From: a virus | Taxonomy: Duplodnaviria; Heunggongvirae; Uroviricota; Caudoviricetes | Length of the DNA stretch: 64,000 bases | Virus record (IMG/VR): IMGVR_UViG_3300023179_004209 | Span: 231,832-295,831 of that record | Direction: 5' to 3' (one strand) | Shown here: positions 1 through 64,000 of the stretch, one piece after another | How the letters are laid out: each line of letters starts with the position of its first letter | Numbering within the stretch: the first letter of the stretch is position 1 | Program-made: the position numbers and the translations under genes | The notes under the pieces: model-generated | Databases searched by the model: none | Told to the model about the DNA's origin: nothing | Seen by the model: the letters and a program-made list of their open reading frames with translations, nothing else

Positions 1-96
1 GGCAAGTGGTATTATAGGAATGTAAATAAGACTGGTTCTACATTTGTTGAGTTGACCGCTCGTGTTTGTAAGTGTGATTGATGAAATATAAAAACA

Positions 97-267
97 ATGA
101 ATGTATTTAATCAACTTGAGATAGAGGGAGAACCTTTGTTAGAGAGTTGTGATGAGTGTAATGCGTTGATTGTGAATTGGGAAACTTTGACCAATAGTTT
201 CTTGACATTTGACAATCGTGTGGTGTGTAAAAAATGTTTGAAAGAAGAATTGGATGGGCAATTATGA
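97..267 (+). CDS. small Cys-rich (CxxC...CxxC) protein, 56 aa
   Basis: ATG..TGA ORF below the 60-aa cutoff of the track; two Cys pairs; no clear promoter. Confidence 0.3.
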   Translation: MNVFNQLEIEGEPLLESCDECNALIVNWETLTNSFLTFDNRVVCKKCLKEELDGQL

Positions 268-324
268 TGAATCTATTGATTTGTTTGATTTTGTGGTTGG
301 AAGAGAAAAAGTTAAAAAAAGTTG

Positions 325-353
325 TTGACTTCCCCGAAGAAATCCTGTAAAGT
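325..353 (+). promoter_or_regulatory. early promoter TTGACT-N17-TAAAGT
   Basis: -35 TTGACT 325-330, -10 TAAAGT 348-353, ATG at 363; member of repeated promoter family. Confidence 0.7.
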
Positions 354-362
354 ATAACCACG

Positions 363-629
363 ATGAAGATCAAATTGCTTGTTCTGGTTTCTCTGGTTCT
401 GGTTGGTGCTGGTTGTGATGGTAACACCGCTGCTAAAAGCTTTGGTGGTACTATGACGGTTGACTTGGAGAAGAACCAGAAGTTGGTGAATGTAACTTGG
501 AAGGATGGTGATACTCTGTGGTATCTTACTCGTCCTGCTCGTAGTGGTGAAACTCCTGAAACTTATACTTTCAAGGAAAAGTCTTCACTTGGTATTCTTG
601 ATGGTCAGGTGATTTTGATTGAACATTGA
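363..629 (+). CDS. small lipoprotein (signal peptide + lipobox-like VGAGC)
   Basis: ORF starts 9 nt after -10; MKIKLLVLVSLVLVGAGC. Confidence 0.6.
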   Translation: MKIKLLVLVSLVLVGAGCDGNTAAKSFGGTMTVDLEKNQKLVNVTWKDGDTLWYLTRPARSGETPETYTFKEKSSLGILDGQVILIEH

Positions 630-645
630 TAAAATATTACCCACG

Positions 646-861
646 ATGAAACTTTACGCTTTTGTTGTTTTTGAAACTGGTGGCTCTGGCGGTCTTGGCC
701 ATTATGGTAATCTTGTTAAGACTGGTTATGTTACCAAGAGTATTCTTGCTAGTAATGCTAATAAGTTTAGAAACAAACGAGTTAAAGTGATGTGTTCTGG
801 TGGTTATGTTTGTTATCCCAAGCGTAAACAAATTACTACTATTATTCCATTTTCAGTTTAA
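646..861 (+). CDS. hypothetical small protein (start moved to 646)
   Basis: ATG preceded by TAAAATATTACCCACG resembling the family -10/leader; in frame with track ORF 619..861. Confidence 0.5.
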   Translation: MKLYAFVVFETGGSGGLGHYGNLVKTGYVTKSILASNANKFRNKRVKVMCSGGYVCYPKRKQITTIIPFSV

Positions 862-881
862 TAATTTTTTGAAAAAAGTTG

Positions 882-910
882 TTGACTTCCCAGAAGAACT
901 CCTGTAGGAT
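882..910 (+). promoter_or_regulatory. early promoter TTGACT-N17-TAGGAT
   Basis: TTGACT 882-887, TAGGAT 905-910, ATG at 920. Confidence 0.7.
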
Positions 911-919
911 ATATCCACG

Positions 920-1045
920 ATGAACGCCGTCATTATTATTGTTACTTTGACATTTTCAGTTTTGTATTATCTTTCAGAGCTTGAAAGTGAAAGCTTTCTT
1001 CGTGATGTGGAGAGTGCAAAACGTGATTTGCGTGACTCTAACTAA
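920..1045 (+). CDS. 41-aa hydrophobic peptide
   Basis: ATG directly after promoter in the same ATATCCACG-ATG context as other family members; membrane-like. Confidence 0.45.
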   Translation: MNAVIIIVTLTFSVLYYLSELESESFLRDVESAKRDLRDSN

Positions 1046-1049
1046 AAAA

Positions 1050-1220
1050 ATGAAAATTAATCGTGAAGAACTTGTTATCGGATATATCGCTACTTTGGTT
1101 GCGGGTGTTTTATTTGCGCTCGGTCCACTTGGAAATGATCTAACAAAAGAAATGGCTTTGTTCTTTTTTAAACTGAGCGTTATTCTGTTTGTTATCTTTA
1201 GGGTAACAAAAGAAAAATAA
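1050..1220 (+). CDS. 56-aa membrane peptide
   Basis: internal ATG of track ORF 981..1220 after the stop of the previous peptide; hydrophobic. Confidence 0.35.
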   Translation: MKINREELVIGYIATLVAGVLFALGPLGNDLTKEMALFFFKLSVILFVIFRVTKEK

Positions 1221-1241
1221 AAAAACTAAATTATTTCCACT

Positions 1242-1484
1242 ATGATTGAAGAACCGGAATTGTCAATGAAGCTTAAGACATACACGGTGGTGTTGCGTAT
1301 AAATACGCTTGAGGATGAAAATACTGAGGGTGACCCTATTATTAGTGAATATTTTCAAAGTGAGTTAGAGAAGAAAATTAGAGAAGAACATATGTTTACT
1401 GATCAAAAAGGTGGAGCTTTGTTTCTTATTTCTAGAAATGTTGAGAATATTACGATGGTTCGGTCAATCTCAGCTTTCAAATAA
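1242..1484 (+). CDS. hypothetical acidic small protein
   Basis: ORF; ATG preceded by TATTTCCACT. Confidence 0.5.
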   Translation: MIEEPELSMKLKTYTVVLRINTLEDENTEGDPIISEYFQSELEKKIREEHMFTDQKGGALFLISRNVENITMVRSISAFK

Positions 1485-1501
1485 TTTTTGAAAAAAGTTG
1501 T

Positions 1502-1529
1502 TGACTTTTTGAATGGGGTGGTGTAAAGT
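1502..1529 (+). promoter_or_regulatory. early promoter TTGACT-N16-TAAAGT
   Basis: ATG at 1539 after ATTTCCACG. Confidence 0.7.
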
Positions 1530-1538
1530 ATTTCCACG

Positions 1539-1721
1539 ATGAAACTGATTGATGTTGATAACGCCGAGGTTGAAGTGGAAGATAGTTGGCAAGAGGAATG
1601 TCCCCAATGTGGTGACACGAATGTTCAATGCCACTACATCCCAAACTGGGATGCAACTCGTTGTTATGACTGCCTGGTTAACGAAGCGATCAAGTTTCAT
1701 TATCGGGTTGAAGAAAAGTAA
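1539..1721 (+). CDS. zinc-ribbon-like small protein (CPQC...CYDC)
   Basis: ORF; 4 Cys in two pairs. Confidence 0.55.
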   Translation: MKLIDVDNAEVEVEDSWQEECPQCGDTNVQCHYIPNWDATRCYDCLVNEAIKFHYRVEEK

Positions 1722-1730
1722 AAAAAGCGG

Positions 1731-1759
1731 TTGACTTCCCAGAGGAAAACCTGTAAAGT
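1731..1759 (+). promoter_or_regulatory. early promoter TTGACT-N17-TAAAGT
   Basis: ATG at 1769 after ATTTCCACG. Confidence 0.7.
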
Positions 1760-1768
1760 ATTTCCACG

Positions 1769-2002
1769 ATGAAGAACATCAATAAGTATAACGAGCGTAT
1801 TACCAAGTATAACGAGCGTATTACCAAGAACTGGAACGACTATTGTGATAAGCTTGAAGACTATTGCCGCCGTCGGCAAACCAAGAACCGCATCGCTGCC
1901 ATCCGCAAGACCATCAAGTATGTCAAGACGGGTGAGGCTGACAAGGAACTGGCTCTTCTCCTCAACCACCAGACAAGTATGCCTAAAAAAAGTTCACGAT
2001 AA
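1769..2002 (+). CDS. basic small protein with tandem KYNERIT repeat, GC-rich 3' half
   Basis: ORF behind promoter. Confidence 0.55.
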   Translation: MKNINKYNERITKYNERITKNWNDYCDKLEDYCRRRQTKNRIAAIRKTIKYVKTGEADKELALLLNHQTSMPKKSSR

Positions 2003-2005
2003 GGC

Positions 2006-2034
2006 TTGACTTTCGGGTGTGGTGATGGTAAAGT
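2006..2034 (+). promoter_or_regulatory. early promoter TTGACT-N17-TAAAGT driving a non-coding transcript
   Basis: No ORF downstream; transcript would start near 2041 (CAGTTGATCG). Confidence 0.55.
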
Positions 2035-2040
2035 ATTTTC

Positions 2041-2200
2041 AGTTGATCGTTAGATTCTAAAAGAATTGAAAATCAACTTCAGCTAACTCAAAGAGTGCCA
2101 GTCTATGAACCTTCGGGTGCCGAGCATGGGGCGACTGGTAATGTGTTGAGGAAATGGGAACCGGACCTGCTGACCAAACAATCAAAACCGGACGATTTTT
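2041..2200 (+). ncRNA. putative small RNA 1 (unknown function)
   Basis: promoter without ORF; GC-rich hairpins (CCTTCGGGTGCCGAGCATGGGGCG); T-run near 2196. Confidence 0.3.
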
Positions 2201-2211
2201 AGAAAAAGTTC

Positions 2212-2240
2212 TTTACAAGTCGGATAGTTCGTGGTAAATT
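2212..2240 (+). promoter_or_regulatory. promoter TTTACA-N17-TAAATT (copy 1 of a duplicated 40-nt promoter)
   Basis: identical 35-nt core repeated at 2497-2525. Confidence 0.5.
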
Positions 2241-2256
2241 AAATAATAAATAAATT

Positions 2257-2463
2257 ATGAATACCCGTGGATTCTACAAAACTACTATTACGTTTGAAGT
2301 GCTCAGTTTGGAACCTATTCCTGATGGAATGAGTTTGGAAGCAATTTCAACCATCGGTCATCCTATGAGTAATCCAAAACTTTCCCGTCTACAGATGAGT
2401 GAACGGGAGATGCGTGAAGAGCTCATAAAGATGGGTCACAATCCTGATTTCTTCAAATCGTAA
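2257..2463 (+). CDS. hypothetical small protein
   Basis: ORF. Confidence 0.45.
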   Translation: MNTRGFYKTTITFEVLSLEPIPDGMSLEAISTIGHPMSNPKLSRLQMSEREMREELIKMGHNPDFFKS

Positions 2464-2496
2464 TAGTGTTAGTCGTCTGATAAGTAAAAAAAGTTC

Positions 2497-2525
2497 TTTA
2501 CAAGTCGGATAGTTCGTGGTAAGAT
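2497..2525 (+). promoter_or_regulatory. promoter TTTACA-N17-TAAGAT (copy 2) driving a non-coding transcript
   Basis: followed by TTTTCAGTTGATGG as in small RNA 1; no ORF for about 950 nt. Confidence 0.5.
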
Positions 2526-2531
2526 ATTTTC

Positions 2532-3470
2532 AGTTGATGGGACCGGAAGGAATACGACTGGAAACCCTGAAACTAAAAGATTGACGGCATAACAACTTGG
2601 GAGAATGTAAGTTAACTTCATATTGCCCACAATGATTAAACGATTGCAATTCCGTGGAAGCAAGGAGCAGTCCGGTTAACTTTAATTCGACCAATGTAGC
2701 CATCCGGTTTCAATCCGGAGAACCAAGAAATAGAGGGCAGTGGGTTACGATTCACTGATAAATACTTGGATGTCAATCAACAATTTGTTAGTTATAGATG
2801 GTATTATATGAGTAGACGGAGAATGATGCCGACACGATTGTCGGTAATCGAACAGTAGGGGTATAATACAGGCAGTTATATGCGGACATTGAAGCTAACA
2901 AACCAATTTTTTAAGTTCTTTTTATAATTTGATTGAATATCTGATATTAGCTTAATTAGAGCCGTCTGTTAATTCAGCGAGGTGTAGTATCCAATCTACA
3001 TATCAGTAAAAATCAAATTGGTTGATGAGGTTCTAGACCAATCCAACATCTATAAAGCAGAGAAATTTGGGACTCTGCCATCAACCAAATGTTTTTTAAC
3101 CAAGCAATAGAGTTAGCTATCTTGACAAAGAATCAAATGACTCTGATAACAGCGTTGGGTGCTAGCAGTAACAACAAAGATCCCAAACGGAAACAGATAA
3201 TACGATTTTTTGCTTGGTTAATTCAATTTTTGAATAATATATACAGGCGGTCATTCTAAACTGATCTGATCAATTAGTGGTGAATGGGAGGTTCAAATCC
3301 TCTGTATGTTATTCAATAGCAAGTAACAGATAGACTATAGGTGTAGCATTCGGGCAATGCGCCGGTAATTACAGGAGACTAGGTTCAATTCCTAGACACT
3401 TACAACTTGGAACAAACGGGCGTTCTTAATTGAATATCCGGTGAAATCCTGAAAACTTGTTATTTTTTTC
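2532..3470 (+). ncRNA. ORF-free region with multiple hairpins, terminator-like elements and T-arm-like motifs (one or more sRNAs)
   Basis: no ORF >60 aa on + strand. 10-bp inverted repeats at 3016-3025/3078-3087 and 3097-3106/3209-3218. T-arm-like GGAGGTTCAAATCCTC (about 3287-3302) and CTAGGTTCAATTCCTAG (about 3375-3391). Confidence 0.3.
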
Positions 3471-3479
3471 ACTTTCCCC

Positions 3480-3508
3480 TTGACTTTTTTCCACGGGTAA
3501 CTTAATAT
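3480..3508 (+). promoter_or_regulatory. promoter TTGACT-N17-TAATAT
   Basis: ATG at 3518. Confidence 0.6.
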
Positions 3509-3517
3509 ATTTTTACA

Positions 3518-3691
3518 ATGAAATACAAGATGTTTGTTCTCCTTGAAGGCAAAAAGAAATTGATTGCTAGCACCAATAATTTCAGTGATTTTCAAACTCT
3601 TATGACTGAATTTGAAAAGTTTGAAATTCAATGGGAAGTTACTGAAAATGGTGATACTGTGTTTTCTACCTTTGCTTCTGTTTTGAACTAA
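3518..3691 (+). CDS. 57-aa hypothetical protein
   Basis: ORF below track cutoff, directly behind promoter. Confidence 0.45.
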   Translation: MKYKMFVLLEGKKKLIASTNNFSDFQTLMTEFEKFEIQWEVTENGDTVFSTFASVLN

Positions 3692-3700
3692 TATAATAAT

Positions 3701-4078
3701 ATGAATTACGCTAACTTTTTTGAACTTAAGGGTAAGACTATCACTTCAATTCAAGGTAGTAACTCTGATGATGGTGATACTATTATCACTACCAGTGATG
3801 GTTCTAGTTATACTCTAACGCATATACAAGATTGTTGTGAACATGTTAGAGTGTATGGTACTGTTGGTAATATTGATGATGTACTGAATGTAGAAGTAAT
3901 TGCTGCTGAGGATACTAATCCTATGGATAATCCTAATGCACCTGACTATAAGGCTTATGATTCTTCTACTTGGACTCAATTCAGAATTGTAACCAACAAA
4001 GGAACTTTTGAAATTTGGTGGTTGGGTGAATCAAATGGATATTACAGTGAAACTGTTTCCGTAATTAAGAACTCATAA
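3701..4078 (+). CDS. hypothetical protein
   Basis: ORF. Confidence 0.55.
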   Translation: MNYANFFELKGKTITSIQGSNSDDGDTIITTSDGSSYTLTHIQDCCEHVRVYGTVGNIDDVLNVEVIAAEDTNPMDNPNAPDYKAYDSSTWTQFRIVTNKGTFEIWWLGESNGYYSETVSVIKNS

Positions 4079-4082
4079 TAAT

Positions 4083-4274
4083 ATGAAAACTGAATATGAT
4101 TATTTAATTCTAGATGCAATGTCACAGTACGGTGGTAGTTTTGTAAAGCAATTGTCTAACCTTGCTAGGGTTGCGGATGCTACAAACTTTGCAAAGCTCA
4201 AGGTTACCTTTGCAAACTATTGGGAAGAATATGACCGTTTTCTTCCTGAATCTAACCAGAAACAGACGGTTTAA
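4083..4274 (+). CDS. hypothetical small protein
   Basis: ORF. Confidence 0.45.
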   Translation: MKTEYDYLILDAMSQYGGSFVKQLSNLARVADATNFAKLKVTFANYWEEYDRFLPESNQKQTV

Positions 4275-4286
4275 ACCGTGCCAGAA

Positions 4287-4318
4287 CCGCCCAGGATCCC
4301 TTATGGGCGGTTTTGTTT
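4287..4318 (+). terminator. Rho-independent terminator CCGCCCAGG..TGGGCGG + TTTT
   Basis: GC stem 4287-4293/4304-4310 and T-run. Confidence 0.65.
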
Positions 4319-4380
4319 GTCTGGCCAGGTGTCCAGATGGTTCCCACAAACCATGACCAAAAAAAAGTTTAAAAAAAGTT

Positions 4381-4409
4381 TTGACGGAACCATTGGCGGC
4401 TAGTATCTT
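4381..4409 (+). promoter_or_regulatory. promoter TTGACG-N17-TATCTT
   Basis: ATG at 4416. Confidence 0.5.
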
Positions 4410-4415
4410 CTTTCC

Positions 4416-4718
4416 ATGGTTAATGACTCTGTTCCCTTTGTTCCCACCCGTGATGACCTGATCAGCTACATCTCTGACACCTACAAGGAGATCAACGGTT
4501 TCCGTCCCCGGCCTGTTTGGTCTGAGTTGACCTACGAGCAGCTGGACAAGTGGGGTCGTGAGTTGGCGGCTGAGGTGGTCACCTACCGTAAGCAAGAGGT
4601 TGTCCGTAACCGTATTGCCCGTGGTCTCCGCCGTGCTCAGCAACGGGCTTGGGTTGAGAAGAAACGCAGTTACTTCACTGGTTCCACTTTCACCATTGGA
4701 AATGTTGTTAACTTCTAA
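4416..4718 (+). CDS. hypothetical protein encoded by an anomalously GC-rich (about 52%) gene
   Basis: ORF; composition contrasts with the 35% GC surroundings. Confidence 0.55.
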   Translation: MVNDSVPFVPTRDDLISYISDTYKEINGFRPRPVWSELTYEQLDKWGRELAAEVVTYRKQEVVRNRIARGLRRAQQRAWVEKKRSYFTGSTFTIGNVVNF

Positions 4719-4726
4719 AAAAGTTG

Positions 4727-4755
4727 TTGACATTGGTTTGGTCATATACTAATAT
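4727..4755 (+). promoter_or_regulatory. promoter TTGACA-N17-TAATAT
   Basis: ATG at 4767. Confidence 0.55.
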
Positions 4756-4766
4756 TTAAAAACAAT

Positions 4767-5129
4767 ATGAAAAACATTGTTCATGTGATTTATCCTGATG
4801 AAGCCGTTCATTCTTTTGTGATGGAGACTGATATGGTTGTTAGTGATATTCTGGAACGGGTATTTGCTGAATGGAATCACGGTTCTGGTATGGAATCTGA
4901 ATTGTTTATCAGGTCCAAGAAACGTTCATTGAGTGTCAATGATATTGTTTGTGTTAATGGTAAATATTATTTGTGTGAGTCTTTTGGATGGAATGAAGTG
5001 ACTCCACAATTTGTTAATGAACTGGAGGAGGAAGTTAGCAATCATCCTAATAGGATTCATGGTGCTTGGTTTGCATTGAATGATGTTATGTGGGACCGTA
5101 AGAGTAAGAACAATTTGGAACTTGTATAA
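4767..5129 (+). CDS. hypothetical protein
   Basis: ORF. Confidence 0.55.
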   Translation: MKNIVHVIYPDEAVHSFVMETDMVVSDILERVFAEWNHGSGMESELFIRSKKRSLSVNDIVCVNGKYYLCESFGWNEVTPQFVNELEEEVSNHPNRIHGAWFALNDVMWDRKSKNNLELV

Positions 5130-5135
5130 AAATTT

Positions 5136-5654
5136 ATGACTATTGAAAAGACTTATAAACTGACGATTAAAGACACTGCATATTTTCTAACTGAAGAAGA
5201 AGTAACAAAACTGTATGAACAGTGTCGTAAGGCATTGAATATTGATAATGCCCCTCCATACTTTCCTAATTATCCGCCGGGTGTAAGAAAGTTTGATGAT
5301 GATAAAACCAAACCATTAAATCCTACAACACCTAGTATTCCATATCCATATGATACTTATCCGTGGTATACGCCCAAGCATCCAAATGACACAGGTCATC
5401 CATATTGGACAGGACCTACTACAACTTGTGGCACAATTAACGCAGGTTCACCTGCTACAACTTGTGGCACAATTAAAGCCGGTGAAGGCATTTGTGTGAT
5501 GGATACAAATTGGCAAACCAATCTTTGTAATACTGTAAAGTCATCTAATGATATTAATTTTATATCAGATGACATGGCGGTTCATGAAGATAATCAAAAG
5601 TGGCGTTCTTCTGTAGAAAAAGCACTAGATAAGATTAATGCTGATAAAAAGTAA
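5136..5654 (+). CDS. hypothetical protein with tandem TTCGTI(N/K)AG repeat
   Basis: ORF; internal duplication. Confidence 0.55.
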   Translation: MTIEKTYKLTIKDTAYFLTEEEVTKLYEQCRKALNIDNAPPYFPNYPPGVRKFDDDKTKPLNPTTPSIPYPYDTYPWYTPKHPNDTGHPYWTGPTTTCGTINAGSPATTCGTIKAGEGICVMDTNWQTNLCNTVKSSNDINFISDDMAVHEDNQKWRSSVEKALDKINADKK

Positions 5655-5658
5655 TAAT

Positions 5659-5955
5659 ATGAAGAAGATTTATATTGAGAAGTTGGCAGAAGTACCCGGT
5701 GGATTACCTGCTAGAAATATGGATGAACATATTATGGGTAAACCTAATTATGATAACTACAGTAGCATTCCAATTGAATACAATTTGGAGGGTGTATTGA
5801 GTTATGATATTGAGGTGGGTAAACCTGTTGTTGTAGGTAGAACCAAGCGTAATGGTGTAGAAGCTTATGGCGTGTTTAGTACATCAAGGGTAACTGAGGT
5901 GGGTAACAACTATTTCAAAACACAGAATAGTGTATATAGTTATAAGTTTTTATGA
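5659..5955 (+). CDS. hypothetical protein
   Basis: internal ATG avoiding overlap with previous gene. Confidence 0.5.
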   Translation: MKKIYIEKLAEVPGGLPARNMDEHIMGKPNYDNYSSIPIEYNLEGVLSYDIEVGKPVVVGRTKRNGVEAYGVFSTSRVTEVGNNYFKTQNSVYSYKFL

Positions 5956-6134
5956 GGGCTATTAAGATTAAAGATTTACCGGATGGACCGTGGCGTGAAT
6001 ATGCGTTAGAAGCGCAACGGCGTGGAATTGAAATAGTTGGAGATGATATATTAAATGGGACTGATATAACGCTTATTGGTGCTATTGATATGATTAGAGA
6101 GTTGACGGAGAAGATTGAAAAGAAAACTGAATAA
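5952..6134 (+). CDS. hypothetical small protein
   Basis: ORF, 4-nt overlap with neighbour. Confidence 0.45.
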   Translation: MRAIKIKDLPDGPWREYALEAQRRGIEIVGDDILNGTDITLIGAIDMIRELTEKIEKKTE

Positions 6135-6140
6135 GTTTTT

Positions 6141-6488
6141 ATGAATATTACCGCTGCTAAAGATGTTCCTAATGTAGATCAAACTAGTATTTGGAAGGGA
6201 TTTTATGAGGCGCACTTTATGAGTGGTGAAGAAATAAACCAAAAGTATCCTATATTAAATACCAAGTGGAAATATTCAAATCATAAGCCAGTAACAGGTG
6301 GTAGTGAATATGGATACTACTATTCTTATTATAGGGATTGGAGTACTGAAGTAGTGACTGATCCGTGGTATAGAAATCTTATTAATAATGGTAATCCGAT
6401 TAATAAAAGTGAAATGGAAACTGTGTTTTCTACAACCGTGGAAGGCAACAAAGTTATATTAGTAATTTATCTAAATACATACGTATGA
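6141..6488 (+). CDS. hypothetical protein
   Basis: ORF. Confidence 0.5.
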   Translation: MNITAAKDVPNVDQTSIWKGFYEAHFMSGEEINQKYPILNTKWKYSNHKPVTGGSEYGYYYSYYRDWSTEVVTDPWYRNLINNGNPINKSEMETVFSTTVEGNKVILVIYLNTYV

Positions 6489-7048
6489 TTAACTATAAAC
6501 AACATTTGATTGACCGAGCAAATAATTTGGGTGTATATGATATTGCTTCTGTGGTAATTACAGATCCACGATTTGAATTGTGGAGTGGTAGTAGCAAAGA
6601 ACATCAACATCACTATGGTATGGGTGGTTTGATACAACATACATATGAAGTAGTTGAATTGTGTATTTCTAATTATATTTTATTAAAATTAGATGTTGAC
6701 CGAACTGAATTGTATTTGAGTGCGTTATTTCACGATTGTGGCAAAATGTGGGATTATGAACCAGTTAATGAAGAATATACAAAATGGCAAGGAACTGAAC
6801 ACAAACGAACTATTCATCATATCAGTCGTAGTGCAATTACTTGGAATCAGGCGTGTGCATTTCATAATTTCAAGTATGGTAAATATGCTGATAGTGTTAC
6901 CCACAACATTTTGTCACATCACGGACATCGTGAGTGGGGAAGTCCAGTGATGCCAAAGACTAAAGCTGCGTGGTTGTTGCATTTGTGTGATGGTATCAGT
7001 GCGAGAATGAATGATGCTGACAAGTGGGATTTTGTAAAAAAGGATTAA
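6485..7048 (+). CDS. HD-domain metal-dependent phosphohydrolase
   Basis: H..HD..H..H..D series: QHTYEV, FHDCGK, SHHGHREWG, HLCDGIS. Confidence 0.7.
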   Translation: MINYKQHLIDRANNLGVYDIASVVITDPRFELWSGSSKEHQHHYGMGGLIQHTYEVVELCISNYILLKLDVDRTELYLSALFHDCGKMWDYEPVNEEYTKWQGTEHKRTIHHISRSAITWNQACAFHNFKYGKYADSVTHNILSHHGHREWGSPVMPKTKAAWLLHLCDGISARMNDADKWDFVKKD

Positions 7049-7053
7049 AACAT

Positions 7054-7512
7054 ATGATTATACATAAAGATTGTAATATTTTTGATGGTGGTGCTCAAGG
7101 CATTATACATCAGGCGAATTGTCAAAACACTATGGGTAGTGGCATTGCTAGAGAAATTCGTGCTAGATATCCGGAGGCTTATGAAGTGGATTGTCTGACA
7201 ATTGCTGGTGACTATAAGAAGTTGGGTACATTTAGTAGTGTAAAGACTAATGATGGTAAATTTGTAATTTATAATTGTTATAGTCAGTATCGTTATGGGC
7301 GTGAAAAACGTCATACCAATTATGAAGCAGTTTATACTGGATTGAGTAGTATTGAACAAAATGCAAGAGAATTGGGATTAACTACACTTAGTTTGCCATA
7401 CAATATGGGATGTATGTTGGGTGGTGGTAGTTGGCGAATTGTTAGTGTGATCATTGATGAAGTTTTCAAAGATTCCCCAATAGATTTATATATTTGCAGG
7501 TATACCCCGTAA
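7054..7512 (+). CDS. Macro domain protein (ADP-ribose binding/processing)
   Basis: IFDGGAQGIIHQANCQNTMGSGIAREIRARYPE matches the Macro-domain N-terminal signature. Confidence 0.65.
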   Translation: MIIHKDCNIFDGGAQGIIHQANCQNTMGSGIAREIRARYPEAYEVDCLTIAGDYKKLGTFSSVKTNDGKFVIYNCYSQYRYGREKRHTNYEAVYTGLSSIEQNARELGLTTLSLPYNMGCMLGGGSWRIVSVIIDEVFKDSPIDLYICRYTP

Positions 7513-7519
7513 AAAAAGG

Positions 7520-7548
7520 TTGACTTGTTTTAAACTCCGTGGTAAAGT
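7520..7548 (+). promoter_or_regulatory. promoter TTGACT-N17-TAAAGT
   Basis: consensus family member; 30-nt leader to ATG 7586. Confidence 0.65.
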
Positions 7549-7585
7549 AGTGGAGTAATAAGAAACAACTAAAAAATAAAAAATT

Positions 7586-8197
7586 ATGGGATGTGACATT
7601 CATTTGTATATTGAGTATAAGTCTAAAGATGGATATGATCCTGCATGGCAAGGTTTTGGGGGAAATATTAATCCCGGCCGTAATTACGCAATGTTTGCAT
7701 TGATGGCAGATGTTCGTAACTATTATAGTGACGGAAAATTGCCTGTTTTGGTTGAACGCCGTGGTATGCCTGATGATGCGGGTTATACTGCAACGGATGA
7801 TAACCGAATCTATATTAGTGAAACTAAAAGTGAGGACTATGTTTCTATGGAAACTGCTAAGCGTTGGGTTAAGTCAGGCAGTAGCAAGTTCATCAACGAT
7901 AAGGATGGAAATCCAATTTGGGTTACTAATCCTGATGCACATAGTCATAGTTGGTTGACAACCAGTGAGTTTGAGAGTGTTATCAACAAGTATCTTGAAT
8001 TGGAAGCTGGTTGGCATAAAGTGCGTGTTGAGGAACATAACAAAATGGTTAAGGAAGAGAATATTCAGCCTGATAGTTGGGCTTATGCTCCTCCCTCTAT
8101 GGTTGATGAACCAGAGTATCAAGTTGTATTGGCTAGTTTGAAACGGTTTGAGGAACTTGGATATGATGCTCGTATTGTGTTTTGGTTTGACAACTGA
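7586..8197 (+). CDS. hypothetical protein
   Basis: ORF. Confidence 0.55.
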   Translation: MGCDIHLYIEYKSKDGYDPAWQGFGGNINPGRNYAMFALMADVRNYYSDGKLPVLVERRGMPDDAGYTATDDNRIYISETKSEDYVSMETAKRWVKSGSSKFINDKDGNPIWVTNPDAHSHSWLTTSEFESVINKYLELEAGWHKVRVEEHNKMVKEENIQPDSWAYAPPSMVDEPEYQVVLASLKRFEELGYDARIVFWFDN

Positions 8198-8339
8198 TTT
8201 ATATGAATCTAAAATGGGTGGAAGAAATACAACCAGTATTGGAAGAACAAGAGTTTATTTCTGGTATGCTTGAAATTGCTGAACAAAATGGCATCCGTTG
8301 TTGGGAATGGTGGTTAGAAGAAAAAGAAGAAGAATAATT

Positions 8340-8612
8340 ATGAAATTCAAAGTAAGTTATTACGATTATGACACTGATAAATATGTAACGAAGGATTGTG
8401 ATAGGATGGATTTTTCTAATGGAGAATTTTATTTTTATCCTGTAGATAATCCTGTTAAGATTTATAAGGGTATAGGTATTGACCATCCTAAAGTTAGTAT
8501 TCATCAAAACAATGATCGTATAAAAATTCATATTACAGGGTATCAATATATTATGGGAGAAGGTGGTTACGAAAGAACTGAAACTATTATTGAAAATGTA
8601 AGGGAAGATTGA
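8340..8612 (+). CDS. hypothetical protein
   Basis: internal ATG of track ORF 8298..8612. Confidence 0.5.
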   Translation: MKFKVSYYDYDTDKYVTKDCDRMDFSNGEFYFYPVDNPVKIYKGIGIDHPKVSIHQNNDRIKIHITGYQYIMGEGGYERTETIIENVRED

Positions 8613-8613
8613 T

Positions 8614-8892
8614 ATGAATAAAAAATTAGAATTAATGGTAGAATTAATGTATGTAATGGGACAATTTGGCAAAAACTTGACCGCAGAAAAAACTGCGGAA
8701 ATTATAGAACGAGATGGTAGTGTTGTTACAGGTTTTGTTGTGACTGACAAATATGGTAATGTTGGCATCATTGACAAAGGTGCGGTAAAATGGATTGACA
8801 AAGCTAAATTTTATGGTATGATGCATAATGAAATTGAATTTAACGGAGATGATTTGGTGAAGAGTGTAGAATCATTTGCTAAGACTATATGA
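8614..8892 (+). CDS. hypothetical protein; C-terminal 20 aa paralogous to N-terminus of 11442..11786
   Basis: ORF; EIEFNGDDLVKSVESFAKTI. Confidence 0.5.
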   Translation: MNKKLELMVELMYVMGQFGKNLTAEKTAEIIERDGSVVTGFVVTDKYGNVGIIDKGAVKWIDKAKFYGMMHNEIEFNGDDLVKSVESFAKTI

Positions 8893-9065
8893 AGTATCAA
8901 ATTATAGAAAGATTTGCGTGGTATTTTCCAGATAATGATATTGAAGTAAGCGTTTATCGTAAACAAAGTTATTTTCGTAGATTTATTATGTGGTTGTTTT
9001 TTGATGCTGAACTACGGACCTACTACAAGACACTTGACACTTGTAAGGTAAAAAAAGGTTGATAT
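8889..9065 (+). CDS. 58-aa hypothetical protein
   Basis: ORF below track cutoff, ATGA overlap. Confidence 0.3.
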
Positions 9066-9293
9066 ATGACTAAGAATGAGTTATTGAGTGCTTATAACAA
9101 GGTGTTGGCTGAGAATGTTGAATTACAGAATCAATTGGATTGGTATAAAAATTATGCTGATAGGTTGGTAGAACATAAGGATATGGTATGTTTACCGGCG
9201 GATTTGAAGAATTTGCGTGAAAGCAATCTAAAGTTGGCAACTGAGAATGAAGAGTTGAAGAAACTTATTATGGATAAGTGGTATGAAGATTAA
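9066..9293 (+). CDS. coiled-coil small protein
   Basis: ORF. Confidence 0.5.
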   Translation: MTKNELLSAYNKVLAENVELQNQLDWYKNYADRLVEHKDMVCLPADLKNLRESNLKLATENEELKKLIMDKWYED

Positions 9294-9558
9294 AGTTAAG
9301 AATATTAAGATTCCCAAATGTTTTCCGTATAAGGACTATACTTGTAAAGTTGATCGCCATAAATTTCACGCTAATTTATTTGAAGATAATGGTGGAGAGT
9401 TATCTGCAAAGATTGGTAGAGAGTTATATCTTGTCAAAGAAAATGGTAAATTGGAAGATTGGATTGATGAGGCTATGGAGATGAGTGATTTTTATCATAA
9501 TCTGGTTGACTTTCTAAAAGAAGTAAAGTATATTCATAACCAAGAGAAAAATGACTAA
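9283..9558 (+). CDS. hypothetical protein
   Basis: ORF. Confidence 0.5.
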   Translation: MKIKVKNIKIPKCFPYKDYTCKVDRHKFHANLFEDNGGELSAKIGRELYLVKENGKLEDWIDEAMEMSDFYHNLVDFLKEVKYIHNQEKND

Positions 9559-9913
9559 CGAAGAAATCAATAAAATTATTGCTGAATTTCGTGGGTGGGT
9601 GGAATATCATCCAACTCCAGAAAGCATATCCAAAGGATATCCTAGTTATTCTTATTGGACACCTCCGAGGGATTCAAAACAATTTGCTGAAAACTGGGGT
9701 AAATTAGAAATGGATTATCCGCCAGATTATTGTAATGATTTGAATGCAATGCATGACGCAGAAAATACACTAAATGATGATCAACAATATGAGTATGCTT
9801 ATGTGCTTGATGATTTGATTAAAAATCGTTCTTGTGAATTTGATTTGATTCACGCTTCTGCACGAATGCGAGCAGAAACTTTTGTAAGAACAATTAGTAA
9901 ATGGAAAGAATAG
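9551..9913 (+). CDS. hypothetical protein
   Basis: ORF. Confidence 0.5.
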   Translation: MTNEEINKIIAEFRGWVEYHPTPESISKGYPSYSYWTPPRDSKQFAENWGKLEMDYPPDYCNDLNAMHDAENTLNDDQQYEYAYVLDDLIKNRSCEFDLIHASARMRAETFVRTISKWKE

Positions 9914-10041
9914 TATGATTAAACAAACAAAAAAACATAGATTTTATGCGTGGTTACTTAAACATTTGATTTTGCCAAAATGTCTAAGAATGAGGCTTAT
10001 TAAAAAAGTAAGTGACACTGCTCAATATTGAATGTCAACAA

Positions 10042-10064
10042 CCCCTAGGATAAAGCCATAGGGG
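10042..10064. repeat. IS end hairpin CCCCTAGG-ATAAAG-CCATAGGGG (right end, overlaps tnpB stop)
   Basis: 8-bp stem with A bulge; near-identical copy at 11323-11345. Confidence 0.6.
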
Positions 10065-11211
10065 CTTGTAATGCTGTTGCTTTCACAACAGGCTTACATA
10101 CATTTGGCTGGTTGACGACAGCCTGCCCGTAAGTCAGGTAATTAGTCTGTGATACGGGAAGTTTGGACAATTTAGCAATATTGATTGCCGCATTAATGTC
10201 CGCATCATAAATAAGTCCATTCTTAGAGTAAAATCTACAACCTCTTCTTTCTCCATCACGATTTCCAGTTACACTATCAATCTGTGATGTATAATAAGGG
10301 CGAACTAGTAGAACCAATTTACCTTGATTCTCTGCCTTATAGCTTATTACTCTACGAAGTTCAAATATTGGAACTTGTCCAATTGAACGCTTATTTTGAT
10401 ATTTATTTTTTTTCTTTTTTATACCGACAAGATTTTCAAGCACGATTGTATCTGCTTCTGTGTTTAAAACTTCATTAGCAATCAAATGTGTTTGATTTCT
10501 ATTTTTGTTAGATTCTTTATGTTTTAACTTACGAAGATGTCTTCTGGCACTTTTAGTGCTTTTGGATTTGAGACTATCTTTTAAATGTCTCAATCTACGC
10601 TTATCTCCATTAAACTTTCTATCAATAATTATTCTACCATCACTACAAGCTGCATTACGACGAATGCCGATATCTACTCCTAAAGCGAGTTTTTGTTTTA
10701 ATGGTTCTTTAGGTTTATTATCAAATGTAAATGATATAAATAATTTACCATCATTTTCATAAATTAGAGGATCTGTATATTCATATTTGTCCAATAATTC
10801 CTTTAGTTTAGGATACACTACAAATTTAAATGATTGTCTTCCAGAAGTAGTAGTTATACGGATTGAATATTTATCAGTTTTGTTTTTTGAATAAAGTCTT
10901 TTATCTAAACGCATGGAAAGGTTTTTCTTTTCAATTGATTTTTTTAATCTGTGTTTATTTGACTTTGTAGATTTATAACTTGATAAACATTCTTGTTCTG
11001 CTTTAATAATAACTTGTGATGGTATATTTGGATATTGTTTTCTAATGTTATTATAAACTTTAGAATGTAAAACTAACAAACTATTTTTTGTTTCATTGAA
11101 TTGATGTTGTGAAGCAAAATTAAATACAACTTTATGCATTTCAAGAATTGACTTTAAACTATCAAAGTCTTCTTGATTTTTCATTAAAAGTTGTGTATTA
11201 TATGATATCAC
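10045..11211 (-). CDS. tnpB: TnpB (OrfB) RuvC-like RNA-guided nuclease family protein
   Basis: RuvC-I GVDIGIRRNAA, RuvC-II IVLENLVG, RuvC-III YDADINAAINIAK; zinc-finger Cys mostly lost. Confidence 0.75.
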   Translation of the reverse strand: MISYNTQLLMKNQEDFDSLKSILEMHKVVFNFASQHQFNETKNSLLVLHSKVYNNIRKQYPNIPSQVIIKAEQECLSSYKSTKSNKHRLKKSIEKKNLSMRLDKRLYSKNKTDKYSIRITTTSGRQSFKFVVYPKLKELLDKYEYTDPLIYENDGKLFISFTFDNKPKEPLKQKLALGVDIGIRRNAACSDGRIIIDRKFNGDKRRLRHLKDSLKSKSTKSARRHLRKLKHKESNKNRNQTHLIANEVLNTEADTIVLENLVGIKKKKNKYQNKRSIGQVPIFELRRVISYKAENQGKLVLLVRPYYTSQIDSVTGNRDGERRGCRFYSKNGLIYDADINAAINIAKLSKLPVSQTNYLTYGQAVVNQPNVCKPVVKATALQAPMALS

Positions 11212-11322
11212 TTCATATAAATATACACTATAAATACAAAAAGTGAAAAATAATGAAAAATATTTTTGTGGTTGACAAAATCAAGCGGTCAATGTATATT
11301 GATTACATAGTCGGAATTCCTC

Positions 11323-11345
11323 CCCCTAGGCTAAAGCCATAGGGG
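11323..11345. repeat. IS end hairpin CCCCTAGG-CTAAAG-CCATAGGGG (left end)
   Basis: same palindrome as 10042-10064. Confidence 0.6.
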
Positions 11346-11441
11346 TTTCCTTCCTCCAAAAAATATGAAGAAGAATGGTGGTGGATTGGATATAGTGATG
11401 GTGTGGATGATTATTCCAGAACTTTACATTTATAAAATAAT

Positions 11442-11786
11442 ATGAACAATAAAGAAATAGAATTTAATGTTGATGATTTAGTAAAAAGCGTTGAATCACT
11501 TGCTCAACATATAAAAAATGTACATTACGAAATGTATTATTTAAAAGAAGATTTGAACGAATATAAAAAAATAAACGAACTACAGCATAGGCTTATGAAA
11601 AACGCTGAAGAACGAGGTATAAAAAAAGGACTTCAAGAATCTCAAGAAGAATTACAAAAATATAAATCATTTGTAAATTCATTGCTTAGTCCCGAAGAAT
11701 ATGGTTATGCTGTTAGTGCTGAAGTGCGTGATCAAGCACGAATTTTGCTGGGTATGAAGCCAGTTGAAAGTAAATTAAAGAAATAA
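11442..11786 (+). CDS. coiled-coil protein; N-terminal EIEFNVDDLVKSVES motif
   Basis: ORF. Confidence 0.5.
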   Translation: MNNKEIEFNVDDLVKSVESLAQHIKNVHYEMYYLKEDLNEYKKINELQHRLMKNAEERGIKKGLQESQEELQKYKSFVNSLLSPEEYGYAVSAEVRDQARILLGMKPVESKLKK

Positions 11787-11787
11787 T

Positions 11788-12006
11788 ATGAATACAAAGT
11801 ATATAAGTATATATCCGCAATGGCATTGTAGAAATGGTGGTGGATTATTTGTTGGAATACGATTTCAATTTCCAGTGACTAACTATGATAGTGAAGCATT
11901 TGCTTCTAACCATACTTATAGTTGTTTACGCTTGACATTGGGACTATTAGTGTTTAGTATCAATGTAGAGGTAAAATACAATTATATTAAAATGTTACCC
12001 CAATGA
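11788..12006 (+). CDS. hypothetical small protein
   Basis: ORF. Confidence 0.4.
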   Translation: MNTKYISIYPQWHCRNGGGLFVGIRFQFPVTNYDSEAFASNHTYSCLRLTLGLLVFSINVEVKYNYIKMLPQ

Positions 12007-12350
12007 AATATGTTAAACTAATTGCCAAGCCTGATACTTGGTTTAAGGCGGGAACAGAAGCGTTTGATTACGACTGCTTTGGCAAACGAATTACGCTTGA
12101 GTCATACAATAAATGGCTCAAATCAGGCAGTATCTTGGCTAGAGGTATTCATATCTATGAAGATGGTGTTGAAGCTGAAGATGGTGAATTGTGCGGTATT
12201 GATGAATTTGATGTTGAAGTAGTTGAAGAAGAAAGGTTGATACAGACTAATCAAGTTGATGTTATGATTGAAATGGCAAAAGATTCTGACAAATTAGAGA
12301 GTGAGAATTTTATTGCAAAAGCAGCATTAAAAAATAATAACGAGGAATAA
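12003..12350 (+). CDS. acidic hypothetical protein
   Basis: ORF. Confidence 0.5.
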   Translation: MKYVKLIAKPDTWFKAGTEAFDYDCFGKRITLESYNKWLKSGSILARGIHIYEDGVEAEDGELCGIDEFDVEVVEEERLIQTNQVDVMIEMAKDSDKLESENFIAKAALKNNNEE

Positions 12351-12355
12351 TTAAT

Positions 12356-12688
12356 ATGATTTGTACCGCTAAACATCCTAATGATTATCATTTATTGACT
12401 CGACCAAAGATGAATGTTAAAATCTATGATTGTCAATGCAATGTGGTAGCGAATATAGAGGGAAATCTATCGTTAGATCTAATAGAGGACATTTATTCTA
12501 AAGAAGGACCACAGGCTGCAAAAGATGTTTGGTGGGAAACCTATTTGTGGATAAAAGAACAAGAGGCGATACAATATAAAGAAAAAGATATTCCGTGGCC
12601 TAAGCCATTAGATCCTCCAACTACTACTGCTGAGGCAGAAGCCAGACAAAGAAGGTTTGAAGATAATATCAGGTATATTCAAGGTTAA
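12356..12688 (+). CDS. hypothetical protein
   Basis: ORF. Confidence 0.5.
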   Translation: MICTAKHPNDYHLLTRPKMNVKIYDCQCNVVANIEGNLSLDLIEDIYSKEGPQAAKDVWWETYLWIKEQEAIQYKEKDIPWPKPLDPPTTTAEAEARQRRFEDNIRYIQG

Positions 12689-12695
12689 TATTCAA

Positions 12696-12932
12696 ATGAA
12701 AAATAGTTGTAAGCATCAGAGACTAGTAGAAGTAAAAACTCCCGTATATAATCATTATACTGGTGATGAATCTGTTGATATAAGTTGGGAATGGGAAGAT
12801 ACTTTTAAAGATATAGATTTGCATAGGTATAAATGCACACAATGTGGTGAAATTGGTTATTACTCAGGTGCTGCTGAAAATTACTATACCAAAGGAATCA
12901 AAAATCCTATGTTGGGACCAAGTTATGAATGA
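12696..12932 (+). CDS. zinc-ribbon small protein (CxxC)
   Basis: internal ATG of track ORF. Confidence 0.45.
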   Translation: MKNSCKHQRLVEVKTPVYNHYTGDESVDISWEWEDTFKDIDLHRYKCTQCGEIGYYSGAAENYYTKGIKNPMLGPSYE

Positions 12933-13299
12933 AGAAGAATTTGATATAAAGGACGATAGACGGACATACTATTACAACATTTTTGGCAAGATGGAACCAG
13001 ACTATGAAAGTATGTGTGCTTATTTATTGGATGAAGGTGTATTGTTTGTAAGTTCAGCAATCAGTAAACACAATGGTAAAGATTGTTTGGCATTGTATGT
13101 ATTAATTAATGATTATTTTGTACCCGCTTCAGATGGTGAAGAAGTAACATACGATGAATTGCCAAAGTTGTATGAATTGTATAAAGAAAAACAATGGGAT
13201 GGCGTGTCTCAATTTGTAGCAGATAAACGAGGTATTCCAAACATTTACTGGAAAGATAAAGGTAGCGCATTTCAGAAAAAAGTTGGGAATGAAAAATAA
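12925..13299 (+). CDS. hypothetical protein
   Basis: ATGAATGA overlap start. Confidence 0.5.
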   Translation: MNEEEFDIKDDRRTYYYNIFGKMEPDYESMCAYLLDEGVLFVSSAISKHNGKDCLALYVLINDYFVPASDGEEVTYDELPKLYELYKEKQWDGVSQFVADKRGIPNIYWKDKGSAFQKKVGNEK

Positions 13300-13338
13300 G
13301 TCTTGACTTAGTAATATATCAGTGATATATGTATTGAT

Positions 13339-13803
13339 ATGAACCGAAGAAAATTTATTACATCAACCGCACTTGCATTGCCATCCGTAGCAGTGTTTGG
13401 TGCAATATCAACGCAACCAGAAATGAATATGCTTTATAGAAAGCGTGATTTCATTTTTAATAGTGAAACCACGACTTATAGAAGTGCTACCAGTCTTTAT
13501 TCTAATGAGGATATGACGGAGTGGTGTAATAAGAATGGTTTGTATTATGCTAAAAATGATGAACTAAATAAACAACTTTTTAAACATCAAATAAATGACG
13601 ACTTAGTTTTTATGGATAAACATTTGTTTGATAGAGATAAGTCACTTAGTTATATAAAGTGTTATATAAATGGAAATGAACGCCAATTCTGGCATAAAGG
13701 TTATAAGCGTGTAGTAATAGACATTTTTACAACAGATGATAAAGAAATTTATTATTGGCCACAAAATAGTGTTGTGATTAGTTGTGTCTTTGGTGAAGCA
13801 TAA
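13339..13803 (+). CDS. secreted protein with Tat-like signal (RRKFITSTALALPSVAVFGA)
   Basis: twin-Arg motif and hydrophobic core. Confidence 0.55.
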   Translation: MNRRKFITSTALALPSVAVFGAISTQPEMNMLYRKRDFIFNSETTTYRSATSLYSNEDMTEWCNKNGLYYAKNDELNKQLFKHQINDDLVFMDKHLFDRDKSLSYIKCYINGNERQFWHKGYKRVVIDIFTTDDKEIYYWPQNSVVISCVFGEA

Positions 13804-13819
13804 TTTTTCAAAAAAGCTG

Positions 13820-13848
13820 TTGACTTCTGCGGAGGATTGGTGTAGGAT
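13820..13848 (+). promoter_or_regulatory. promoter TTGACT-N17-TAGGAT
   Basis: ATG at 13858 after ATATCCAAG. Confidence 0.65.
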
Positions 13849-13857
13849 ATATCCAAG

Positions 13858-13944
13858 ATGAATATTGAATTCCTAGCGGAAAATGCGGCGATGTTGGGAA
13901 TGATTCTGGGGATTGTTCTCATTTTGTGGATTGAAAATATTTAA
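13858..13944 (+). CDS. 28-aa hydrophobic peptide
   Basis: ATG in canonical position behind promoter. Confidence 0.3.
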   Translation: MNIEFLAENAAMLGMILGIVLILWIENI

Positions 13945-13953
13945 CAAAAGCTG

Positions 13954-13982
13954 TTGACTGATTAAGTAAAAAACAAATAAAA
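13954..13982 (+). promoter_or_regulatory. promoter TTGACT with weak -10
   Basis: GCTGTTGACT as in 13815-13825. Confidence 0.35.
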
Positions 13983-13984
13983 TT

Positions 13985-14114
13985 GTATCTTTTGTTAAGT
14001 TGTATATAGTTAATATTACAGGCTTCATTTCCTGTTCTAAAATTTAGCAGCCCTACTGCTAATATTAAAAAAGCCCCCAAGCTTTCCCTGATAGGCCCAC
14101 TATCAGGGTTTTTC
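13985..14114 (+). ncRNA. putative small RNA ending in a terminator
   Basis: hairpin AGCAGCCCTACTGCT, then terminator; no ORF. Confidence 0.3.
14086..14114 (+). terminator. Rho-independent terminator CCCTGATAG..TATCAGGG + TTTTT
   Basis: 8-bp stem and T-run. Confidence 0.65.
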
Positions 14115-14722
14115 ATTTTTATTTCAAATATATTTTTGTTTTTGTTGACGGCTAGATATTTATATACATAGCAATTTTGATTATCTCAATGTGGGCCATT
14201 GTATATGAGTCAAAATTCAATTGGAGCGGTAGAATAAAAAATGACCTGTATCTTGCTAACCGGAGATACTTGAATCAGACCGACCAGTCCAAAGCTCACG
14301 CAACAGAGCATAAAAATAAGAAAGTTAATTACTTTTCCTGAATACAATTTACCGGCCGTGATTAGAAATAATCAGAATATACTATTGTTGGTGTAAAATG
14401 TCTTTCATTATTTATGAATTGACGCACCGTGGAGTTTTGAGGTAGGCGTTCTCCCGCATATAGATGTAATAGATAGTATTGAGTTGCATAGCATCAGCTA
14501 TGGTTAATAGACTCTGTTATGTTGCGCATAGAACCTGTGTAGGACAGGGATCATATCCTACAGACGGCAGATATACATTATTGCAAACTACTATGATACA
14601 TATTTATACCTAGCAATAGGTGAATTGTATTCAGTAGTTTGCAAATCCGGCAGATGGAAGTTTGCCTAGCGGTTCAAATATAAATAAAGCGCTGTAACTT
14701 AATAAAATACTTATAGCATATT

Positions 14723-14983
14723 ATGACGCAGCAATTTAAAACATATACCAATAGTATTACCACTTTAATTGACGCAAACAATTATATACAACAAAAATAC
14801 GGAACTAATGCAATGTTAGAAGAAGTTGTTGTTGATGGTAAAACTAAATATCAATTTTGTAATATCCCCTCCGTCAAAAATTATCCCCATAAATTAAAAA
14901 ATGTTACATCTGCAATGAATGTATTGTTTGCGCATGAAAGAGGTTGGATTGCTTATAACAAAAATCTCAAAAATTCCAATTGA
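14723..14983 (+). CDS. hypothetical protein
   Basis: ORF; stop lies in the next -35. Confidence 0.5.
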   Translation: MTQQFKTYTNSITTLIDANNYIQQKYGTNAMLEEVVVDGKTKYQFCNIPSVKNYPHKLKNVTSAMNVLFAHERGWIAYNKNLKNSN

Positions 14984-15008
14984 CTTTCTATAAATTTGGT
15001 GGTAAACT
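14980..15008 (+). promoter_or_regulatory. promoter TTGACT-N17-TAAACT
   Basis: family member, repeated at 15211 and 15458. Confidence 0.6.
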
Positions 15009-15031
15009 TAAAAAGTAAAGTAAGTTAAACT

Positions 15032-15214
15032 ATGAACAATTGTAGAGTAATTTTGTTGCTTTTTGGTGGAGTTTATGTTCGTGTGGAATTCGGACCAAAA
15101 GATTTTGAAATTCAAGCGTTCAAAGAATTTCAAGACAAAGAAGAACAATTGTTCTTTTATCAGTGTGTATTGAACTATCTCAATGCCGAATGGATTAGTC
15201 TAAAAAGTTGTTGA
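15032..15214 (+). CDS. hypothetical small protein
   Basis: ORF; stop codon is the TGA inside the next TTGACT. Confidence 0.45.
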   Translation: MNNCRVILLLFGGVYVRVEFGPKDFEIQAFKEFQDKEEQLFFYQCVLNYLNAEWISLKSC

Positions 15215-15239
15215 CTTCTTATAAAGTGTGTGGTAAACT
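15211..15239 (+). promoter_or_regulatory. promoter TTGACT-N17-TAAACT
   Basis: near-identical to 14980 and 15458 copies. Confidence 0.6.
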
Positions 15240-15257
15240 TAAAAAGTAAATTAAACT

Positions 15258-15449
15258 ATGAATAAGAAATATCTTCTGTTCGCTGGCAATAGTCGCACTA
15301 CTGGGTGGGATGGGTTTATTGGAAAATTTGATTCTGAAAATGATGCCTACAAATTTCTTATCAGTCAGGATAACTTTGATTATGATTGGGCTGAAATTGT
15401 TGATATTGAACAGCTGAAGGTGGTTTGGACCGAAAGTGGAATGGACTAA
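15258..15449 (+). CDS. hypothetical small protein
   Basis: ORF. Confidence 0.5.
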   Translation: MNKKYLLFAGNSRTTGWDGFIGKFDSENDAYKFLISQDNFDYDWAEIVDIEQLKVVWTESGMD

Positions 15450-15457
15450 AAGATCAT

Positions 15458-15486
15458 TTGACTTGTTATAAAGTGTGTGGTAAAGT
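15458..15486 (+). promoter_or_regulatory. promoter TTGACT-N17-TAAAGT
   Basis: family member. Confidence 0.6.
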
Positions 15487-15492
15487 AGAGTT

Positions 15493-15624
15493 ATGTTAAA
15501 ATTCAAACTTACATTAATTTCAGGCTTGGTTGTTGAACATTTTTCAGATACTATGATTCAAGCAATTAAGTATGTGGAACATAGATTTGAAACAAGTGTG
15601 GTAAAAGCTGAAAAGGTAAACTAA
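15493..15624 (+). CDS. 43-aa hypothetical peptide
   Basis: first ATG after promoter, below track cutoff. Confidence 0.25.
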   Translation: MLKFKLTLISGLVVEHFSDTMIQAIKYVEHRFETSVVKAEKVN

Positions 15625-15625
15625 T

Positions 15626-15997
15626 ATGACACGGCAAATTAAATTTAGAGTATACAATAACAAACAAAACAAATGGGTTCACGGACCTGGCAATGAAGTG
15701 AATTTGTTTGGAGAAACAATTTTGTTTGGGGCATTTATGAATAATGTTCCTACAGAAGAATTGAATGATTGCGTTGCACTAGAATACACTGGCTTAACTG
15801 ATAAAAATGGTAAAGAAATTTACGAGGGTGATATTATTCATTTAAAATTTGGTGAGTTAAATGCCAACCTTGTGGTAAAGTGGGATAAATATATGGGCTT
15901 GAAATACCATAATGGAGGATGGACTTCTATGGTGCATGTTAATACCCACGGAGAAGTAATTGGCAATATTTTTGAACATAGTGAACTATTAAACTAA
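15626..15997 (+). CDS. YopX-like phage protein (paralog 1)
   Basis: YTGLTDKNGKEIYEGDII motif typical of the YopX family. Confidence 0.45.
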   Translation: MTRQIKFRVYNNKQNKWVHGPGNEVNLFGETILFGAFMNNVPTEELNDCVALEYTGLTDKNGKEIYEGDIIHLKFGELNANLVVKWDKYMGLKYHNGGWTSMVHVNTHGEVIGNIFEHSELLN

Positions 15998-15998
15998 T

Positions 15999-16430
15999 AT
16001 GAACAGACCAATTAAATTTAGAGTTTGGCTACCGTCACTAAATAAATTTGGTAGTGACAATAGTGTTTTTATGGATTGTTATGGTAAACTATATGGCGTT
16101 ACCAGACCCAGTTTAGTTGATGATTCACGAAGTATTGTCAACATTGGCCAATTCAAAGAATTTAGCGGACATACAATTCAATGGTATACTGGCTTAACTG
16201 ATAGCAACGATAAAGAAATTTACGAAGGTGATATTCTAATGTATAAGTCTGGTTCTATACCTACAACAGGTGTAATAGGACAAGTATTATATGAAGCTGA
16301 TGAAGGCGGTTATATCTTTCAATGGGAACGAAAAGGACCAAATCAACATCATATCAACCTAAATTGTGATGTAGCATTTGAGTCCGTCATTGTTGGCAAT
16401 ATTTTTGAACAAAGTGAACTATTAAAATGA
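15999..16430 (+). CDS. YopX-like phage protein (paralog 2)
   Basis: YTGLTDSNDKEIYEGDIL; shared C-terminal GNIFE(H/Q)SELL. Confidence 0.45.
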   Translation: MNRPIKFRVWLPSLNKFGSDNSVFMDCYGKLYGVTRPSLVDDSRSIVNIGQFKEFSGHTIQWYTGLTDSNDKEIYEGDILMYKSGSIPTTGVIGQVLYEADEGGYIFQWERKGPNQHHINLNCDVAFESVIVGNIFEQSELLK

Positions 16431-16629
16431 TTGTTTTAATTACTTATCTTGATAAAGAAACAAATACCAAAATGGTGAGTCACGGATACAATACAGAAAC
16501 CGATGAACTTGTTGTTTTGCCAAATTCTCCACTGCGTGAATTTGATTATTCATTTGATTCAGTGCATAGAGAGTATATACTAAACTAATCTTACGATAAT
16601 CTTCTGATAAACAAACACAATCTACCGAT

Positions 16630-17085
16630 ATGAATAAAAATATTAAAACCTGCCCAAATTGTGACGCATATGAAGTAAAAGGTGAATATCATTCTCTTTT
16701 TGGATGCGGTTCTTACTACTCTGATATGCGAATGGGAACGCCTACAATTACAGAGAAACGAGAAGGTTATAGATTTCACGAAACACTACAGTGCGCTCAT
16801 AACAGAATCGCAGTCTTAAATATTAGACTGCGTAAAGTTGAAGAATATGTTAAAAAACAAACAGAAGTTCCAGAAGTTCCAAAACAAACACTAAAAAGTC
16901 TTGAGGAACATAATAACAAAGCATATAACACTTTTGCCGCAGTCAATAACCTCAACTCTGGCTTTGCTTGTCCAAAGTGTGGAGAAGAATTGTATTATTC
17001 TAATCCCAATGTTATGTTGACAACATATCCTCCTAAACGAGGTGTGCAGTGTAACAAGTGCAATCATACAGATTATGTATACTAA
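16630..17085 (+). CDS. Cys-rich (multiple CxxC) protein
   Basis: ORF with 4 CxxC pairs. Confidence 0.5.
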   Translation: MNKNIKTCPNCDAYEVKGEYHSLFGCGSYYSDMRMGTPTITEKREGYRFHETLQCAHNRIAVLNIRLRKVEEYVKKQTEVPEVPKQTLKSLEEHNNKAYNTFAAVNNLNSGFACPKCGEELYYSNPNVMLTTYPPKRGVQCNKCNHTDYVY

Positions 17086-17087
17086 TT

Positions 17088-17468
17088 ATGAATGAAGCAT
17101 ATATATTTACCATCATTTTAATTGCTGTAGCAGTAATAGCAGTTATTGCATTTATTGTCGGCGTAATAGTAAAATACAAACAAAATAAAGATAACGCAAA
17201 CAAAAAGAAAGTATATATCAGTGATCTAGTAATCACATACTGCGGTGTAGGCACTGCACTAATGAACAAAAGAACAATCTCTTATAGAGATGTAACTGCT
17301 GAAGGTGCTCTAAAATCCAGACAAAAACAACAAGAGATGGCTAATAAAGCACATCAAACATTAGCAACATTATCAGATACAGATATTTTCAATTTTGAAG
17401 GTATTGTTGTAATTCACAAAAATCAATTCATTGCAATTGAACAAGGAACACATACTGAATATGAGTGA
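17088..17468 (+). CDS. membrane protein (N-terminal TM helix)
   Basis: internal ATG; hydrophobic IFTIILIAVAVIAVIAFIVGVIV. Confidence 0.5.
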   Translation: MNEAYIFTIILIAVAVIAVIAFIVGVIVKYKQNKDNANKKKVYISDLVITYCGVGTALMNKRTISYRDVTAEGALKSRQKQQEMANKAHQTLATLSDTDIFNFEGIVVIHKNQFIAIEQGTHTEYE

Positions 17469-17757
17469 TGAGATTAAATCAAGTTGGATTATTATTGAAA
17501 ATGATGATGTTTCTGTTTCAACTATTACACATCTTGCCAAATTATCTGGTTTAGCTAAATCATATTCTGAAGCAAAAAGTTTAATAAAAAGTGGGGGGTT
17601 ATACCTGAATAATAAAAAAATATCTGATATTAATAGAGAAATATCTACAGATGACTTATTATATAATAAATACATTTTGTTACGAAAAGGAAAATCAAAC
17701 TATTTTATATTCAAATTAAATCAAGATGAAACCTCAATGGCCAACACTGCAAGATAG
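17461..17757 (+). CDS. hypothetical protein
   Basis: internal ATG of track ORF. Confidence 0.45.
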   Translation: MSDEIKSSWIIIENDDVSVSTITHLAKLSGLAKSYSEAKSLIKSGGLYLNNKKISDINREISTDDLLYNKYILLRKGKSNYFIFKLNQDETSMANTAR

Positions 17758-17911
17758 ACTAAATCATCCATTAAAAGATGAACTTACAGCTTTACATCAA
17801 CTAAAACAAGTGTTACCATTGTCAAAACAAGCACAAAAATTATATGATAAACTATCTAAAAAATCTATTCAAGAAACCAGAAACAACGCCGGTAGAACAA
17901 CCGAAGAATAA
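17726..17911 (+). CDS. hypothetical small protein (overlaps neighbours)
   Basis: ORF only. Confidence 0.25.
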   Translation: MKPQWPTLQDRLNHPLKDELTALHQLKQVLPLSKQAQKLYDKLSKKSIQETRNNAGRTTEE

Positions 17912-18218
17912 ATATTATTTAGCTAAATATAGATCCAATGTATCTTTACATATTACCTACAATCAACTAGATACAGATGGTTATCACGAATACCGACAAT
18001 ATGAAAATATTGAAAGTGACGATAATGTGGTTTTTCTTGAACAAAAAAATAAATCAATTAAAGCATATCAAGAGGTAATTTCAAATATTAATGAACAACT
18101 AAAAGACAATTCAAGTGAATATATTATGGTGCAAAAAGTATTTCTTTTCAAAAAATCTGACTTTGTTAATGCAAAAATTATAATCAAAGATAATGACCTA
18201 TATGAATCTACCAACTAA
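17844..18218 (+). CDS. hypothetical protein
   Basis: ORF only. Confidence 0.35.
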   Translation: MINYLKNLFKKPETTPVEQPKNKYYLAKYRSNVSLHITYNQLDTDGYHEYRQYENIESDDNVVFLEQKNKSIKAYQEVISNINEQLKDNSSEYIMVQKVFLFKKSDFVNAKIIIKDNDLYESTN

Positions 18219-18873
18219 ACAACCTATTGATTCAGATAAAAAAGAAAAGTTAATTATCTTAAAAAAAGAGATAATTGATTGTTTACAGAAATCAAAGAAT
18301 TTTAAATTGATAAAAGAATATAAGAAAAAATTGACAGAACAATTCTTGTTAGAAGAAGGAGAGGAATTATTAAACAAACTTAAAAAATTAAGAGAACCAA
18401 AACCAAAAAAAGTTGGGTATGGCGTTATTGGTTCTTCAAAGTTAATTATATTAGAAAATAATCCTAAAAAAGGATATAAACTTAATGTTGGAGACAGATA
18501 TAAAGGTGAATATATTGGTAGAATTGGTGATATAGAATATCTGTGTAGTATTTCCGATCATTTAGACAAAATTTCTCGCACAGAAGAAAAATCTACAGAA
18601 AATCAAGTAATTGAAGGACAGATATTTTATCTTGCTAAATTATCAGATACAAATAGTGAAATATACAACATCGTTCAACGATATGTAAACTTTACAAGTA
18701 CATATGGATACGATAAAGATGAAGCCAAAAAAATAAAAGCGGAATGTATAAAAGAAATCAAAGAAATTTATGTGGCTAAAATTGTTAAAAATTATGATGT
18801 TACAAGAATTTCTGAATGGAATCAATACTCAAGAGTAGCTCAAAGAACTACAAAAAATAGATACAGAGGATAA
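18202..18873 (+). CDS. K/E-rich hypothetical protein, N-terminus MNLPTKQP
   Basis: start moved to MNLPTKQP, which is also the N-terminus of the next gene. Confidence 0.5.
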   Translation: MNLPTKQPIDSDKKEKLIILKKEIIDCLQKSKNFKLIKEYKKKLTEQFLLEEGEELLNKLKKLREPKPKKVGYGVIGSSKLIILENNPKKGYKLNVGDRYKGEYIGRIGDIEYLCSISDHLDKISRTEEKSTENQVIEGQIFYLAKLSDTNSEIYNIVQRYVNFTSTYGYDKDEAKKIKAECIKEIKEIYVAKIVKNYDVTRISEWNQYSRVAQRTTKNRYRG

Positions 18874-18878
18874 TTAGT

Positions 18879-19061
18879 ATGAATCTACCAACTAAACAAC
18901 CAGATGTAATTGAACTAACCAAGTCAATCAGAGAAATACACTATCAACTACAATTAGACTACCAAGCTCTAATGTTGAAAGCCACTACTCTACAAGCAGA
19001 AAATGAAGAACTAAAAGAAAGATTGGCTAAAATTGCAGAGAAAATCCAACTTGACATCTAA
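18879..19061 (+). CDS. coiled-coil small protein, N-terminus MNLPTKQP
   Basis: ORF. Confidence 0.45.
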   Translation: MNLPTKQPDVIELTKSIREIHYQLQLDYQALMLKATTLQAENEELKERLAKIAEKIQLDI

Positions 19062-19084
19062 AAAAGTTGTGGTATATTCATAAT

Positions 19085-19327
19085 ATGAAATTATATTCCA
19101 AAAAGAATAAAGAAGATCTATTTGATAGATTTGACATTGATATCCATTTTCCAATATTCAAATGGGGAACAAATTCAGGAAATGAATGGGTAAACGATTT
19201 TCCAACTAAATACATTGATATCAAATTTGATACACAATTAGTCTATAGAAAAGATGTTACCTGGACTTATTTTGAATTGTTGTTTTTAGGATTTGGCTTT
19301 ACTATCACTAAACAAAATAGTTACTAA
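19085..19327 (+). CDS. hypothetical protein
   Basis: internal ATG. Confidence 0.45.
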   Translation: MKLYSKKNKEDLFDRFDIDIHFPIFKWGTNSGNEWVNDFPTKYIDIKFDTQLVYRKDVTWTYFELLFLGFGFTITKQNSY

Positions 19328-19451
19328 AAAATATATGAATAAAAACAAATTAAATCTTAGAGAATTGTTAACAGATTGCTTGAGTGGATTCTTCTGTGGT
19401 GTTCTACTTTATAGCATAATTCTCTGGTTAAAACGATAATACAAACAATAT

Positions 19452-19898
19452 ATGAAATACAGAATTTGGAGCAAAAACGCACAGTGTTATACTCACGAAC
19501 CCTGTTACCCAGGTTCATCACTACATTGTGCATCAAACTATTACCTAGATAGTGATGGTAACATTGTTGACTTTGTAACAACTATTGGTGGTAATCAAGA
19601 CGATGCATCAAAATGTGATGTAGACCAAGAAGCTTATACTATTGAACTATGTACAGGCTTCAAAGCCACTAATGGTGAATATCTGTATGTAAATGATTTG
19701 GTAGAATTTCCGTTGGGTATTAAGACAAGTAAAGGTAAGATAATTTACGACCACTTTTGCTTTTGGATAGTTGAAAAACAAGGCGGCGTACTTAAGTTTG
19801 ACCAAAAGCCGTATACTTATTTGGGTAATTACAACAAGAATCCAGAAATCATCAATGCTCCAATCAAAATTGATAATGGTAATATAGGAGGACATTAA
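19452..19898 (+). CDS. hypothetical protein (possible distant YopX-like)
   Basis: ORF; TNGEYLYVNDLVEF. Confidence 0.45.
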   Translation: MKYRIWSKNAQCYTHEPCYPGSSLHCASNYYLDSDGNIVDFVTTIGGNQDDASKCDVDQEAYTIELCTGFKATNGEYLYVNDLVEFPLGIKTSKGKIIYDHFCFWIVEKQGGVLKFDQKPYTYLGNYNKNPEIINAPIKIDNGNIGGH

Positions 19899-19901
19899 TA
19901 T

Positions 19902-20132
19902 ATGAAATGTATCAAACGAGGAAGACCACCTGAACATAGAATTTGGCACGGAGAATGTCATAATTGTAATTCTGTATTTGAGGCACTTGAAGGTGAACTA
20001 ACTAACATAGAAAACGATTTTAGTTTATGCAAAGAAAATGCCAGATTTGCAAGAGCTATGTGTGAAATATGTAAGAGTAACTTTGTTCTTTATCCAGTAA
20101 AAGCAAACGCACGAGATTTCTATAATAAATGA
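19902..20132 (+). CDS. zinc-finger small protein (CxxC/HxxC)
   Basis: ORF. Confidence 0.45.
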   Translation: MKCIKRGRPPEHRIWHGECHNCNSVFEALEGELTNIENDFSLCKENARFARAMCEICKSNFVLYPVKANARDFYNK

Positions 20133-20232
20133 ATACCAACATTAAATCTGAACAACCCTATACCAGATACTTTTTAACCAACTCAAAAACAAAAGTAGCT
20201 AAAGTAAGAATTGTTCTATTATATAAAACAAA

Positions 20233-20679
20233 ATGAGAGACTTCATTTACAGAATTTGGGACATCAAACAAAAGAAGTATACTATGACCGCTTCACTATA
20301 TGGATGTGAAGGTCTTAGTCATCTTACTCAATGCTTTAACCGCAATGAATCTATCATTGAACAATACACTGGTTTACATGATAGTAAAGGTAACAGAATC
20401 TTTGAGGGAGATATTTTATACTTTGTTGGTAGATATATTTACACAGAACCAGTAGAAGTTATCTATTATGGATCTTCATATGGATGTATAACACATGATG
20501 AACGTGGTGTTCTAAAAGAATATACAGAACTAAATCACATAGTTCAACAATATCATCCAGAAGTTATTGGTAATAGACATCAACTGCCTTGTAAACCAGA
20601 CCACAACGGCGAGTGTATCCATTGCGACTGCTGGTTGTCCGATTGTCCACTTTTGAAAAAAAGTTCCGAAAGCCATTGA
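20233..20679 (+). CDS. YopX-like phage protein (paralog 3) with Cys-rich tail
   Basis: YTGLHDSKGNRIFEGDILYF. Confidence 0.45.
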   Translation: MRDFIYRIWDIKQKKYTMTASLYGCEGLSHLTQCFNRNESIIEQYTGLHDSKGNRIFEGDILYFVGRYIYTEPVEVIYYGSSYGCITHDERGVLKEYTELNHIVQQYHPEVIGNRHQLPCKPDHNGECIHCDCWLSDCPLLKKSSESH

Positions 20680-20704
20680 CTTTTTAGAAAAAGTCTGCGA
20701 TACT
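20676..20704 (+). promoter_or_regulatory. promoter TTGACT-N17-GATACT
   Basis: ATG at 20714; -35 overlaps the previous stop codon. Confidence 0.5.
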
Positions 20705-20713
20705 CTTATCAAG

Positions 20714-20899
20714 ATGAAACACGAAGGTAAGACGATTGAACCGAGGGATATCGTTAAGGCCAACGCTGAAATCTATCGTAACAACGAGTTGATTCGGATG
20801 GAAAAAGAAAACTACAATCGTTGGCTTGCTGTCCATACTGATGAAAAGACCAAGAAAAATCATCCCGACAAAAATGACTTTTTTAATTATGAAAACTGA
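20714..20899 (+). CDS. hypothetical small protein
   Basis: ORF. Confidence 0.45.
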   Translation: MKHEGKTIEPRDIVKANAEIYRNNELIRMEKENYNRWLAVHTDEKTKKNHPDKNDFFNYEN

Positions 20900-21071
20900 T
20901 GAATTTGTTCCGTTCAAGGTTTCAGAAAATATTGACAATTCAACCCCATTCATTGCTCTGAGTGATACTTATCCAAACGACAAGTTTGAACTTTGGACCA
21001 AGGAAAATTGGGAAGAAATGAAAGAAAAAAATTCTGAAAAAAGCGTTGACAGTTTCAAGTCTCTCTGGTAA
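20889..21071 (+). CDS. hypothetical small protein
   Basis: internal ATG; stop inside next promoter spacer. Confidence 0.4.
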   Translation: MKTDEFVPFKVSENIDNSTPFIALSDTYPNDKFELWTKENWEEMKEKNSEKSVDSFKSLW

Positions 21072-21074
21072 AGT
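21046..21074 (+). promoter_or_regulatory. promoter TTGACA-N17-TAAAGT
   Basis: family member; about 45-nt leader. Confidence 0.6.
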
Positions 21075-21120
21075 ATAAAAACAATAAGTTAAACAACAAA
21101 ACATAAAAAATAAAACAAAT

Positions 21121-21402
21121 ATGAAGGATACTACACTCAAGCAGCTCGTTCGTGACCGCAATGGCGATCCCCGTGGTATGGTGATTGCAACCGTGATTAA
21201 TAACACTGTCCGGTTTGGTTGGAGTTATACCAATACCAAGGCGGGTGACCGATTCAATAAGCAAAAGGCATTTGTTATTGCAACTGGTCGTGCTGAAAAG
21301 GGTTGGGGTGTTAATGTTAATGTTCCTCATCGTGTTGGTAAGGTTCTCGGTGAGATGGCTGACCGTTCCGTTCGTTATTACAAGGGTGTTCCCCTCGCTT
21401 AA
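21121..21402 (+). CDS. hypothetical protein, relatively GC-rich
   Basis: ORF. Confidence 0.55.
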   Translation: MKDTTLKQLVRDRNGDPRGMVIATVINNTVRFGWSYTNTKAGDRFNKQKAFVIATGRAEKGWGVNVNVPHRVGKVLGEMADRSVRYYKGVPLA

Positions 21403-21468
21403 TTATTCATCATAAAAAGGTTTAGGGTAATCCTTCCTTTCACAAAACCCCATTTAATTTATACTATT

Positions 21469-21657
21469 ATGGTTGATCTACTAAAATATATATCCGAAGG
21501 AATTACAAATTATCTAATCTTCATATTCACTATTCTGTTTCTATATATCTTTATAGTTGCAATTATCAATGTGTTTTTCAATAAGTTGATTGTAGCCATC
21601 GTTGCGGCCGCAGAAGTGATCAAGTCCAAGAACAAAAAATCTTCCAACGAAGACTGA
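21469..21657 (+). CDS. small membrane protein
   Basis: ORF with long hydrophobic stretch. Confidence 0.45.
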   Translation: MVDLLKYISEGITNYLIFIFTILFLYIFIVAIINVFFNKLIVAIVAAAEVIKSKNKKSSNED

Positions 21658-21677
21658 AAAAAAGTTTGCAGAGAGGC

Positions 21678-21706
21678 TTGACTCTACCCCCACCTTCCCC
21701 TATACT
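21678..21706 (+). promoter_or_regulatory. promoter TTGACT-N17-TATACT
   Basis: ATG at 21716 after CTGTTCCTACG. Confidence 0.6.
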
Positions 21707-21715
21707 GTTCCTACG

Positions 21716-23092
21716 ATGAATTTGAACTTTGAAGGTCTCCTTGAACCGCAGAAAAATCACTGCCTCAACCTCCTCTCCAGTCTCTTCACCAACGGATTTG
21801 CATTCGATGCAAGTCCCACTGGCACCGGCAAAACCTACTGTGCGTCATGGGTCGCCAAGAACTACGGTGCTTCCGTTGTAGTTCTCTGTCCCAAGAGTGT
21901 TCAAAAGAACTGGTTTGACACTCTCAAGAGCTTTGGTGTAGATAATCCTATCGTTATGACTTTTGAACGATTGGTTCGTGGTAATACTGAGTATTACAGT
22001 TTCAATATGAGTGATTATCTTAATCGTAAGACTATTTGGAAGTCTGAAGGTATTGAAGTTAACTTCCCCAAGAATAGTCTGGTTATTCTGGATGAAGTAC
22101 ATAAGTGTAAAGGTAAAAAGAGTCTTGCCGGTGAATGTCTTATTGCACTTAAGAATGCTGGATACAAGTTGTTGATGCTTAGTGCCAGTGCTGCTACCAA
22201 TGTTACTGAAATGAAGGCATTTGGTTATGCCACTCTTCTTCATAATGGTTATGGATATTTTGATTTCTGTAAGGATAACGGTGTTGATTTCAACCGTTTT
22301 GGTGCAATGAGTTGGGATGCAGATGCTCGTAAGTGTAAGGATGGTATGCTTCGTATCCATAACACTCTGTATAACACTGTTAATTGTGCCAGCCGAATGA
22401 ATCGTAAGGATTTTGGTGATATCTTCCCAGATAACCAAGTTATTGCCGATTCTTTTGATCTTGGTTCCAATACTTCTAAGTTGAAGTCTGTTTATGCCGA
22501 AATGGAATATGAGTTGATGAATTTGGAGGAGGATTCCAAGGAATATAGTGAACACGTTTTCGCTATTATTATGAAAGCTCGTCGTAATAGTGAAATTCTC
22601 AAGGTTCCTTCTATGGTCAACTGGATTATTGATATGTACCGTGAGGGTATTAGTCCTGTCGTGTTTGTTAATTTCACTGAAACTTTGGAAGCTATTGAAA
22701 AGCGTCTCATTGAATCTGGTGAGTTTACTGGTAAGATCAGTAAGATTGTTGGTGGTCAGTCTCCTAAGACTCGTAATAATGAGATTGAAAACTTCCAGAA
22801 GGATATTACCCGTGTTTGTTTGGTGATGATTCCCGCTGGTGCTGCTAGTGTTAGTCTTCATGACTTGAATGGTAATTATCCCCGTCATACACTGATTAAT
22901 CCTAGTTACAGTGCTATTAACACTCTTCAATCACTTGGTCGTTGTCATCGTGTTAATGGTAAGACTCCGGTGATTCAACGATTCTTCTTTGCTGAAGGTG
23001 TTGAAATTGAACAAAAGATGCGTCAACGAGTTAGTTTGCGTCTGACCAATCTGGATTGTTTGAATGATGGTGATTTTGCTATTAACAATTAA
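21716..23092 (+). CDS. SF2 DExH-box helicase
   Basis: motif I SPTGTGKT, II ILDEVHK, III SASAAT, VI QSLGRCHR. Confidence 0.75.
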   Translation: MNLNFEGLLEPQKNHCLNLLSSLFTNGFAFDASPTGTGKTYCASWVAKNYGASVVVLCPKSVQKNWFDTLKSFGVDNPIVMTFERLVRGNTEYYSFNMSDYLNRKTIWKSEGIEVNFPKNSLVILDEVHKCKGKKSLAGECLIALKNAGYKLLMLSASAATNVTEMKAFGYATLLHNGYGYFDFCKDNGVDFNRFGAMSWDADARKCKDGMLRIHNTLYNTVNCASRMNRKDFGDIFPDNQVIADSFDLGSNTSKLKSVYAEMEYELMNLEEDSKEYSEHVFAIIMKARRNSEILKVPSMVNWIIDMYREGISPVVFVNFTETLEAIEKRLIESGEFTGKISKIVGGQSPKTRNNEIENFQKDITRVCLVMIPAGAASVSLHDLNGNYPRHTLINPSYSAINTLQSLGRCHRVNGKTPVIQRFFFAEGVEIEQKMRQRVSLRLTNLDCLNDGDFAINN

Positions 23093-23105
23093 TTTATAAA
23101 ATAAC

Positions 23106-23372
23106 ATGAATACCACTCTGATTCCTGTCCGATACAACACTAACCGAAATGTCGCTGTTAATCGGTTGGTTGAAAATAATATCGTTGTCAATCTTGAAAA
23201 CAAAGACGACATTAAATCCAATATTGATCATTATCTGTTTAATGAGTTTTACACTTATGTACTTGTGAAGTTCAATAATACCATGTATATTTGTGAACCT
23301 ATTTCTGTTGAAAACAGGGAATATAGTCGTCGTACAATTAACTGGCATCCTTATGCCGATAAACTTAAATAA
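23106..23372 (+). CDS. hypothetical protein
   Basis: ORF. Confidence 0.5.
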   Translation: MNTTLIPVRYNTNRNVAVNRLVENNIVVNLENKDDIKSNIDHYLFNEFYTYVLVKFNNTMYICEPISVENREYSRRTINWHPYADKLK

Positions 23373-23377
23373 ACATT

Positions 23378-23566
23378 ATGGGAAGAGAAACAATTAAAGA
23401 TGGTAAGATGAATGTAGTTGGTTATGTAGATAAGACCTGTCACGGTACACGAATCAGTGACCGTAACAACAACTACAAAGGGTCATACTACACTAAATCC
23501 AATACCACGGTAGATAAAAGTGGTAAGATTGTAGGTAAAGGCAATCAAACGTTCAGACTCATCTAG
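23378..23566 (+). CDS. hypothetical small protein
   Basis: ORF. Confidence 0.45.
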   Translation: MGRETIKDGKMNVVGYVDKTCHGTRISDRNNNYKGSYYTKSNTTVDKSGKIVGKGNQTFRLI

Positions 23567-23573
23567 TAACACC

Positions 23574-23604
23574 CCCTCAATAATTAACCTTATTGAGGGT
23601 TTTC
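23574..23604 (+). terminator. Rho-independent terminator CCCTCAATA..TATTGAGGG + TTTT
   Basis: 9-bp stem and T-run. Confidence 0.65.
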
Positions 23605-23688
23605 ATTTATAGGGGGGGAGGGGTACCCCCAATAAATAAATAATAAAAAATTAATTGGTTAGATTGTTTGCTTATATTTATAAGCAAT

Positions 23689-24033
23689 ATGACTAAAGAA
23701 CAATTAAAATCATTGATTAGAGAATGTGTTTGCGAAATCCAACAATCATTGGAAGAAAAGAAACAAAAGAAAAAGGAAGCTCCTAAAGCACCAGAACCAA
23801 AAGCTGCAGCAAAACCAGCTCCAGTAAAGAAATTGGTAAAGAAACCAGTTAAAAAGAATTTGGCAAAGGTAGCACCACCAAAGGATAAATTGACCACATT
23901 TGACGCAGTTCAATTGGCAAGAAGAGCAGCTGATGCAGAAAAGAGAGGCAACAAACAAGCTGCTAAGGATTTGAACTTGGCTAAGCAAGCAGCTAACTAT
24001 ATGTTAAAGACTGGTAAGACCAAGGTAGATTAA
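23689..24033 (+). CDS. histone-H1-like Lys/Ala/Pro-rich DNA-binding protein with propeptide-like N-terminus MTKEQLKSLIRE
   Basis: KAPEPKAAAKPAPVKKLVKKPVKK low-complexity basic region; start adjusted to ATG after TATATTTATA. Confidence 0.55.
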   Translation: MTKEQLKSLIRECVCEIQQSLEEKKQKKKEAPKAPEPKAAAKPAPVKKLVKKPVKKNLAKVAPPKDKLTTFDAVQLARRAADAEKRGNKQAAKDLNLAKQAANYMLKTGKTKVD

Positions 24034-24057
24034 TTTCGTTTATATTCATATTGTTTA

Positions 24058-24089
24058 CCGCTTAGATTTAAAAGTCTAAGCGGTTTTTT
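24058..24089 (+). terminator. Rho-independent terminator
   Basis: CCGCTTAGA..TCTAAGCGG + TTTTTT. Confidence 0.7.
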
Positions 24090-24215
24090 ATTATTTATAA
24101 TAAGTCCTGTTTTTATTACTATATTTATATAAACTAAAAATTGACATTGTTCTGTTTCCATAATTTGTTATTAATTTTAATTGTCAATAAATGTAACAAT
24201 AAAAGGAAATAAATT

Positions 24216-25991
24216 ATGGCAATCAATATTTTTACACATATACGTAGAGGTTTATATGATAATGTTTACAATTGTATAGAAAAAGAAAAGGTGGATGTCA
24301 ATCAAAGAGATGATGACACTGGCAATCCACCACTGGTTGTTGCGGTAGAAGAAAACCAAATAGAAATAGTCAGATTACTATTAAACCACGGTGCTGATGC
24401 CAATTGTAAAGATTGGACCAGTAAAAATACCGCATTGGATGTAGCTGAACAAAAAGGTTTCAAAAATATTGCAGAAGTATTACAACAAAGAGGTGCAAAA
24501 TACAGTAGTGGTAGTAGTTTCCATTTAGCTGCAAAGAATGGTGATATCGTTTCTATCGAAGAAATGTTGAATAAAGGATGTGATATCAATGAAGTTGACG
24601 CAGGTAAAGGTTGGACTGCTCTACATTACGCTGTTAATTATGGACAAAAACACTTGGTTGAATATTTGATTATAAGAGGTGCAGATGTCAACAAGAAAGA
24701 TTTCTTGGGTAAAAACAATCCTATTGATGTATTATCCAACACCAATAGAGGTGAAATTGTTAAATTATTGAATAAATACGGTGCTAAATCCGCAGGTGGT
24801 GTTAGTATTCATTTCTGCGCAGAAACTGGTGATTTTGAAGGTGTACAATCATTCTTTGATAAAGATGGTAAAGTTAATGGTAGAGATGAAAAGAATGGAT
24901 GGATGCCATTACATTATGCCGTTAACGCTAACGATGTTGATATGGTGGAGTTTTTGGTACATTTGGGAGCAAATGTTAACGGTGCAGATTTTAAAGGTGA
25001 AATTGCTCCGTTAGACATTGCATTCAAGACTGGGAATGTAGAAATGCAAACATATCTACAATCCAAAGGTGCGCAAAGAAAGAAGAAACATGATACTGGT
25101 GGTGGTGGCAAAGATGTAACCATCTATATTACAGAAGAAGTCAAGAAACAAATTGCAATGTTTATTGAAAAGCGTGAAAAAGAAGAAGCTGCAATAAAGA
25201 AACATGAAGAAGAACAAACTGCAAAAGAACCTAAAAAGAAAGATGCACCAGCTAAGAAAATTAACTGGAAAGATTTCTTGAAACTTAAAGATATTCCAGT
25301 TGTAGAAAAGAAAGAAGAAAAGAAGGTAGAAGTGGTTAAACCCGTCAAACAAATTGTCAAGAAAGTTGAACAAGTTGATATAGAAGTTAAATCCAGTAGA
25401 TTACAATTGGATGTTGAACAAGAAGGTTACATATTCTTCATGGACATTGTTGCTTATAGTAAGAAAACAACTGATGAACAAAAGAAAGCTTGTAAAGATT
25501 TGGGTGCATTGGTTAAGTCTACAATGCAATATAAAACCGCTAATGCTCTTGAAAAGTTAATTATATTACCTACTGGTGACGGTATGGTATTGGGATTCTT
25601 TACTTATTTGGAAGATGCAATGAATTGTGCTATTGCTATAGCTAAAGCAGTAAAGGATAGACCAGATTTACAAATGAGAATGGGTGTACATTGTGGATCA
25701 GTAATTCCAATGGAAGACATCAATGGTAATCTTAACATTAGTGGTGACGGTATTAATTATGCTCAAAGAGTAATGGATGCGGGTGAAAGTAATCATTTAT
25801 TGGTTAGTTCAGCAGTAATGTTAAAGTATGACCGACCACCATATGTTTTGGTAAACGATCTGGGAGATGTAGTTGTAAAACATGGTGTAGTGATGCATTT
25901 GTATAGTTTACATGGTAGTGACTTTGGCAATAAAGCATTTCCATCTAGTAGAGTGAAGAAGGCAGAACCTACTGATTCAATCAAAAAATAG
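24216..25991 (+). CDS. ankyrin-repeat protein fused to class III nucleotidyl cyclase homology domain
   Basis: about 8 ANK repeats (GADANCKD, TALHYAV, PLHYAV...). K/E-rich linker. CHD motifs FFMDIVAYS, PTGDGMV, MRMGVHCGSV, SGDGINYAQRV. Confidence 0.65.
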   Translation: MAINIFTHIRRGLYDNVYNCIEKEKVDVNQRDDDTGNPPLVVAVEENQIEIVRLLLNHGADANCKDWTSKNTALDVAEQKGFKNIAEVLQQRGAKYSSGSSFHLAAKNGDIVSIEEMLNKGCDINEVDAGKGWTALHYAVNYGQKHLVEYLIIRGADVNKKDFLGKNNPIDVLSNTNRGEIVKLLNKYGAKSAGGVSIHFCAETGDFEGVQSFFDKDGKVNGRDEKNGWMPLHYAVNANDVDMVEFLVHLGANVNGADFKGEIAPLDIAFKTGNVEMQTYLQSKGAQRKKKHDTGGGGKDVTIYITEEVKKQIAMFIEKREKEEAAIKKHEEEQTAKEPKKKDAPAKKINWKDFLKLKDIPVVEKKEEKKVEVVKPVKQIVKKVEQVDIEVKSSRLQLDVEQEGYIFFMDIVAYSKKTTDEQKKACKDLGALVKSTMQYKTANALEKLIILPTGDGMVLGFFTYLEDAMNCAIAIAKAVKDRPDLQMRMGVHCGSVIPMEDINGNLNISGDGINYAQRVMDAGESNHLLVSSAVMLKYDRPPYVLVNDLGDVVVKHGVVMHLYSLHGSDFGNKAFPSSRVKKAEPTDSIKK

Positions 25992-26025
25992 TATATATTA
26001 GTAGATACGGTCATATTTATAATGT

Positions 26026-27453
26026 ATGACCGTATCTGAATTAAAATCATTAATAAAAGAAGTATTACTTGAAGCAGTACCATTTGATAAATCAACTGAT
26101 ATTGAATACGGACTAAAAGCCAAGTATGATGAATTGGGCGATTATACATTTGGTGTAGAATTTGAATTTGAACCTGTTGTAGAAGAACAGAATTTATCAA
26201 TGGATCAAATCATAGAAAAGTTGTCAGAGTTGATGGGATCATCATACCGTTATGATAATGGATTAACTGACGCATATAATTCGTGGGTTGAAGAACAAAG
26301 AAAAGAAGCGGCTTGGAAATGGAACCGATATGGAACCATTGATAATATTGATAGATATGATGAAGAATATGGTCCAATGAGTGTAGATACATTTGATAGT
26401 AGTGTTCCAGAACCAGAAAGAAATGATTTTGATAGTGATGATGAATACAATGAAGCATATGAAAAATATGATGAAGTAAGAAATGAAATAGACAGTGAAT
26501 ATGATCGTTGGGAAAGAAGAAATCGAGGTGATTATGTTGATGAATATTTAAGACTTTTAGCAAGAAGTGGAGAATGGACTGATTTTATTCCAGATAGTGA
26601 AATGACTGTAACTGATATGGAAAATGGTATTGATTCTGCGTATAACTTATTAGATAGTTTGGGTGAAGATGTAAGAAAAGATGATAAACCAGATAAAAAT
26701 ACATGGGCAGTAGGAGAAGACGGACCAAATGTTGAAATAAGAAGCAGACATATGAGACAAACTGGTCATGATTTTAATATTATTTCCAAAGTAGGAAATT
26801 GGGTAAGTGATCAAGCAACACACGGTAAAACTGGGATGCATATTCATATAGGAGTTCCAAGTGATTTTGATATGTTTGATGTATTGGCAATGAGTACATT
26901 GGTTGATGAAAAAGCTATTAAATCTGAAGTAGCCATGGATAGAGATTTTAACAGTTTTGCTAAATTGAGAAGAAGTTTGAGTAACGCAATTTATAACAGA
27001 ATTCATGAATACATGCGTAGACAATCTGAAAATGTACCAAAATCTTTTATTCTTACAAACGCACAAATGAAAGAAATATTATCTGGATTTGATCGTAATC
27101 ATGGTACAAATATTGCAGCATTTAGTGAACATAAAACAATTGAATTTAGATATTTGGGATCTGATATGGCAGATCAAGTATTAAAGTGGATATCTTATTT
27201 CTTGTTGTTACCTCGTATTGCTAAGAGTAGAAATCAGATAAAATTGGATACTATTTATAATGAACAAATAGTAGCTACCAGATTACCAGGCAAGATTAAA
27301 TTTGATTTGTTTAAGACTGATGAACCAAGAACTAGTGTTCCAATGCCAAAAGAACCTGCAGATTTAATCAAACAAAAAGCATTTGAATTACCAAGCAAAT
27401 TGGATATTGCGAAACAACAAGCTGCGGTTAAAAAACAATCGGGAACACAATAA
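26026..27453 (+). CDS. acidic protein with propeptide-like N-terminus MTVSELKSLIKE
   Basis: ORF; D/E-rich first half. Confidence 0.55.
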   Translation: MTVSELKSLIKEVLLEAVPFDKSTDIEYGLKAKYDELGDYTFGVEFEFEPVVEEQNLSMDQIIEKLSELMGSSYRYDNGLTDAYNSWVEEQRKEAAWKWNRYGTIDNIDRYDEEYGPMSVDTFDSSVPEPERNDFDSDDEYNEAYEKYDEVRNEIDSEYDRWERRNRGDYVDEYLRLLARSGEWTDFIPDSEMTVTDMENGIDSAYNLLDSLGEDVRKDDKPDKNTWAVGEDGPNVEIRSRHMRQTGHDFNIISKVGNWVSDQATHGKTGMHIHIGVPSDFDMFDVLAMSTLVDEKAIKSEVAMDRDFNSFAKLRRSLSNAIYNRIHEYMRRQSENVPKSFILTNAQMKEILSGFDRNHGTNIAAFSEHKTIEFRYLGSDMADQVLKWISYFLLLPRIAKSRNQIKLDTIYNEQIVATRLPGKIKFDLFKTDEPRTSVPMPKEPADLIKQKAFELPSKLDIAKQQAAVKKQSGTQ

Positions 27454-27472
27454 TTCTTATATTTATAACAAT

Positions 27473-28936
27473 ATGACATTGTTTGAACATATTTTGATTG
27501 AAGGTAGAGTGGATGATTTTAAGAATTTATTAAAAAATAAGTTCAGCATTGATTATGTTCAAAAGATTATCAATAGAGATACCAGCAAAAACCATAAGAA
27601 TTTGTTATGGATTGGTAAGATACTAAAAACAGAACCAGATATCAATGAAGAAGATTTGTTTAAAAATCTGGAAATATTCAACAAAGTAGCATCATCCACT
27701 GATTTGTATAGTTTTAAAGAGTATAGTACATTTTTGAGTTTCTTACAAAAGAAAAGTAAAGAAGTACAAATGGGTAAGATGGCTCAAATCAAAGCTGGTT
27801 CACGTACAATTAAAGATGATAAAAGATGGTTGGTAGTTGCACCAGAAACACATGATGCAAGTAGATATTTTGGTGGTGGTACCAGCTGGTGTATCAGTAC
27901 AAGCAATGATAGATACTGGAAAGATTATTATTATGCACAAACCATAGTAATGATTAAAGATAGAAGTAAGAAACCAGACAATGACTTGTTCAAAGTTGCC
28001 ATTGTTGGTAATGCCTATGAACAACTTTGGGATACTAGTTTTAGTGATAAGATAGATAAAATCAGAGAATTATCAAAACATGTAGATTTATATAATGTCA
28101 ATGACAATAAATTAAGTGGTGACCAAAAAATTAATTATTTAGGACAATTACCAGAAGATTTAATTGAAGACTTGATGAATTATTTTAATGATGATGATGT
28201 CTATGAAAGACAAACCAATCATTATTATGAACTTGCAAGAGAAAGATATGATGAAGGTGGTAAAGAAGAACTTTTGAAATCATTGTTTAATACTACGGTA
28301 GCGTATTTTGATGCGGATGTTGATTTTCATGCAGATGATTTTGGTGATTTAATGAGCAGACAATTTGCAGATGAAATTCAAGACGGTAATTGGGATGAAT
28401 TTTTAAGTGAACTATGGGGTGCATGTATAACTTATCAAGGTGTAGAGGATGATTCTTTTTATGCTGAAGTAAATACAAGAAATTTCAAAAACTTGATAAG
28501 TGATACCAGTTATGATTTAAATACCTATCTTGATTTAGCCAAAGAAGTATTGAAAAATGAGGATATATCAAATATGGATAACATCATAAAAGATGCGTTG
28601 ATTAAAACATCTGATAATGGTGATCCATATACTGTAATTAAAAGACAAGCAAATCAATTAAAAGATACAAATTATAATGATATAATATTATCATCATTAA
28701 ATGCATATAATGCAAAAAATAATCCTACTTTTATTCAAGGTCAGAGATCTTTGGGACCAGAATTTATGGGTATTGTAAATAAATTTAAACCAAAGAACAT
28801 TGAGGATGTAATTAAAGTGTTGAGTATCAATCCTAGAGCAAAGGATATGATTGATCAGATACAAAGATACAGAAGAGATTTGTATGAATCCAAGAAAAAG
28901 CGGACAATTAAATATAGAGATTTTTACAAATTATGA
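27473..28936 (+). CDS. hypothetical protein (N-terminus MTLFEHILIE)
   Basis: start moved to ATG after TATATTTATAACAAT to avoid 70-nt overlap. Confidence 0.5.
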   Translation: MTLFEHILIEGRVDDFKNLLKNKFSIDYVQKIINRDTSKNHKNLLWIGKILKTEPDINEEDLFKNLEIFNKVASSTDLYSFKEYSTFLSFLQKKSKEVQMGKMAQIKAGSRTIKDDKRWLVVAPETHDASRYFGGGTSWCISTSNDRYWKDYYYAQTIVMIKDRSKKPDNDLFKVAIVGNAYEQLWDTSFSDKIDKIRELSKHVDLYNVNDNKLSGDQKINYLGQLPEDLIEDLMNYFNDDDVYERQTNHYYELARERYDEGGKEELLKSLFNTTVAYFDADVDFHADDFGDLMSRQFADEIQDGNWDEFLSELWGACITYQGVEDDSFYAEVNTRNFKNLISDTSYDLNTYLDLAKEVLKNEDISNMDNIIKDALIKTSDNGDPYTVIKRQANQLKDTNYNDIILSSLNAYNAKNNPTFIQGQRSLGPEFMGIVNKFKPKNIEDVIKVLSINPRAKDMIDQIQRYRRDLYESKKKRTIKYRDFYKL

Positions 28937-29874
28937 ATAACGAAGGTATATCATTGATTGATACAAAGAAAGGTATTCCCAGATTAAATTTTAGATTTGA
29001 CAAAGATTATCCTGAAGATTTTATATCAATTGGTTCTGGAAAGTTCATCCAAAAAAGAACTGGTGATATTAATTTAATTTATTTGGCTCATAAATTCATG
29101 AGTGAAAAAGAGGTGATGGATCAATTGTCATTTTATATAAATCAAACAGACATTAATGCAAATCCTACCATTAATGCTAAAATTGCTAGATACCCAGATT
29201 TATTTTTCACATATAAAAAAGAAATAAGAAAAGCAATTAAAAACTTAAGTGCTACTGATTATATATCATTTACTGGTAAAAATATAGAACATGTTAAAAC
29301 AATGATACATAGAGGTATACTTGATTTTAACAATAGAATAAACTATGTTAAAGATTATGATTTGATTATTACTGTTCCTAGTCAAGCTCCGTTAAATCAA
29401 ATGATAATTAATGAATTTAAGAGTTATATAAATCCAGAAAAAACTTTGGTAATAGATGACTTTTTATTAAAAAACCGTGTTAAAGATATTAGATGGGATA
29501 ACAATGAATATTTGGAAGTAGAAGAAAGAGAAGGAAAAAATCCTGATCAAATTGCCAAAGTAAGAAAAATGAGAGATATTATGTTGAAAAGTATATATTC
29601 AAAAGGCAATCTAAATAAAGACTTTCAAGTAAAGATGGTAACCAAATCCAGTTTAAGAAGATATTTTCATAAGTTCATGCACATTAATGATAAACTAGAT
29701 GAACAATTATTTTTAAAGATTAACAATGGTAAAATACTAATTATTGATGATAGCTTTGGTTCAGGAGTAACTATGAAAGAATCATCAAGAGCGATTAAAC
29801 ATTTAAATCCTAAAACAGTTGACGCATTCATTCTGCTCCACGATTACGCACCAACAGCTAAAAAAACTGGTTGA
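28933..29874 (+). CDS. hypothetical protein
   Basis: ORF. Confidence 0.55.
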   Translation: MNNEGISLIDTKKGIPRLNFRFDKDYPEDFISIGSGKFIQKRTGDINLIYLAHKFMSEKEVMDQLSFYINQTDINANPTINAKIARYPDLFFTYKKEIRKAIKNLSATDYISFTGKNIEHVKTMIHRGILDFNNRINYVKDYDLIITVPSQAPLNQMIINEFKSYINPEKTLVIDDFLLKNRVKDIRWDNNEYLEVEEREGKNPDQIAKVRKMRDIMLKSIYSKGNLNKDFQVKMVTKSSLRRYFHKFMHINDKLDEQLFLKINNGKILIIDDSFGSGVTMKESSRAIKHLNPKTVDAFILLHDYAPTAKKTG

Positions 29875-29898
29875 CTTTTAAAAAAAGTATGTTAAAGT
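29871..29898 (+). promoter_or_regulatory. promoter TTGACT-N16-TAAAGT
   Basis: -35 overlaps stop of previous gene. Confidence 0.5.
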
Positions 29899-29906
29899 AA
29901 AAAAGT

Positions 29907-30086
29907 ATGAAGAACACTACAAATACATTGATTGAAAATCTAAAGAAACAAATCAAACTCCGTAAAGAAACACATACAGAATATGGTTATTTATATGCAA
30001 TTAAAACAGTCGCTGATGCAATTCTGCCATATGATGCTAGCAAATCTATTAAGCCAGCTATTATTCCTTCAGAATTTAACTTCTAA
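29907..30086 (+). CDS. 59-aa hypothetical protein
   Basis: first ATG after promoter; below track cutoff. Confidence 0.3.
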   Translation: MKNTTNTLIENLKKQIKLRKETHTEYGYLYAIKTVADAILPYDASKSIKPAIIPSEFNF

Positions 30087-30185
30087 ACTTTTCTGAATTA
30101 AAATTAACAGGAAGATTTTATAAAAACTAATTATTAAGCGCAACAAGCGCATTGAATAATTTTAAATATAATATTAATATAGAAT

Positions 30186-30329
30186 ATGGGAAAGAGCTAT
30201 AAAGACAAGTATAAGCGCAACAATAGTTTTGATAAACGCAGCAAGCGCATTAAGCAGGGAAAATCTAAATTTAAGTTTTCTGTAGAAGATGTTGGTAAGA
30301 AGCCAGTTTGGGATGATGAACAGGAGTAA
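30186..30329 (+). CDS. 47-aa highly basic (K/R-rich) peptide
   Basis: ORF below cutoff; flanked by AAGCGCAACAA repeats. Confidence 0.25.
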   Translation: MGKSYKDKYKRNNSFDKRSKRIKQGKSKFKFSVEDVGKKPVWDDEQE

Positions 30330-30402
30330 TTATATACTTGACAACTTACTAATTTTGTTATAGTATTGTAACGTAATATAAACTTAATATACAGAAATTA
30401 AA

Positions 30403-30717
30403 ATGGATACATTTACAGGATCGGTTGATGCGTTATTAGACCATTGTTCAAAACTAGATATCAAAGAAGTTGAAGAACAAATTAAATTAGATGAAAAACA
30501 AGAATGTCTCTCTATTATTATGAGAGATTGTGATTGTTCCCTTGAGGAAGCGGAACAAATTTATAATGATATTGCGTTAAATGAAGTAAAAGATACAATT
30601 GATCAATTGGTAAAAGAAGGAATTGTAGAAGTATCTGGATATAATGATGATGGTGAACCGTTGTTTACATTAACAGAACTTGGACGACAAATTCAAAAAG
30701 AACTAGGAAATAAGTAA
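30403..30717 (+). CDS. acidic hypothetical protein
   Basis: ORF followed by terminator. Confidence 0.5.
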   Translation: MDTFTGSVDALLDHCSKLDIKEVEEQIKLDEKQECLSIIMRDCDCSLEEAEQIYNDIALNEVKDTIDQLVKEGIVEVSGYNDDGEPLFTLTELGRQIQKELGNK

Positions 30718-30723
30718 ACTTTA

Positions 30724-30751
30724 ACCCGCTTAATATTAAGCGGGTTTTTTA
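30724..30751 (+). terminator. Rho-independent terminator ACCCGCTTAAT..ATTAAGCGGGT + TTTTTT
   Basis: perfect 11-bp palindrome and T-run. Confidence 0.75.
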
Positions 30752-30776
30752 TTATATTCATAATATTTATACAGAT

Positions 30777-32114
30777 ATGGATAAGAACTTAAAGAATGTA
30801 ATTTTAAAATTGGTCGAAGAAGTAATGACTGAAGCTCCTGCACCAGTTATTGAACCACCAACCAAACCAGCAGAAAGACCACCTGCTCCATCCAAGCCAG
30901 ATAAAAGACCCAATCCATTAAAACCAACAAAACCTGGCATTGCACCAAGACCAAAGGCTTTAAGTCACGATGTACAAGCATTCTTAAATCAAAGAAAGGG
31001 TTTAACTGAAAAAATTGATACGGGTGAGGATATACCAGATTTTATTGATCCAAGCAAAAGAGCCAAAATTGAAAATGAAAAGGACTATGTAGAACAAATT
31101 CTACCAGATTTAGGTCCAGAAGCAGATAGATATTTAGAAATTATTACCAGTGAAAGTTATCAACAAAATGTAAAAAGAGTAGCTTACTATCTTGGTATTA
31201 GTGTAGGTGAAATTCAATCCAAGTTTCCAAACTATCCAACAATGGTTATGTTGGCATTTAAAACACTAAATGATATCAAAAGAGCAGAATCTAGTTTAAA
31301 GAAACAATTAGAACAAATTGCAGTAGATGTAGTATTAGATTTACCAGAAAATAAGTTTATTAAACAATTAGTAGAAGATGGTGACATTATCGTTGATGCC
31401 AAATTAGGCAATGCTGACTTAACAAAAGCAGTTACCGCAGACAAAATGGATGAAGAAATGGATAATGGTCTAACAGTTGCAGAAAATCTTAATATGCAAC
31501 TGAACACTATGTTGAGTGGTGACACTGATGGTAAATTAAGAAGAACATTGGCTAACTATATGACACAAGGTGATGCAGTAAATAAATTATTCTTATTTAA
31601 TACTGTTTCAGATAAGTTAGATACAATGAGTCCAAATCTATCAAAAAAATACGGTGTATTAGCCGCAATTACACAAATAGGATATTATTTAACGCCGGAT
31701 TTTCCAATTACAAGTGATATCGTAAATATGGCTGCTGTAGGCAGTGAACAAGTGGTTCCAACTGGTGATAAATATACAATCAAAGCCAGAGCAATGACAT
31801 TTCCTTATCTAGTACATGAATTGGTAAAAGGAATTGGTGATTATATCAGTATGGATGTTGCTTCACAAGAAGAATTGGATACTGAAACAATGGACGATGA
31901 AATCAAACAGATTATGGCAGGTCCAGCATTGGAAATGAAGTTGAGAAAGTTGATTCCAGCCGATAAAATTGAATATTTGCCTATAATCAAGAAACTATTT
32001 TATAAGTTGCCAATTGAAACCATCAAGGATATATTACTTGGAGGTATGAAAGCTCAATCTTTCATGAACGGTTTGATAAAACAAGCCGAAGAAAGCATGG
32101 AAGATGTAGATTAA
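30777..32114 (+). CDS. protein with propeptide-like N-terminus (MDKNLKNVILKLVEE) and Pro-rich linker
   Basis: ORF; PAPVIEPPTKPAERPPAPSKPDKRPNPLKPTKPGIAPRPK. Confidence 0.55.
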   Translation: MDKNLKNVILKLVEEVMTEAPAPVIEPPTKPAERPPAPSKPDKRPNPLKPTKPGIAPRPKALSHDVQAFLNQRKGLTEKIDTGEDIPDFIDPSKRAKIENEKDYVEQILPDLGPEADRYLEIITSESYQQNVKRVAYYLGISVGEIQSKFPNYPTMVMLAFKTLNDIKRAESSLKKQLEQIAVDVVLDLPENKFIKQLVEDGDIIVDAKLGNADLTKAVTADKMDEEMDNGLTVAENLNMQLNTMLSGDTDGKLRRTLANYMTQGDAVNKLFLFNTVSDKLDTMSPNLSKKYGVLAAITQIGYYLTPDFPITSDIVNMAAVGSEQVVPTGDKYTIKARAMTFPYLVHELVKGIGDYISMDVASQEELDTETMDDEIKQIMAGPALEMKLRKLIPADKIEYLPIIKKLFYKLPIETIKDILLGGMKAQSFMNGLIKQAEESMEDVD

Positions 32115-32119
32115 AATGA

Positions 32120-32419
32120 ATGAAATTCAATCATCAATATTTGGGATATGAATCAGAAGAACAAAGAGATTTATATTCTTGTAATATATTAGATGATTAT
32201 GGAGTTCATGTTGGGTTTTGTAAGTATTATAAACCGTTGTTAGAGTTTGAAACGGTTTATATTGAATTCATTAATATAACTTATGAACACCGTAGAAGAG
32301 GTCATGCAACCGCAATGGTTAAAGAACTTCAACGAATGTATTATTTGAAATGGGATGGTAGATTAAGTGTAGACGGTAGGAAGTGGTATAATTCATTGAT
32401 GGAAAGACAAATAGTATAA
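32120..32419 (+). CDS. small GNAT-like acetyltransferase (tentative)
   Basis: HRRRGHATAMVKEL resembles GNAT motif A. Confidence 0.35.
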   Translation: MKFNHQYLGYESEEQRDLYSCNILDDYGVHVGFCKYYKPLLEFETVYIEFINITYEHRRRGHATAMVKELQRMYYLKWDGRLSVDGRKWYNSLMERQIV

Positions 32420-32431
32420 TATTTATACTAC

Positions 32432-33199
32432 ATGAAAGTCATCAAAGGAGACGTAAACTTAGATTGTTTAAATTTGAGAGAAATACCGGAAATTATCAAG
32501 GATGTTTCAATTGAAGGATCATTAAGTTTATATAATAACAATTTGCGTAGTCTTAAAAATTGTCCTAAAAAAATTATACGTCATTTAAATGTGGCTAATA
32601 ATAGAAGTTTACGTTCATTGGTTGGTGGACCAGAAGAAGTAGGTGCTATTGATGTACATAATTGTAATCTAACAAGTTTAGAAGGATTTCCAAAGATAGT
32701 TAAATCTGGCAATTTTTTAGGTGGTCGTGTAGATGTTAGTGGTAACAAATTGACTTCATTGGTTGGTTTACCAGAAGAATTGTCGGAGTTAGTGATATAT
32801 AATAATCCTGGTCTTAAAACATTGCAGGGTTGTCCTAAAATTATCCGTGGTGGTTTTGAAGCATTATGGTTACCAATTACCAATATGATTGGCGGTCCAA
32901 CTGTAATATATGATGATTTGTTGTTGTATGATACAGAAATAAATTCGTTGGAAGGATTTCCAAAAAAAGTTGGTGGCAACATTTTTCTAGGCAATACACC
33001 ACTTGGTAGTATATTATTTCCTAACAGAGTAACACCAGAAACAAAGAAAAAATCTGAGGAATTAATAAATAAAATACACAGTATATGTGATATTGGAGGT
33101 GGTATATACAGAACTGCAGATGATATTGAAGAAGAAAATCCAGAAATAGAAATGGATGATTATGAACCAGATGAATATGGAGGATTTCGCAGAGTATGA
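32432..33199 (+). CDS. LRR protein paralog 1 (LPX-type 20-22-aa repeats NxLTSLxGxP)
   Basis: about 9 repeats, e.g. NNLRSLKNCPKKI, CNLTSLEGFPKIV, NKLTSLVGLPEEL. Confidence 0.6.
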   Translation: MKVIKGDVNLDCLNLREIPEIIKDVSIEGSLSLYNNNLRSLKNCPKKIIRHLNVANNRSLRSLVGGPEEVGAIDVHNCNLTSLEGFPKIVKSGNFLGGRVDVSGNKLTSLVGLPEELSELVIYNNPGLKTLQGCPKIIRGGFEALWLPITNMIGGPTVIYDDLLLYDTEINSLEGFPKKVGGNIFLGNTPLGSILFPNRVTPETKKKSEELINKIHSICDIGGGIYRTADDIEEENPEIEMDDYEPDEYGGFRRV

Positions 33200-33921
33200 A
33201 ACGCAAACATTTTTATGATAATGTAGAATTAGATCATCTATTTCTAAAAGAAATACCAGATAATATTGCAATGTATGCGTGTCATGGTTTATATGATATA
33301 TCTGATAATAAACTTACATCATTAAAAAATTGTCCGTCATTTGTAAAAGATAATTTTAATTGCAGCCTTAATAACTTAACATCATTAAGAGATGGTCCAC
33401 AAGAAGTTCAAGGAAGTTATAATTGTGCTGATAATAAAATAACATCATTGGATGGTATTGCAAAAATTATTGGAGGAGGTGTAGATGTATCATATAATCA
33501 ATTGTCATCATTACAAGGTATTCCAACACTAAAATCTAATAGATTATTAAAAGTGAGTGATAATAAAATTACAAGTTTGATTGGATATGGATTTGAGTCA
33601 ATTGAATTTAGTTCATTTGATGTAACCTCAAATAAATTAACATCATTGGCAGGTAGTCCATATAGAGTGAATGCAAATTATGAATGTGATGCTAATCCAA
33701 TTGAAAACTTTGTGGGTGGTCCTAAATTTGTTGGAAGAAATTTTTATGCAACAAGTTTACGAAGTTTAAAATCAATTGAAGGATTACCACATGTAATTGA
33801 AGGTAGATTATTTATCAGTATGATTGATATGCGTAGAATATTTCCTGGTCTTGCTGACGGAAACATAATAAAAGAAATTAGATCTATCAGCAACATTATT
33901 GGTGGTATAGCTACAATATAA
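33196..33921 (+). CDS. LRR protein paralog 2
   Basis: NKLTSLKNCPSFV, NNLTSLRDGPQEV, NKITSLDGIAKII... Confidence 0.6.
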   Translation: MKRKHFYDNVELDHLFLKEIPDNIAMYACHGLYDISDNKLTSLKNCPSFVKDNFNCSLNNLTSLRDGPQEVQGSYNCADNKITSLDGIAKIIGGGVDVSYNQLSSLQGIPTLKSNRLLKVSDNKITSLIGYGFESIEFSSFDVTSNKLTSLAGSPYRVNANYECDANPIENFVGGPKFVGRNFYATSLRSLKSIEGLPHVIEGRLFISMIDMRRIFPGLADGNIIKEIRSISNIIGGIATI

Positions 33922-33925
33922 AATT

Positions 33926-34657
33926 ATGAAAAAAATAGAAGGATATGTAGATTTAAGTGATTATGACTTCAAAGAAGTACCGTCAATATTAAATGATGTT
34001 AGTATTGAAGGTATTCTAAATATAGCTGATAATCGCATAAAAAATTTAAACAACTTTCCTTTAAATTGTGAATCTGTTTATTTGTCAGGAAATCCATTAA
34101 CTAGTTTAGTTGGTATAAAACAAAAGTATATAAGGGATTTGGAAGCAAGTAGAACAAAGATTCAAAATTTGGAAGGATGTCCTGAAATTGTATCACAACT
34201 TTTAATAAAAAACTGTGCATCATTTAATAGTTTAAAAGGAACTTTAAAAGAAATCTCAGGTCAACCCGCATATTTGACTATAAGAGGTACTTCATTACAA
34301 ACATTAGAATATTGTCCAAAAACAAATAATAATGTTAGTTTTCGTCTTGATTTTAATAAAATAACATCATTAGTTGGTCTGCCAAATAAATGTCGTGATC
34401 TACATATCAGTGATAATAACTTAACTAGTCTAGTTGGATGTCCTCAACATATCAAGGGTGATTTTTATTGTAATAATAACAATTTGAAAACATTTGACGG
34501 ATTTCCCAAAGTAGTTGAAGGTATCATATATATGACACTTTCACCTATGTATGACAATCCATTGATGATGCAATCATATTATTTTGAAAAAGAAATTAGA
34601 AAAAGATGTAAAGTTTATGGTATATCATTGACTGAACCAAAAAATGTACAAATTTAA
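33926..34657 (+). CDS. LRR protein paralog 3
   Basis: same repeat type; N-terminal DFKEVPSILNDVSIEG shared with paralogs 1 and 4. Confidence 0.6.
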   Translation: MKKIEGYVDLSDYDFKEVPSILNDVSIEGILNIADNRIKNLNNFPLNCESVYLSGNPLTSLVGIKQKYIRDLEASRTKIQNLEGCPEIVSQLLIKNCASFNSLKGTLKEISGQPAYLTIRGTSLQTLEYCPKTNNNVSFRLDFNKITSLVGLPNKCRDLHISDNNLTSLVGCPQHIKGDFYCNNNNLKTFDGFPKVVEGIIYMTLSPMYDNPLMMQSYYFEKEIRKRCKVYGISLTEPKNVQI

Positions 34658-34668
34658 TAACTGATAAT

Positions 34669-35349
34669 ATGGGAAAATATATAAAAGGAGATGTAACATT
34701 ATCTGGACTTCATTTAAAGAAGCTGCCTGAAATATTAAAGGATTTAACAATTGAAGGCAGTATATTTTTGAGTGGAAATCAGCTCACTACATTAGAAAAT
34801 TTCCCGGAACTTGTAACGGAAAATATAATGTTAGGTTCAAATCCATTGGTTAGTTTAAAAGGTATAAAACAAACCGCTGTATCAACATTATCCATAGATA
34901 ACGGTAAATTTAGTAATTTGGAAGGATGTCCATCACACATTAATAAATTAAATATAGTGGGTAATAGTAACTTAAAAAGTCTAAAGGGACTTGCACCTCA
35001 TTTAATATCTTTAAAAATTATAGGTACACCATTGCAAACAATGGAATATTGCAATCAAAATATTCACGGTACATATCATCTTGAATTTAATTTATTAAAA
35101 TCTCTGGTTGGAATGCCAAAACAATGTAGAGAACTAAAAATAGGATTCAATCAATTAGAAAATTTTATTGGTGCTCCTGAAGTTGTACTTGGAGATTTTC
35201 AATGTTATCATAATCCAATACTATCATTGGAAGGATTTCCAAAATATGCAAAAAGAGTGATTATTAATAATTTTATGAAAGACAGAGAACTTACAAGAAG
35301 AGATGTAGCAAGAGTGTGTGAAGCAGAAGAAATTGTCATTTCAGTATAA
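34669..35349 (+). CDS. LRR protein paralog 4
   Basis: LHLKKLPEILKDLTIEGS; NQLTTLENFPELV etc. Confidence 0.6.
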   Translation: MGKYIKGDVTLSGLHLKKLPEILKDLTIEGSIFLSGNQLTTLENFPELVTENIMLGSNPLVSLKGIKQTAVSTLSIDNGKFSNLEGCPSHINKLNIVGNSNLKSLKGLAPHLISLKIIGTPLQTMEYCNQNIHGTYHLEFNLLKSLVGMPKQCRELKIGFNQLENFIGAPEVVLGDFQCYHNPILSLEGFPKYAKRVIINNFMKDRELTRRDVARVCEAEEIVISV

Positions 35350-35380
35350 TAATAAATTTCAAACTAATATTTATAAACAT

Positions 35381-36334
35381 ATGAAACAACTATTGACAGA
35401 AGCCAATCTAACAAATTTTTCAGAATTACTAACTGCCATTAACAAAGTATTGGACAACAAAGACATTCCACAATTTGCTGGTAGTGAAACCAATAAAGTA
35501 AGAGATTGGTTTGTAAAACAATATGTAAAAGCAATCAAAGAAGATGAAGTTGACCTACAATCATCCATCACACCACACAAATATAGTGAAGGTGAACCAG
35601 AATGGATGAATAAATCTGACATCATGGACTTTAGTGGTGAATTACCAGAAGATGTAGTTGATGAAATTGGTCATACAGTAGACTATTTTGCTACACTTGA
35701 CGCAAATGACTTGAGAAAAATCTACAAAGAACCATATAGAGTCATCAAACAAAAGGTACAAGAATGGGACAGAGAATTGGCATCAACATCAACTGATACC
35801 AAGAAGGAAGATAATCTAAAGAAAACCTTAGTCAAGGGTACTGATTATAAGATTATCAAGGAAGTATCTGGATTAAAGTGGGTAAAACTACTTACACCAA
35901 AATCAAAAGATGTTGAAGGTGATGTAATGGGACATTGTGTAGGTGGTGAAGGTTATGAAAACAGAGACATTTATTCATTATGGGATAATAGAGATAGATC
36001 TCATGTGACTATTGAAGCTGATGATAACAGAAAGACTATTCAACAAATCAAGGGTAAACAAAATAGAGAACCAGTTGAAAAATATCAACCAGCTTGTGTT
36101 GAATTCGTGGCTAATGCAATGTTGCAAGGATACAGAGTACAAGGTGACGGTGAAAACATTGGTATGATCAAACATAACAGTGAATATCACTTTGATGAAT
36201 TAAATGTATTACCAGAAAAATTCAGAAACAAAGAAATATTTAGAACTTGGGTAGATAAAATTTTCCCAACTGAAATATTCCCTAAACAACAAAAAGCTAT
36301 TGCTGATATTGCAAAAAGAATTGTTGAAGTATAA
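35381..36334 (+). CDS. hypothetical protein (N-terminus MKQLLTE)
   Basis: start moved to ATG after TAATATTTATAAACAT. Confidence 0.5.
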   Translation: MKQLLTEANLTNFSELLTAINKVLDNKDIPQFAGSETNKVRDWFVKQYVKAIKEDEVDLQSSITPHKYSEGEPEWMNKSDIMDFSGELPEDVVDEIGHTVDYFATLDANDLRKIYKEPYRVIKQKVQEWDRELASTSTDTKKEDNLKKTLVKGTDYKIIKEVSGLKWVKLLTPKSKDVEGDVMGHCVGGEGYENRDIYSLWDNRDRSHVTIEADDNRKTIQQIKGKQNREPVEKYQPACVEFVANAMLQGYRVQGDGENIGMIKHNSEYHFDELNVLPEKFRNKEIFRTWVDKIFPTEIFPKQQKAIADIAKRIVEV

Positions 36335-36378
36335 TATAATTAATTTGTTATGTTTGTATAATAATATATAATATTGTT

Positions 36379-36759
36379 ATGCATATACAATATCAGACCG
36401 TAACATTAGAAGGAATAAAGAAAACCGCAGATATAATGTATGGTATATACGAAATGGAGCATTCTGACAATGCTCCATTTAAGCGTTGGGTATGGACCGA
36501 TAGTGTATTTGGTGGGGTGTTACAAAAAATAGATACTATTGATTTTAGAATCAAGAGTCCTATTGACAATCTTTTAATAGTAAATGATAGTGTAAAGTTT
36601 TATCTTAAAAAGGATATACTCTGTAATTTGAGAATAGTAACTACTAACTATACAGAGTTAAAGATGAAATTGGATGAAAAATATAAAATAGATAATGACC
36701 CGAGAGATTTAGGAATTCTTATATTTGGTGTTAGCATTGGTTCATCTGAATTATTCTAA
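36379..36759 (+). CDS. hypothetical protein
   Basis: ORF. Confidence 0.5.
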   Translation: MHIQYQTVTLEGIKKTADIMYGIYEMEHSDNAPFKRWVWTDSVFGGVLQKIDTIDFRIKSPIDNLLIVNDSVKFYLKKDILCNLRIVTTNYTELKMKLDEKYKIDNDPRDLGILIFGVSIGSSELF

Positions 36760-36791
36760 TTTAATAATAAATCTATCATATTTATATCTAT

Positions 36792-37640
36792 ATGATTAAA
36801 TTGATAGATTTACTAAATGAAACGCCTATAGGTACATATACAACCATAGGTGACTTTGAAAAAGGTGCATCATATAAAGATCCAAGAGATAGAGCATCTG
36901 TTAGTCATCCAGTAACAGTACAAAAAGTCAAGGATATGTTGAAAAATACAATTGTTGACTTTGATTTTTACTTTGTTAACAAGCCTGGATTAAGACAATT
37001 TAGTGAAAAAGGTAAAGTACCATATGAATTCATTTTCAAACCAGTTCCAGAAGGTTTAGGATTGACACACGAAGAATTGGGTGATAGAAGTATAAACAGT
37101 GATAATATCACTGTATTCTTTGTAAGTAATACCGCTGCGGATAAAATTCCAATGACTGCGTGGACTATTGTTCATAGAGTTGGTCACGCAATGAATAGAA
37201 CACCACAGTTTCAAGAATATACAAACTGGTTGGATAAACAATTTGATGAATTACTTGCTTTGTATGGTAAACAAAAAGTAAATACCAGATATAGTTTTGG
37301 TGATAATGATTATAAAAGATCAAGAGTTTATGATTTAGCTAAGGGTAGATTATTCAATCATATAGGTACAATGCGTAGTGCTAGAGAAGGTAGAATACAT
37401 CTTAGACCATATGAATTTTACTATGAATTGTTTGTACAATATTTGAAAGACGGTGAAATTAAATTCAATCCATTGACCAAAAACATTTTGGTTGGTTATG
37501 GACCATATGGTAGTAAAAGTATTGCTTATACACAAAATTTAGCTGACGCACAAGAACATTTAAATATGATTGCAAATACAATACCATATTATGTTGAAGA
37601 TGTATTGAGAGCGAATGCTGGTGATATATTTGTAATGTAA
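36792..37640 (+). CDS. protein with N-terminal decapeptide MIKLIDLLNE (propeptide candidate 1)
   Basis: ORF; shares only the first 10 aa with the next three genes. Confidence 0.6.
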   Translation: MIKLIDLLNETPIGTYTTIGDFEKGASYKDPRDRASVSHPVTVQKVKDMLKNTIVDFDFYFVNKPGLRQFSEKGKVPYEFIFKPVPEGLGLTHEELGDRSINSDNITVFFVSNTAADKIPMTAWTIVHRVGHAMNRTPQFQEYTNWLDKQFDELLALYGKQKVNTRYSFGDNDYKRSRVYDLAKGRLFNHIGTMRSAREGRIHLRPYEFYYELFVQYLKDGEIKFNPLTKNILVGYGPYGSKSIAYTQNLADAQEHLNMIANTIPYYVEDVLRANAGDIFVM

Positions 37641-37641
37641 T

Positions 37642-37983
37642 ATGATTAAATTGATTGACATATTATTTGAAAATAAGGGTAACTATGTTTATCATTTGAC
37701 TAAGTTATCTAATTTAGACAGTATTAAAAAACACGGATTAAGACCTGCTATACCTGTCGATATGGATACTGAAGAAGAAGGTGTTTATTTATTTAAAACT
37801 GAAGAAGATGCGGAAGATGCATTACAAAATTGGTATGGTGATAGATACGATGATACAGAAGAGTTTGCAATATTGACCATAAAGACAGATGGTTTGAGAT
37901 TATTTTCAACATTAGCAGACTATGAATATGTTTCTTATGAAACAATACCGTCGTCAAATATAGTTAATATGGAAAAAATATGA
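37642..37983 (+). CDS. protein with N-terminal MIKLIDILFE (propeptide candidate 2)
   Basis: ORF. Confidence 0.6.
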   Translation: MIKLIDILFENKGNYVYHLTKLSNLDSIKKHGLRPAIPVDMDTEEEGVYLFKTEEDAEDALQNWYGDRYDDTEEFAILTIKTDGLRLFSTLADYEYVSYETIPSSNIVNMEKI

Positions 37984-38519
37984 TTAAACTCAAAGACATA
38001 TTGAAAGAGACAATCAATGATAGTATTGATTATGGATATCATTATACCAGCAAGAAAAATTATGAAAAGATAAAGACTGAAGGGTTGAAAATAAATCAGT
38101 CTATGCATATGACACTCAGAAATAATGAATGGATGTTAGATGCTTATGGTAAGATTCCTATATTTTTGGGTACAAAACCTCTTACACAATATGGTCCAAG
38201 AATACCAGTAGGTAGTGAATATGATTGGGTTTTATTAAAAGTAGATGTAAATGGTCTTGATATTTCTGCGGATATTGGTACAATGATTGACTTTGGTGCA
38301 TATATTGAAAAGGATGGTTTTTGGTTCAAACAAAAACCTTTTTGGTTAAATGATACTGAATTTAATTATGATGATTTGCAAGGCAGTGATAAATTGGATT
38401 TATATAAAGTAATAAGACAAACAAAATCGTTTGTAGTATTAGAAGATATAAGTTTGGATAGAATAAAACAGATAGATTATAAAGGAAAACTTTCAATCAA
38501 AAACTTTTTTAATATATAA
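37980..38519 (+). CDS. protein with N-terminal MIKLKDILKE (propeptide candidate 3)
   Basis: ORF. Confidence 0.6.
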   Translation: MIKLKDILKETINDSIDYGYHYTSKKNYEKIKTEGLKINQSMHMTLRNNEWMLDAYGKIPIFLGTKPLTQYGPRIPVGSEYDWVLLKVDVNGLDISADIGTMIDFGAYIEKDGFWFKQKPFWLNDTEFNYDDLQGSDKLDLYKVIRQTKSFVVLEDISLDRIKQIDYKGKLSIKNFFNI

Positions 38520-39019
38520 TGATTAAATTATCTCAATTAATAAATGAATTAAAATTGACAAATGATATGCGTATTCATATGTCAAAGAATCCATTTGAAT
38601 TGGAACAAAGAACATTCAAACAAAACATTGGAATGAAACCATTTGGATTTTGGTATGGTTTTGGTAGTGAATGGATTGACTGGACACGAAGTGAAGTGCC
38701 GGATTGGGTTGGTAAATACATTTATAGTGTTGATATTGGAAATTCCAATGTATTACAGATAAATACCCATATGGAATTGATGCAATTTAACCGTGAATAT
38801 CAATCCAATATAAGTGGTATTGGACATAGAAGACTAGAAGGTGAAGTAATTGACTGGAAAAAAGTTGCTGATAAGTATGATGGTATAGAAATCAATCCAT
38901 ATCAATTTGAAGCTAGATATCAATATTTATGGTATTATGGTTGGGATATTGCAAGTGGGTGTATATGGAATTTAAAGAATGTTAAACTAAAGTTGTTAAC
39001 TGATAAAGGAATAGAATGA
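38519..39019 (+). CDS. protein with N-terminal MIKLSQLINE (propeptide candidate 4)
   Basis: ORF. Confidence 0.6.
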   Translation: MIKLSQLINELKLTNDMRIHMSKNPFELEQRTFKQNIGMKPFGFWYGFGSEWIDWTRSEVPDWVGKYIYSVDIGNSNVLQINTHMELMQFNREYQSNISGIGHRRLEGEVIDWKKVADKYDGIEINPYQFEARYQYLWYYGWDIASGCIWNLKNVKLKLLTDKGIE

Positions 39020-39537
39020 ACTTGATTACAGAAAATAGACACAGTGAATTTGGTTGTTTAATGGCTATAGTTGAACCAACCAGAGGACCACACATCATTA
39101 AATTTGGTAAAACAATAGTACCACCACAAATTCTTTATACTGATCCAAATGATAGTAGCTATGGTTATGATGATGAACCACACATTACAGCTAAGTATGG
39201 TTATTCTCCTGACTTAACAAGAGCTAATTTAGCCACCATTCTACAAGGTATCAAACCATTTATTGTTAAACTTACTGGTTTAACCCAATTTCAAAATGAA
39301 AAGTATGATGTAGTCAAGTTTGATGTAGAAAAGAATGAGATATTATCTGAAATAAGACGAAGATGCGATTGTTATAAGAATGAGGATAAATACCCAGATT
39401 ACAAACCACATATGACATTGGCTTATGTACAAAAAGGTAAGTTTCCTCATATTAAAGAAGGATTAAACATATCTGTACCAGTCACCAGATTCAAATATAG
39501 TGGTCAAGACGGTAAAAAATTATACATCAATTTGTAA
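39016..39537 (+). CDS. 2H phosphoesterase superfamily protein (LigT / cyclic phosphodiesterase-like)
   Basis: two H-x-T-x motifs (EPHITAKY and KPHMTLAY) about 85 aa apart. Confidence 0.6.
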   Translation: MNLITENRHSEFGCLMAIVEPTRGPHIIKFGKTIVPPQILYTDPNDSSYGYDDEPHITAKYGYSPDLTRANLATILQGIKPFIVKLTGLTQFQNEKYDVVKFDVEKNEILSEIRRRCDCYKNEDKYPDYKPHMTLAYVQKGKFPHIKEGLNISVPVTRFKYSGQDGKKLYINL

Positions 39538-39586
39538 TATATAAAAAGTGCTCGTTTTAATTATAAAAAGTATATTTATAATTACT

Positions 39587-40543
39587 ATGAGCAAGTTTCT
39601 ATCACTAATTGTATTTTCGTTGTTTTTGATTGGTTGTACGACAACAATTAAGCCAGGACAACAAGTGAGCACTGCGCAAGATGCGGTTGCCAAACAAGAA
39701 AAGAAAATTGATCAAACATATGATGATTTGGTCAAGAATGACAAGCATAAAAGAGTACAAACATCTGTATTAGCTCAAGGTATTCAATATTCGTTACAAC
39801 AAGTAACCAATGCACCAATTCAAGTAGAAACTGCTAAGAATCTTAATGAAAGAGTTATCAGTATAGTTGGTTCACCACATTTAGACGAAATCAAAAGAAT
39901 CAAAGCTACAATCGACTTATTAAATTCATCATTGGCCGAAGAAAGAAAGAAGGGTGAAGAATTGTTGGGTCAAAGAGATGTTATCATTGATAAGTTACAG
40001 AAGGAAAAGAATGAATTAAAAGACAAATATGATGACCAACTTTGGCAAATGACTGATAAAGCCAAAGAAGTTGCAAAAGAATCTGATGCAAAACAAGCTA
40101 CTATTGATAGTATGAGTGGTATGTTTGGTCTTAATGCAGTTTTCTGGGGTCTTAAAAAGTTTTTCTTTAGTTGTTTAACCGCAATCATTATATTTGTTGT
40201 AGTATTTGCTTTATTAAGAATACTAGCAAGTGTACATCCAGCAGCTGGTGCAGCATTTAGTATATTCAACATGCTTGGTTCTGGAATCTTGAGTTTGGTT
40301 AAAGGATTAACACCAAAAGCATTTGAATTGGCTAATTTTGCATCAAAAGATAAGGTTGATGAATATAAGTCACCACTTACTAAGATAGTTGATGTAATTC
40401 AAGAACTCAAGGAAAAACAAAAAGAATCTCCTGAAAGAGTATATCCATTGACCGAAGTATTAAAGAGATTTGACAAAGAAATGGATAGCACTGAAAAAGA
40501 CTTGATTGATGATATTCTAAAAGAACAAAAATGGATTAAATAA
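39587..40543 (+). CDS. lipoprotein / membrane protein with coiled-coil region
   Basis: MSKFLSLIVFSLFLIGC lipobox; internal TM segments. Confidence 0.55.
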   Translation: MSKFLSLIVFSLFLIGCTTTIKPGQQVSTAQDAVAKQEKKIDQTYDDLVKNDKHKRVQTSVLAQGIQYSLQQVTNAPIQVETAKNLNERVISIVGSPHLDEIKRIKATIDLLNSSLAEERKKGEELLGQRDVIIDKLQKEKNELKDKYDDQLWQMTDKAKEVAKESDAKQATIDSMSGMFGLNAVFWGLKKFFFSCLTAIIIFVVVFALLRILASVHPAAGAAFSIFNMLGSGILSLVKGLTPKAFELANFASKDKVDEYKSPLTKIVDVIQELKEKQKESPERVYPLTEVLKRFDKEMDSTEKDLIDDILKEQKWIK

Positions 40544-40546
40544 TTT

Positions 40547-40927
40547 ATGGACACTAATACTATACACACTATTTCGCAACAAGTTTTGGAAAACACTGCT
40601 CAAGATATGACAGGCAAATATGTCTGGATGTTCTTGGCTGGTTTAGTTGTATTGATGTTTAAATCAAGCATTGAAAAGTTAGCCGCAGCATTATTTATGT
40701 TTATTGGTTCTGACTATAAAGAAGATGATGTTGTATATGTTGACGGCAAGCCTGGCAGAATTGTTCGTGTAGGACTAACTAAAACAGTTTTCTTTATTTA
40801 TGATGTCGTAGACGGCAAAGTTGTTAGCGGTAATAAATTGGTAGTTCAAAACGAAAGACTCGCAGGTCTTAATATTGAAAAACCTTTACCTAACTTGGAC
40901 CTTAGTAGGTTCAAGAAAAATGACTAA
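40547..40927 (+). CDS. membrane protein (1 TM)
   Basis: YVWMFLAGLVVLMF hydrophobic helix. Confidence 0.5.
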   Translation: MDTNTIHTISQQVLENTAQDMTGKYVWMFLAGLVVLMFKSSIEKLAAALFMFIGSDYKEDDVVYVDGKPGRIVRVGLTKTVFFIYDVVDGKVVSGNKLVVQNERLAGLNIEKPLPNLDLSRFKKND

Positions 40928-40929
40928 CA

Positions 40930-41571
40930 ATGTTAAAATCATTATTATCACTACTATTAACTACAACAATATTTGCAGCGGAATTTGAATCGGTAAATTA
41001 TTATACAAAGAATTACCTATTTGACGCTCAAATATATTCTGTCAATACTTTCGTATCCGAAAACACACTTAGCCATCAACTAGGTGATTTTACGCCGCAT
41101 CTTGACTATGTACAATACCAAGGTTTGGATAAATATAAAGAAAGTGACTTTGGATTTGGTAGTGAATATAAACTAACAGATAAACTAAATTTGGATGTAG
41201 GTAGTTGGTATTACTATTATTACAGTGCAGGTGACCATTATTTTGAACCATACGCATCATTAACTTATGATTGGATAGTATCACCAACATTATATTTTAG
41301 TATGATAACATACAATAATACACCTAGAGCAACAATAAGCTTTGATTATAACAAAGATTTTAATGAAAAGCTGCATTTGAATGTAAGACCAGTGATTGGT
41401 ACTGCAGACTATGATGTAAGATATGGTTATTATGGTATAGTATTTGGTTTGGATTACAATGTAAATAAGAATTTTACATTGTTTACTGTTACAGAAGTTG
41501 ATAAACCTTTTAGTTCACCTGACGATAGTATCGTATACACTTATTCATTTGGAATCAAATTATCCCTATGA
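40930..41571 (+). CDS. secreted Tyr-rich beta-rich protein (possible outer-membrane protein)
   Basis: signal peptide MLKSLLSLLLTTTIFAA; alternating aromatic pattern. Confidence 0.5.
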   Translation: MLKSLLSLLLTTTIFAAEFESVNYYTKNYLFDAQIYSVNTFVSENTLSHQLGDFTPHLDYVQYQGLDKYKESDFGFGSEYKLTDKLNLDVGSWYYYYYSAGDHYFEPYASLTYDWIVSPTLYFSMITYNNTPRATISFDYNKDFNEKLHLNVRPVIGTADYDVRYGYYGIVFGLDYNVNKNFTLFTVTEVDKPFSSPDDSIVYTYSFGIKLSL

Positions 41572-43007
41572 AATTTCTTAAATTCAATTTGAGATTCGCA
41601 TTATCTACCAGCACACTATTCATTTTAGTGTTGGTAAGTATGGTATATTTCTTTTTGTTAATATTTGCAATTGAAGATATTGCAAAGAATAGTTTGAAAA
41701 GAAGTTTAAATACCTCGGTGAATATTTGTAGCAGTATTCTTGACCCAAATGAAATTGAAAAGTTAACTGAATATGAACAAGAAAAAAGCGAAGTATTTAT
41801 CAATTACAGAAAGTCTATCAAAGAAATAAAGAAAGAAGTAGAAGATATTAAATTTGTTTATATTGTAAGACAAACGGGTACAAATATCACTTATATAATA
41901 GATTGTGGTGATGATGTATCCGAACAAGCTAAATTGGGTGAAATATATGATGATGCGGGTGATGGATTGAAAGAATTATTTAACAATCCAGTTGAAGGTG
42001 TAACATTTGAGAAAGAATATTATACAGACAAGTGGGGTACATTTTTATCCGCATATAAACCAATATTTAAAAACGGTAAAATCATATATGCAGTTTGCAG
42101 TGATATCAAGTCAGTTGATGTTGAAAAGTATATATCAAATTATAAAAAGAAGTTTACTTGTGCATTTTTTACATTGTTAATTGTTATATTTCCAATCATA
42201 TGTTGGATAACAAATATGATTAGAAGACCACTTAATAAGTTAAGAGATGAAATTCTCAAGTTAAAAGATTTGGATGTAGATGAACATATTGATTTTAAGA
42301 GTAGTATCAGTGAAGTAAATGATATGATTGACGCAACTGATAAGGTAAAAACTGGTTTAAGATCATTTTCAAAGTATGTACCTGACAAGGTTGTAAAACA
42401 ATTGATAAGTCAAGGTAAGGATGCAAAAATTGGTGGGGAAAAAGAATATGTAACAATACTATTTAGTGACATTGAAGGATTTACAAGTATATCTGAAAAC
42501 AATGATACTCAAGAAGTTGTAACTGCATTAAATGAATATTTTGATATCTATGTACATTGTTTGGAAGAAAGTGGTGCAACTGTTGATAAATTCATTGGTG
42601 ACGCTGTAATGTCATTTTGGAATGCACCAAGTAAAGTTGAAAACCATGAATTTATTGCGGTCAAAACTGCAATGGAAATTGTCAAAGAAATTAATAAATT
42701 GAATCAAAAATGGAAAACTGAAGGTAAGAAATTTACATTCAAAACCAGAATAGGTATCAATTCTGGTGAAGTTATTGTCGGTAATATTGGTTCGACAAAC
42801 CGTATCAATTATACTGTTACTGGTGATCCTGTTAATTTGGCATCAAGATTAGAAGCGTCAAATAAACAATACAATACAACAATTTTAGTAAGTGAATCTG
42901 TTTATAATAAAACAAAAGAGTCAATTGATTATAATTATATTGACACAGTGAAGGTAAAAGGAAAAGAAATATATGTAAAAGTATATCAACCCGTTAAACT
43001 CAAGTAA
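41568..43007 (+). CDS. transmembrane sensor class III adenylyl/guanylyl cyclase
   Basis: TM1, about 150-aa extracytoplasmic domain, TM2, linker, then CHD. CHD motifs FSDIEGFTSISE, KFIGDAVMSFWNAP, RIGINSGEVIVGNIGS, TVTGDPVNLASRLE. Confidence 0.75.
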   Translation: MKFLKFNLRFALSTSTLFILVLVSMVYFFLLIFAIEDIAKNSLKRSLNTSVNICSSILDPNEIEKLTEYEQEKSEVFINYRKSIKEIKKEVEDIKFVYIVRQTGTNITYIIDCGDDVSEQAKLGEIYDDAGDGLKELFNNPVEGVTFEKEYYTDKWGTFLSAYKPIFKNGKIIYAVCSDIKSVDVEKYISNYKKKFTCAFFTLLIVIFPIICWITNMIRRPLNKLRDEILKLKDLDVDEHIDFKSSISEVNDMIDATDKVKTGLRSFSKYVPDKVVKQLISQGKDAKIGGEKEYVTILFSDIEGFTSISENNDTQEVVTALNEYFDIYVHCLEESGATVDKFIGDAVMSFWNAPSKVENHEFIAVKTAMEIVKEINKLNQKWKTEGKKFTFKTRIGINSGEVIVGNIGSTNRINYTVTGDPVNLASRLEASNKQYNTTILVSESVYNKTKESIDYNYIDTVKVKGKEIYVKVYQPVKLK

Positions 43008-43013
43008 CAAATT

Positions 43014-43790
43014 ATGAAATTCGCAACACCAAGAAGTATTAAAAATACATCATTACAACTATTCAACAAACACGATGAAAGATTATTAGTACTTTACGAT
43101 TACTTGATTAACATTTGTAATTATGGTGATGACAAATATCATAGACTAGAAACAAAATATCACGATTTGTATCATTTTTTAACGAGTACATCTGTATTTC
43201 TTGATGTATATGTTAGTATTGTCAATAAAAATATCATTAAATTAAATGAACAAGATTTCTTTTGCGGTGTTGTTGCTACAATGTATCATGATATAGGATT
43301 TTTAAAGTTAAAAGAAGATGAAAATGGAACGGGGGCACAATATATTAATACACATGTAGAAAGAGGATGTCACTTTATAGGTAATAATTTTGACGGTATA
43401 TTAACTGAAGAAGAAAAGAGTAGAATTTGTAATTTAATAATGGTAACGGATTATTTTAAAAAGGTAGAGAATTTAGAAATAGACCATGTTGGTGCTTGTG
43501 TTGCTTTGGGTGATTGGTTGAGTCAAATGGGTGATGAACAATATGTAGAAAAATTAAGTAAATTGTATCAAGAATTTGATGAATTTCAGAAATATCACAA
43601 TTTGAATATGTACAATGGATTGCAAGATTTGATAAGCAAAACACCAGGATTTTGGTATAAATTGGTTAAACCATTGCTTGATAGTAAATTTTATGCGTTA
43701 TATGAGTACACATCCAGTAACTATATTGTAATGATTGAAAATAATATCAACCGATTAGTTAAAGAATATAACTTAAATTATGTAATCTAA
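43014..43790 (+). CDS. HD-domain phosphohydrolase
   Basis: LYHFLTS..MYHDIGF HD motif; downstream His/Asp. Confidence 0.55.
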   Translation: MKFATPRSIKNTSLQLFNKHDERLLVLYDYLINICNYGDDKYHRLETKYHDLYHFLTSTSVFLDVYVSIVNKNIIKLNEQDFFCGVVATMYHDIGFLKLKEDENGTGAQYINTHVERGCHFIGNNFDGILTEEEKSRICNLIMVTDYFKKVENLEIDHVGACVALGDWLSQMGDEQYVEKLSKLYQEFDEFQKYHNLNMYNGLQDLISKTPGFWYKLVKPLLDSKFYALYEYTSSNYIVMIENNINRLVKEYNLNYVI

Positions 43791-44105
43791 GTTCTCATCA
43801 CATCTTTCAAACACACATTTAATATTTTCAGGCTTTCTTCTAAATCTACCCAATTTAGGGTGTTCACTACTATACACAGTCAATCGTTGACAAGATAGTG
43901 CATATCCTATCAAATCTCTGCTCAATCCATTTCTTTCGTGGGTTACTATCATATAGTTTTCATCTGGTACATCCAATTCAAATGTAGTTACTATTCTATA
44001 TGTCTTTTTAACGCTTTTGGGTTGTAACGGTTGATTTTCCATACTCAAATATATAATATTAAATTTAGTATAAAAACAATTATAAATCCTATTTATGTAT
44101 AACAA
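43773..44105 (-). CDS. hypothetical protein on minus strand
   Basis: ORF convergent with HD gene; start may be at internal MENQ. Confidence 0.45.
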   Translation of the reverse strand: MLYINRIYNCFYTKFNIIYLSMENQPLQPKSVKKTYRIVTTFELDVPDENYMIVTHERNGLSRDLIGYALSCQRLTVYSSEHPKLGRFRRKPENIKCVFERCDENLDYII

Positions 44106-44116
44106 AGGAATATTAT

Positions 44117-44347
44117 ATGAGACAAATCGGAGGAATTGTTAGTTTGAAACCAATCGGAGTTATGTCAAATAACCCAGGCATGAGTGCAGGTCAAATTGAA
44201 GCAAATCAACTTGCTGCAGAACAAAGACAAGCACAACAACAAGCCAGAGTTGACGCATTGGTTGATAAATTGGCACAACAACATCAAGCCAATCAAATGA
44301 AACCAATTGATCCAGGCGCAACAAAAAGATGGTCTGTAAAATATTAA
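44117..44347 (+). CDS. Gln/Ala-rich small protein
   Basis: ORF. Confidence 0.45.
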   Translation: MRQIGGIVSLKPIGVMSNNPGMSAGQIEANQLAAEQRQAQQQARVDALVDKLAQQHQANQMKPIDPGATKRWSVKY

Positions 44348-44369
44348 TTTATAAAATAGTAACTGTTAT

Positions 44370-44795
44370 ATGGGCAAAGTATCTTTAAGTAATAAAATTG
44401 CAGAAGAGCCACCACCAGTAAAAAAGAAAATAATGTTGCCTGTTCTTACTAAAAAAGAATGGATTACATTCATATCATATAGCATTTGTTTGCCAACTAT
44501 TGGTATTTTTATTGGTTATCTTTTATTCAAAGATATAAAAACAGACAATTCTCTTAATATATTACAAAACGAATTGAATGTAAAACTACAAACAACATCC
44601 AAACAATTAAACAAAATTGACGACGAAGATTTATATAAAGTTGTAATGGAAAAAAAAGGTAAGAAAATAGAAGAATTAAAAGAACAGTTAAACGATATAG
44701 AACAATTCAAGATTAAACAATCAAACGAAGTAGTACAATTCGTAAATAATAAAAAAGATGAATTAAAAAAGAAAGAAATCTTATATCACAGATAA
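44370..44795 (+). CDS. membrane-anchored coiled-coil protein
   Basis: TM CLPTIGIFIGYLLF. Confidence 0.5.
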   Translation: MGKVSLSNKIAEEPPPVKKKIMLPVLTKKEWITFISYSICLPTIGIFIGYLLFKDIKTDNSLNILQNELNVKLQTTSKQLNKIDDEDLYKVVMEKKGKKIEELKEQLNDIEQFKIKQSNEVVQFVNNKKDELKKKEILYHR

Positions 44796-44804
44796 TTATA
44801 GTAT

Positions 44805-45170
44805 ATGGACTTAATAACTAAATTCTTAACTCTACATAATCAATTGAAGGTTTACCATTGGCAAACTGACAGCTATGCACAACACCAAGCTTTCGGTGGT
44901 GCTTATGATGAATTCACAGGATTGATTGACCAATTCATTGAAGAATTCATGGGTAAATATTCAAGAATAATGAATAAAGAAGGATTCAAAGCAGTATCAT
45001 CTAACATCACTGATAAAGATCCAGAGAAATTCATTGAAGAATATATAACATTCCTCATTGTTGAATTGCCTAAAGGTCTAAGTGAAAAAGACACAAACTT
45101 ATTAAACATAAGAGATGAAATGTTGGGCGAATTACAAAAACTCAAATACCTACTCACACTAAATAAATAA
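44805..45170 (+). CDS. hypothetical protein
   Basis: ORF followed by terminator. Confidence 0.5.
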   Translation: MDLITKFLTLHNQLKVYHWQTDSYAQHQAFGGAYDEFTGLIDQFIEEFMGKYSRIMNKEGFKAVSSNITDKDPEKFIEEYITFLIVELPKGLSEKDTNLLNIRDEMLGELQKLKYLLTLNK

Positions 45171-45196
45171 CACTAGAATACAATAAAAAATTTCTA

Positions 45197-45232
45197 AGTC
45201 TGAGTAGGATAAAACTTACTCAGACTTTTTTA
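45197..45232 (+). terminator. Rho-independent terminator AGTCTGAGTA..TACTCAGACT + TTTTT
   Basis: 10-bp stem. Confidence 0.75.
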
Positions 45233-45266
45233 TTGACAAAATTAACCGTCAAACTATCATAACCAT

Positions 45267-45470
45267 ATGAAAATCAAAATGTTAAAAAATATTGATGTAG
45301 ACATTGACAAAACCAAACTCCAAGAAGTTTGGCCAAAATATCTCCACCGCAATGATGTTTTTAATGTTGACAAAATTGAAACCATCTGCGAAGATAAAGT
45401 CAATCTGGTACTAGACAACGGAGATGTCCTACTTGAAGTACCAAACAAGTCATTCACTCCAGTTTTTTAA
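45267..45470 (+). CDS. hypothetical small protein
   Basis: ORF. Confidence 0.45.
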   Translation: MKIKMLKNIDVDIDKTKLQEVWPKYLHRNDVFNVDKIETICEDKVNLVLDNGDVLLEVPNKSFTPVF

Positions 45471-45478
45471 AAAAAGTG

Positions 45479-45507
45479 TTGACTACGATCAGTTTCAATG
45501 GTAAATT
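45479..45507 (+). promoter_or_regulatory. promoter TTGACT-N17-TAAATT for tRNA-Arg
   Basis: immediately upstream of tRNA. Confidence 0.55.
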
Positions 45508-45530
45508 GATCATGTTCTTTAAATCATAAT

Positions 45531-45606
45531 GTCCCTATAGCTCAAACGGATAGAGCATCTGCCTTCTAAGCAGATGATCCAGGTTCGATTCCTGGTGGGG
45601 ATACCA
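45531..45606 (+). tRNA. tRNA-Arg (anticodon TCT)
   Basis: hand-folded cloverleaf. Acceptor GTCCCTA/TGGGGAT with wobbles; D-stem GCTC/GAGC; anticodon arm TCTGC-CTTCTAA-GCAGA; T-arm CCAGG-TTCGATT-CCTGG; A+CCA. Confidence 0.7.
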
Positions 45607-45668
45607 TTTTTTGAACATATTTATAAATTTGTATATATTTATATGTTCAAACTTCTCTAAAAAAGAAG

Positions 45669-45696
45669 TTGATTCTTTGAAAATTTGCGGTAAGAT
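45669..45696 (+). promoter_or_regulatory. promoter TTGATT-N17-TAAGAT followed by the AGTAGTAAGT..GTTCTTT motif
   Basis: one of four promoters in the RNA cluster followed by GTAGTAAGT. Confidence 0.45.
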
Positions 45697-45823
45697 AAAG
45701 AAGTAGTAAGTAATTTGTTCTTTCAGCATGGTGGGAGAAGCACTCCTCTAGAACATCTTCGTATGGCGGAACTGCCTTGACCTTTAATCAAAGGGGGTCA
45801 CCAACGAAAGAAACAAATTACTG

Positions 45824-45852
45824 TTGACAAAAGAATAAATCGTGGTAAGATA
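45824..45852 (+). promoter_or_regulatory. promoter TTGACA-N17-TAAGAT followed by AGTAGTAAGTTCTTTAAAA
   Basis: as above. Confidence 0.5.
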
Positions 45853-45936
45853 AAAAAGTAGTAAGTTCTTTAAAATAAAAATATGAAAGTAAAGGATTAC
45901 TAATCTTTTGCTTATAATGTATAATATATATTCTAT

Positions 45937-46368
45937 ATGGAACATAGTAAACAAAAAGGCAATTTAGGATTTTCTGCAACTCTCAAAGAATTACATAAAC
46001 TTGGATATAATGTATTTACTGAAGTTGGAGATTACTCTAAAATAGATATGATAGTTGAGGTAAAGAATAAATTAATTAAACTTCAAGTTAAATACATTAC
46101 GGATTCAAATGGAAAAGTAACTTTAAACTTACAAAAAAGTGGACCAAATGGGTATAGATACAAGTATACAGAACTTGATATAGATTTGTTCAGTATTTAC
46201 TTACCTACTTTAGATAAAGTAATTTTTGTACCTGCTAAATTAGCTTGTAAGAATACTAAAGCATTTAGCATTAGATTTAATGAAAGTAAAAATCATCAAA
46301 GTAAACATATTAATTATATAAGTGAATTTGAAGATTTAAATAAAACACTAAACAATTTAGTTCTTTAA
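45937..46368 (+). CDS. hypothetical protein embedded in the tRNA cluster
   Basis: ORF; stop codon lies within the GTTCTTTAAAA motif. Confidence 0.5.
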   Translation: MEHSKQKGNLGFSATLKELHKLGYNVFTEVGDYSKIDMIVEVKNKLIKLQVKYITDSNGKVTLNLQKSGPNGYRYKYTELDIDLFSIYLPTLDKVIFVPAKLACKNTKAFSIRFNESKNHQSKHINYISEFEDLNKTLNNLVL

Positions 46369-46375
46369 AATTTAT

Positions 46376-46451
46376 GGGATTGTAGCTCAATTGGCAGAGC
46401 AGTTCGCTTTTAACGAATTGGTTGACGGTTCAAGTCCGTCCGGTCCCACCA
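46376..46451 (+). tRNA. tRNA-Lys (anticodon TTT)
   Basis: GGGATTG..CGGTCCC acceptor; anticodon loop CTTTTAA; T-arm GACGG-TTCAAGT-CCGTC; A+CCA. Confidence 0.7.
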
Positions 46452-46457
46452 TTTAAT

Positions 46458-46532
46458 GGCGTTATCGTCTATCGGCTAGGACACTGGACTTTCACTCCGG
46501 TAAGAGGGGTTCGATTCCCCTTAACGCTACCA
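46458..46532 (+). tRNA. tRNA-Glu (anticodon TTC)
   Basis: GGCGTTA..TAACGCT acceptor; anticodon loop CTTTCAC; T-arm GGGG-TTCGATT-CCCC. Confidence 0.65.
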
Positions 46533-46721
46533 TTTTGTTTGTCCGTTGCTTAAAAGAAACGGAATGGTGGAGGGTAAATAACCAAAACACCCCTAGAGTT
46601 GGAAGTTCTCTTAAAAAACTTCTTGGTTGCGGGGATGAGTCATGGTATACTTTGTTTGTTGGGTGGACAAAGTATTCAATAAACACACCCAACACAATTT
46701 ATATAGTTCTTTAAAATTCAA

Positions 46722-46878
46722 TAGCTGGCGGCAGGTTAGATCTGGGGGTGGCTCATAACCATTCATTAAGTAGGTGCGATTCCTATGCTTCAGCAACCAT
46801 TTGAATGGCTGGGGTTTCAGCAAACGACGAATCCTCATAAGGTTTGTTAAGTGGGGGCAGCACCCATACCAGCTACCA
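46722..46878 (+). ncRNA. tRNA-like / mini tmRNA-like element (acceptor-like stem + T-like arm + CCA; internal GCA AAC GAC GAA TCC TCA TAA)
   Basis: 5' TAGCTGG pairs with 3' CCAGCTA followed by CCA; hairpin GTGGG-GGCAGCA-CCCAT; exact 12-mer of canonical tmRNA tag start at 46820. Confidence 0.3.
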
Positions 46879-46970
46879 TTTACGCCCGGAGAATATCCGA
46901 TCAATACGCAACACGGAAAGAAACCTCCTCTAAAGGGAAACTTGCTAGTAGCGGGCGACGATTTTAGATG

Positions 46971-46998
46971 TTGACAAAACATCAATGTGTGATAAGAT
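46971..46998 (+). promoter_or_regulatory. promoter TTGACA-N16-TAAGAT
   Basis: drives short RNA ending at terminator 47109-47141. Confidence 0.5.
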
Positions 46999-47004
46999 GA
47001 TTTT

Positions 47005-47141
47005 AAGGTTAGTTGAGTCCGTTACCTTAGATTAAAAACTCAACAGTGTTTGATCAGAGCTTCTATAATAAATGATCTCTCGACCAGTAGATAGCTGGTT
47101 ACATTTTCAGTGGTTTTGAAGATAAAACCACTCGGATTTTT
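47005..47141 (+). ncRNA. putative small RNA between promoter and terminator
   Basis: hairpin GTTGAGT..ACTCAAC and terminator hairpin AGTGGTTTT..AAAACCACT + TTTTT; no ORF. Confidence 0.4.
47109..47141 (+). terminator. Rho-independent terminator
   Basis: 9-bp stem + CGGATTTTT. Confidence 0.6.
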
Positions 47142-47166
47142 AGTTAGTTCTTTAACAAAACAATTT

Positions 47167-47252
47167 GCGGGGTGTCAGAAGTCTGGTATCTGGCTACGCT
47201 CATAACGTAGTGCCATTTGGCCTCGGAGGTTCAAATCCTCCCCCCGCTACCA
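47167..47252 (+). tRNA. long-variable-arm tRNA with anticodon CAT (identity uncertain)
   Basis: D-stem CAGA/TCTG; anticodon arm CTACG-CTCATAA-CGTAG; 14-nt variable arm; T-arm GGAGG-TTCAAAT-CCTCC; 6-bp acceptor GCGGGG/CCCCGC; ends ..TACCA. Confidence 0.5.
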
Positions 47253-47258
47253 TTTAGT

Positions 47259-47350
47259 GGCCTCAAGATGTAAGGTGCATGGGGAGACTTATAATCTCTA
47301 TAATCGCTCGATTGGCGTTCTGGGCAGTTCGATTCTGCATGAGGCTACCA
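47259..47350 (+). tRNA. type II tRNA, Leu/Tyr-like body with anticodon loop CTTATAA (apparent anticodon TAT)
   Basis: acceptor GGCCTCA/TGAGGCT; anticodon stem GGAGA/TCTCT; long variable arm; T-loop TTCGATT; A+CCA. Confidence 0.5.
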
Positions 47351-47529
47351 TTTTTGATCGTGTAATGGAATTAGACATACGGATGATGGGTAGCACAAAG
47401 TTACGTTACTTGGAGTGGTTTCCAAGTGTAGTTGAAGCAAATTGTGTCCATCAGACGGGTGCTAGATATAGTCTAACCAACCTTGAAACTAGTTGTGGGT
47501 ATTCCAGTCCCACCACGATCACATTTTAC

Positions 47530-47613
47530 GGGTGTGTGATGTAATGGCAGCCATGCAGCACTCAAAATGCTGTGGAGAAATCCGTGGGGGTTCAAGTCCC
47601 TCCATACCCACCA
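47530..47613 (+). tRNA. tRNA-Leu (anticodon CAA)
   Basis: acceptor GGGTGTG/CATACCC; anticodon arm CAGCA-CTCAAAA-TGCTG; long variable arm; T-loop TTCAAGT; A+CCA. Confidence 0.6.
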
Positions 47614-47660
47614 TTTTTATTGTTCATTGAAAATTAGTAGACGCAAAGTAATTTGTATTT

Positions 47661-48350
47661 ATGTCTTCCAAAATACTACTTATTAGTATGAAAAAGATAG
47701 ATATACAAGAGTTAACAATTGCAACAAAAACATCTATATCATACGCTGAAGTTTTAAAAAAGTTAAGACTGAAGCAAAGTGGTTCAATGCAAAGTCGTAT
47801 TAAGAACGAGATTAAAAATCTTGGACTAGATATTAGTCACTTTACTGGACAAGCGTGGTGTAGAGGTAAAAATTCTTATCAAGACAAAAGAATAAGAAAC
47901 AAATATTCTGATGAAATTATTTTTACTGAAAATAGTAATGTTTCAAACGTTGTAGTAAAAAACAGATTGAAGTCAAATCCAAATTATATACATAAATGTG
48001 AATTATGTTCTATTAAAGAGTGGTATGACCCGTTTGAAAACAAAATCAAACCAGTAAATTTAGAACTTGACCATATAAATGGCAATGAAAGAGATAACAG
48101 AAAAGAAAATTTAAGATTGATTTGTTCTAATTGTCATAGTTTTACTCCTACATATAAAGGGAGAAACATTAATAAAACTTTTAGAAATGGTGAAAAGAAA
48201 ATATCTGATGATGTTTTGATAGAACAATTAAAAACAAAAAACATAAGACAAACTTTAATTTCAGTTGGAATGTCTGCTTCTGGTGAAAATTATGAAAGAT
48301 GTAAAATTTTGAAAAACCAGTTGACAACAAAGAATGATGTGGTAAGATGA
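47661..48350 (+). CDS. HNH homing endonuclease inserted between tRNA genes
   Basis: ELDHINGNERDNRKENLRLICSNCHSF HNH motif. Confidence 0.7.
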   Translation: MSSKILLISMKKIDIQELTIATKTSISYAEVLKKLRLKQSGSMQSRIKNEIKNLGLDISHFTGQAWCRGKNSYQDKRIRNKYSDEIIFTENSNVSNVVVKNRLKSNPNYIHKCELCSIKEWYDPFENKIKPVNLELDHINGNERDNRKENLRLICSNCHSFTPTYKGRNINKTFRNGEKKISDDVLIEQLKTKNIRQTLISVGMSASGENYERCKILKNQLTTKNDVVR

Positions 48351-48351
48351 A
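48323..48351 (+). promoter_or_regulatory. promoter TTGACA-N17-TAAGAT inside the 3' end of the HNH gene, followed by AGTAGTAAGT..GTTCTTTAAAA
   Basis: same architecture as 45824 promoter. Confidence 0.5.
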
Positions 48352-48387
48352 AGAGTAGTAAGTGATGGTTCTTTAAAAACTTTTAGT

Positions 48388-48476
48388 GGGCAAGTGGCGA
48401 AATTGGAGAACCGCAAGGGACTTAAAATCCCTTACATTAGAAACGCTGTGGGTTCGAATCCCACCTTGCCTACCAT
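48388..48476 (+). tRNA. tRNA-Leu (anticodon TAA)
   Basis: acceptor GGGCAAG/CTTGCCT; anticodon arm AGGGA-CTTAAAA-TCCCT; long variable arm; T-arm GTGGG-TTCGAAT-CCCAC; A+CCA. Confidence 0.65.
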
Positions 48477-48499
48477 TTTTTGATAGTTCTTTAACAATT

Positions 48500-48810
48500 T
48501 AAGATAGTGGCGGAACAACAATTAGTTTAGTTGTAACGCACAATATATGGCGTTGAAAAACGTTGTATATTGGTTGGAGTAAGAATCATGGAGGGTAAGT
48601 CTATGGAGAATTTGAGGTCGTTCAACCTCAAATTTGAGCGTATCGGGACCGTAGCTAAAATTTAAATGATAAATCGTAGCCCGTTGTGGGGAAAACAAAA
48701 TCCCATCAGTCATCAACACAAGGAGTAATTACCCGTGTGGACTGTGGATGAATAACCAGTCATGATTAAGAAACTTGGAGGTAATCATTAGTCCTTCCTA
48801 TTTTGATTTA
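48500..48810 (+). ncRNA. uncharacterized structured non-coding segment
   Basis: no ORF; hairpins GAGGTCGTTCAACCTC, CGTTGAAAAACG; preceded by GTTCTTTAACA motif. Confidence 0.25.
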
Positions 48811-48814
48811 ATAT

Positions 48815-48887
48815 GCGGGTCAAGTGTAAAGAGAGCACGTTAGTCTACCAGACTAAAAGGCGAAATGCAAAGTTCGGACCCGCTCCA
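48815..48887 (+). ncRNA. tRNA-like RNA lacking an anticodon loop
   Basis: 7-bp acceptor GCGGGTC/GACCCGC + T + CCA. D-like hairpin GTG/CAC. Middle arm is 6-7-bp stem TTAGTCT/AGACTAA with 3-5-nt loop. T-like hairpin CGAA/TTCG. Confidence 0.35.
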
Positions 48888-48897
48888 TTTTAGTAAT

Positions 48898-48990
48898 GGC
48901 TCTGTGATGTATGGTGCATGGGCAGACTTATAATCTGTATAATCCCTAGATTTGGGTGCTGATAGGGTTCAATTCCCTACGGAGCCACCA
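48898..48990 (+). tRNA. type II tRNA paralog of 47259..47350, anticodon loop CTTATAA (apparent anticodon TAT)
   Basis: acceptor GGCTCTG/CGGAGCC; anticodon stem GCAGA/TCTGT; about 24-nt variable region; T-arm TAGGG-TTCAATT-CCCTA; A+CCA. Confidence 0.5.
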
Positions 48991-49000
48991 TTTTAAATAT

Positions 49001-49112
49001 GGATCAATAGCTCAATTGGTTAGAGCGAAGAACTCTTTCTCTGCTTATAAACTAAAAGTATAAGTAGGAAATAATTCTTGGGTTATCGGTTCAAGTCCGG
49101 TTTGATCCACCA
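49001..49112 (+). tRNA. tRNA gene with about 35-nt insertion in the anticodon loop (possibly CAT anticodon after removal)
   Basis: acceptor GGATCAA/TTGATCC + A + CCA. D-arm GCTC-AATTGGTTA-GAGC. Anticodon stem AAGAA/TTCTT encloses 42 nt beginning CT and ending AA. T-arm ATCGG-TTCAAGT-CCGGT. Confidence 0.5.
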
Positions 49113-49115
49113 TCT

Positions 49116-49655
49116 TTAAAGATTAATTAATCCACCGTGTAATTCTCCATGACAGTTTCTGCATACAAGAATACACTTGTCAAGTTCAGTTTTTAATTTG
49201 TCAAAAGAATATGTTCTTAAATCGGAAATAGAATATTCTTTTTCGTTTGGATTGGTATGATGAAAATCCAATGATCCTATGTATTTATTATAACCACAAA
49301 AAACACATTTACCGCCTTTCATATCAACACATTTTTCCTTTAATTCTTTTTGCTTTTTATAAGCAATTTCATCATTACATTTTTTACACCAACTATGTAT
49401 TTTTCCATTTGAACTTATATAGAAATTATTTTTGTTTAATTCTTTTTGAGATTTACATTTTGGACATATTTTCAATTCAATTCCATTTTCATTTTTAATA
49501 ATTTCTTTTTTTCTAGTTTTATATATTGGTTTTGTTTTTAATCCAAATTTTTTCAACCAATGCCTGACTGTGGTTTGTCCTTTTCCTATACTTTTTGCAA
49601 TTTGATGCGTTGATAGTCCTTGTTCAATCATTAATGTCAAATCAGATTCATTCAT
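49116..49655 (-). CDS. HNH endonuclease with N-terminal HTH
   Basis: CRNCHGELHGG, FHHTNPNEKE, multiple CxxC; HTH QIAKSIGKGQTTVRHWLKKFG. Confidence 0.65.
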   Translation of the reverse strand: MNESDLTLMIEQGLSTHQIAKSIGKGQTTVRHWLKKFGLKTKPIYKTRKKEIIKNENGIELKICPKCKSQKELNKNNFYISSNGKIHSWCKKCNDEIAYKKQKELKEKCVDMKGGKCVFCGYNKYIGSLDFHHTNPNEKEYSISDLRTYSFDKLKTELDKCILVCRNCHGELHGGLINL

Positions 49656-49730
49656 AGTTCAATAAAGTTATATTTTACATTTATAAATATAAATGAACTA
49701 ATTGAAAATCGTTAAAATTATTCAATAAAA

Positions 49731-49760
49731 AACCCCGTCATTAATTTGACGGGGTTTATT
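49731..49760 (-). terminator. Rho-independent terminator (strong on minus strand)
   Basis: CCCCGTCA..TGACGGGG with A-run before and T-run on complement. Confidence 0.65.
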
Positions 49761-49771
49761 GCTTTATATGA

Positions 49772-50395
49772 TTAAGGATTGATTGGATCTGGTGGTGTAG
49801 GAGACATGATTGTTAATGTTGCTGGATTGCTTGTTACGGTTTGACCGTTGTTTCCAGAAACGATAACTGTATAAGAACCTGCGTCACTTTCTTGAACACT
49901 TGCAATTGTATAAGTTGAATTAGTAGCATCAACTATATTTGTACCATCTTTAGTCCATTGGTAAGATAGATCTGATGGACCACTTGCAACCACAGTAAAT
50001 GTTAATGATGAACCAGTTGGAACTGCTTGATTAGCTGGTTGTTGTACAATTGAAGGTGGCAACCAAGGTAGAGGTAGAATTACTACTGGTGGATTGATTT
50101 GATTATCAATTTGATTTTGAACATTGGTTTCGTAACTATTTTTTTGTTCAGTACCCATCGAATCCCAAACCCATCCAAGAACTTGATCTTGAGTTAATTG
50201 GTTATAAGGAGTAAATTGTGAACCAGAATGATATGTTACTCCTGTTGCGCCATAAACTCTACCATTATATGTGATATTATTTACTGTTTCGGAACCAACG
50301 CAGTCCCAATGAACTGTAAATACTACATCTGTGTTTTGTTCATATGTAGGATAACATTCTAATGTTCCCACTCTCCAATTAATTGTTGCGCTCAT
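49772..50395 (-). CDS. protein with C-terminal Ig-like domain (N-terminal domain paralogous to next gene)
   Basis: TGSSLTFTVVASGPSDLSYQWTKDG..DAGSYTVIVSGNNG I-set-like pattern. Confidence 0.55.
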   Translation of the reverse strand: MSATINWRVGTLECYPTYEQNTDVVFTVHWDCVGSETVNNITYNGRVYGATGVTYHSGSQFTPYNQLTQDQVLGWVWDSMGTEQKNSYETNVQNQIDNQINPPVVILPLPWLPPSIVQQPANQAVPTGSSLTFTVVASGPSDLSYQWTKDGTNIVDATNSTYTIASVQESDAGSYTVIVSGNNGQTVTSNPATLTIMSPTPPDPINP

Positions 50396-50409
50396 ATTAT
50401 TTTATTAAA

Positions 50410-50793
50410 TTAAGGTTGTACACTACCAGTTGATTGCCATGGTAGAGGTAAGTTTACGATTGTAGGATTGATCATTTGTTGAACTTGATCGGTAACATAA
50501 TTATCGATTGCATCTTTTTGAGATCCGATTTGTCCAAATACCCATCCCATAACAATTTGATTTGTTAGTTGGCTGAATGGAACAAAGCTACCACTATCCC
50601 ATGATCCACTATTTAATGTTAATTCTGTAGTATTTGGGTAGTATGTTTTTACTTCGCTTCCACTTTGTGGTCCTACTTGAGCTATACCAGAACCGATACA
50701 ACTCCATCCTACTTTAACTACTACATCTGTATATTGATCGTATTGAGTATAACATTGTATACTGTCAACATTGTAATTGATTGTTACTGCCAT
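50410..50793 (-). CDS. paralog of N-terminal domain of 49772..50395
   Basis: MAVTINYNVDSIQCY vs MSATINWRVGTLECY; shared VILPLPW motif. Confidence 0.5.
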   Translation of the reverse strand: MAVTINYNVDSIQCYTQYDQYTDVVVKVGWSCIGSGIAQVGPQSGSEVKTYYPNTTELTLNSGSWDSGSFVPFSQLTNQIVMGWVFGQIGSQKDAIDNYVTDQVQQMINPTIVNLPLPWQSTGSVQP

Positions 50794-50880
50794 AAATTAT
50801 AAAATTCCTTTCGGCATATAAATATTGACAAAAGTTCAAATCGTGTTAGTATTTAATAACAATTAATAAATATAAACTAT

Positions 50881-51120
50881 ATGGCACACTTTGTAAAACT
50901 ATCGGTATTGGATCCTGGTCATGATGATATGGAAAATCAGAACAATAGAAAATATAATCCACAATTAATTAATTTGGATATGGTAATTAATGTAGAACAA
51001 TCTAAAGTTCACAGTTTAATTTTTACCAAGAATAATTTGACGCATCCGATTAGAGTGAGAGAGAGTCTTGATGAGATTCTTTCTTTGTCACGGGGATGTA
51101 ATAAAGTTTTGAATGGATAA
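50881..51120 (+). CDS. hypothetical small protein
   Basis: ORF; divergent promoter region 50800-50880. Confidence 0.45.
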   Translation: MAHFVKLSVLDPGHDDMENQNNRKYNPQLINLDMVINVEQSKVHSLIFTKNNLTHPIRVRESLDEILSLSRGCNKVLNG

Positions 51121-51129
51121 ATACTATAT

Positions 51130-51444
51130 ATGAGTATGATAAAAAAGTTTTTTAAAACAGTTATTAATAAGTTTGGTTGTGATGAGTGTCATAATAAGGA
51201 ATTATTGATGGCTGTTTTGGAGAGTAATAAACAACAAATTGAAAGGTTAAATAATATTATGTCAGCACTAACTAATCTACAAGACGCATTGAATCGTTTG
51301 ACTACCGCAACTGATACTGCAGTAACAGTATTGAACACTCCACATCCAACCGAAGAAGCACTACAAGCTGCTGCTGATTTGGTAAATTCACAAGCTGCTC
51401 GTTTGGAAGCTGCTAGTGATAACGATCCAACTACTGTAGCCTAA
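51130..51444 (+). CDS. hypothetical protein
   Basis: ORF. Confidence 0.5.
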   Translation: MSMIKKFFKTVINKFGCDECHNKELLMAVLESNKQQIERLNNIMSALTNLQDALNRLTTATDTAVTVLNTPHPTEEALQAAADLVNSQAARLEAASDNDPTTVA

Positions 51445-51453
51445 TTTATAGTT

Positions 51454-51705
51454 ATGTTTGGATCAACAGAAGGACAGAGACCGCAACAGAAACTAAGTGT
51501 AAAAGACACCAGTGAAGTTGTATGTGATACTTGTAAAGGTAATGTGTTTAGTGAAGGAATGTTTTTACGAAAGGTAAGTGCTTTACTTACTGGACAACCA
51601 AAAGATTCATATCTTCCTATTGCTACATTTTACTGTGTCAAGTGTCATACAGTTAATGATTGTTTTATTCCAGAGGAATTGAAGAATAAGATTCAATTGA
51701 TTTAA
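51454..51705 (+). CDS. zinc-ribbon small protein
   Basis: CDTCKG..CVKCH. Confidence 0.5.
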   Translation: MFGSTEGQRPQQKLSVKDTSEVVCDTCKGNVFSEGMFLRKVSALLTGQPKDSYLPIATFYCVKCHTVNDCFIPEELKNKIQLI

Positions 51706-51726
51706 TTGTAATATAAGTAGAGTATA

Positions 51727-51760
51727 ACCCCTACAGATTTTAATGTCTGTGGGGTTTTTT
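51727..51760 (+). terminator. Rho-independent terminator
   Basis: CCCCTACAGA..TCTGTGGGG + TTTTTT. Confidence 0.7.
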
Positions 51761-51776
51761 ATTTATATTTATAGAT

Positions 51777-52172
51777 ATGGATGCTGATATAAAGAAAGAA
51801 TTTATGACATTGTTACCCGAATTATTTGCGGTAATAAAGAATAAATTGAATTTGCAAACAACCCCTAAGATAATCTTGAAAAAAGATCAAGACAATTCAA
51901 ACAATATCTTGGGTAAAACTGCTTACTACAATCCAGCAGACAAAAGTATTACTTTATTCATTCTAGATCGTCATCCAAAAGATATACTTAGATCATTTGC
52001 ACATGAATGTGTTCATTTGTATCAACATGAAAACAATATGTATGGTATTGGTGAAAATGAATCTGGTGATACTCATTATGCTCAAAATGATACTGAATTG
52101 AGAAAAGCTGAAAAACAAGCATATCTCCTTGGAAATATGATGTTTCGTGATTGGGAAGACAGTAAGAAGTAA
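51777..52172 (+). CDS. HExxH-motif protein (putative small metallopeptidase-like)
   Basis: FAHECVHLYQH. Confidence 0.35.
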   Translation: MDADIKKEFMTLLPELFAVIKNKLNLQTTPKIILKKDQDNSNNILGKTAYYNPADKSITLFILDRHPKDILRSFAHECVHLYQHENNMYGIGENESGDTHYAQNDTELRKAEKQAYLLGNMMFRDWEDSKK

Positions 52173-52379
52173 TTAATACATTATTACTTTTACCATTGGA
52201 ATTAAATCTTTTACAAAACCTTCGTCAATTAAGTATTGTGCAATTCTGTCAATTTGAGGTTTGATATCCTTGAATTTGGTACCGTCTCTGTTATGAACCT
52301 TAATTAACTTTTCATCTTCAATTGTAACTTCAATTCCATAAAAGATTCCGTCCACAATTTTAGATTTTTGCTTTTTCAT
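52173..52379 (-). CDS. hypothetical small protein on minus strand
   Basis: ORF. Confidence 0.4.
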   Translation of the reverse strand: MKKQKSKIVDGIFYGIEVTIEDEKLIKVHNRDGTKFKDIKPQIDRIAQYLIDEGFVKDLIPMVKVIMY

Positions 52380-52470
52380 AGGTTTTAGTTCACTTATATA
52401 AATATCAAATGTAATCTTTAATAGTTCTTTTAATTTGACATTTTAATATTTTATAGTATAGTCTAAATAT

Positions 52471-53037
52471 ATGGATCTTGACGCTAAAAAAATCAACGAA
52501 AGCTTAGAAAAAGCTGAAGCTACTGAATTGAAACCTTGGTACAGAACCAATAAGTATGGTGATTGGATATTGGACCACCTTGCCTATGGATGGCGTATCT
52601 ATTACAGATATTATGATGTAAAACGATGGATTATTAGTACCTATCAACGAATTCGTTATGGTGTAAGTGATAGTGAATGTTGGAGTTTGGACTGGACATT
52701 TACGAATTTTATTCTACCCAGACTAAAACATTTCAAGAAAATCAATGTTCATACACATCCACCTGATATTACATATGAACAGTGGCACCAAATCTTGGAT
52801 GAACTGATTTGGACATTTGAATATATGCATGATGAAGAAAAGTTCAATCCAATGCCTCCGGTTATGTATGTGCGTCTTGGTAACATGGATGATTACTTTA
52901 AAAATATTAACCGTGAAAAAACACCAGAACAAAAACAAGCTTGGGCTGAATATCTGAAGAAAAATGAAGAACTAGAAGAACGTCGTAAAAAAGGAATGCA
53001 ATTGTTCGTAAAATATTATCAACAACTATGGGATTAA
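52471..53037 (+). CDS. hypothetical protein
   Basis: ORF. Confidence 0.5.
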   Translation: MDLDAKKINESLEKAEATELKPWYRTNKYGDWILDHLAYGWRIYYRYYDVKRWIISTYQRIRYGVSDSECWSLDWTFTNFILPRLKHFKKINVHTHPPDITYEQWHQILDELIWTFEYMHDEEKFNPMPPVMYVRLGNMDDYFKNINREKTPEQKQAWAEYLKKNEELEERRKKGMQLFVKYYQQLWD

Positions 53038-53546
53038 ATTATACACCTCCAGATTGGAACGAATGGTTTTTGCAAGGAGTTTATTGGGTTGCAAGTAAAT
53101 CCAAAGATCCCAAAACTAAGATTGGTGCTCTTATTGTAAAAGATAAACGAATCATTTCAACAGGATACAATGGTATTCCTATTGGAGTAGATGATAAAAA
53201 TGAATTACGACATGAAAGACCAGAAAAATACAAATGGTATGAACACGGTGAACGCAATGCGATTTATGCTGCTGCTAAATATGGCATTGATACAAACGGA
53301 TCGATATTATACACCAATGCTTTGCCATGTGCTGATTGTGCTAGGGGTATAATTCAAAGTGGTATCAAATGTGTTTATATACACCAACAATTCAATGATT
53401 TGTGTAATTCAACACAAAGAGAACAATGGAAAGGACATGACAATGCTACTTTCACAATGTTCAATGAATCTGGAATAGAAATTCATACAATTGATAGAAT
53501 TTTGGGATGTAAAGCATATTTTGACGGAAAAGTGTTTGACATTTAA
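53028..53546 (+). CDS. dCMP deaminase (cytidine/deoxycytidylate deaminase family)
   Basis: HGERNA and PCADCA zinc-binding motifs. Confidence 0.75.
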   Translation: MGLNYTPPDWNEWFLQGVYWVASKSKDPKTKIGALIVKDKRIISTGYNGIPIGVDDKNELRHERPEKYKWYEHGERNAIYAAAKYGIDTNGSILYTNALPCADCARGIIQSGIKCVYIHQQFNDLCNSTQREQWKGHDNATFTMFNESGIEIHTIDRILGCKAYFDGKVFDI

Positions 53547-53569
53547 AAAAAGTGTGATAGTCTGTTCAT

Positions 53570-53782
53570 ATGATCAACAATAACGAACTGTTCGCTAAGG
53601 TACTGGCTGAAAATCCTCTTCCTTATCGTTTTGGCGACAAGGTAAACACTAACCGTGGTATTGGTTATATCAGTGGTTATAATTTCAAGGACCGTGAAAA
53701 GACTTGGAAGTTTACTATTCGTCCTTATGGATTGCCTAATTATTATATTGATGTTGAAACCGTATATGGAAAGGTAGACTAA
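53570..53782 (+). CDS. hypothetical small protein
   Basis: ORF. Confidence 0.45.
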   Translation: MINNNELFAKVLAENPLPYRFGDKVNTNRGIGYISGYNFKDREKTWKFTIRPYGLPNYYIDVETVYGKVD

Positions 53783-53786
53783 GTTT

Positions 53787-53948
53787 ATGGAATTTGAATC
53801 AAATACAGATATTCTAAGAGATTTAATGGATCAACTTCACACTTTACACAAAGAAAATGCTAGGTTGATGCAAAAGATTGAAGCGTTAGAAAAACATAAT
53901 GAGGAATTGAATCGTAAGTTGAAGAGTATTCAAGCATTATTTCTATGA
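53787..53948 (+). CDS. 53-aa coiled-coil peptide
   Basis: ORF below cutoff. Confidence 0.3.
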   Translation: MEFESNTDILRDLMDQLHTLHKENARLMQKIEALEKHNEELNRKLKSIQALFL

Positions 53949-54115
53949 AATTATTTTTAGTATTTTTTATTAATTTGGCACTATCGTTGGGTACAAGTAT
54001 ATTGCTTTATAAGTCATTTAAAGTGGATGTATCACCTACAATTATTTCTATTGGATTGATTGTTGCGTATATGTTTTTACCACAACGATTTCATGATTGG
54101 ATTGCTGAAAAATGA
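53945..54115 (+). CDS. 56-aa membrane peptide
   Basis: ORF below cutoff, ATGA overlaps. Confidence 0.3.
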   Translation: MKLFLVFFINLALSLGTSILLYKSFKVDVSPTIISIGLIVAYMFLPQRFHDWIAEK

Positions 54116-54357
54116 ATATTAGACCATCACAATGTTTTGAATGTGAGACTGGTACATACAAAGATGTAAATGTCAATTATTTCTCACAATTAAGCGGGGG
54201 AAGAAGTCTTGTAACTAAAGATGTAACAATTCAACGGTGTGATACTTGTGGTGCTGAAATCTTAGATTCTAAAGCGTCTAAGATAATTGAATCAAATATT
54301 GAACGTAATTTTCCAGGTTATTATGAACGTACACGTTCCAGAAGAGTTGAAAAATAA
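54112..54357 (+). CDS. zinc-ribbon small protein
   Basis: CFECETG..CDTCGAE. Confidence 0.5.
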   Translation: MNIRPSQCFECETGTYKDVNVNYFSQLSGGRSLVTKDVTIQRCDTCGAEILDSKASKIIESNIERNFPGYYERTRSRRVEK

Positions 54358-54367
54358 ATATCCATAT

Positions 54368-54523
54368 ATGGAATTTAGGGGTAAACAGCGTCAATTAAAT
54401 GATAGAACAGTGATTGAAACGTACAATCCTGCAACTAATCAGACATTTTTCTATAGCTTTGATGAAGACTTTTTTTGGTTTCCCGGTCAAATTCCAGACT
54501 ACAAACTTCCAAAAGTGTCTTGA
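54368..54523 (+). CDS. hypothetical small protein
   Basis: internal ATG. Confidence 0.35.
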   Translation: MEFRGKQRQLNDRTVIETYNPATNQTFFYSFDEDFFWFPGQIPDYKLPKVS

Positions 54524-54548
54524 CTTGTTATAAAGTGTGTGGTAATCT
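54520..54548 (+). promoter_or_regulatory. promoter TTGACT-N17-TAATCT
   Basis: CTTGACTTGTTATAAAGTGTGTGGTAA identical core to 15458 promoter. Confidence 0.6.
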
Positions 54549-54554
54549 AGACTT

Positions 54555-55076
54555 ATGAATGAACAAACCTATATGAAGCTTGGTGATGTCGTGAAACGTC
54601 CTGTTTTTGATGTAAAAAACATCAACCGTGAAAATCCTCGTTTCAAACATCTGGTGGATAGTTACCAGAAGTGGAATAGTGATAATGATATTGATGAACC
54701 TCGTTCAACATATGAAAATGATATTATTGAATGTCTTGGTCAATATGATTTGGATGGATTTGCACTTGCTCAACATTTGAAGGACTATGTGTATGTTGAG
54801 CCTGATAGTGAACTTGTCCATATTCTGGATGATGTTCTTTTTGTCAAGAGTTCACTTGAACGAGAAATGTTGAGTCAATGGGTTAAGGAAAACTTCTTGA
54901 CCATTCCAGATGATGTAGTTGGTAAGAAGGTTAATGCAAAACAAGGTTTTCGTAAGTATGAGAATCACTACATTACTGGAATTAAGCCAGAAACTTATCA
55001 AGTAACTGTTAGTGATAATCCTAAGAAATACGGTGGTTATATTGTTGGGTTTGAAAATGTAACTTTTGTTGACTAA
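54555..55076 (+). CDS. hypothetical protein
   Basis: ORF behind promoter. Confidence 0.55.
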   Translation: MNEQTYMKLGDVVKRPVFDVKNINRENPRFKHLVDSYQKWNSDNDIDEPRSTYENDIIECLGQYDLDGFALAQHLKDYVYVEPDSELVHILDDVLFVKSSLEREMLSQWVKENFLTIPDDVVGKKVNAKQGFRKYENHYITGIKPETYQVTVSDNPKKYGGYIVGFENVTFVD

Positions 55077-55302
55077 TATGAATGTAGGACAATTGATTGA
55101 ACAATTAAAGAATTACCCGCAGGATTTACGGGTGGTTGTTCGTGGTTATGAAGGTGGATACAATGATGTAGACACATTTGAAACGCTCAATCTTGTGCTT
55201 AACTACTATGATGAATGGTACTATGGTAAACATGAGGATGTTTCATCCATCTTTAATGAAGAAGTTAAAGCTAATGCTGTTGATGCATTACAAATTGGAT
55301 AG
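55066..55302 (+). CDS. hypothetical small protein
   Basis: ORF. Confidence 0.45.
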   Translation: MLTNMNVGQLIEQLKNYPQDLRVVVRGYEGGYNDVDTFETLNLVLNYYDEWYYGKHEDVSSIFNEEVKANAVDALQIG

Positions 55303-55303
55303 A

Positions 55304-55642
55304 ATGAACGTTAAGGATACATCCATAATTCCCAATGGAGATTATTGTTATACTTGGATTGAAGTTCCAAGTGAAAGTAACAACTATCGTGGTAAGGTAA
55401 AACAATGTCCTTATTATGATTGTAAGAACATCAATGGTGTAGAATTTCCTTGGTGTAATTATTTAGAATTGGGTGGCACTCCCGGTGATAAAAAATGGAA
55501 GGGTTGGGAAGATCATAACAAAGCAGATGAAGTTCTTACAGAACACTTTGGAAGCAAAGAAAAAATGGAAGAAAAACTGCCTTTGTTTCTACTATTTGAT
55601 AGTTGCAAAGAATGTGGCGTAAATGCTGAAGATGAACCTTGA
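55304..55642 (+). CDS. Cys-rich hypothetical protein
   Basis: internal ATG. Confidence 0.45.
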   Translation: MNVKDTSIIPNGDYCYTWIEVPSESNNYRGKVKQCPYYDCKNINGVEFPWCNYLELGGTPGDKKWKGWEDHNKADEVLTEHFGSKEKMEEKLPLFLLFDSCKECGVNAEDEP

Positions 55643-55666
55643 CTTTCTTTAAAGTCATGGTAAATT
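55639..55666 (+). promoter_or_regulatory. promoter TTGACT-N16-TAAATT
   Basis: ATG at 55673. Confidence 0.55.
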
Positions 55667-55672
55667 GATTGT

Positions 55673-56764
55673 ATGAAGATTGACATTCAAAAGGTTGACC
55701 TCACCCAATTTATGGTGCATGAACATTCACTTAATGGTGAAATTGTCCAGTTGATTCAGCCCCAACATATTGGCACTAAATGGCATCAAGACAACAAGCA
55801 TATGCGTAGTGTAATTGTGAATTATGCAGGTGAAGTTATCAGTGCAGGTTTTCCTAAGTTTACCAACTGGGGTGAGAATCCTGATCACTTTCCTGTTCCT
55901 AATTCATTGAAGCATTGCACCGTTGTTGAAAAGCTTGATGGTTCATTGTTGATTGTTAGTAAGTATAATGGTCAATATATTCTACGTACCCGTGGAACTG
56001 TTGATGCTTCTACTATGGCTAATGGTCATGAACTTGAAATTTTCAAGAACACTATTTTATCCAAGTTGGCTGATAACAATGATACTTGGGATTATTCAGT
56101 GCTTTTTGAGTGGTTGTCTCCTATCAACAAGATTGTTTTGAACTACGGTGATGAACCTTCTTGGAGATTGATTGGGTTTATTAACCACATCAACTATTCA
56201 CTTGCACAACAAGATATGTTGGACGCTATGGCTAAGAAGTATGGATTTGATCGTCCTCCTACCTATACTTTTTCTGATGTTCAAGATCTGTTAAAGGATG
56301 TTGACCAATGGAGAGGTAAGGAAGGTGTAGTTGTTTATTCAAAGAATGACCAAATGCTTCACAAGGTAAAGGGTGCTTGGTATCTTGCTCTACATCATAT
56401 GAAGAGCGAGTTGTCAAACATTGAGAAGGTTATAGATGTATGGTTGGAACAGAGTATGCCTGACTATCAGACTTTCTATAGTTATATCTTTACCACCTTT
56501 GATTACGAATTGGCTGAACAGTGCCGTGGTATGATTAGCCGTATTTGTGATGCTAAGAAGGAAGTGGATATGATTGTGGTTGGTATGAATGAATTTGTGA
56601 ATAACAGACTCAAGACTCTACCTACTCGTAAGTTACAGGCTGAACAAGTAATTTCAGCTTATGGTAATACTAATAGAGCTTCATTTTTGTTCAAGTTGCT
56701 TGATGGTAAGTCGTTAGGCAAAGAAGAATATAAGAAGTTACTATTTCAAGTATTGAAAAACTAA
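55673..56764 (+). CDS. ATP-dependent RNA ligase, T4 Rnl1-like
   Basis: motif I EKLDGSLL (KxDGS as in T4 RnlA KEDGSL); later EGVVVYSK and HKVKGAWY. Confidence 0.6.
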   Translation: MKIDIQKVDLTQFMVHEHSLNGEIVQLIQPQHIGTKWHQDNKHMRSVIVNYAGEVISAGFPKFTNWGENPDHFPVPNSLKHCTVVEKLDGSLLIVSKYNGQYILRTRGTVDASTMANGHELEIFKNTILSKLADNNDTWDYSVLFEWLSPINKIVLNYGDEPSWRLIGFINHINYSLAQQDMLDAMAKKYGFDRPPTYTFSDVQDLLKDVDQWRGKEGVVVYSKNDQMLHKVKGAWYLALHHMKSELSNIEKVIDVWLEQSMPDYQTFYSYIFTTFDYELAEQCRGMISRICDAKKEVDMIVVGMNEFVNNRLKTLPTRKLQAEQVISAYGNTNRASFLFKLLDGKSLGKEEYKKLLFQVLKN

Positions 56765-56771
56765 AACAATA

Positions 56772-56805
56772 CCCTACTAATTAAAATAAATTGGTAGGGT
56801 TTTTT
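56772..56805 (+). terminator. Rho-independent terminator
   Basis: CCCTAC..GTAGGG + TTTTTT. Confidence 0.65.
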
Positions 56806-56868
56806 CTTGCATATGTATGTATGATAGTCAATAGTGGCTATCATAACACACAAACACAAAGGAAAAAT

Positions 56869-57084
56869 ATGGCAGATAATAATAAAACTCCCTACGAATT
56901 GCGTTGGGAAATTCTAAAAGAAATGATCGGTATTACCAGAGAAGAGTGGGCTACCAAAAAAGAGTTAGCTCAATACAACGCCGAAAAAAGTGGTAAATCA
57001 CTTGAATATATCGGTGATATTCCATTACACGATGCGTTGCAGCGTGCAGAAAATGTATATACATCGTTTATTTGTAAGAAGTAA
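56869..57084 (+). CDS. hypothetical small protein
   Basis: ATG behind SD-like AAAGGAAAAAT. Confidence 0.45.
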   Translation: MADNNKTPYELRWEILKEMIGITREEWATKKELAQYNAEKSGKSLEYIGDIPLHDALQRAENVYTSFICKK

Positions 57085-57106
57085 TCATTTAAAGAACTAA
57101 CAATGA

Positions 57107-57137
57107 CCCCCACTATTAATTTAGTGGGGGTTTTTTA
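57107..57137 (+). terminator. Rho-independent terminator CCCCCACTA..TAGTGGGGG (copy 1 of 3)
   Basis: near-identical copies at 58312 and 59206. Confidence 0.75.
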
Positions 57138-57161
57138 TTTTTTGTATATATTTATAATGAT

Positions 57162-58283
57162 ATGAGTAAACTACTTAATGAAACATTTCAAAAACATTTA
57201 GGACTTCTTAAAAAGAAACTTAATGAAGCAGGTCAATATGAATTACCTTTAAGTGGTGATACACAGTCAACTAATGATCTTAGTTCTGAAGTCAAGGATG
57301 AGTTTTGGAATAATTTTCAAAAGATGTCAGTTAAAGATTTCGTAGATAAATATGGAAAAAAATTTTCAGATCCTAAATTTCATGCATTTATAAGTGCAGG
57401 ATTGGGTGATAAAATAAATGATGAAGGTTTTGAAGTAACACAAGTTTCGCCATTGGTTACCACATTATCACCTACACAGAGGGAAATTGGATTTGGTAAT
57501 AGTTTAAATGATTTGATAAAAGCAACATACAATGAAAGTGTTCAATTAGAAGAACTTGATAATATGTTAAAAGGCAAAAATGTCAAATTAAAAGCAAAAA
57601 CAGGTGAAGTACCAATAGTAATTTTTAATAATAAATATATAATAGATGGACATCATAGATGGAGTAAAATTTATTGTGCTAACAAAACCGCAACAGTATT
57701 TTGTTTGAATTTTGAATGTCCGGCTTTAAAAAATGATCCTTCAATGGCATTAAAAGCGTTTCATTTAGCAATTGCTAAAATGTTAAAAAATTCTCCAACT
57801 GAAAATAAATCCGGTAAAAATTTATTTGAATCAAATAGAAATGAAGTATATCAATATATTTATGAAATATTAGTTTTACCACATAACAAAGCATTTTTAG
57901 ATGTATACAAAAAACATAGTAATCTTATAAATCCAAACTTAAATGAAGCGGAACAACTAGATTTGATTGATCCAGAAACAACATTAAATTCAAAAACATT
58001 GAAGTATGTAGATCCATTTGCAAAAACAGTTTCATTGTATATTTCTGATAATGCTGCAGCTTTAATAGGTAATAGTAAGCCTGCTACTGATACACCAAGA
58101 AGTCATATGCCTCAAACTGATAAAGCACCAGGATATGAAGATGCATTAGAAAAAGGTGAAATTAATTTCTTACCTGATAAAGTTACTGAAAAAATGGTCA
58201 ATGAAACATTTCAAAGACATTTGACTCTTCTTCACAAGAAGTTGAATTTAAATGAAAATGTAGACATCAATAACATACAATAA
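57162..58283 (+). CDS. protein with N-terminal MSKLLNETFQKHLGLLKKKLNE motif repeated near its own C-terminus
   Basis: ORF; C-terminal KMVNETFQRHLTLLHKKLNLNE. Confidence 0.55.
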   Translation: MSKLLNETFQKHLGLLKKKLNEAGQYELPLSGDTQSTNDLSSEVKDEFWNNFQKMSVKDFVDKYGKKFSDPKFHAFISAGLGDKINDEGFEVTQVSPLVTTLSPTQREIGFGNSLNDLIKATYNESVQLEELDNMLKGKNVKLKAKTGEVPIVIFNNKYIIDGHHRWSKIYCANKTATVFCLNFECPALKNDPSMALKAFHLAIAKMLKNSPTENKSGKNLFESNRNEVYQYIYEILVLPHNKAFLDVYKKHSNLINPNLNEAEQLDLIDPETTLNSKTLKYVDPFAKTVSLYISDNAAALIGNSKPATDTPRSHMPQTDKAPGYEDALEKGEINFLPDKVTEKMVNETFQRHLTLLHKKLNLNENVDINNIQ

Positions 58284-58311
58284 ATTGTAATTTAAAATAT
58301 TAATCAATAAC

Positions 58312-58340
58312 CCCCACTATTAATTTAGTGGGGTTTTTAT
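58312..58340 (+). terminator. Rho-independent terminator (copy 2)
   Basis: CCCCACTA..TAGTGGGG + TTTTT. Confidence 0.75.
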
Positions 58341-58386
58341 TTTTTGTATATATTTATATTTAACACAAAGGAAAAATTTTAAACAT

Positions 58387-59181
58387 ATGAGTGATAAACT
58401 AAACGAAACATTTCAAAAGCATCTTAAATTGCTTCACGAACACTTAAATATAAATGAAGCATATGGTGACCCTGCGCATCTTGATTGGGCTATGAGAGAT
58501 CCAGGTGAAAGACCTGATTGGGATCCTGATGGACTAACAGGAATAAAACAACCATCATCATATAGACCTGCACGAAATTACGATCCCGAAGAAGAAAAAA
58601 GAAATCAATTCAATAAAACTGTAGCAGGTGTTGCTAGAAATATGGGAGTTAACGGTTATGATTTAGTAAGATATTTAAATCAAATTAAACAAGACGGTAA
58701 AAAAGATTGGGAAACAACGGATGAATTAAATCCAGATAAGGATAGACAAATTTACGGACACGATAATTTTGACAAAGCTGCGTTTAAAAGATGGTTAGAG
58801 AGAGATAAAGAAGAATCAGAAAGAAATTATAAAGCCCGACAAGAAAAAGATAAACTAGAAGCACCATCCAGAGAAATTAATTCTGCAGCTGAAGCTATTA
58901 GTTCAGATATGACTCAGTTAATACATAGTATAGGTTTAATTAAATGGCAAGTATTTAAATTAAAAAGTTACGAAGGAAAACTTAAGTATTTAAGTGATCA
59001 TTTTGAAAAAAATGAAGATAAACTAAAAAATGATACATTCAAATACACAAGCGGCTATGAAGATCTTAAACCATACTTTGATAAGTATTCTGAAAACGAT
59101 CAAAAAGCTAAACTTATATTACTCGCAGCAATTAAAAAGAGTGAAAAATCATGGGCTGCTAGAGGATTTTTTGAACAATAA
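58387..59181 (+). CDS. protein with N-terminal MSDKLNETFQKHLKLLHEHLN motif
   Basis: ORF. Confidence 0.55.
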   Translation: MSDKLNETFQKHLKLLHEHLNINEAYGDPAHLDWAMRDPGERPDWDPDGLTGIKQPSSYRPARNYDPEEEKRNQFNKTVAGVARNMGVNGYDLVRYLNQIKQDGKKDWETTDELNPDKDRQIYGHDNFDKAAFKRWLERDKEESERNYKARQEKDKLEAPSREINSAAEAISSDMTQLIHSIGLIKWQVFKLKSYEGKLKYLSDHFEKNEDKLKNDTFKYTSGYEDLKPYFDKYSENDQKAKLILLAAIKKSEKSWAARGFFEQ

Positions 59182-59205
59182 ACTTATAAAATATTGAATC
59201 AATAA

Positions 59206-59232
59206 CCCCGCTATTAATTTAGTGGGGTTTTT
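59206..59232 (+). terminator. Rho-independent terminator (copy 3)
   Basis: CCCCGCTA..TAGTGGGG + TTTTTT. Confidence 0.75.
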
Positions 59233-59258
59233 TATTTTAAGTGGATATTTATATTGAT

Positions 59259-59645
59259 ATGACCAAGACACAATTGAAACAATTGATAAAAGAGTGTTTA
59301 AATGAAATTGATTTTGCACCTGGTTTTAGACCAACACATGATTTAACCATAGTTTCAACTGTTACTGGTAGTGATGTAGATGATTTAAAAACTTATATAT
59401 TAGAATTACATAGAGTTTTAAAAGCTAATTTTGGTAATGATGTACAGTTTGAAGAAAAATTAAAAATGTCTATGTTGTCAAACGGAGATAAAAAAATTGA
59501 AACCACATTCACTATTATTGATATAATTGATGATTTAATGTCAAAAACAGTAAGAGAAAATCTACAATATATACATGAACAATTAACAATGTGGTCAATA
59601 AATCAAGATTTAGTAATAGACTTTACTTTCAAGATTAAAAAATAG
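59259..59645 (+). CDS. protein with propeptide-like N-terminus MTKTQLKQLIKE
   Basis: start adjusted to ATG after TATTTATATTGAT. Confidence 0.5.
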   Translation: MTKTQLKQLIKECLNEIDFAPGFRPTHDLTIVSTVTGSDVDDLKTYILELHRVLKANFGNDVQFEEKLKMSMLSNGDKKIETTFTIIDIIDDLMSKTVRENLQYIHEQLTMWSINQDLVIDFTFKIKK

Positions 59646-59650
59646 ATAAG

Positions 59651-59686
59651 AAAAAACCCCACCGTTAAAAGTGGGGTTATTTGTTT
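59651..59686. terminator. bidirectional Rho-independent terminator
   Basis: AAAAAA-CCCCAC..GTGGGG-TTATTTGTTTG between convergent genes. Confidence 0.65.
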
Positions 59687-59687
59687 G

Positions 59688-60005
59688 TTAGTTCTTCTTT
59701 GGTTTTGTTGGTCTATCACCATCTTTTGATGGACCATCATGTTTTGGACCTCTTGGACCACCTGGTGGTGGACCAAAACTTCTCAAAGTCTTACGATCAT
59801 CATCACTGACCTTGGTGCGTTCTTCCTTGTCCAACTTACCGTCTTTGTTTGCGTCATATTTAGCAATTAATTCAGCACGTTGCTTCTTTTGTTCCTCAGT
59901 CAACTTTGGACGGGGAGGACGGCCTTCACCTGGAGGTGGACCTTTTGGACCTTCTTGAGCATTTAGGGTAAATGCTGCGGCTAATACTAATAGATACTTA
60001 TACAT
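59688..60005 (-). CDS. secreted EF-hand calcium-binding protein
   Basis: signal peptide MYKYLLVLAAAFTLNA; canonical 12-residue loop DANKDGKLDKEE; Pro/Gly-rich flanks. Confidence 0.6.
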   Translation of the reverse strand: MYKYLLVLAAAFTLNAQEGPKGPPPGEGRPPRPKLTEEQKKQRAELIAKYDANKDGKLDKEERTKVSDDDRKTLRSFGPPPGGPRGPKHDGPSKDGDRPTKPKKN

Positions 60006-60140
60006 ATATTTTCCTTTCGTTTAGTAACCACCATAGATTACACTCTATACATAACATATTACATACCCATAACAAACATCTTTTACACCTCCTTTACAAT
60101 TTTCTATTGACTTTATAACAACTTATGTTACAGTAACAAC

Positions 60141-60596
60141 ATGAGTACAATTTATATCGCCGTTGGATTGCCTGGAAGCGGTAAATCCACATACGCAAAG
60201 AACTTTATTAAAGGAAAAGACATTGAATACCTAAGTAGTGATGAATTACGAGCTGTATTTGGTAAAAGTGAAGAAGATCAAACGGTGACTCCACTTGTTT
60301 TTGGTCACATCAAAAGAAAGGTTGACGAATTTCTAAAAGATGGTAAAAATGTATTGGTTGATGCAACCAGTGTAAACCGTAGAGAACGATCTGATTACAT
60401 CAACACCGCAAAGAAATATGGCGCAAAAGTAATTGCTCTTGTTTTCAAGATGGATCGTGCTGGTTTGATTACACGAAATCAAAAGAGAGGTCAAGAAGGT
60501 GGCAGAGTTGTACCTGATTGGGTTATTGATAAGATGTTAACAAAGTATGAAGAACCTTCTACCAGTGAAGGTATTGATGAAATAATTTATGTTTGA
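60141..60596 (+). CDS. P-loop polynucleotide 5'-kinase (Pnkp kinase-domain-like)
   Basis: Walker A GLPGSGKST; size and context with phosphoesterase and RNA ligase. Confidence 0.6.
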   Translation: MSTIYIAVGLPGSGKSTYAKNFIKGKDIEYLSSDELRAVFGKSEEDQTVTPLVFGHIKRKVDEFLKDGKNVLVDATSVNRRERSDYINTAKKYGAKVIALVFKMDRAGLITRNQKRGQEGGRVVPDWVIDKMLTKYEEPSTSEGIDEIIYV

Positions 60597-61233
60597 AAGA
60601 CCACTAAAACTTATTCATAATGATGATCACCGTGTGTATTTCACCAGTGATACTCATTTTAACCATGATAAGGCTTTTATTTATGAAGCCCGTGGTTATA
60701 AAAACCGTTATGAACACAATGATGCTTTGATTGCAAAGATCAATGAAGTGGTGCGTCCAGAAGATACACTGTTTCATCTTGGTGATTTTTGTCTGAATAT
60801 TACTCCGCCTGAATTTGAATCGATTCTTAGTAGAATTAACTGCAATAACATTGCTTATATTTGGGGCAACCATAATAGTTGTATTCGTAGAGTCTATGAA
60901 GATTCGGTAACAACTCAATATGGTAGGGATGTGGAAGTATATCCATATGCAATTGGTAAACTCACTTATCTGGGTTATTACAAGGAAGTGATCGTAAATG
61001 GTCATATGATTGTTATACATCATTTTCCCCACCAAATTTGGAATCAAATGCAAAAGAATGCTTGGCAATTGAGTGGACATAGCCACTACACCAATCCAAC
61101 CACTCAAGTAGAATATCCAGACAATAAAATTCTGGATGTTGGTTGGGATGGTCACGGTAAACCGTTGTCATTTCCAGAGATTCAGAAGATAATGATGAAT
61201 AAAAATCATATCAAGCATGATAAACATCATTAA
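60589..61233 (+). CDS. calcineurin-like metallophosphoesterase (Pnkp phosphatase-domain-like)
   Basis: SDTHFNHD, HLGDF, WGNHN, HH, GHSH motif series. Confidence 0.6.
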   Translation: MFERPLKLIHNDDHRVYFTSDTHFNHDKAFIYEARGYKNRYEHNDALIAKINEVVRPEDTLFHLGDFCLNITPPEFESILSRINCNNIAYIWGNHNSCIRRVYEDSVTTQYGRDVEVYPYAIGKLTYLGYYKEVIVNGHMIVIHHFPHQIWNQMQKNAWQLSGHSHYTNPTTQVEYPDNKILDVGWDGHGKPLSFPEIQKIMMNKNHIKHDKHH

Positions 61234-61241
61234 AAATACAA

Positions 61242-61270
61242 ATCCTCTCCGTAAAAAGAGAGGATTTTTT
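61242..61270 (+). terminator. Rho-independent terminator
   Basis: ATCCTCTC..GAGAGGAT + TTTTTT. Confidence 0.75.
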
Positions 61271-61272
61271 GT

Positions 61273-61300
61273 TGACTTTCTATAAAACCCGTGGTAGATT
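61273..61300 (+). promoter_or_regulatory. promoter TTGACT-N16-TAGATT
   Basis: TTGACTTTCTATAAAACCCGTGGTAGATT; ATG 61310. Confidence 0.6.
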
Positions 61301-61309
61301 GAGTTCGTT

Positions 61310-61786
61310 ATGTCAAAACCATACATTCACGCTCAAAGTTCCGTCCGTAAATTCGGCGGTAAACCAGAAGATTATGAACCCATACACGCTTTTATGGATT
61401 GTAGTAAGGGTGCAATTGCGGATAACCGACATCGTGCTCTAACACACAATAGTTGGTTTCTTAGTAATATTCTGGAACGAGTAAAATTTGCCAATAGTGG
61501 ACCAGAAACCAGTGATCATCGTTTTCCTACCATTATCAATAGTGATGGACGTAGTGTGAGTGTACGGGACATTGGTGAACAACATTGTTTGGAAGACTTT
61601 GCTAATAAGTTTATTCCTTCAGCACAAGATTATCTGGCTGAAATGGAGTTCAAGAGTTGGATGCAGAATGGCATTTCACATCCTCCTAGCTTTGTCAAGA
61701 TTGATGAAGGTCGTAAATCCCGTGCTAAAAATGGTTTGACTTCTAAAACTTTCGGTGGTAGTATCAAAAATGTAATTGGAGATTAA
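61310..61786 (+). CDS. hypothetical protein
   Basis: ORF behind promoter. Confidence 0.55.
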   Translation: MSKPYIHAQSSVRKFGGKPEDYEPIHAFMDCSKGAIADNRHRALTHNSWFLSNILERVKFANSGPETSDHRFPTIINSDGRSVSVRDIGEQHCLEDFANKFIPSAQDYLAEMEFKSWMQNGISHPPSFVKIDEGRKSRAKNGLTSKTFGGSIKNVIGD

Positions 61787-61799
61787 TAAAACAAAACAT

Positions 61800-62186
61800 A
61801 TGAAAGAATCACTTAAGAAAATTGAAGAGCTAAAGAATCAACTCAACACAGTTAAGTCAGAACTCCAGAATGAGTTTAAGGCTGAACTAAAGAAGATCTT
61901 TGTTGATAATCCTACACTGGACAGCATTGAGATGTATCTTAATAACCACGAATTTAACGATGGTGGCGCAACCTCATTCTATATTGGATATGAAGATCTC
62001 AAGATTGTAGTAGAAGGTGAAGAAGTTGAACGTGAGTGGGATAATGCAACGAAGGAATATAAACCAAATCCAGTGCTTGAATCACTAATTGAACTTTTTG
62101 GTGATGTTCAGTGTATCCATGAAGACCTATATGGTGATGAATATGAACATCTATCTATTACCCGTGAGGACGTTCTAAACTATTAA
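61800..62186 (+). CDS. hypothetical protein
   Basis: internal ATG. Confidence 0.5.
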   Translation: MKESLKKIEELKNQLNTVKSELQNEFKAELKKIFVDNPTLDSIEMYLNNHEFNDGGATSFYIGYEDLKIVVEGEEVEREWDNATKEYKPNPVLESLIELFGDVQCIHEDLYGDEYEHLSITREDVLNY

Positions 62187-62189
62187 TAT

Positions 62190-62579
62190 ATGAGTACATA
62201 TCGTAGAGCCACATTACAGGATTTAGCCAAACTTGGTTATGTTCCTAATGCACAAAAGTATAGTGAACATATTGCGTTTGCCAAGAAGTATTATCCTCCT
62301 GAGGCAACCACAATGGTTATGGTAGTTCATAGTGAGTACAATGATAGTACCTATGATAATAGTTTTCAGTATATCATTGTATATGACACGGAGGGTAATG
62401 AACTTCCTCCATTGAAGAAGACTGCCAAGGAATGTCGTGAACATTGGACTACTGAGTATCTGCCTATTCCAAACACAAGCCACGGTCATTATGGTGCATC
62501 TGAATCAGATGAACCTTTGGAAGATGTAGTTATTCCATTAACCTCAGAAGTTCCAGAACTTTATATCAAGGAGAATTAA
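62190..62579 (+). CDS. hypothetical protein
   Basis: ORF. Confidence 0.5.
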   Translation: MSTYRRATLQDLAKLGYVPNAQKYSEHIAFAKKYYPPEATTMVMVVHSEYNDSTYDNSFQYIIVYDTEGNELPPLKKTAKECREHWTTEYLPIPNTSHGHYGASESDEPLEDVVIPLTSEVPELYIKEN

Positions 62580-62582
62580 TAT

Positions 62583-62819
62583 ATGTTTAGTAATAAAAAT
62601 ATTGTAAAGTATTGTGCAAAGTATTTTGTTCTTTTGACGGTGGGTGCTTACGTTTTTAACACATCCGTAATATTCATTAATCAAAAGAGTGACGTTGCAA
62701 ATCTTATCGGGTCCGCACTTTTTGCTGGACTTTTCGTTGGGACGCTGTTAATCTTAAAAAGTGATGTGACCAAGTTGGTCAAGAACATCAACAAAACTGA
62801 AAATAAAGAAAATGAATAA
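62583..62819 (+). CDS. small membrane protein (2 TM)
   Basis: hydrophobic segments. Confidence 0.45.
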   Translation: MFSNKNIVKYCAKYFVLLTVGAYVFNTSVIFINQKSDVANLIGSALFAGLFVGTLLILKSDVTKLVKNINKTENKENE

Positions 62820-63717
62820 GAAAATCGTTAGTCTGATTGCTAGTGTCGTCGCCATCGCCGCCTTTACTGGTTGTGATCGGGTTGAACCGGGATATGTTGG
62901 TATTAAGGTGAACCAGTGGGGTAGTCAGAAAGGAGTCAATGATTTTCCGTTGGTTACTGGTGGTGTGTTCTACAACCCCATCACTGAGGACATCTACAAG
63001 TTCCCAACCTTTATGCAAAATGCTGTGTGGGATCGTGAACGTGGTAGTAAGGAAAGTCCCGGTGATGACAGTGTGACCTTTAATAGTATTGAAGGTGCTG
63101 TTGTTAATGCTGACATTGCTCTTGCTTATACGTTTGTGGCAGAGAAAGTTCCTCAGATCTTTGTTGAATTCCGTCAGTCACCAGAGATTATTACTCATGG
63201 ATTTATGCGAAATGAGATTAATAACGCATTCAACCGTGTTGCTAGTACCATGAAGGCTAGTGATATCTTTGGTGAGAGAAAGCAGTACCTTCTTGACAAT
63301 GTTAAGAGTAATCTTAACGCACAACTTGGTCCCAAGGGATTTAGGTTTGAATTGATCAGTTTCCATGGTGGTCTTCGTGTTGATCAGAGTGTTCAGACCC
63401 GTATCAACGCAGTCCTAGAGGCTAGTCAAAAGGCTATTGAAGCTGAAACCAAGGTTCGTCAAAGTAAGGCTGAGGCGGATCAAGTGATTGAAAAGGCCCG
63501 TGGTGAGAAGGAAAGTAACATTGCTAAGGCAGAGGGTGAAGCACGTAGTATTGCTCTTAAGGCAGAAGCACAGTCCAAGGCTAACTTGGTTTTGGCTCAG
63601 TCTCTAACCCCGGCACTGGTTCAGTATGAAGCTCTTCAGAGGTGGGATGGTAAGTTGCCGGTATATAATGGAGGTGGTGTTGTACCGTTCGTTAACATTG
63701 GAAACACCAACCGATAA
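62812..63717 (+). CDS. SPFH/band-7 domain lipoprotein (HflK/C-prohibitin-like)
   Basis: lipobox AAFTGC; C-terminal Ala/Glu/Lys-rich coiled coil QVIEKARGEKESNIAKAEGEARSIALKAEAQSKANLVLAQ. Confidence 0.55.
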   Translation: MNKKIVSLIASVVAIAAFTGCDRVEPGYVGIKVNQWGSQKGVNDFPLVTGGVFYNPITEDIYKFPTFMQNAVWDRERGSKESPGDDSVTFNSIEGAVVNADIALAYTFVAEKVPQIFVEFRQSPEIITHGFMRNEINNAFNRVASTMKASDIFGERKQYLLDNVKSNLNAQLGPKGFRFELISFHGGLRVDQSVQTRINAVLEASQKAIEAETKVRQSKAEADQVIEKARGEKESNIAKAEGEARSIALKAEAQSKANLVLAQSLTPALVQYEALQRWDGKLPVYNGGGVVPFVNIGNTNR

Positions 63718-63738
63718 GTGGTAGGAAAAGTGGAGAAA

Positions 63739-63766
63739 CCCGTCAGAGAAATCTGTCGGGTTTTTT
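63739..63766 (+). terminator. Rho-independent terminator
   Basis: CCCGTCAGA..TCTGTCGGG + TTTTTT. Confidence 0.7.
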
Positions 63767-63796
63767 GTTGACTTCGTATAAACCGTATGGTAGATT
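63767..63796 (+). promoter_or_regulatory. promoter TTGACT-N17-TAGATT
   Basis: same core as 61273 promoter; SD-like AAGGAG in leader. Confidence 0.6.
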
Positions 63797-63819
63797 TAAG
63801 GAGTAATTGAAAGGATAAA

Positions 63820-64000
63820 ATGACTACTGAACGTAAATTGGCTAGTGTTGTTAAGATTGTTGACATTCAACCTATTCCGGGTGCTGATGCTATTGTAGTG
63901 GCTACCGTTAAGGGTTGGAAGGTTGTAGTAAAGGTTAATGAATACAAGGTGGGTGATTTGGCTGTTTATTATGAGATTGACAGCTTTTTGCCTATTCGTC
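63820..64000 (+). CDS. partial gene; N-terminal OB-fold tRNA-binding (Myf/EMAP-II/CsaA-like) domain
   Basis: LASVVKIVDIQPIPGADAIVVATVKGWKVVVKVNEYKVGDLAVYYEIDS pattern; runs off window. Confidence 0.4.
   Translation, partial: MTTERKLASVVKIVDIQPIPGADAIVVATVKGWKVVVKVNEYKVGDLAVYYEIDSFLPIR

Follow-up and report, generated by a model that had tools for sequence, protein, structure and literature searches.

Pelagibacter phage HTVC008M and Methylophilales phage Melnitz have annotated membrane class III nucleotidyl cyclases of the CHASE2 type, which are discussed within phage curli/T8SS modules (Wittmers et al. 2022, PMC9599517). Phage cyclases have so far been noted only as accessories of such curli modules. 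The locus described here lies in a 64,000-nucleotide stretch of DNA from a large, uncultured phage (the window, meaning the whole stretch that was analysed) and, like the curli/T8SS modules, has a run of envelope/outer-membrane genes whose 3′ end is occupied by a phage membrane class III cyclase of receptor type. The catalytic domains of the two kinds of cyclase are 34–37% identical. The HTVC008M and Melnitz enzymes join CHASE2 to a cyclase homology domain (CHD), whereas the sensor of the window cyclase is a Cache domain; their genes have no HD/phosphodiesterase (PDE) gene downstream, unlike the window; and the curli-module partners CsgF, CsgG, CsgB and FecR were not detected among the window's genes. 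We rejected a curli/T8SS module as a reading of the region, there being no Csg, curlin, FecR or CHASE2 match in any gene of the window. An earlier note on this DNA had taken a receptor-type cyclase to be new to phages, which is too broad a claim given HTVC008M and Melnitz; what stands is the narrower statement that a Cache-cyclase/PDE pair is unreported, since the literature searched, an incomplete sample, held no description of a phage Cache-cyclase paired with a class-I-like PDE.

We regard it as probable that the phage carries here a cassette for cyclic-nucleotide signalling, expressed in an infected Gram-negative host. The bacterium appears to receive, on infection, an on/off second-messenger circuit that belongs to the virus.

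The membrane-bound sensor cyclase

The cyclase gene (41568..43007, 479 aa) and the HD gene that follows it (43014..43790, 258 aa) were both recovered on the + strand exactly as first read, and every other feature whose coordinates are given below lies on the same strand. Hydropathy places two transmembrane (TM) helices in the cyclase around a loop of ∼160 aa, which bears out the TM1-loop-TM2 layout that had been proposed. TM1 spans residues 17–35 (41616..41672; Kyte-Doolittle 19-residue mean 3.05) and is helical in the AF2 model, and TM2 spans residues 196–214 (42153..42209; hydropathy 2.55) within an unbroken modelled helix of residues 182–233. For the extracytoplasmic segment between them (residues 36–195, 41673..42152) the earlier note had named CHASE or Cache, and the second option is the one that holds: the segment adopts a PAS-like alpha/beta fold with a long N-terminal helix and sits between the two TM helices, as expected of a single Cache/PDC sensor domain. 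No Pfam Cache model matches it at E ≤ 0.1. TM2 is followed by a juxtamembrane helix-connector-helix linker (residues 215–264, 42210..42359), which we describe as putatively HAMP-like from the topology of the AF2 model, where a helix up to residue 233, a low-confidence connector and a helix of residues 248–267 are compatible with HAMP. The same assignment is compatible with weak NCBIfam alignments to CreC, CztS and AtoS, in their TM-sensor-TM-HAMP N-termini; Pfam finds no HAMP there, and a profile of the linker searched against the PDB recovers no HAMP protein. Directly before the catalytic domain lies a further helix (residues 265–290, 42360..42437), in which RSFSKYVPDKVVKQLI aligns with NTFGRYLTDQVVATLL, the segment immediately N-terminal of the Cya2 catalytic domain in 6fht. 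From established knowledge of class IIIa/b cyclases, we take this helix to resemble the cyclase transducer element (CTE).

The catalytic domain spans residues 291–479 (42438..43007). Residues 292–467 match Pfam PF00211 (Guanylate_cyc) with E = 5.8e-27 and 94.9 bits against a cutoff of 21.9. Among solved structures the domain is nearest to true adenylyl/guanylyl cyclases, at 89–110 bits: Synechocystis Cya2 (110 bits), Pseudomonas aeruginosa CyaB (3r5g, 105 bits), bPAC/OaPAC and Spirulina CyaC (1wc0, 89 bits). With the bacterial class IIIb enzymes CyaB and CyaC, it shares the metal-binding Asp pair, the Lys/Thr and Asn/Arg pairs and the transducer helix; the N-terminal module is where it differs from them, being composed of TM, single Cache, TM and HAMP-like linker. 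All of the motifs that had been quoted in support of a textbook class III cyclase domain were found. The earlier note had allowed that catalytic residues might prove to be missing on proper alignment, and the alignment shows the reverse: D301, K341, D345, T416, N423 and R427 are all intact and invariant in 16 family members (70–96% identity), and the two metal-binding Asp (D301, D345) and the transition-state residues N423 and R427 align with their counterparts in CyaB and Cya2. The ATP specificity that had been drawn from a Lys/Asp pattern survives in its Lys and not in its Asp. Lys341 aligns with the Lys of CyaB (3r5g) and with that of 6fht, an engineered fusion of a phytochrome to the cyclase, at a position that is Glu in wild-type Cya2 (2w01). 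Thr416 (in nYTvTGd) aligns with a Thr in CyaB, the Cya2 residue there being Gly. The Lys/Thr pair is of the class IIIb type and, as judged from these alignments, predicts specificity for ATP. Bicarbonate regulation is typical of class IIIb cyclases. Because all six catalytic residues sit in one chain, the enzyme is predicted to act as a homodimer with two active sites, and the 479-aa membrane receptor probably makes cAMP in response to a signal outside the cytoplasm.

A cyclase beside a hydrolase could also be read as a Pycsar-like abortive-infection or superinfection-exclusion system, in which the cyclase would raise a cNMP alarm and the HD protein would be a toxic effector activated by that signal, for example a nuclease or a nucleotide-depleting hydrolase. 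The adjacency of the two genes and the match of PADLOC PycC models to the cyclase domain (PDLC00734, E = 3.2e-36) fit this reading, but the PycC models are class III cyclase homologues and so match generic cyclase domains. Against the domain, the solved pyrimidine cyclase PaPycC (7r65) reaches no more than 23 bits, compared with 105–110 bits for bona fide adenylyl cyclases, and the purine-specifying Lys/Thr pair is intact. The HD protein, for its part, has no CAP_ED sensor, no TM or TIR effector domain and no PADLOC match, and the folds closest to it are those of cNMP hydrolases, not of nucleases. We therefore consider a Pycsar-like system very unlikely. What the window has in common with Pycsar is a class III-type cyclase domain; a cNMP-binding protein with a TM or TIR effector is absent from it. 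Pycsar itself was rejected, as no neighbouring gene matches any PADLOC model and there is no PycTM/PycTIR effector.

The HD protein and class I phosphodiesterases

To our knowledge, class I cNMP phosphodiesterases are generally regarded as eukaryotic. The gene at 43014..43790 encodes an HD metalloprotein whose MYHDIGF motif had marked it as an HD-domain hydrolase. The motif is present, and H50, H54, H92, D93 and D167 are invariant in 115 members of the family. Its match to NCBIfam NF045583 (Npun_R2479) has E = 2.5e-11 and 43 bits, far below the 400-bit cutoff, and PF28239 is precomputed on homologues of the window protein at 52–99% identity. On these matches we place the protein as a probable remote member of the Npun_R2479 HD family, which is functionally uncharacterised. 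The homologues are tied by a profile search to about 620 cluster representatives, including Nitrospirota, Desulfuromonadaceae and Thermodesulfobacteriota, and the window protein is ∼25% identical to cellular members of the family. A scan of cellular genomes with narrow HD patterns found nothing, and a viral structure library returned only weak "metal-dependent phosphohydrolase" matches. The literature that we covered, which is not complete, mentions the Npun_R2479 family once, in a proteomics context, and does not describe its function.

When a profile built from the 115 relatives was searched against 177,635 PDB sequences, the only proteins recovered were class I PDEs (PDE5, E = 3.5e-4), with matches spanning the YH[DN]xxH...HD motifs. 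This result depends on the broad-family profile; the single sequence and a narrow-family profile gave spurious matches only. The family motif aligns to YHNWRHAF...AALSHD of PDE5, and hhalign pairs H50, H54, H92 and D93 with H160, H164, H200 and D201 of PDE4D, the sequence of which was validated; D167 was matched to PDE4D D318 by eye only. The general-acid His of H-x3-H is among the residues that do not vary in the 115 sequences. The HD protein carries the same Y-H-[ND]-x-x-H ... H-D metal/acid motif as the eukaryotic class I enzymes (PDE1–11, RhoPDE, kinetoplastid PDEB1; PF00233). The earlier note had looked to a Pfam scan to group the protein with HD-type PDEs, and here the outcome is divided: the family profile leads to class I PDEs and nothing else, and Pfam has no match, PF00233 included, to the window protein itself. 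A grouping with dNTPases or (p)ppGpp hydrolases, which the note had raised against itself, did not appear in the profile search, in which class I PDEs were the only PDB matches.

The all-helical PDE catalytic fold in the HD protein reaches past the HD core. Its fold matches to PDEs run over 204–222 residues, compared with 141–168 residues for generic HD proteins, which argues that the PDE similarity is not confined to the HD core, and its nearest folds are cNMP hydrolases, not nucleases. In sequence, the family resembles class I PDEs weakly and locally (E from about 1e-4 to 1e-2), the hhalign probability with PDE4D is 6.5%, and PDEase_I (PF00233) gives sub-threshold matches in 30 of the 115 relatives (best E = 2.2e-4). 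This weak similarity, together with the catalytic diversity of the HD superfamily and the match of 65 of the 115 relatives to the generic Pfam HD model, would suit a generic HD phosphohydrolase whose substrates are nucleotides or nucleic acids and which has no link to cNMPs, its PDE-like match reflecting a shared HD core only. The longer fold matches to PDEs, the recovery of PDEs alone from the PDB and the invariant general-acid His speak against such an enzyme, as do fusions and neighbourhoods that connect the family to cyclases, GAF domains and cNMP-binding proteins, and we judge it improbable. Several cellular relatives are HD-GAF fusions, in which they resemble PDE2/5/6/10/11, with the GAF domain C-terminal in these bacterial proteins, and one (P0287) has the order HisKA-REC-cyclase-HD, a natural fusion of a class III cyclase to a cellular relative of the HD protein. 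Genomic neighbours of cellular members include a CHASE2-cyclase in one locus and a cNMP-binding kinase in another; in two of the four cellular neighbourhoods examined, no cNMP genes were found nearby.

We note that the window protein, at 258 aa, is smaller than the class I PDE catalytic domain of about 330 residues, that identity is about 10%, that the protein falls below the Pfam threshold, and that the glutamine-switch residue of class I PDEs is apparently replaced. In class I PDEs the glutamine that recognises the purine does not vary and is accompanied by a hydrophobic clamp. In a comparison made by eye, in a region outside the formal alignment, the segment GF213xxx[LI]VxPL of the HD protein resembles QVGFIDYIVHPL of PDE4D and puts T210 at the position of the Gln. 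With a Thr apparently at the PDE glutamine switch, substrate recognition in the HD family may differ.

The cassette and its candidate function

The genes upstream of the cyclase are as the earlier note had described them. The lipoprotein gene (39587..40543, its true start probably the ATG at 39587) encodes a protein with the lipobox LIGC, a coiled-coil middle and a C-terminal TM segment by hydropathy; it has a 319-aa orthologue in one related locus and co-occurs in many. It is followed by a 126-aa membrane protein (40547..40927), which is found upstream in most related loci with enough sequence and has a segment with weak resemblance to the MscS beta domain (PF00924, E = 0.032, under the cutoff). 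Both are variable companions of the cassette. The third gene (40930..41571) encodes a secreted, Tyr-rich (12% Tyr), beta-rich protein of 213 aa with a signal peptide and an alternating hydrophobic C-terminal strand, and we treat it as a putative outer-membrane, TorF-like porin. Three of seven members of its family match TIGR02001 ("TorF family putative porin") below cutoff, with a best E of 1.1e-3, and for the window protein the score is 16 bits where the cutoff is 47. The gene's stop codon and the start codon of the cyclase overlap (ATGA). Among related loci, this gene always lies immediately upstream of the cyclase and is missing wherever the cyclase is missing.

The cassette genes overlap or are tightly packed and have no internal terminator; a promoter scan found fewer sites than in shuffled sequence. 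The beta-protein, cyclase and HD genes are under purifying selection, with dN/dS of 0.05–0.22 for the three (cyclase 0.05–0.16, beta protein 0.09–0.22). Metagenomic homologues of the cassette genes number in the hundreds, which together with these dN/dS values argues that they are not chance ORFs. A further gene (24216..25991) encodes an ankyrin-repeat protein (Ank_2, 1.7e-38) with a C-terminal, second and non-canonical CHD (Guanylate_cyc, E = 9.6e-5; PDB 3mr7, 2e-4, and also Rv1900c) in which the motifs FMDIVAYS, PTGDG and GDGINYAQR are conserved. In many relatives this Ank-CHD gene lies directly upstream of the cassette, nine of the related loci having the order Ank-beta-cyclase-HD, but in this window it is 15 kb away.

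The proposed pairing of a synthase with a degrader gains support from this comparison. The cyclase is directly 5′ of the HD gene in 25 of 28 related viral or metagenomic loci, and the single cyclase-HD fusion and the GAF fusions among cellular relatives point the same way. In three loci (L018, L019 and L020) the HD gene is present without the beta-cyclase pair and has a dN/dS of 0.08–0.11, so the pair is not obligatory and the HD protein can do without this cyclase. In L024 identity is 87% for the cyclase and 52% for the HD protein, a discordance between neighbouring genes indicating that the two genes recombine independently. These loci suggest another reading, in which the HD protein is first of all a counter-defence or host-manipulation enzyme that destroys Pycsar cCMP/cUMP, other immune signals or host cAMP, its place beside the cyclase is secondary, and the cyclase is a separate, optional accessory. 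Phage enzymes that degrade cyclic nucleotides in anti-defence are known, Apyc1 and Acb1 being cited in PMC12484599, and a 2H phosphoesterase with a weak Acb1 match lies 3.5 kb upstream. Against this stand the adjacency of the two genes in most loci, the lack of a PADLOC match to the HD protein and the arrangement in L020, where the HD gene is directly 3′ of the other cyclase-domain protein, Ank-CHD. The cellular members, fused to a cyclase or GAF domain or sited beside a cyclase or a cNMP-dependent kinase, indicate housekeeping cNMP signalling rather than immunity. On this balance we think a counter-defence role unlikely, with more in its favour than either of the alternatives above.

For the signalling cassette that we prefer, the following sequence of events may be proposed. 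The 479-aa cyclase would insert as a homodimer in the inner membrane, where its periplasmic single-Cache domain, assigned by fold, may bind a small-molecule ligand. The signal would pass from TM2 through the HAMP-like linker and the transducer helix to the class IIIb-type catalytic domain, whose residues are those expected for the conversion of ATP into 3′,5′-cAMP. The secreted beta-rich protein, translationally coupled to the cyclase and probably located in the outer membrane, might admit the ligand or otherwise partner the sensor. The 258-aa HD protein would be a minimal cytoplasmic enzyme that most likely hydrolyses the cyclic nucleotide to the 5′-NMP, and this hydrolysis would render the signal transient or fix its baseline. 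The window's genes yield no cNMP receptor, and for this reason it is presumably a host CRP/cNMP-binding protein, or else a phage factor encoded beyond the window, that reads the output.

A fuller version of this proposal is possible, though we lean against it as a whole. In it, a channel in the outer membrane, a Cache receptor in the periplasm, synthesis of cAMP and a dedicated phosphodiesterase of class I type would form a complete, self-contained phage sensory pathway in the host, perhaps fed by the ankyrin-linked non-canonical cyclase, that reads an extracellular chemical cue during infection and tunes host or phage physiology. Npun_R2479/PF28239 would then be a widespread family, unrecognised until now, that corresponds in prokaryotes and viruses to the class I PDEs of eukaryotes.

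If the enzymology holds, a phage lineage abundant in the environment would carry an enzyme that writes a cyclic-nucleotide second messenger together with one that erases it, and with the writer gated by an extracytoplasmic receptor, the virus would sense its surroundings through a receptor of its own during infection. The HD protein would then give the first functional handle on the Npun_R2479 family (about 620 cluster representatives, with GAF and cyclase fusions) as prokaryotic class-I-like cNMP phosphodiesterases, and would be relevant to how the catalytic domain of eukaryotic PDEs arose. Both the 258-aa enzyme, being compact, and the Cache-cyclase, being modular, could serve as tools.

Phage setting and spread

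Neither a megablast search with the cassette nor tblastn searches with the sensor part of the cyclase and with the HD protein gave a match in 50,697 deposited phage genomes, and a search for the exact cyclase sequence found no record of it. The sensor part also has no relative in 185,579 cellular species representatives, and the cyclase alignment recovered a single, unrelated archaeal cyclase domain from cellular genomes. For the helicase of the window the one match is to Rhodothermus phage RM378, at 25% identity, and its RNA ligase has matches at about 26% identity. Related contigs carry rIIA/rIIB-like genes, which hints at a distant relationship to T4-like phages.

The receptor-type cyclase

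Both open reading frames of the proposed sensor cyclase and HD hydrolase pair were found where the earlier note had put them, at 41568..43007 (+, 479 aa) and 43014..43790 (+, 258 aa). By hydropathy, the cyclase carries transmembrane helices at aa 17-35 and 196-214, separated by a loop of ~160 aa, and the 50 residues past the second helix have a helix-connector-helix topology. Weak alignments relate this linker to the N-termini of CreC, CztS, and AtoS, which have a TM-sensor-TM-HAMP layout; because HAMP was detected neither by Pfam nor by a linker profile searched against the PDB, we describe the region as HAMP-like only. Further on, RSFSKYVPDKVVKQLI aligns with the Cya2 helix located ahead of the catalytic domain, known in class IIIa/b cyclases as the cyclase transducer element. 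Deposited phages gave no match to the sensor part, and the two peptides most conserved in the family alignment, which both fall in the sensor part, retrieved no relative among 185,579 species represented by one genome each.

Residues 292-467 match Pfam PF00211 (E = 5.8e-27). Among solved structures, its best relatives are Synechocystis Cya2 (6fht/2w01, 99-110 bits), P. aeruginosa CyaB (3r5g, 105 bits), photoactivated cyclases, and Spirulina CyaC. Alignment to solved relatives places the metal-binding aspartates at D301 (FSDI) and D345 (IGD) and the transition-state pair at N423 and R427 (VNLASR). The position of K341 (vdKFiGD) is occupied by Glu in guanylyl-specific Cya2 and by Lys in the engineered phytochrome-cyclase fusion 6fht, and that of T416 (nYTvTG) is Thr in CyaB and Gly in Cya2. 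These alignments give a Lys/Thr specificity pair, so the Lys/Asp pair read previously from this protein is wrong. Lys/Thr is the class IIIb signature as class III cyclases are conventionally classified. ATP is still expected as the substrate, and cAMP is the probable product. D301, D345, K341, T416, N423, and R427 are invariant across 16 family members (70-96% identity), and the cyclase gene has a dN/dS of 0.05-0.16 against six relatives.

The analysis establishes the domain architecture of the cassette, the conservation of its catalytic residues, its folds, gene linkage, and purifying selection, as well as the family-level ties of the HD domain to cyclases, GAF, and cNMP-binding proteins. The best-supported reading is a phage-borne cyclic-nucleotide circuit. 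A Cache-gated class IIIb-type adenylyl cyclase would reside in the inner membrane, a co-inherited outer-membrane protein would possibly serve it, and its product would be removed by a class-I-like phosphodiesterase, the HD protein. Gating by a ligand, the contribution of the secreted protein, and a downstream receptor are presumed parts of this scheme; no cNMP-binding or CRP-type protein was found in a scan of 52 further window ORFs, each 100 aa or longer, or among the window ORFs scanned before them. It is very improbable that the cyclase and HD protein instead form a Pycsar-like abortive system, given the purine-type residues of the cyclase, its weak similarity to the Pycsar pyrimidine cyclase PaPycC (7r65, 23 bits only), and the absence of an effector.

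The HD protein and class I phosphodiesterases

The HD protein of the window has no match in the local copy of Pfam. All of its homologues carry a precomputed match to PF28239 ('Npun_R2479'), and NCBIfam NF045583 (Npun_R2479 family HD domain-containing metalloprotein) matches the protein itself at E = 2.5e-11, far under the cutoff. Its AlphaFold2 model is all-helical (pLDDT 80.6, pTM 0.81) and, in fold comparisons, scores 14.1 against the generic HD protein 2pq7 (168 residues aligned), 12.4 against YpgQ, about 11 against PPX/GppA, 8-10 against HD-GYP, and about 9 against both SpoT/Rel/small alarmone hydrolases and SAMHD1.

A sensitive profile search places the family at ~620 cluster representatives, of which 115, ~25% identical to the window protein, were aligned; H50, H54, H92, D93, and D167 are among the residues invariant in this alignment. 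When the 115-member profile was searched against 177,635 distinct PDB sequences, the 60 matches listed were class I PDEs only (PDE5, E = 3.5e-4; PDE10A and PDE4C, 5e-3; PDEB1, 0.025), and the alignment spans Y-H-[DN]-x-x-H ... H-D. Comparison with human PDE4D2 (sequence 100% identical to 1OYN) gave a local alignment of low probability (E = 0.0056) that pairs H50/H54 with H160/H164 and H92-D93 with H200-D201, which in class I PDEs are the general-acid histidine and the metal ligands. Sub-threshold Pfam PDEase_I matches occur in 30 of the 115 relatives. By eye, VTD146Y resembles PDE ATDM, GD167WLSQ resembles ADLSNP, and GF213xxxLVxPL resembles (Q)VGFIDYIVHPL, which would put T210 in the place of the glutamine switch. 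The family could realistically be a branch of the class I phosphodiesterases, prokaryotic and viral, that has so far gone unrecognised. The window protein probably hydrolyses cNMPs.

At the family level, the HD domain is associated with cyclases, GAF domains, and cNMP-binding proteins. One longer relative, P0287, has the architecture HisKA-REC-class III cyclase-HD, with an HD domain of Npun_R2479 type, and several 540-577-aa proteins from Desulfobulbaceae and Thermodesulfobacteriota fuse this type of HD domain to GAF, the regulatory cNMP-binding module of PDE2/5/6/10/11. Four cellular neighborhoods of HD-family genes were examined. In a Desulfuromonadaceae locus (L013, 3425..8042), the gene lies between a GAF-HD-GYP protein and a convergent CHASE2-cyclase; in a Nitrospirota locus (L012, 5622..7382), a cNMP-binding Ser/Thr kinase with a PilZ match is directly downstream; and in the other two, a LysR regulator is the only nearby feature. 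The L012 and L013 neighborhoods are both candidate bacterial cNMP signalling islands. A generic hydrolase is an unlikely identity for the HD protein, as its similarity to PDEs is both extensive and exclusive and the domain fusions of the family also speak against it. In the incomplete body of literature searched, we found no function assigned to the Npun_R2479 family and no account of a class-I-like PDE, from a prokaryote or a virus, that is paired with a cyclase.

Conservation and modularity of the cassette

Gene order was compared across 30 related phage loci, whose ORFs, taken from stop to stop, were searched with the window proteins. The HD gene is directly preceded by the cyclase in 25 of the 28 loci having upstream sequence. 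Wherever a locus offers enough sequence, the cyclase in turn directly follows the gene for the 213-aa secreted protein (40930..41571, +), whose stop overlaps the cyclase start. Three loci retain the HD gene without the secreted protein and cyclase; the order is lipoprotein-TM126-HD in L018 and L019 (5606..6774 in each), where TM126 is a 126-aa membrane protein, and TM126-Ank-HD in L020 (3999..6768), where Ank is an ankyrin-repeat protein. This joint absence indicates that the secreted protein and cyclase behave as one insertion/deletion unit and that the HD gene is able to stand without them. The pairing of cyclase and HD hydrolase put forward at the outset is thus frequent but not obligatory. 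The HD gene in cyclase-less loci is under purifying selection (dN/dS 0.11 and 0.08). Such loci favor the idea that the HD enzyme mainly scavenges cyclic nucleotides of the host, to counter its defences or to manipulate it; we consider this rather unlikely overall relative to a circuit with the cyclase. The L018/L019 junction is just 8 bp, and L018, L019, and L020 have the appearance of naturally occurring indel forms of the cassette.

Identities of adjacent cassette genes are discordant (cyclase 87% and HD 52% in L024; cyclase 84% and HD 95% in L034), which points to recombination between modules. The HD alleles seem to fall into two classes, of ~54% and >75% identity (L024, L026, and L034 compared with the window). 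No intrinsic terminator was found inside the cassette block, and the first strong one is at 45196-45227, preceded by a gene for a DUF5856/Dps-like 'starvation-inducible regulator' (44805..45170, +). The last part of the HD gene, at its 3' end, is overlapped by a small convergent ORF (43773..44042, -), which is conserved in position in L017, L018, L019, L034, and L035.

A second cyclase homology domain, a compact one (Pfam E = 9.6e-5; 3mr7 at 2e-4 and Rv1900c at 4.5e-3 in the PDB), forms the C-terminal end of the ankyrin-repeat protein (591 aa, 24216..25991, +). This domain keeps the two metal aspartates (FMDIVAYS, PTGDG) as well as Asn and Arg (GDGINYAQR), but has non-canonical residues at the specificity positions. 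The orthologue of the ankyrin-repeat protein is directly upstream of the secreted protein-cyclase-HD block in nine loci and directly upstream of the HD gene in L020, and it is >95% conserved even across loci whose HD proteins are just 54% identical. The nucleotide handled by the HD enzyme may come from this protein as well.

The secreted protein is 12% Tyr and carries a signal peptide; its C-terminal strand is of the alternating hydrophobic kind. Three of seven family members match TIGR02001 ('TorF family putative porin'; best E = 1.1e-3); these matches are recurrent but weak, and an outer-membrane beta-barrel is plausible. The 126-aa membrane protein (40547..40927) has a weak MscS beta-domain match. 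The lipoprotein (39587..40543, +) has a lipobox (LIGC) and is coiled-coil in its middle; its C-terminal TM segment is strongly hydrophobic, and it carries a ~70-aa tail. Its topology could span the outer and inner membranes like a unimolecular spanin, although the protein is much longer. Just upstream of this membrane-protein block, and syntenic in L018 and L019, is a 2H phosphoesterase (39016..39537, +; 2_5_RNA_ligase2, E = 3.4e-10), LigT-like, of the RNA 2',3'-cyclic phosphodiesterase type, which also weakly matches the anti-CBASS Acb1 family (E = 1e-3).

Phage lineage and known phage cyclases

The window is AT-rich (~31% GC), with densely packed plus-strand genes and eight tRNA genes, and none of 50,697 deposited phage genomes is related to it at the nucleotide level. 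Metagenomic cyclase relatives number >5,000, the best 120 of which are all at least 75% identical, and 56 homologues of the HD protein are 52-99% identical to it. The contigs bearing homologues reach 196 kb and encode T4 rIIA/rIIB-like proteins, DNA ligase, dCMP deaminase, and HNH/GIY-YIG endonucleases; 21 of the related loci are in the IMG/VR viral collection. The many metagenomic relatives, the phage genes on their contigs, and the IMG/VR loci identify the source as a lineage of large tailed phages that is abundant and uncultured. Its host may well be diderm, judging by the lipoprotein and the secreted protein rich in beta structure.

Class III cyclase domains are present in several PHROG families and annotated in HTVC008M, Melnitz, and an Acinetobacter phage. 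According to Wittmers et al. 2022 (PMC9599517), the curli/T8SS clusters of pelagiphages include an adenylate cyclase along with a histidine kinase and FecR. The curli-module phages share with the window cassette the combination of envelope genes and a receptor cyclase. However, the HTVC008M and Melnitz cyclases have a CHASE2 sensor, Csg partners, and no HD neighbor, whereas the window cyclase has a single Cache, other partners, and a dedicated PDE-like gene. The earlier interpretation is supported overall, subject to the revised Lys/Thr pair and the non-obligatory pairing; its statement that such a system is undescribed in phages was too broad, as receptor cyclases had already been reported from HTVC008M and Melnitz, and its term 'lytic' goes beyond what the data show.

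Several other features of the window were recorded. The tRNA cluster spans 45531..48990, with ORFs in between, and several of the predicted tRNAs are unusually long (Ile-TAT, 92 and 93 nt; Met, 87 nt; Leu, 84-88 nt). A 229-aa ORF within it (47661..48350) has Cys/His motifs and is possibly an HNH endonuclease. A pooled scan of 52 window ORFs gave a PD-(D/E)XK (PDDEXK_5) match, and a family-level summary of other ORFs lists a Macro domain, a Zeta-toxin-like kinase, an AAA_33 kinase, a canonical HD-domain protein, three YopX proteins, and an Ig-domain protein (DUF7936). A transposase-like gene (10045..11211, -; phrog_506, E = 7e-42) lies in otherwise plus-strand phage surroundings, and an SPFH/Band 7 protein is encoded at 62812..63717 (+; PF01145, 1.8e-17; phrog_200).

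Follow-up and report, generated by a model that had tools for sequence, protein, structure and literature searches.

The window, by which we mean the whole 64-kb stretch of DNA analyzed here, is phage-like, has a GC content of about 32% and carries nearly all of its genes on the plus strand. A tRNA array spans 45.5–49.1 kb, in which all called tRNAs encode CCA and in which ARAGORN finds genes for Arg(UCU), Lys(UUU), Glu(UUC), Leu(CAA) and Leu(UAA). The array also contains a tRNA gene with the anticodon CAU, whose parts and neighbors are as follows:

46971–46998 (+): predicted promoter-like motif GTTGACA-N16-(TG)-TAAGAT, about 170 nt upstream of the CAU gene
47109–47132 (+): predicted terminator-like hairpin followed by a T run, between the promoter-like site and the CAU gene
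47166–47252 (+): extra-arm initiator-type tRNA(CAU), 87 nt (ARAGORN, Rfam, MFE fold, sequence identity, covariation)
47166–47172 (+): 5' strand of the acceptor stem, U1 G2 C3 G4 G5 G6 G7, facing 47242–47248 (CCCCGCU)
47175–47193 (+): D arm with a five-pair stem UCAGA/UCUGG and the loop AGUCUGGUA containing G18 and G19 (covariation, alignment)
47194–47210 (+): anticodon arm CUACG-CUCAUAA-CGUAG (sequence; the stem covaries in the family)
47211–47224 (+): variable region UGCCAUUUGGCCUC, 14 nt, U-GCC-AUUU-GGC-CUC (MFE fold)
47225–47241 (+): T arm GGAGG-UUCAAAU-CCUCC (four of five pairs covary)
47249–47252 (+): discriminator A73 and genome-encoded CCA (sequence)
47259–47350 (+): extra-arm tRNA(UAU), 92 nt, starting 6 nt after the CAU gene (ARAGORN)
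48898–48990: second UAU tRNA (ARAGORN)
49001–49113: further tRNA gene, called with introns allowed (ARAGORN)

The CAU gene and its surroundings

ARAGORN calls an 87-nt tRNA(cat) at 47166–47252 on the plus strand, and the Rfam tRNA model agrees, its 40.5 bits (E = 4e-6) lying above the gathering score of 29. The MFE fold (-32.2 kcal/mol, z = -2.4) is a cloverleaf with five helices, the fifth of which lies in the variable region, and no fold with the ordinary short-variable-loop geometry is available, which removes the type I alternative that had been considered at the outset. The original prediction, made from the sequence alone, had described a D arm, an anticodon arm with CAU, a GCC/GGC variable arm and a T arm, and all of them are indeed present. 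The tRNA gene is thus real as proposed, but its span had been placed one nucleotide too far downstream, as it starts with U1 at 47166 and not at 47167. U1 faces U72 (47248) and is unpaired, so that six acceptor pairs, GCGGGG/CCCCGC, remain. This six-pair acceptor with its mismatched seventh pair and the TACCA end had been noticed before as an oddity. Both exist, but neither is a defect: a mismatch at 1:72 is normal for initiator tRNAs and the end is simply A73 followed by CCA. The anticodon occupies 47201–47203 within the CUCAUAA loop at 47199–47205. Compared with type I relatives, the D arm carries one additional nucleotide between position 9 and the stem, which yields the fifth D-stem pair, and the extra arm consists of a 3-bp hairpin (GCC/GGC stem) followed by CUC.

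The presence of two extra-arm UAU tRNAs close to the CAU gene had been pointed out correctly. A UAU tRNA of 92–95 nt is present in about 46 of 98 loci with the CAU subfamily, and the stem of its variable arm covaries. The UAU genes share the start of their D arm with the Leu(CAA) gene of the phage, an observation that prompted the idea of a Leu origin. For the CAU gene, a Leu-derived or nev-tRNA-like origin was rejected after alignment with initiator tRNAs.

The promoter-like motif upstream of the CAU gene recurs at 45824 and 48321 and is conserved in relatives; with a relaxed pattern, 13 matches were counted on the plus strand versus a single one on the minus strand. The terminator-like hairpin sits in a segment of about 110 nt that is absent from several relatives. 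The window furthermore encodes a set of RNA-repair proteins, namely a T4 Rnl1-type RNA ligase, a Pnk-like kinase and a 2H phosphoesterase. Genes for TilS, aminoacyl-tRNA synthetases, Fmt and Def were not found in the window when all ORFs of at least 300 aa and most of those of at least 150 aa were compared with Pfam and PHROG; the search for a phage-borne tilS or synthetase gene that had been recommended was therefore negative for these 64 kb, which are one part of the phage genome. As regards the host, homologs of the TnpB protein gave matches without organism names. Shine-Dalgarno motifs occur at background frequency (7 of 73), which is usual for Bacteroidota. Strand-biased promoter-like sites of the TTGACA/TAnnWT type are not expected for this phylum.

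Relationship to bacterial initiator tRNA

The exact anticodon arm CTACGCTCATAACGTAG was found in 30 IMG/VR loci, most of which encode ordinary tRNAs of 72–78 nt with the general form YGCGGGR-UGGAGCAG..GGUAGCUCG-...-CCCGCA-ACCA. A type I phage tRNA (L006, 4775–4851) matches four places per Escherichia coli genome with 87% identity over 76 nt. Among these places are three tandem tRNA-Met genes beside amiC, i.e., the metZWV initiator operon. When the tRNA from the window is compared with E. coli tRNAfMet (metZWV/metY), acceptor pairs G2–G7/C66–C71 are identical, as is the T loop UUCAAAU, and both molecules share the CAU anticodon, an unpaired 1:72, A73 with an encoded CCA and an A:U pair at the position equivalent to 11:24. 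The differences reside in four places: position 1:72 is U/U instead of C/A, the variable region, which has 5 nt (AGGUC) in E. coli, comprises 14 nt and forms a hairpin, the D stem has five pairs and is preceded by the extra nucleotide after position 9, and pairs 29:41, 30:40 and 31:39 are A:U, C:G and G:C, where the initiator shows three G:C pairs.

The gene accordingly exhibits several features by which initiator tRNAs are recognized, namely CAU in a CUCAUAA loop, the lack of a G:C pair at 1:72 and R11:Y24, and the formyltransferase determinants G2:C71, C3:G70, G4:C69 and A73 are present just as in E. coli metZWV. Two other features are missing, i.e., the three consecutive G:C pairs at 29–31:39–41 and the type I geometry, which is defined by a variable loop of 4–5 nt and a D stem of 4 bp. 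An elongator tRNA-Met should have a Watson-Crick pair at 1:72 and Y11:R24, neither of which is found here. Judged by its sequence, the gene is a non-canonical member of the initiator family, because both the three G:C pairs and the type I geometry are absent, and we classify it as a phage-encoded initiator-type tRNA-Met of novel structure, which would descend from bacterial initiator tRNA(fMet). The original statement that the gene is neither a canonical elongator Met tRNA nor a canonical Ile2 (lysidine) or initiator tRNA was borne out. What did not hold up is the dismissal of any initiator kinship on the grounds of the missing three G:C pairs, as acceptor, 1:72, A73, 11:24 and T loop, i.e., the rest of the molecule, are of the initiator type.

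Distribution, conservation and covariation

A degenerate scan of viral sequences, which required an acceptor of the initiator kind, the loop CUCAUAA and a long spacing ahead of the T loop, yielded at least 119 loci. A pattern search for the architecture seen in the window, with GCGG forced on the 5' side of the acceptor, the 3' side left free and the first two pairs of the extra arm forced, retrieved 18 viral loci, 72 metagenome loci and four out of 185,579 species genomes. All of the latter are Bacteroidota MAGs, in each of which the match resides within a dense tRNA array. The ORFs flanking the arrays in two of the four contigs gave no informative matches in a PHROG scan; the four contigs are likely of phage origin. 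In viral and metagenome contigs, the CAU subfamily amounts to 52 distinct sequences. Megablast of the tRNA region of the window against GenBank phages did not return any match, so that no close relative of the window is seen there, and blastn with the 87-nt gene gave only short T-arm matches, so that the subfamily is found in no named phage in that collection. A full-text literature search, with subscription literature outside its coverage, did not retrieve a published description of extra-arm initiator or Met tRNAs in phages.

All 87 nt are identical in 13 places (12 loci plus the window). In about ten loci, a stretch of 112–113 nt that spans the gene and 22 nt upstream is 100% identical, and the other matched stretches of the same loci share roughly 72–90%. 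In an alignment of 38 subfamily members, 94.9% of the cells pair compared to 76% in shuffles, and slid controls collapse. Changes on both sides are seen in 16 of 25 pairs and covariation supports the acceptor, D, anticodon and T stems: all five pairs of the anticodon stem covary, and in the D stem three of the five pairs vary on both sides, with the fifth pair, included in this support, being U:G or U:A in 33 of the 38 sequences. Because of the agreement of the tRNA finding tools, the completely identical stretch amid surroundings of 72–90% identity and the covarying stems, we consider the gene real and under selection; on this sequence evidence, it is a highly conserved phage tRNA gene that by its anticodon would read AUG.

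Position 1:72 is unpaired in 25 of the 38 members, U:A in nine, A:U in two and U.G in two, and never G:C. The pair equivalent to 11:24 is R:Y in 28. The formyltransferase determinants are invariant, although the 5' GCGG was forced by the search pattern and only the 3' side was free to vary; A73 is nearly invariant, and A14, G18G19, the CUCAUAA loop, the T loop and CCA are likewise conserved. All three G:C pairs of the anticodon stem are kept in 10 sequences and a further 12 have U31.G39, most of them combined with G:C at 29:41 and 30:40. The extra arm follows the consensus Y-GC-(loop or hairpin)-GC-CUC with loops such as GAAA, GUAA, AUUU and UAAC and a 27-nt version in one locus (L073). Its first two pairs are invariant, as demanded by the search pattern, and the third pair forms in some members. 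The wider set contains at least 74 distinct extra-arm CAU tRNAs with arms of 10–27 nt, many of which are unrelated in sequence. Here, 1:72 is a mismatch or A:U/U:A in 73 of 74 cases, A73 is found in 63, and the variable regions form hairpins more often than shuffled sequences. The occurrence of unrelated arms on a shared initiator signature indicates that extra arms were added repeatedly to initiator-type phage tRNAs.

Gene arrangements in related phages

The RNA ligase from the window (55673–56764, T4 Rnl1-type) served to retrieve 63 related loci. In the two closest relatives that reach into the array, L257 and L281, with ligase protein identities of 88% and 95%, the slot between the Glu gene and the 92-nt UAU gene is occupied by a 79-nt type I initiator-like tRNA, the acceptor of which is identical to that of the window (UGCGGGG/CCCCGCU-ACCA). 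In L250 and L258, the slot contains "A-type" tRNAs of 73–79 nt that also have U1/U72. Differently built initiator-like variants therefore replace each other in closely related phages. The type I tRNA in the slot of relatives and the retention of all three G:C pairs in about a quarter of the subfamily further weaken the earlier rejection of an initiator.

Five loci (L200, L221, L225, L198 and L193) even possess three CAU genes each: an A-type gene, the extra-arm gene, which is identical to that of the window in the first four and differs by one base in L193, and a 77-nt Ile2-like gene. The latter has the typical tRNA-Ile2 form GGGCC... with C4:G69 and C5:G68, and its ortholog in the window, broken by an insert, is found at 49001–49112. 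The array of the window includes two further elements, X1 and X2, the second of which aligns with a 76-nt elongator-like tRNA in L162. Its CAU-bearing tRNA-like genes thus comprise X1, X2, the 87-nt gene and the Ile2-like gene, and some of these are degenerate. In the 28-tRNA array of L169, the extra-arm gene, there with U1:A72, is the sole CAU tRNA, and the same applies to the arrays of 16–17 tRNAs in L036 and L176; all three loci are partial. L173 and L185 contain a paralog on the same extra-arm scaffold that has a full C1:G72 pair.

Codon usage and the meaning of AUA and AUG

The anticodons in the array match the most used AT-rich codons of the phage, i.e., AGA, AAA, GAA, UUA, UUG and AUA, with AUA alone accounting for 20.7 per 1000 codons in this AT-rich phage. 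Codon substitutions were analyzed in 286 tblastn alignments of 34 ORFs from the window with relatives at 55–97% identity, the counts being non-independent as many relatives share sites. The codon opposite ATA is ATA, ATT or ATC in 69%, a Leu codon in 13% and a Val codon in 12.5%, compared to Leu codons that align with Leu in 85–89%, and ATG aligns with ATG in 73%. Recoding of sense codons was rejected on this basis, since the substitution pattern corresponds to the standard code with AUA as Ile and AUG as Met. The notion that three type II tRNAs jointly alter the meaning of AUA and AUG is not tenable: AUA exchanges with AUU and AUC, AUG is kept as AUG across relatives, and the extra arms of the CAU and UAU genes are unrelated in sequence.

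Possible functions of the CAU tRNA

On balance, though with considerable reserve, we think that the gene encodes a functional, Met-accepting and formylatable phage tRNA of initiator descent that supplies translation initiation. Relative to an ordinary initiator, it would have acquired a fifth pair in the D stem and a small arm in the variable region and, in this lineage, would have lost the three G:C pairs. The tRNA would be transcribed within the phage array, with CCA addition being unnecessary, and would be charged with methionine by the host MetRS via CAU and A73. As the acceptor determinants are present (unpaired 1:72, G2:C71, C3:G70 and G4:C69), the host formyltransferase could then formylate it, and (f)Met would be delivered at the AUG starts of phage mRNAs. 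Given the lack of the three G:C pairs and the weakness of the mismatch at 1:72, some leakage into elongation is conceivable. With its extra arm and altered anticodon stem, the molecule is structurally distinct from the host initiator and, as the most tentative step of this scheme, it may keep phage initiation supplied when the initiator tRNA of the host is depleted or attacked. The separate Ile2-like and elongator-like CAU genes of the lineage count in favor of an initiator role, and the type I initiator-like tRNA in the same slot of L257 and L281 points at functional equivalence. The absence of the three G:C pairs in the window copy speaks against it, as does the second initiator-like CAU tRNA of close relatives (73–79 nt, U1/U72), which could equally be the one that initiates.

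These objections lead to an elongator or dual-purpose Met tRNA of initiator descent, which EF-Tu would also use at internal AUG codons, the weak 1:72 position and the missing G:C pairs allowing partition between IF2 and EF-Tu. There is precedent for such dual use in mitochondria, where a single tRNA-Met serves initiation and elongation. When the three G:C pairs of an E. coli initiator are mutated, the tRNA is formylated yet does not initiate, except where formylation is limiting, a condition under which it takes part in both initiation and elongation (PMC6393288). The window copy and most of the family lack the three pairs, 1:72 is U:A or A:U in 11 of 38 members, and the paralog of L173 and L185 shows that the extra-arm scaffold can carry C1:G72. 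The E. coli data together with L169, where a sole CAU tRNA fits an elongator or dual role, make this a serious rival; L036 and L176 offer the same picture. That 1:72 is left unpaired in 25 of 38 members, and is a U1/U72 mismatch in the window, however, indicates selection against G:C at this position, which is an initiator signature, and with X2 an elongator-like CAU element exists in the lineage in its own right. The fetched loci are moreover partial, so that the extra-arm gene may not be the sole CAU tRNA of the whole genomes. All in all, we regard elongation by this tRNA as a possibility of fairly low probability.

A tRNA-like RNA outside of translation, either a regulatory RNA or a decoy or sponge capturing an initiator-recognizing toxin or nuclease of the host, would be consistent with the unusual number of CAU tRNA-like genes in the array, some of them degenerate, and with the quick switching of the slot between structural types in close relatives. 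Metagenome allo-tRNA(UAU) species that are inactive in translation and linked to toxin-antitoxin loci have been described (PMC5389517). We consider this unlikely here, as all elements for an L-shaped, chargeable tRNA are conserved (A14, G18G19, CUCAUAA, the T loop, A73 and CCA) and a decoy would not need all of them. Even less probable is an AUA-reading Ile tRNA, in which C34 would be converted to lysidine by TilS prior to charging by IleRS. CAU is the gene-level anticodon of tRNA-Ile2 and AUA is frequent in the phage, but E. coli TilS selects tRNA-Ile2 by C4:G69 and C5:G68, and the window tRNA has G:C at both positions. Because relatives contain a separate CAU gene of the Ile2 form, with its ortholog in the window, the Ile2 role is filled by another gene; in addition, two UAU tRNAs already cover AUA and tilS was not found in the window. 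Charging by LeuRS, SerRS or TyrRS with recoding of AUG, and of AUA through the UAU genes, as proposed for nev-tRNAs, is the least credible reading and already largely refuted. It could invoke the long variable arm, A73, which is also the discriminator of Leu and Tyr tRNAs, and a nematode class II tRNA(UAU) that accepts Leu in vitro (PMC3333845). The body of the window tRNA shows homology to initiator tRNA and not to the Leu tRNAs of the phage, the arm is a mini-hairpin of 2–3 bp, the D stem has five pairs where bacterial Leu and Tyr tRNAs have three, and the codon alignments (ATG with ATG in 73%, ATA with Ile in 69% and with Leu in only 13%) argue against it.

If the CAU tRNA is an initiator, its remodeling might serve counter-defense. 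Extra-arm initiators, with their added arm, reshaped D stem and changed anticodon stem, could be a take-over device that is accepted by MetRS, formyltransferase and ribosomes of the host and either is no longer recognized by a host nuclease or toxin or is specifically recognized by a phage factor. MetRS is a class I synthetase, and class I enzymes dock on the side of the tRNA that faces away from its variable region, so that an extra arm should be tolerated. The fast turnover of the slot, the rewritten anticodon stems, the RNA-repair genes and the fact that VapC toxins are known to target initiator tRNA (PMC10264068, PMC12482277) fit an escape from an initiator-directed host factor. The idea is speculative and we assign it a low probability. 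If true, the phage would keep or privatize initiation after the initiator pool of the host has been disabled, and the swapping of type I, A-type and extra-arm genes, the pile-up of CAU genes and the RNA-repair genes would be traces of an arms race.

Long variable arms are reserved in textbooks for the tRNAs for Leu, Ser and, in bacteria, Tyr as well as Sec, and initiator tRNA is among the most conserved RNAs. In the phage family described here, an initiator-type body carries an extra arm and often an anticodon stem that departs from the canonical one. Should these tRNAs be active in initiation, they would show how far an initiator can be remodeled and still pass MetRS, formyltransferase, IF2/IF3 and the P site, they would bear on the long-standing question of the purpose of the three G:C pairs and they would provide natural scaffolds for orthogonal initiation. 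Should the remodeling reflect escape from a host factor, initiator tRNA would be a battleground in phage defense.

Comparison with known tRNAs with extra arms and with related phage tRNAs

Like the class II tRNAs (bacterial Leu, Ser and Tyr tRNAs and Sec tRNA), the tRNA from the window forms an extra stem-loop from its variable region, and with 14 nt and a 3-bp stem it has the class II shape, taken as a variable arm of more than 10 nt containing a stem. It differs in that its anticodon, acceptor stem and discriminator context are of the Met/fMet type, its arm is much shorter than that of Ser tRNAs, its D stem has five pairs instead of three (Leu, Tyr) or six (Sec) and the gene does not resemble the Leu tRNAs of this phage in sequence. 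Neither its descent nor its identity is thus that of a class II tRNA.

In nematode nev-tRNAs and bacterial allo-tRNAs, a "wrong" anticodon sits on a body that resembles class II (PMC3333845, PMC5389517). They share with the window tRNA a long variable arm and an anticodon outside the Leu, Ser and Tyr sets, with UAU favored in both groups. Their bodies have Leu or Ser identity, with 8/4 or 9/3 geometry in allo-tRNAs, and would mistranslate, whereas the CAU gene of the window has a 7/5 initiator body, an anticodon in agreement with its identity elements and no sign of recoding. An assignment as allo-tRNA of the 8/4 or 9/3 type was rejected, as the acceptor has seven positions (six pairs plus the mismatch) and five T-stem pairs are present, four of which covary.

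The type I tRNAs of related phages (L006, L257 and L281) resemble the window tRNA in their acceptor (UGCGGGG/CCCCGC(U/A)-ACCA) and in their array position directly before the extra-arm UAU tRNA, and L006 has the same anticodon arm. They differ in that their variable loop is the ordinary AGGUC and their D stem the canonical GAGC/GCUC.

A search of GenBank phages with ten concatenated subfamily representatives led to an 87-nt gene in Bacteroides phage crAss001, crAss001_t23, which is annotated as tRNA-Met; its counterpart in the Kehishuvirus "tikkala" is annotated as tRNA-fMet. Just as the gene in the window, these genes are phage-encoded, reside in a tRNA array beside an HNH gene and specify tRNAs with CAU, an initiator-type acceptor, a mismatch at 1:72 (CxA in their case), A73 and a long variable arm. 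They belong to another subfamily with a 20-nt arm of unrelated sequence, a four-pair D stem, no encoded CCA and two of the three G:C pairs kept. With a related gene in a cultured model phage, the function of extra-arm initiator-type tRNAs can be tested at the bench.

Extra-arm tRNAs with anticodon UAU

An extra arm is also present in tRNAs with the anticodon UAU, two of which are encoded in the window:

47259-47350: extra-arm tRNA(UAU), first copy
48898-48990: extra-arm tRNA(UAU), second copy

Both feature a short D loop, and the first copy carries A at position 8. Across the fetched loci, 31 distinct extra-arm tRNA(UAU) sequences of 89-95 nt were found, and in many loci the UAU gene is located 6-12 nt 3' of an initiator-like CAU gene. 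The bodies of these tRNAs are highly varied, yet the stem of the variable arm covaries (CGC/GCG, CCC/GGG, GCUC/GAGC, GCAC/GUGC). A motif, YAGAUD, is retained in the loop of the arm, as in CUAGAUUUG, which suggests that the extra arm is recognized in a sequence-specific manner. AUA codons still act as isoleucine codons, as judged from codon substitution relative to related phages.

A length of at least 82 nt was noted for 32 of the 47 distinct UAU tRNAs collected as bystanders. When tRNAs for Leu, Ser and Tyr are set aside, the phage arrays of the fetched loci, taken together, also contain molecules of this size among those for Asn (GUU, 10 of 44), Thr (UGU, 7 of 40) and His (GUG, 4 of 32). Extra arms on isoacceptors usually considered type I, i.e. 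with a short variable loop, may constitute a broader phage phenomenon.

Further CAU-bearing elements

Several additional elements with a CAU triplet were encountered in the window and in two of the fetched loci, L173 and L185:

46723-46799: X1, tRNA-like, 3' end ACCA
46807-46878: X2, tRNA-like, 3' end ACCA
49001-49112: Ile2-like CAU tRNA gene with an insert at 49036-49070, ortholog of a 77-nt gene in relatives
L173, 700-785, and L185, 1381-1466: paralogue on the extra-arm scaffold with a five-pair D stem

Neither ARAGORN nor Rfam called X1 or X2 in the window. X1 does not fold into a cloverleaf and stands in the place of the 'A-type' initiator-like tRNA of relatives. The fold of X2 is a small cloverleaf whose T loop, GGCAGCA, is non-canonical; X2 is present in nearly identical form in eight relatives and aligns with a 76-nt elongator-Met-like tRNA of locus L162. 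C1 and G72 form a full pair in the paralogue of L173 and L185, whose loop reads AUCAUAA and which adjoins the version with unpaired U1/U72. The extra-arm scaffold may thus serve an initiator-like as well as an elongator-like Met tRNA within one phage.

The Ile2-like gene was called by ARAGORN as Lys(CUU) with a 35-nt intron but is instead the ortholog of the 77-nt tRNA-Ile2-like CAU gene of relatives. Rnl1 ligase, kinase and 2H phosphoesterase are encoded in its vicinity. The hairpin-forming insert of 35 nt directly follows C34 (CUC/35 nt/AUAA), its removal would restore a perfect CUCAUAA loop, and among some 290 fetched loci it is found solely in the window. The fold of the pre-tRNA has a z score of -3.4. 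This gene could be a pseudogene or contain a mini-intron.

Stop codons, putative expression signals and structured RNAs

Stop codons in the window are TAA (52), TGA (17) and TAG (4), and translation table 11 reads well. Suppressor tRNAs are carried by several phages with the extra-arm CAU family: tRNA-CUA is present in L006, L019, L149, L158 and L180, while the array of 28 tRNAs in L169 contains tRNA-UCA and lacks Trp-CCA. This tRNA content suggests that stop codons are recoded in these relatives.

A promoter-like sequence, GTTGACA-N16-TG-TAAGAT, is repeated at 45824, 46971, 48321 and ten more plus-strand sites; relaxed matches in the window number 13 on the plus versus one on the minus strand. 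Shine-Dalgarno motifs precede seven of 73 ORFs, corresponding to background level. The promoter-like motif and the Shine-Dalgarno frequency point to different host types.

Two regions resemble known RNA motifs:

46533-46700: some 170 nt of structured sequence following tRNA-Glu, with conservation across all relatives; sub-threshold Rfam match to wcaG (32 bits, gathering score 42)
48492-48716: manA motif match (Rfam), weaker than that to wcaG

Protein genes and RNA repair

10045-11211, minus strand: TnpB/IS605 OrfB
24216-25991 and 41568-43007: proteins with an adenylate/guanylate cyclase domain, which in one of the two is fused to ankyrin repeats
26026-29874: one amidoligase-like gene and one phosphoribosyltransferase-like gene
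55673-56764 (T4 Rnl1-type RNA ligase), 60141-60596, 39016-39537 and 6485-7512: RNA repair/conflict set

The tnpB gene is opposite in strand to almost all others in the window. Its product has 689 metagenome homologues (E <= 1e-20, identity up to 97%), some on contigs of 300-400 kb. Besides the ligase, the repair/conflict set comprises a Pnk-like kinase (AAA_33/KTI12), a phosphoesterase of the 2H/LigT type and proteins with HD and Macro domains, a combination suggesting that cleaved tRNAs would be healed and sealed.

Follow-up and report, generated by a model that had tools for sequence, protein, structure and literature searches.

Long variable arms are a hallmark of leucine, serine, tyrosine and selenocysteine tRNAs in bacteria and phages, and the question raised by this locus is what a tRNA combining such an arm with the anticodon UAU might do in the phage that encodes it. 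The window, by which we mean the whole 64,000-nucleotide stretch of phage DNA that was analysed, contains eight tRNA genes as called by ARAGORN, two of which were assigned as tRNA-Ile(tat). The first-pass annotation of this DNA, made from the letters alone, had placed a tRNA(UAU) with a long variable arm at 47259-47350 and a second copy at 48898..48990. For the first gene ARAGORN returned the same coordinates and anticodon, and for the second the same coordinates on the + strand. The two genes, referred to here as copy A and copy B, and their parts are as follows.

47259..47350, + strand: copy A, a class-II-shaped tRNA(UAU) of 92 nt from the subfamily with a 3-bp D stem (ARAGORN; 88.7 bits with the family covariance model R1)
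47288..47294, + strand: copy A anticodon loop CUUAUAA, with the anticodon UAU at 47290..47292 (sequence, ARAGORN)
47300..47322, + strand: copy A variable region, 23 nt (sequence; family covariation), consisting of the linker AUAA (47300..47303), U plus a CGC stem strand, the V loop, GCG plus U, and the linker UCUG
47308..47314, + strand: copy A 7-nt V loop UCGAUUG, with GAU at 47310..47312
48898..48990, + strand: copy B, a class-II-shaped tRNA(UAU) of 93 nt (ARAGORN; 98.1 bits with R1)
48927..48933, + strand: copy B anticodon loop CUUAUAA, with the anticodon UAU at 48929..48931 (sequence, ARAGORN)
48939..48962, + strand: copy B variable region (sequence; family parse), consisting of AUAA (48939..48942), U plus a CCC stem strand, the V loop, GGG plus U, and the linker GCUGA
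48947..48953, + strand: copy B V loop UAGAUUU, with GAU at 48949..48951

Direct reading of copy A gave an acceptor stem GGCCUCA/UGAGGCU with a G1.U72 pair, followed by A73 and an encoded CCA, a D arm with the 3-bp stem AUG/CAU and the loop UAAGGUG, an anticodon stem GGAGA/UCUCU, and a T arm GGCAG-UUCGAUU-CUGCA. The A discriminator with CCA, the anticodon stem and the loop CUUAUAA were thus as originally described, and it was also seen, as claimed, that this loop lies one substitution from the loop CUUAAAA of tRNA-Leu(UAA). Copy A is odd in its A8 and in a T stem whose basal pair is G.A. Copy B follows the same plan and is ~77% identical; its acceptor stem, anticodon stem (G-C to C-G), V stem (CGC/GCG to CCC/GGG) and T stem have diverged from those of copy A by compensatory substitutions. 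With the Rfam tRNA model, copy B scored 39.3 bits, above the gathering score of 29, and copy A was unreported, its best Rfam match being tRNA-Sec with 25.7 bits, short of that model's gathering score of 47; nothing besides tRNA was matched in the Rfam search. Minimum free energy (MFE) folding of single sequences produced a five-arm cloverleaf for a related gene from another phage locus (L017) and none for copies A and B (z = -0.3 and -0.6, respectively), and the fold is therefore argued from covariation instead. By ARAGORN and covariation, both copies have the stems, GG D loop, T loop, discriminator and CCA of a cloverleaf tRNA.

Relatives of the two genes were collected with a 31-nt pattern running from the D loop to the linker, which matched 15 IMG/VR contigs, with looser patterns, which matched 34, then 36, then ~44 viral contigs, and with a metagenome scan, which returned 117 stretches. 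All matched stretches were called as tRNA(tat) of 90-95 nt by ARAGORN, and the resulting family comprises at least 38 distinct sequences from ~164 fetched viral and metagenomic loci. In an alignment of 21 distinct members (a 10-sequence version was also made), standard pairing was observed in 91.9% of cells, versus 61% after shuffling and 34-43% in slid registers, and changes on both sides were found in 20 of 26 pairs, distributed across all five helices. The R1 model scored members at 84-104 bits and other tRNAs at no more than 44.5 bits across 334 kb of loci, these non-members including leucine, serine and tyrosine tRNAs from the same phages; a diverged paralogue in two loci (L084 and L112) scored 68 bits. 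Copy A was 100% identical across 46 fetched loci, some with flanks only 71-76% identical to the window. As the gene is unchanged despite such diverged flanks, a sequencing error at the distinguishing base of the anticodon loop, named at the outset as a possible refutation, is excluded.

Searches of 50,697 isolate phage records with megablast and blastn returned no match to the region or its tRNAs, tblastn against isolate phages with the ankyrin/cyclase protein and the helicase returned remote matches alone, and the phage clade is uncultured. Among 185,579 cellular species genomes there were effectively no members; two metagenome-assembled (MAG) contigs matched, one of which was 99.98% identical to a viral contig and the other a 569-bp fragment. 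Judged from these sequence comparisons, the family is discrete and phage-restricted. Full-text searches of the literature found no long-arm tRNA-Ile described in phages, and as far as such searches reach the family is previously undescribed.

Members share the 7/5 acceptor/T branch, A73 with CCA, a D loop that contains GG, and a covarying 5-bp anticodon stem. The same anticodon loop recurs in related phages, with CUUAUAA present in 33 of the at least 38 distinct sequences, CUUAUAC in 3 and UUUAUAA in 2. The variable region, which spans 19-24 nt across the family, is built from an (A/G)UAA linker, a covarying 4-bp V stem (CGC/GCG, CCC/GGG, GCUC/GAGC, GCGC/GCGC, GCAC/GUGC and others), a 7-nt loop and a 3' linker of 4-6 nt. 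The V loop has the consensus Y-M-G-A-U-Y-N with GAU at its centre (UAGAUU 26, CAGAUU 4, UAGAUC 3, UCGAUU 2, CAGAUC 2 and CCGAUU 1), a conservation that is in part imposed by the search patterns. Two subfamilies can be told apart. Members of the first have U8 and A9, their D stem has 4 bp and their 3' linker reads ACGAU or ACGGU; in the second, to which both window copies belong, the D stem is 3 bp long and the V stem has U.U as its basal pair. The sequence types A, B and C were found with the V loop unconstrained, a scan free of V-loop constraint returned no long-arm tRNA(UAU) lacking GAU, and in a scan with the arm alone and the anticodon left free, the tRNA-like matches carried UAU only. These unconstrained scans indicate that the arm and the UAU anticodon are coupled. 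Related loci also contain other long-arm tRNAs, namely Pro(UGG), Thr(CGU and UGU) and an initiator-like CAU tRNA, whose arm loops are unrelated (for example GAAA or AUUU), which argues that a long arm need not alter identity.

Two other folds were considered and rejected. If the V hairpin were the decoding anticodon arm, with GAU as anticodon, its loop would have neither U33 nor R37, and the UAU loop is itself canonical, with its arm one nucleotide after the D stem; an 8/4 fold of the allo-tRNA type would need an eighth acceptor pair, and there is none. The search for a partner protein co-travelling with the tRNA in divergent phages (L017, L018, L022, L025, L027, L034, L051 and L070) yielded none bar homing-type nucleases. 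Taken together, these results identify both genes as true phage tRNAs under strong conservation, with an anticodon that reads AUA and an unusual extra arm.

The cluster runs in the order Arg(UCU), Lys(UUU), Glu(UUC), initiator-like tRNA(CAU), copy A and Leu(CAA), and continues beyond an HNH endonuclease gene with Leu(UAA), copy B and a tRNA(CAU) that is interrupted. Its anticodons suit the abundant A/U-ending codons of the phage (AGA, AAA, GAA, UUA, UUG). AUA itself accounts for 342 of 17,210 codons (19.9 per 1000), or 27% of isoleucine codons; genes differ in how much they use it, in step with their AT content (rho = -0.73), and its share of isoleucine codons reaches 39% in the most AT-rich block, at 33-45 kb, and is zero in the helicase and Band-7 genes. 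A consensus scan found the following promoter modules, each with 10/12 consensus matches and an extended -10.

46971..46998, + strand: putative sigma-70-like promoter, TTGACA-N16(TG)-TAAGAT, upstream of tRNA(CAU)/copy A/Leu(CAA)
48321..48348: identical module, upstream of Leu(UAA)/copy B
45824..45851: identical module

The occurrence of three identical modules before tRNA groups suggests transcription by host RNA polymerase.

We next considered which amino acid the tRNAs would carry. The determinants of bacterial tRNA-Ile are A73, C4-G69, U12-A23, G16/U20/U21 and C29-G41 together with, in the anticodon loop, a modified C34 or G34, A35, U36, A37 and A38 (PMC9976931 Table 1). A73 was present in 21/21 aligned members, and A35, U36, A37 and A38 in all of them, copies A and B included; U12-A23 was present in 20/21 and C4-G69 in 14/21 (copy A has C4-G69 and copy B has U-A), C29-G41 was present in 3/21, and G16 was mostly absent. 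Position 34 is an encoded U in place of the G or lysidine of the isoleucine set. Several members of the first subfamily have A1-U72, G2-C71 and a GCUC/GAGC D stem, as does E. coli tRNA-Ile. In five sister phage loci (L014, L019 and L030-L032), whose flanks are ~90% identical to the window, the copy B cassette has been swapped, and the slot is occupied by a 77-nt ordinary tRNA(UAU) that is identical to E. coli tRNA-Ile(GAU) at 60/77 positions. E. coli IleRS is poor at charging UAU tRNAs, IleRS of the Mycoplasma mobile type accepts UAU, and on E. coli ribosomes a UAU anticodon that lacks modification reads AUG as well (PMC3575796). For an isoleucine role, the host enzyme would thus have to be permissive, or the tRNA would have to be modified or helped by its arm.

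The reading that we favour, and consider probable, is that these are functional phage tRNAs, most likely class-II-shaped tRNA-Ile(UAU) species charged by the host IleRS and reading AUA. An aberrant isoleucine tRNA serving AT-rich, AUA-rich genes had been offered as the alternative in the first-pass annotation, and it is the one that the codon and determinant evidence favours. Host RNA polymerase would transcribe both tRNAs from the repeated strong sigma-70-type promoters, along with tRNAs for other A/U-ending codons, the host IleRS would charge both with isoleucine, and AUA would be read as isoleucine; supplying codons for an AT-rich genome is the usual role of phage tRNA clusters. We infer the isoleucine charging, the use on the ribosome and the activity of the promoters.

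In T4, an RNA ligase of the Rnl1 class repairs anticodon-nuclease damage, and a T4 Rnl1-like RNA ligase gene is present in the window at 55673..56764, which may keep an anti-nuclease theme in play. The tRNAs could on this account serve mainly outside decoding, as decoys in the shape of a tRNA, as spares that resist nucleases or as regulators against host defences that target tRNAs, with the arm as bait or shield. When tried in translation, most bacterial allo-tRNA(UAU) species showed no activity (PMC5389517); extra arms have been gained by related phage tRNAs of several specificities, and the arm loop sequence is conserved in the manner of a protein-binding site. We nonetheless regard a mainly non-decoding role as quite unlikely, as the acceptor, T loop, D-loop GG, A73, CCA and the A37/A38 loop have all been kept under covariation, as in a substrate of the ribosome, the anticodon fits an abundant phage codon, and an ordinary Ile-like tRNA(UAU) stands in for copy B in sister phages. 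We know of no tRNA-Ile-specific nuclease.

The leading proposal of the first-pass annotation was that the gene is a leucine tRNA in body, which LeuRS, blind to the anticodon, would charge, such that leucine is inserted at AUA and the tRNA serves as a device for recoding or deliberate mistranslation. A73 and a large variable region are listed among bacterial leucine determinants (PMC9976931), and both are found here, as are the one-substitution distance from the Leu(UAA) loop and a resemblance of the copy B D region to that of the adjoining tRNA-Leu(CAA). A73 is, however, common to isoleucine tRNAs and so does not discriminate, and the anticodon is UAU and not the NAG or NAA of leucine tRNAs. 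The sharing of the D region with the neighbouring tRNA-Leu genes, which had been put forward in support, stood loosely for Leu(CAA) at 47530 and did not for Leu(UAA) at 48388, and glycine and arginine tRNAs of related phages matched about as well; across 5' halves, arginine, glycine, threonine, methionine, lysine and asparagine tRNAs likewise matched about as well as leucine tRNAs. In most members the D arm is not of the leucine kind, its 4-bp stem and 7-nt loop being generic or Ile-like. The core also departs from the leucine type, as copy A has A8 and so lacks U8, part of the U8-A14 interaction that is important for LeuRS, and its D loop is 7 nt long versus 10-12 nt in the leucine tRNAs of the window. 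The phage's leucine tRNAs score at most 41 bits with R1. Among them, the window tRNA-Leu(UAA) at 48388..48475 resembles copies A and B in its class II length, its A73 and a loop that is one base away, and differs in its longer D loop, short V-stem linkers, lack of a GAU loop and score of 39.4 bits with the family model, versus 88-98 bits for copies A and B. So far as it can be read from sequence, the body is weakly Leu-like and carries bacterial IleRS determinants.

Tyrosine, serine and selenocysteine identities were also examined and rejected, as the family has U34, A35 and A73, versus G34 and U35 in tyrosine tRNAs and G73 in serine tRNAs, and the tRNA-Sec match (25.7 bits) fell below its threshold of 47. 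TyrRS had been said not to read the anticodon, which is incorrect, G34 and U35 being tyrosine determinants (PMC9976931 Table 1). Genuine Tyr(GUA) and serine tRNAs occur in the same loci as family members (L017, L027 and L006), and Ile(GAU) also occurs in some of the phages; given the co-occurrence of real tyrosine and serine tRNAs, the family represents no disguised tRNA of either kind.

The meaning of AUA in the phage genes bears directly on the leucine proposal, as reading AUA as leucine would make exchanges between AUA and UUA or CUA synonymous and exchanges between AUA and AUY non-synonymous. Window ORFs were codon-aligned with relatives that are 70-94% identical, counting each combination of site and codon once, with the following results.

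AUA to AUU: 42/236 sites, 0.178 per site, synonymous in the standard code
GUA to GUU: 71/338 sites, 0.210 per site, synonymous in the standard code
AUU to AUA: 64/474 sites, 0.135 per site, synonymous in the standard code
AUU to AUC: 63/474 sites, 0.133 per site, synonymous in the standard code
AUA to UUA: 10/236 sites, 0.042 per site, non-synonymous in the standard code
GUA to UUA: 17/338 sites, 0.050 per site, non-synonymous in the standard code

AUA changed to AUU far more often than to UUA (binomial P = 4.5e-6), and to AUY 61 times versus 16 times to UUA or CUA (P = 1.2e-7). AUA thus acts as an isoleucine codon in these substitutions (P ~1e-6 to 1e-7), and its exchange with leucine codons was no higher than ordinary isoleucine/leucine exchange (UUA to AUA 0.060 and CUU to AUU 0.138 per site). 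Smaller substitution tests and protein-level alignments at lower identity pointed in the same direction. For the class III cyclase (41568..43007), a word search returned same-clade members only, 75-96% identical, with no outgroup, and an outgroup test was made with 149 distant homologues that are 30-48% identical. In this comparison, which is directional only as it concerns one protein with 14 AUA sites (Fisher P = 0.33), the columns under AUA held I.36, L.18 and V.15, those under AUU/AUC I.30 and L.19, and those under leucine codons L.38 and I.20, the AUA columns thus resembling the AUU/AUC columns and differing from the leucine ones. AUA is used at four strongly Ile-conserved positions of the cyclase, 280, 297, 308 and 395, where 77-114 of the 149 homologues have isoleucine.

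By this comparative evidence, the genetic code is unchanged and AUA still specifies isoleucine in the phage genes. Leucine at 2% of codons, isoleucine positions in catalytic domains included, would harm phage proteins. The claim of a leucine-charged tRNA that recodes or mistranslates AUA accordingly lacks support, given that AUA evolves as a synonym of AUU and AUC, that it is found at Ile-conserved cyclase columns and that the body is not specifically Leu-like, and we rate leucine insertion at AUA as improbable. In support of leucine charging, the class II nematode nev-tRNA-Ile(UAU) is charged with leucine in vitro, with mistranslation undetected in vivo (PMC3333845, PMC4300185). Since that tRNA is leucylated in vitro while AUA stays isoleucine, the codon evidence excludes recoding and proves no particular charging, and by analogy with this precedent a leucine-charged but little-used tRNA may be conceivable. 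That the genes are pseudogenes, chance folds or artefacts of sequencing or assembly, as might be suspected from the failure of copy A with the general Rfam tRNA model and the lack of an MFE cloverleaf for either copy, has a negligible chance of being true and is refuted, along with the pseudogene reading named at the outset as a possible refutation, by identical or covarying copies in ~164 independent loci from many metagenomes and by compensatory changes in every helix.

Comparison with known systems places the family apart from each of them. Class I tRNA-Ile(UAU), for example Mycoplasma mobile tRNA-Ile2(UAU) (PMC3575796), has the CUUAUAA-type loop, A37, A38, A73, the 7/5 branch and the presumed reading of AUA as isoleucine in common with the phage tRNAs, but has a 5-nt variable loop versus the 19-24 nt with a structured arm in the phage family, and copies A and B have a 3-bp D stem. 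The nematode nev-tRNA-Ile(UAU) is likewise of class II, has the anticodon UAU, is conserved in its lineage and leaves AUA as isoleucine (PMC3333845, PMC4300185). It is, however, eukaryotic, derived from tRNA-Leu and leucylated in vitro, whereas the phage family shares the class II shape and UAU, is not specifically Leu-like, has isoleucine determinants and its own GAU V-loop motif, and a derivation from tRNA-Leu is unsupported. Bacterial allo-tRNA(UAU) (Mukai et al. 2017, PMC5389517) resembles the family in its long V arm, in UAU being among the predominant anticodons and in its mainly metagenomic occurrence. In allo-tRNA the branch is 8/4 or 9/3, the D stem is long and capped by a tetraloop, and the discriminator is a Ser-like G73 or U73 (PMC5389517), unlike the 7/5 branch, normal GG D loop and A73 of the phage tRNAs, which are thus not allo-tRNAs. 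Bacterial tRNA-Ile2, in which CAU becomes lysidine-AU, is how bacteria ordinarily read AUA as isoleucine; its C34 must be modified by TilS, whereas the phage family encodes U34 directly. CAU tRNAs adjoin both copies in the cluster.

Under the favoured reading of the family as isoleucine tRNAs, the extra arm would confer no leucine identity. As the arm was found only with the UAU anticodon, it would instead be an accessory element specific to isoleucine and AUA. IleRS and LeuRS both belong to class Ia and bind in a similar manner, and the LeuRS of bacteria needs no contact with the arm. Given this likeness, and the position of the arm on the far side of the tRNA, the arm would plausibly be tolerated by IleRS. 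Candidate roles are an aid to a host IleRS that reads U34 poorly, the guiding or blocking of a modification, or a shield against a nuclease that targets tRNAs. A more specific role, which we consider unlikely, is that the arm is a second, non-decoding 'anticodon arm' that shows GAU to IleRS while the UAU loop decodes, by which an IleRS with a poor reading of U34 would be able to recognise and charge the tRNA all the same. GAU is the anticodon of the major tRNA-Ile and sits centrally in the 7-nt loop of the arm, removal of either arm leaves a perfect class I tRNA, and the 3' linker ACGAU/ACGGU of the arm resembles a class I variable loop. The arm loop never has U at the 33-equivalent position nor a purine at the 37-equivalent position, and an arm with such a loop would be kept from use as an anticodon on the ribosome.

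A conserved, widespread and phage-only tRNA that joins a long arm to the isoleucine anticodon UAU breaks the rule by which such arms mark leucine, serine, tyrosine and selenocysteine tRNAs. For annotation, genes of this kind are easily mistaken for recoding tRNAs, whereas the code here is unchanged on the codon evidence. Nature here provides a case in which to ask how IleRS, an enzyme closely related to LeuRS, deals with an extra arm, how U34 tRNAs could read AUA without AUG, and how phages may tailor tRNAs to their hosts or against defences. If the mimicry of GAU proves true, it would be a new viral way to uncouple the identity of a tRNA from its decoding, and an arm that mimics an IleRS identity element would amount to a new principle and could be put to good use in tRNA engineering.

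Immediately upstream of copy A, the first of the window's two long-variable-arm tRNA(UAU) genes (47259..47350), lies another tRNA with an extra arm.

47166..47252, plus strand, initiator-like tRNA(CAU) of 87 nt, 'UGCGGGG...CCCCGCU-A-CCA'

This tRNA has a U1xU72 mismatch, the E. coli tRNA-fMet counterpart of which is C1xA72, and its own extra arm reads GCC-AUUU-GGC. Initiator-like tRNAs of 73-88 nt with U1xU72 were found in many related loci, part of them with GCGAAAGC-type arms. Long variable arms with GAAA-type loops were also observed on Pro and Thr tRNAs, which have class I anticodons, in two phages that carry the family, that is, the phage tRNA(UAU) with an extra arm to which copies A and B belong.

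L017 697..784, Pro(UGG) tRNA with long variable arm, 88 nt
L022 1792..1878, Thr(CGU) tRNA with long variable arm, 87 nt
L022 6809..6890, Thr(UGU) tRNA with long variable arm, 82 nt

The gain of an extra arm seems to be a broader habit among the tRNAs of family-carrying phages.

A diverged paralogue of the family, sharing its locus with a copy-B-type member, scored 68 bits with the covariance model built from family sequences.

L084 3279..3371 and L112 1524..1616, diverged family paralogue

The 7-nt loop of its extra arm is CGGACUA, with GAC where the family has GAU, and it has the linker UUAA, a D loop lacking GG and the T loop AGCGUUA. A second tRNA-like family was observed in viral contigs of 85-416 kb (L041/L066, L046, L061 and L069; for example L046 2217..2300, minus strand), scoring 37-42 bits with the same model. 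Its members have a CUUAUAA loop and AUAA after the stem; their acceptor stem, T arm and ACCA end are normal. They lack an ordinary D arm, and the anticodon arm appears to be enclosed by a long-range stem, such as UACC/GGUA. ARAGORN made no call for this second family.

Copy B (48898..48990) is followed by an interrupted gene.

49001..49112, plus strand, tRNA(CAU)-like gene, interrupted (Rfam tRNA, 55.1 bits)

Here a 35-nt hairpin splits the anticodon loop directly 3' of C34 (CTC/TTTCTCTGCTTATAAACTAAAAGTATAAGTAGGAA/ATAA), and ARAGORN made no call for the gene. In L001, L098, L122 and others, the slot following copy B holds homologues of 76-77 nt without the insert, and a comparably long version is present at L016 9502..9615. 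The insert falls well short of the size of a group I intron, so 49001..49112 may contain a small intron or be a disrupted gene or a decoy.

Three copies of one strong sigma-70-like promoter module precede the tRNA groups of the window, and sub-threshold matches to wcaG and manA RNAs, motifs known from phage and marine metagenomes, fall in spacers of the tRNA cluster.

45824..45851, 46971..46998 and 48321..48348, plus strand, TTGACA-N16(TG)-TAAGAT modules matching the sigma-70 consensus
46533..46640, plus strand, wcaG RNA (Rfam; 32 bits versus a gathering threshold of 42)
48492..48716, plus strand, manA RNA (Rfam; 17.9 bits)

Window positions 48484..48837 are 71% identical to L006 and L010. Related phages carry a tmRNA gene as well as near-complete tRNA sets.

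L006 1678..2077 and L013 5990..6389, tmRNA with tag ANKKSKVISYNFTSKKTSKKSGLALAA

Jointly, the fetched stretches of L006 and L010 hold tRNAs for 19 amino acids; in these stretches Ile is served by the long-arm tRNA(UAU) only, and no Tyr tRNA was found.

Use of AUA is very uneven along the whole window (heterogeneity chi-square P = 2e-8) and falls with gene GC (rho = -0.73). The count is 0/458 for the helicase gene (21716..23092) and 0/301 for the Band-7 gene (62812..63717); the RNA ligase gene has 1/363, in contrast to 10/126 in 36379..36759. Across 33-45 kb, 39% of Ile codons are AUA.

The RNA ligase gene and two endonuclease genes lie within or close to the tRNA cluster, suggesting tRNA repair and homing functions; cyclase and TnpB genes lie elsewhere in the window.

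55673..56764, plus strand, T4 Rnl1-like RNA ligase (PF09511, 3.6e-15)
45937..46368, plus strand, PD-(D/E)XK endonuclease
47661..48350, plus strand, HNH endonuclease
24216..25991, ankyrin-repeat protein with a cyclase domain at its C-terminal end
41568..43007, second class III adenylate/guanylate cyclase
10045..11211, minus strand, TnpB (OrfB_IS605/Cas12f-like)

Because metagenomes contain more than 5,000 close relatives of the cyclase, the uncultured phage clade to which the window belongs is very abundant.
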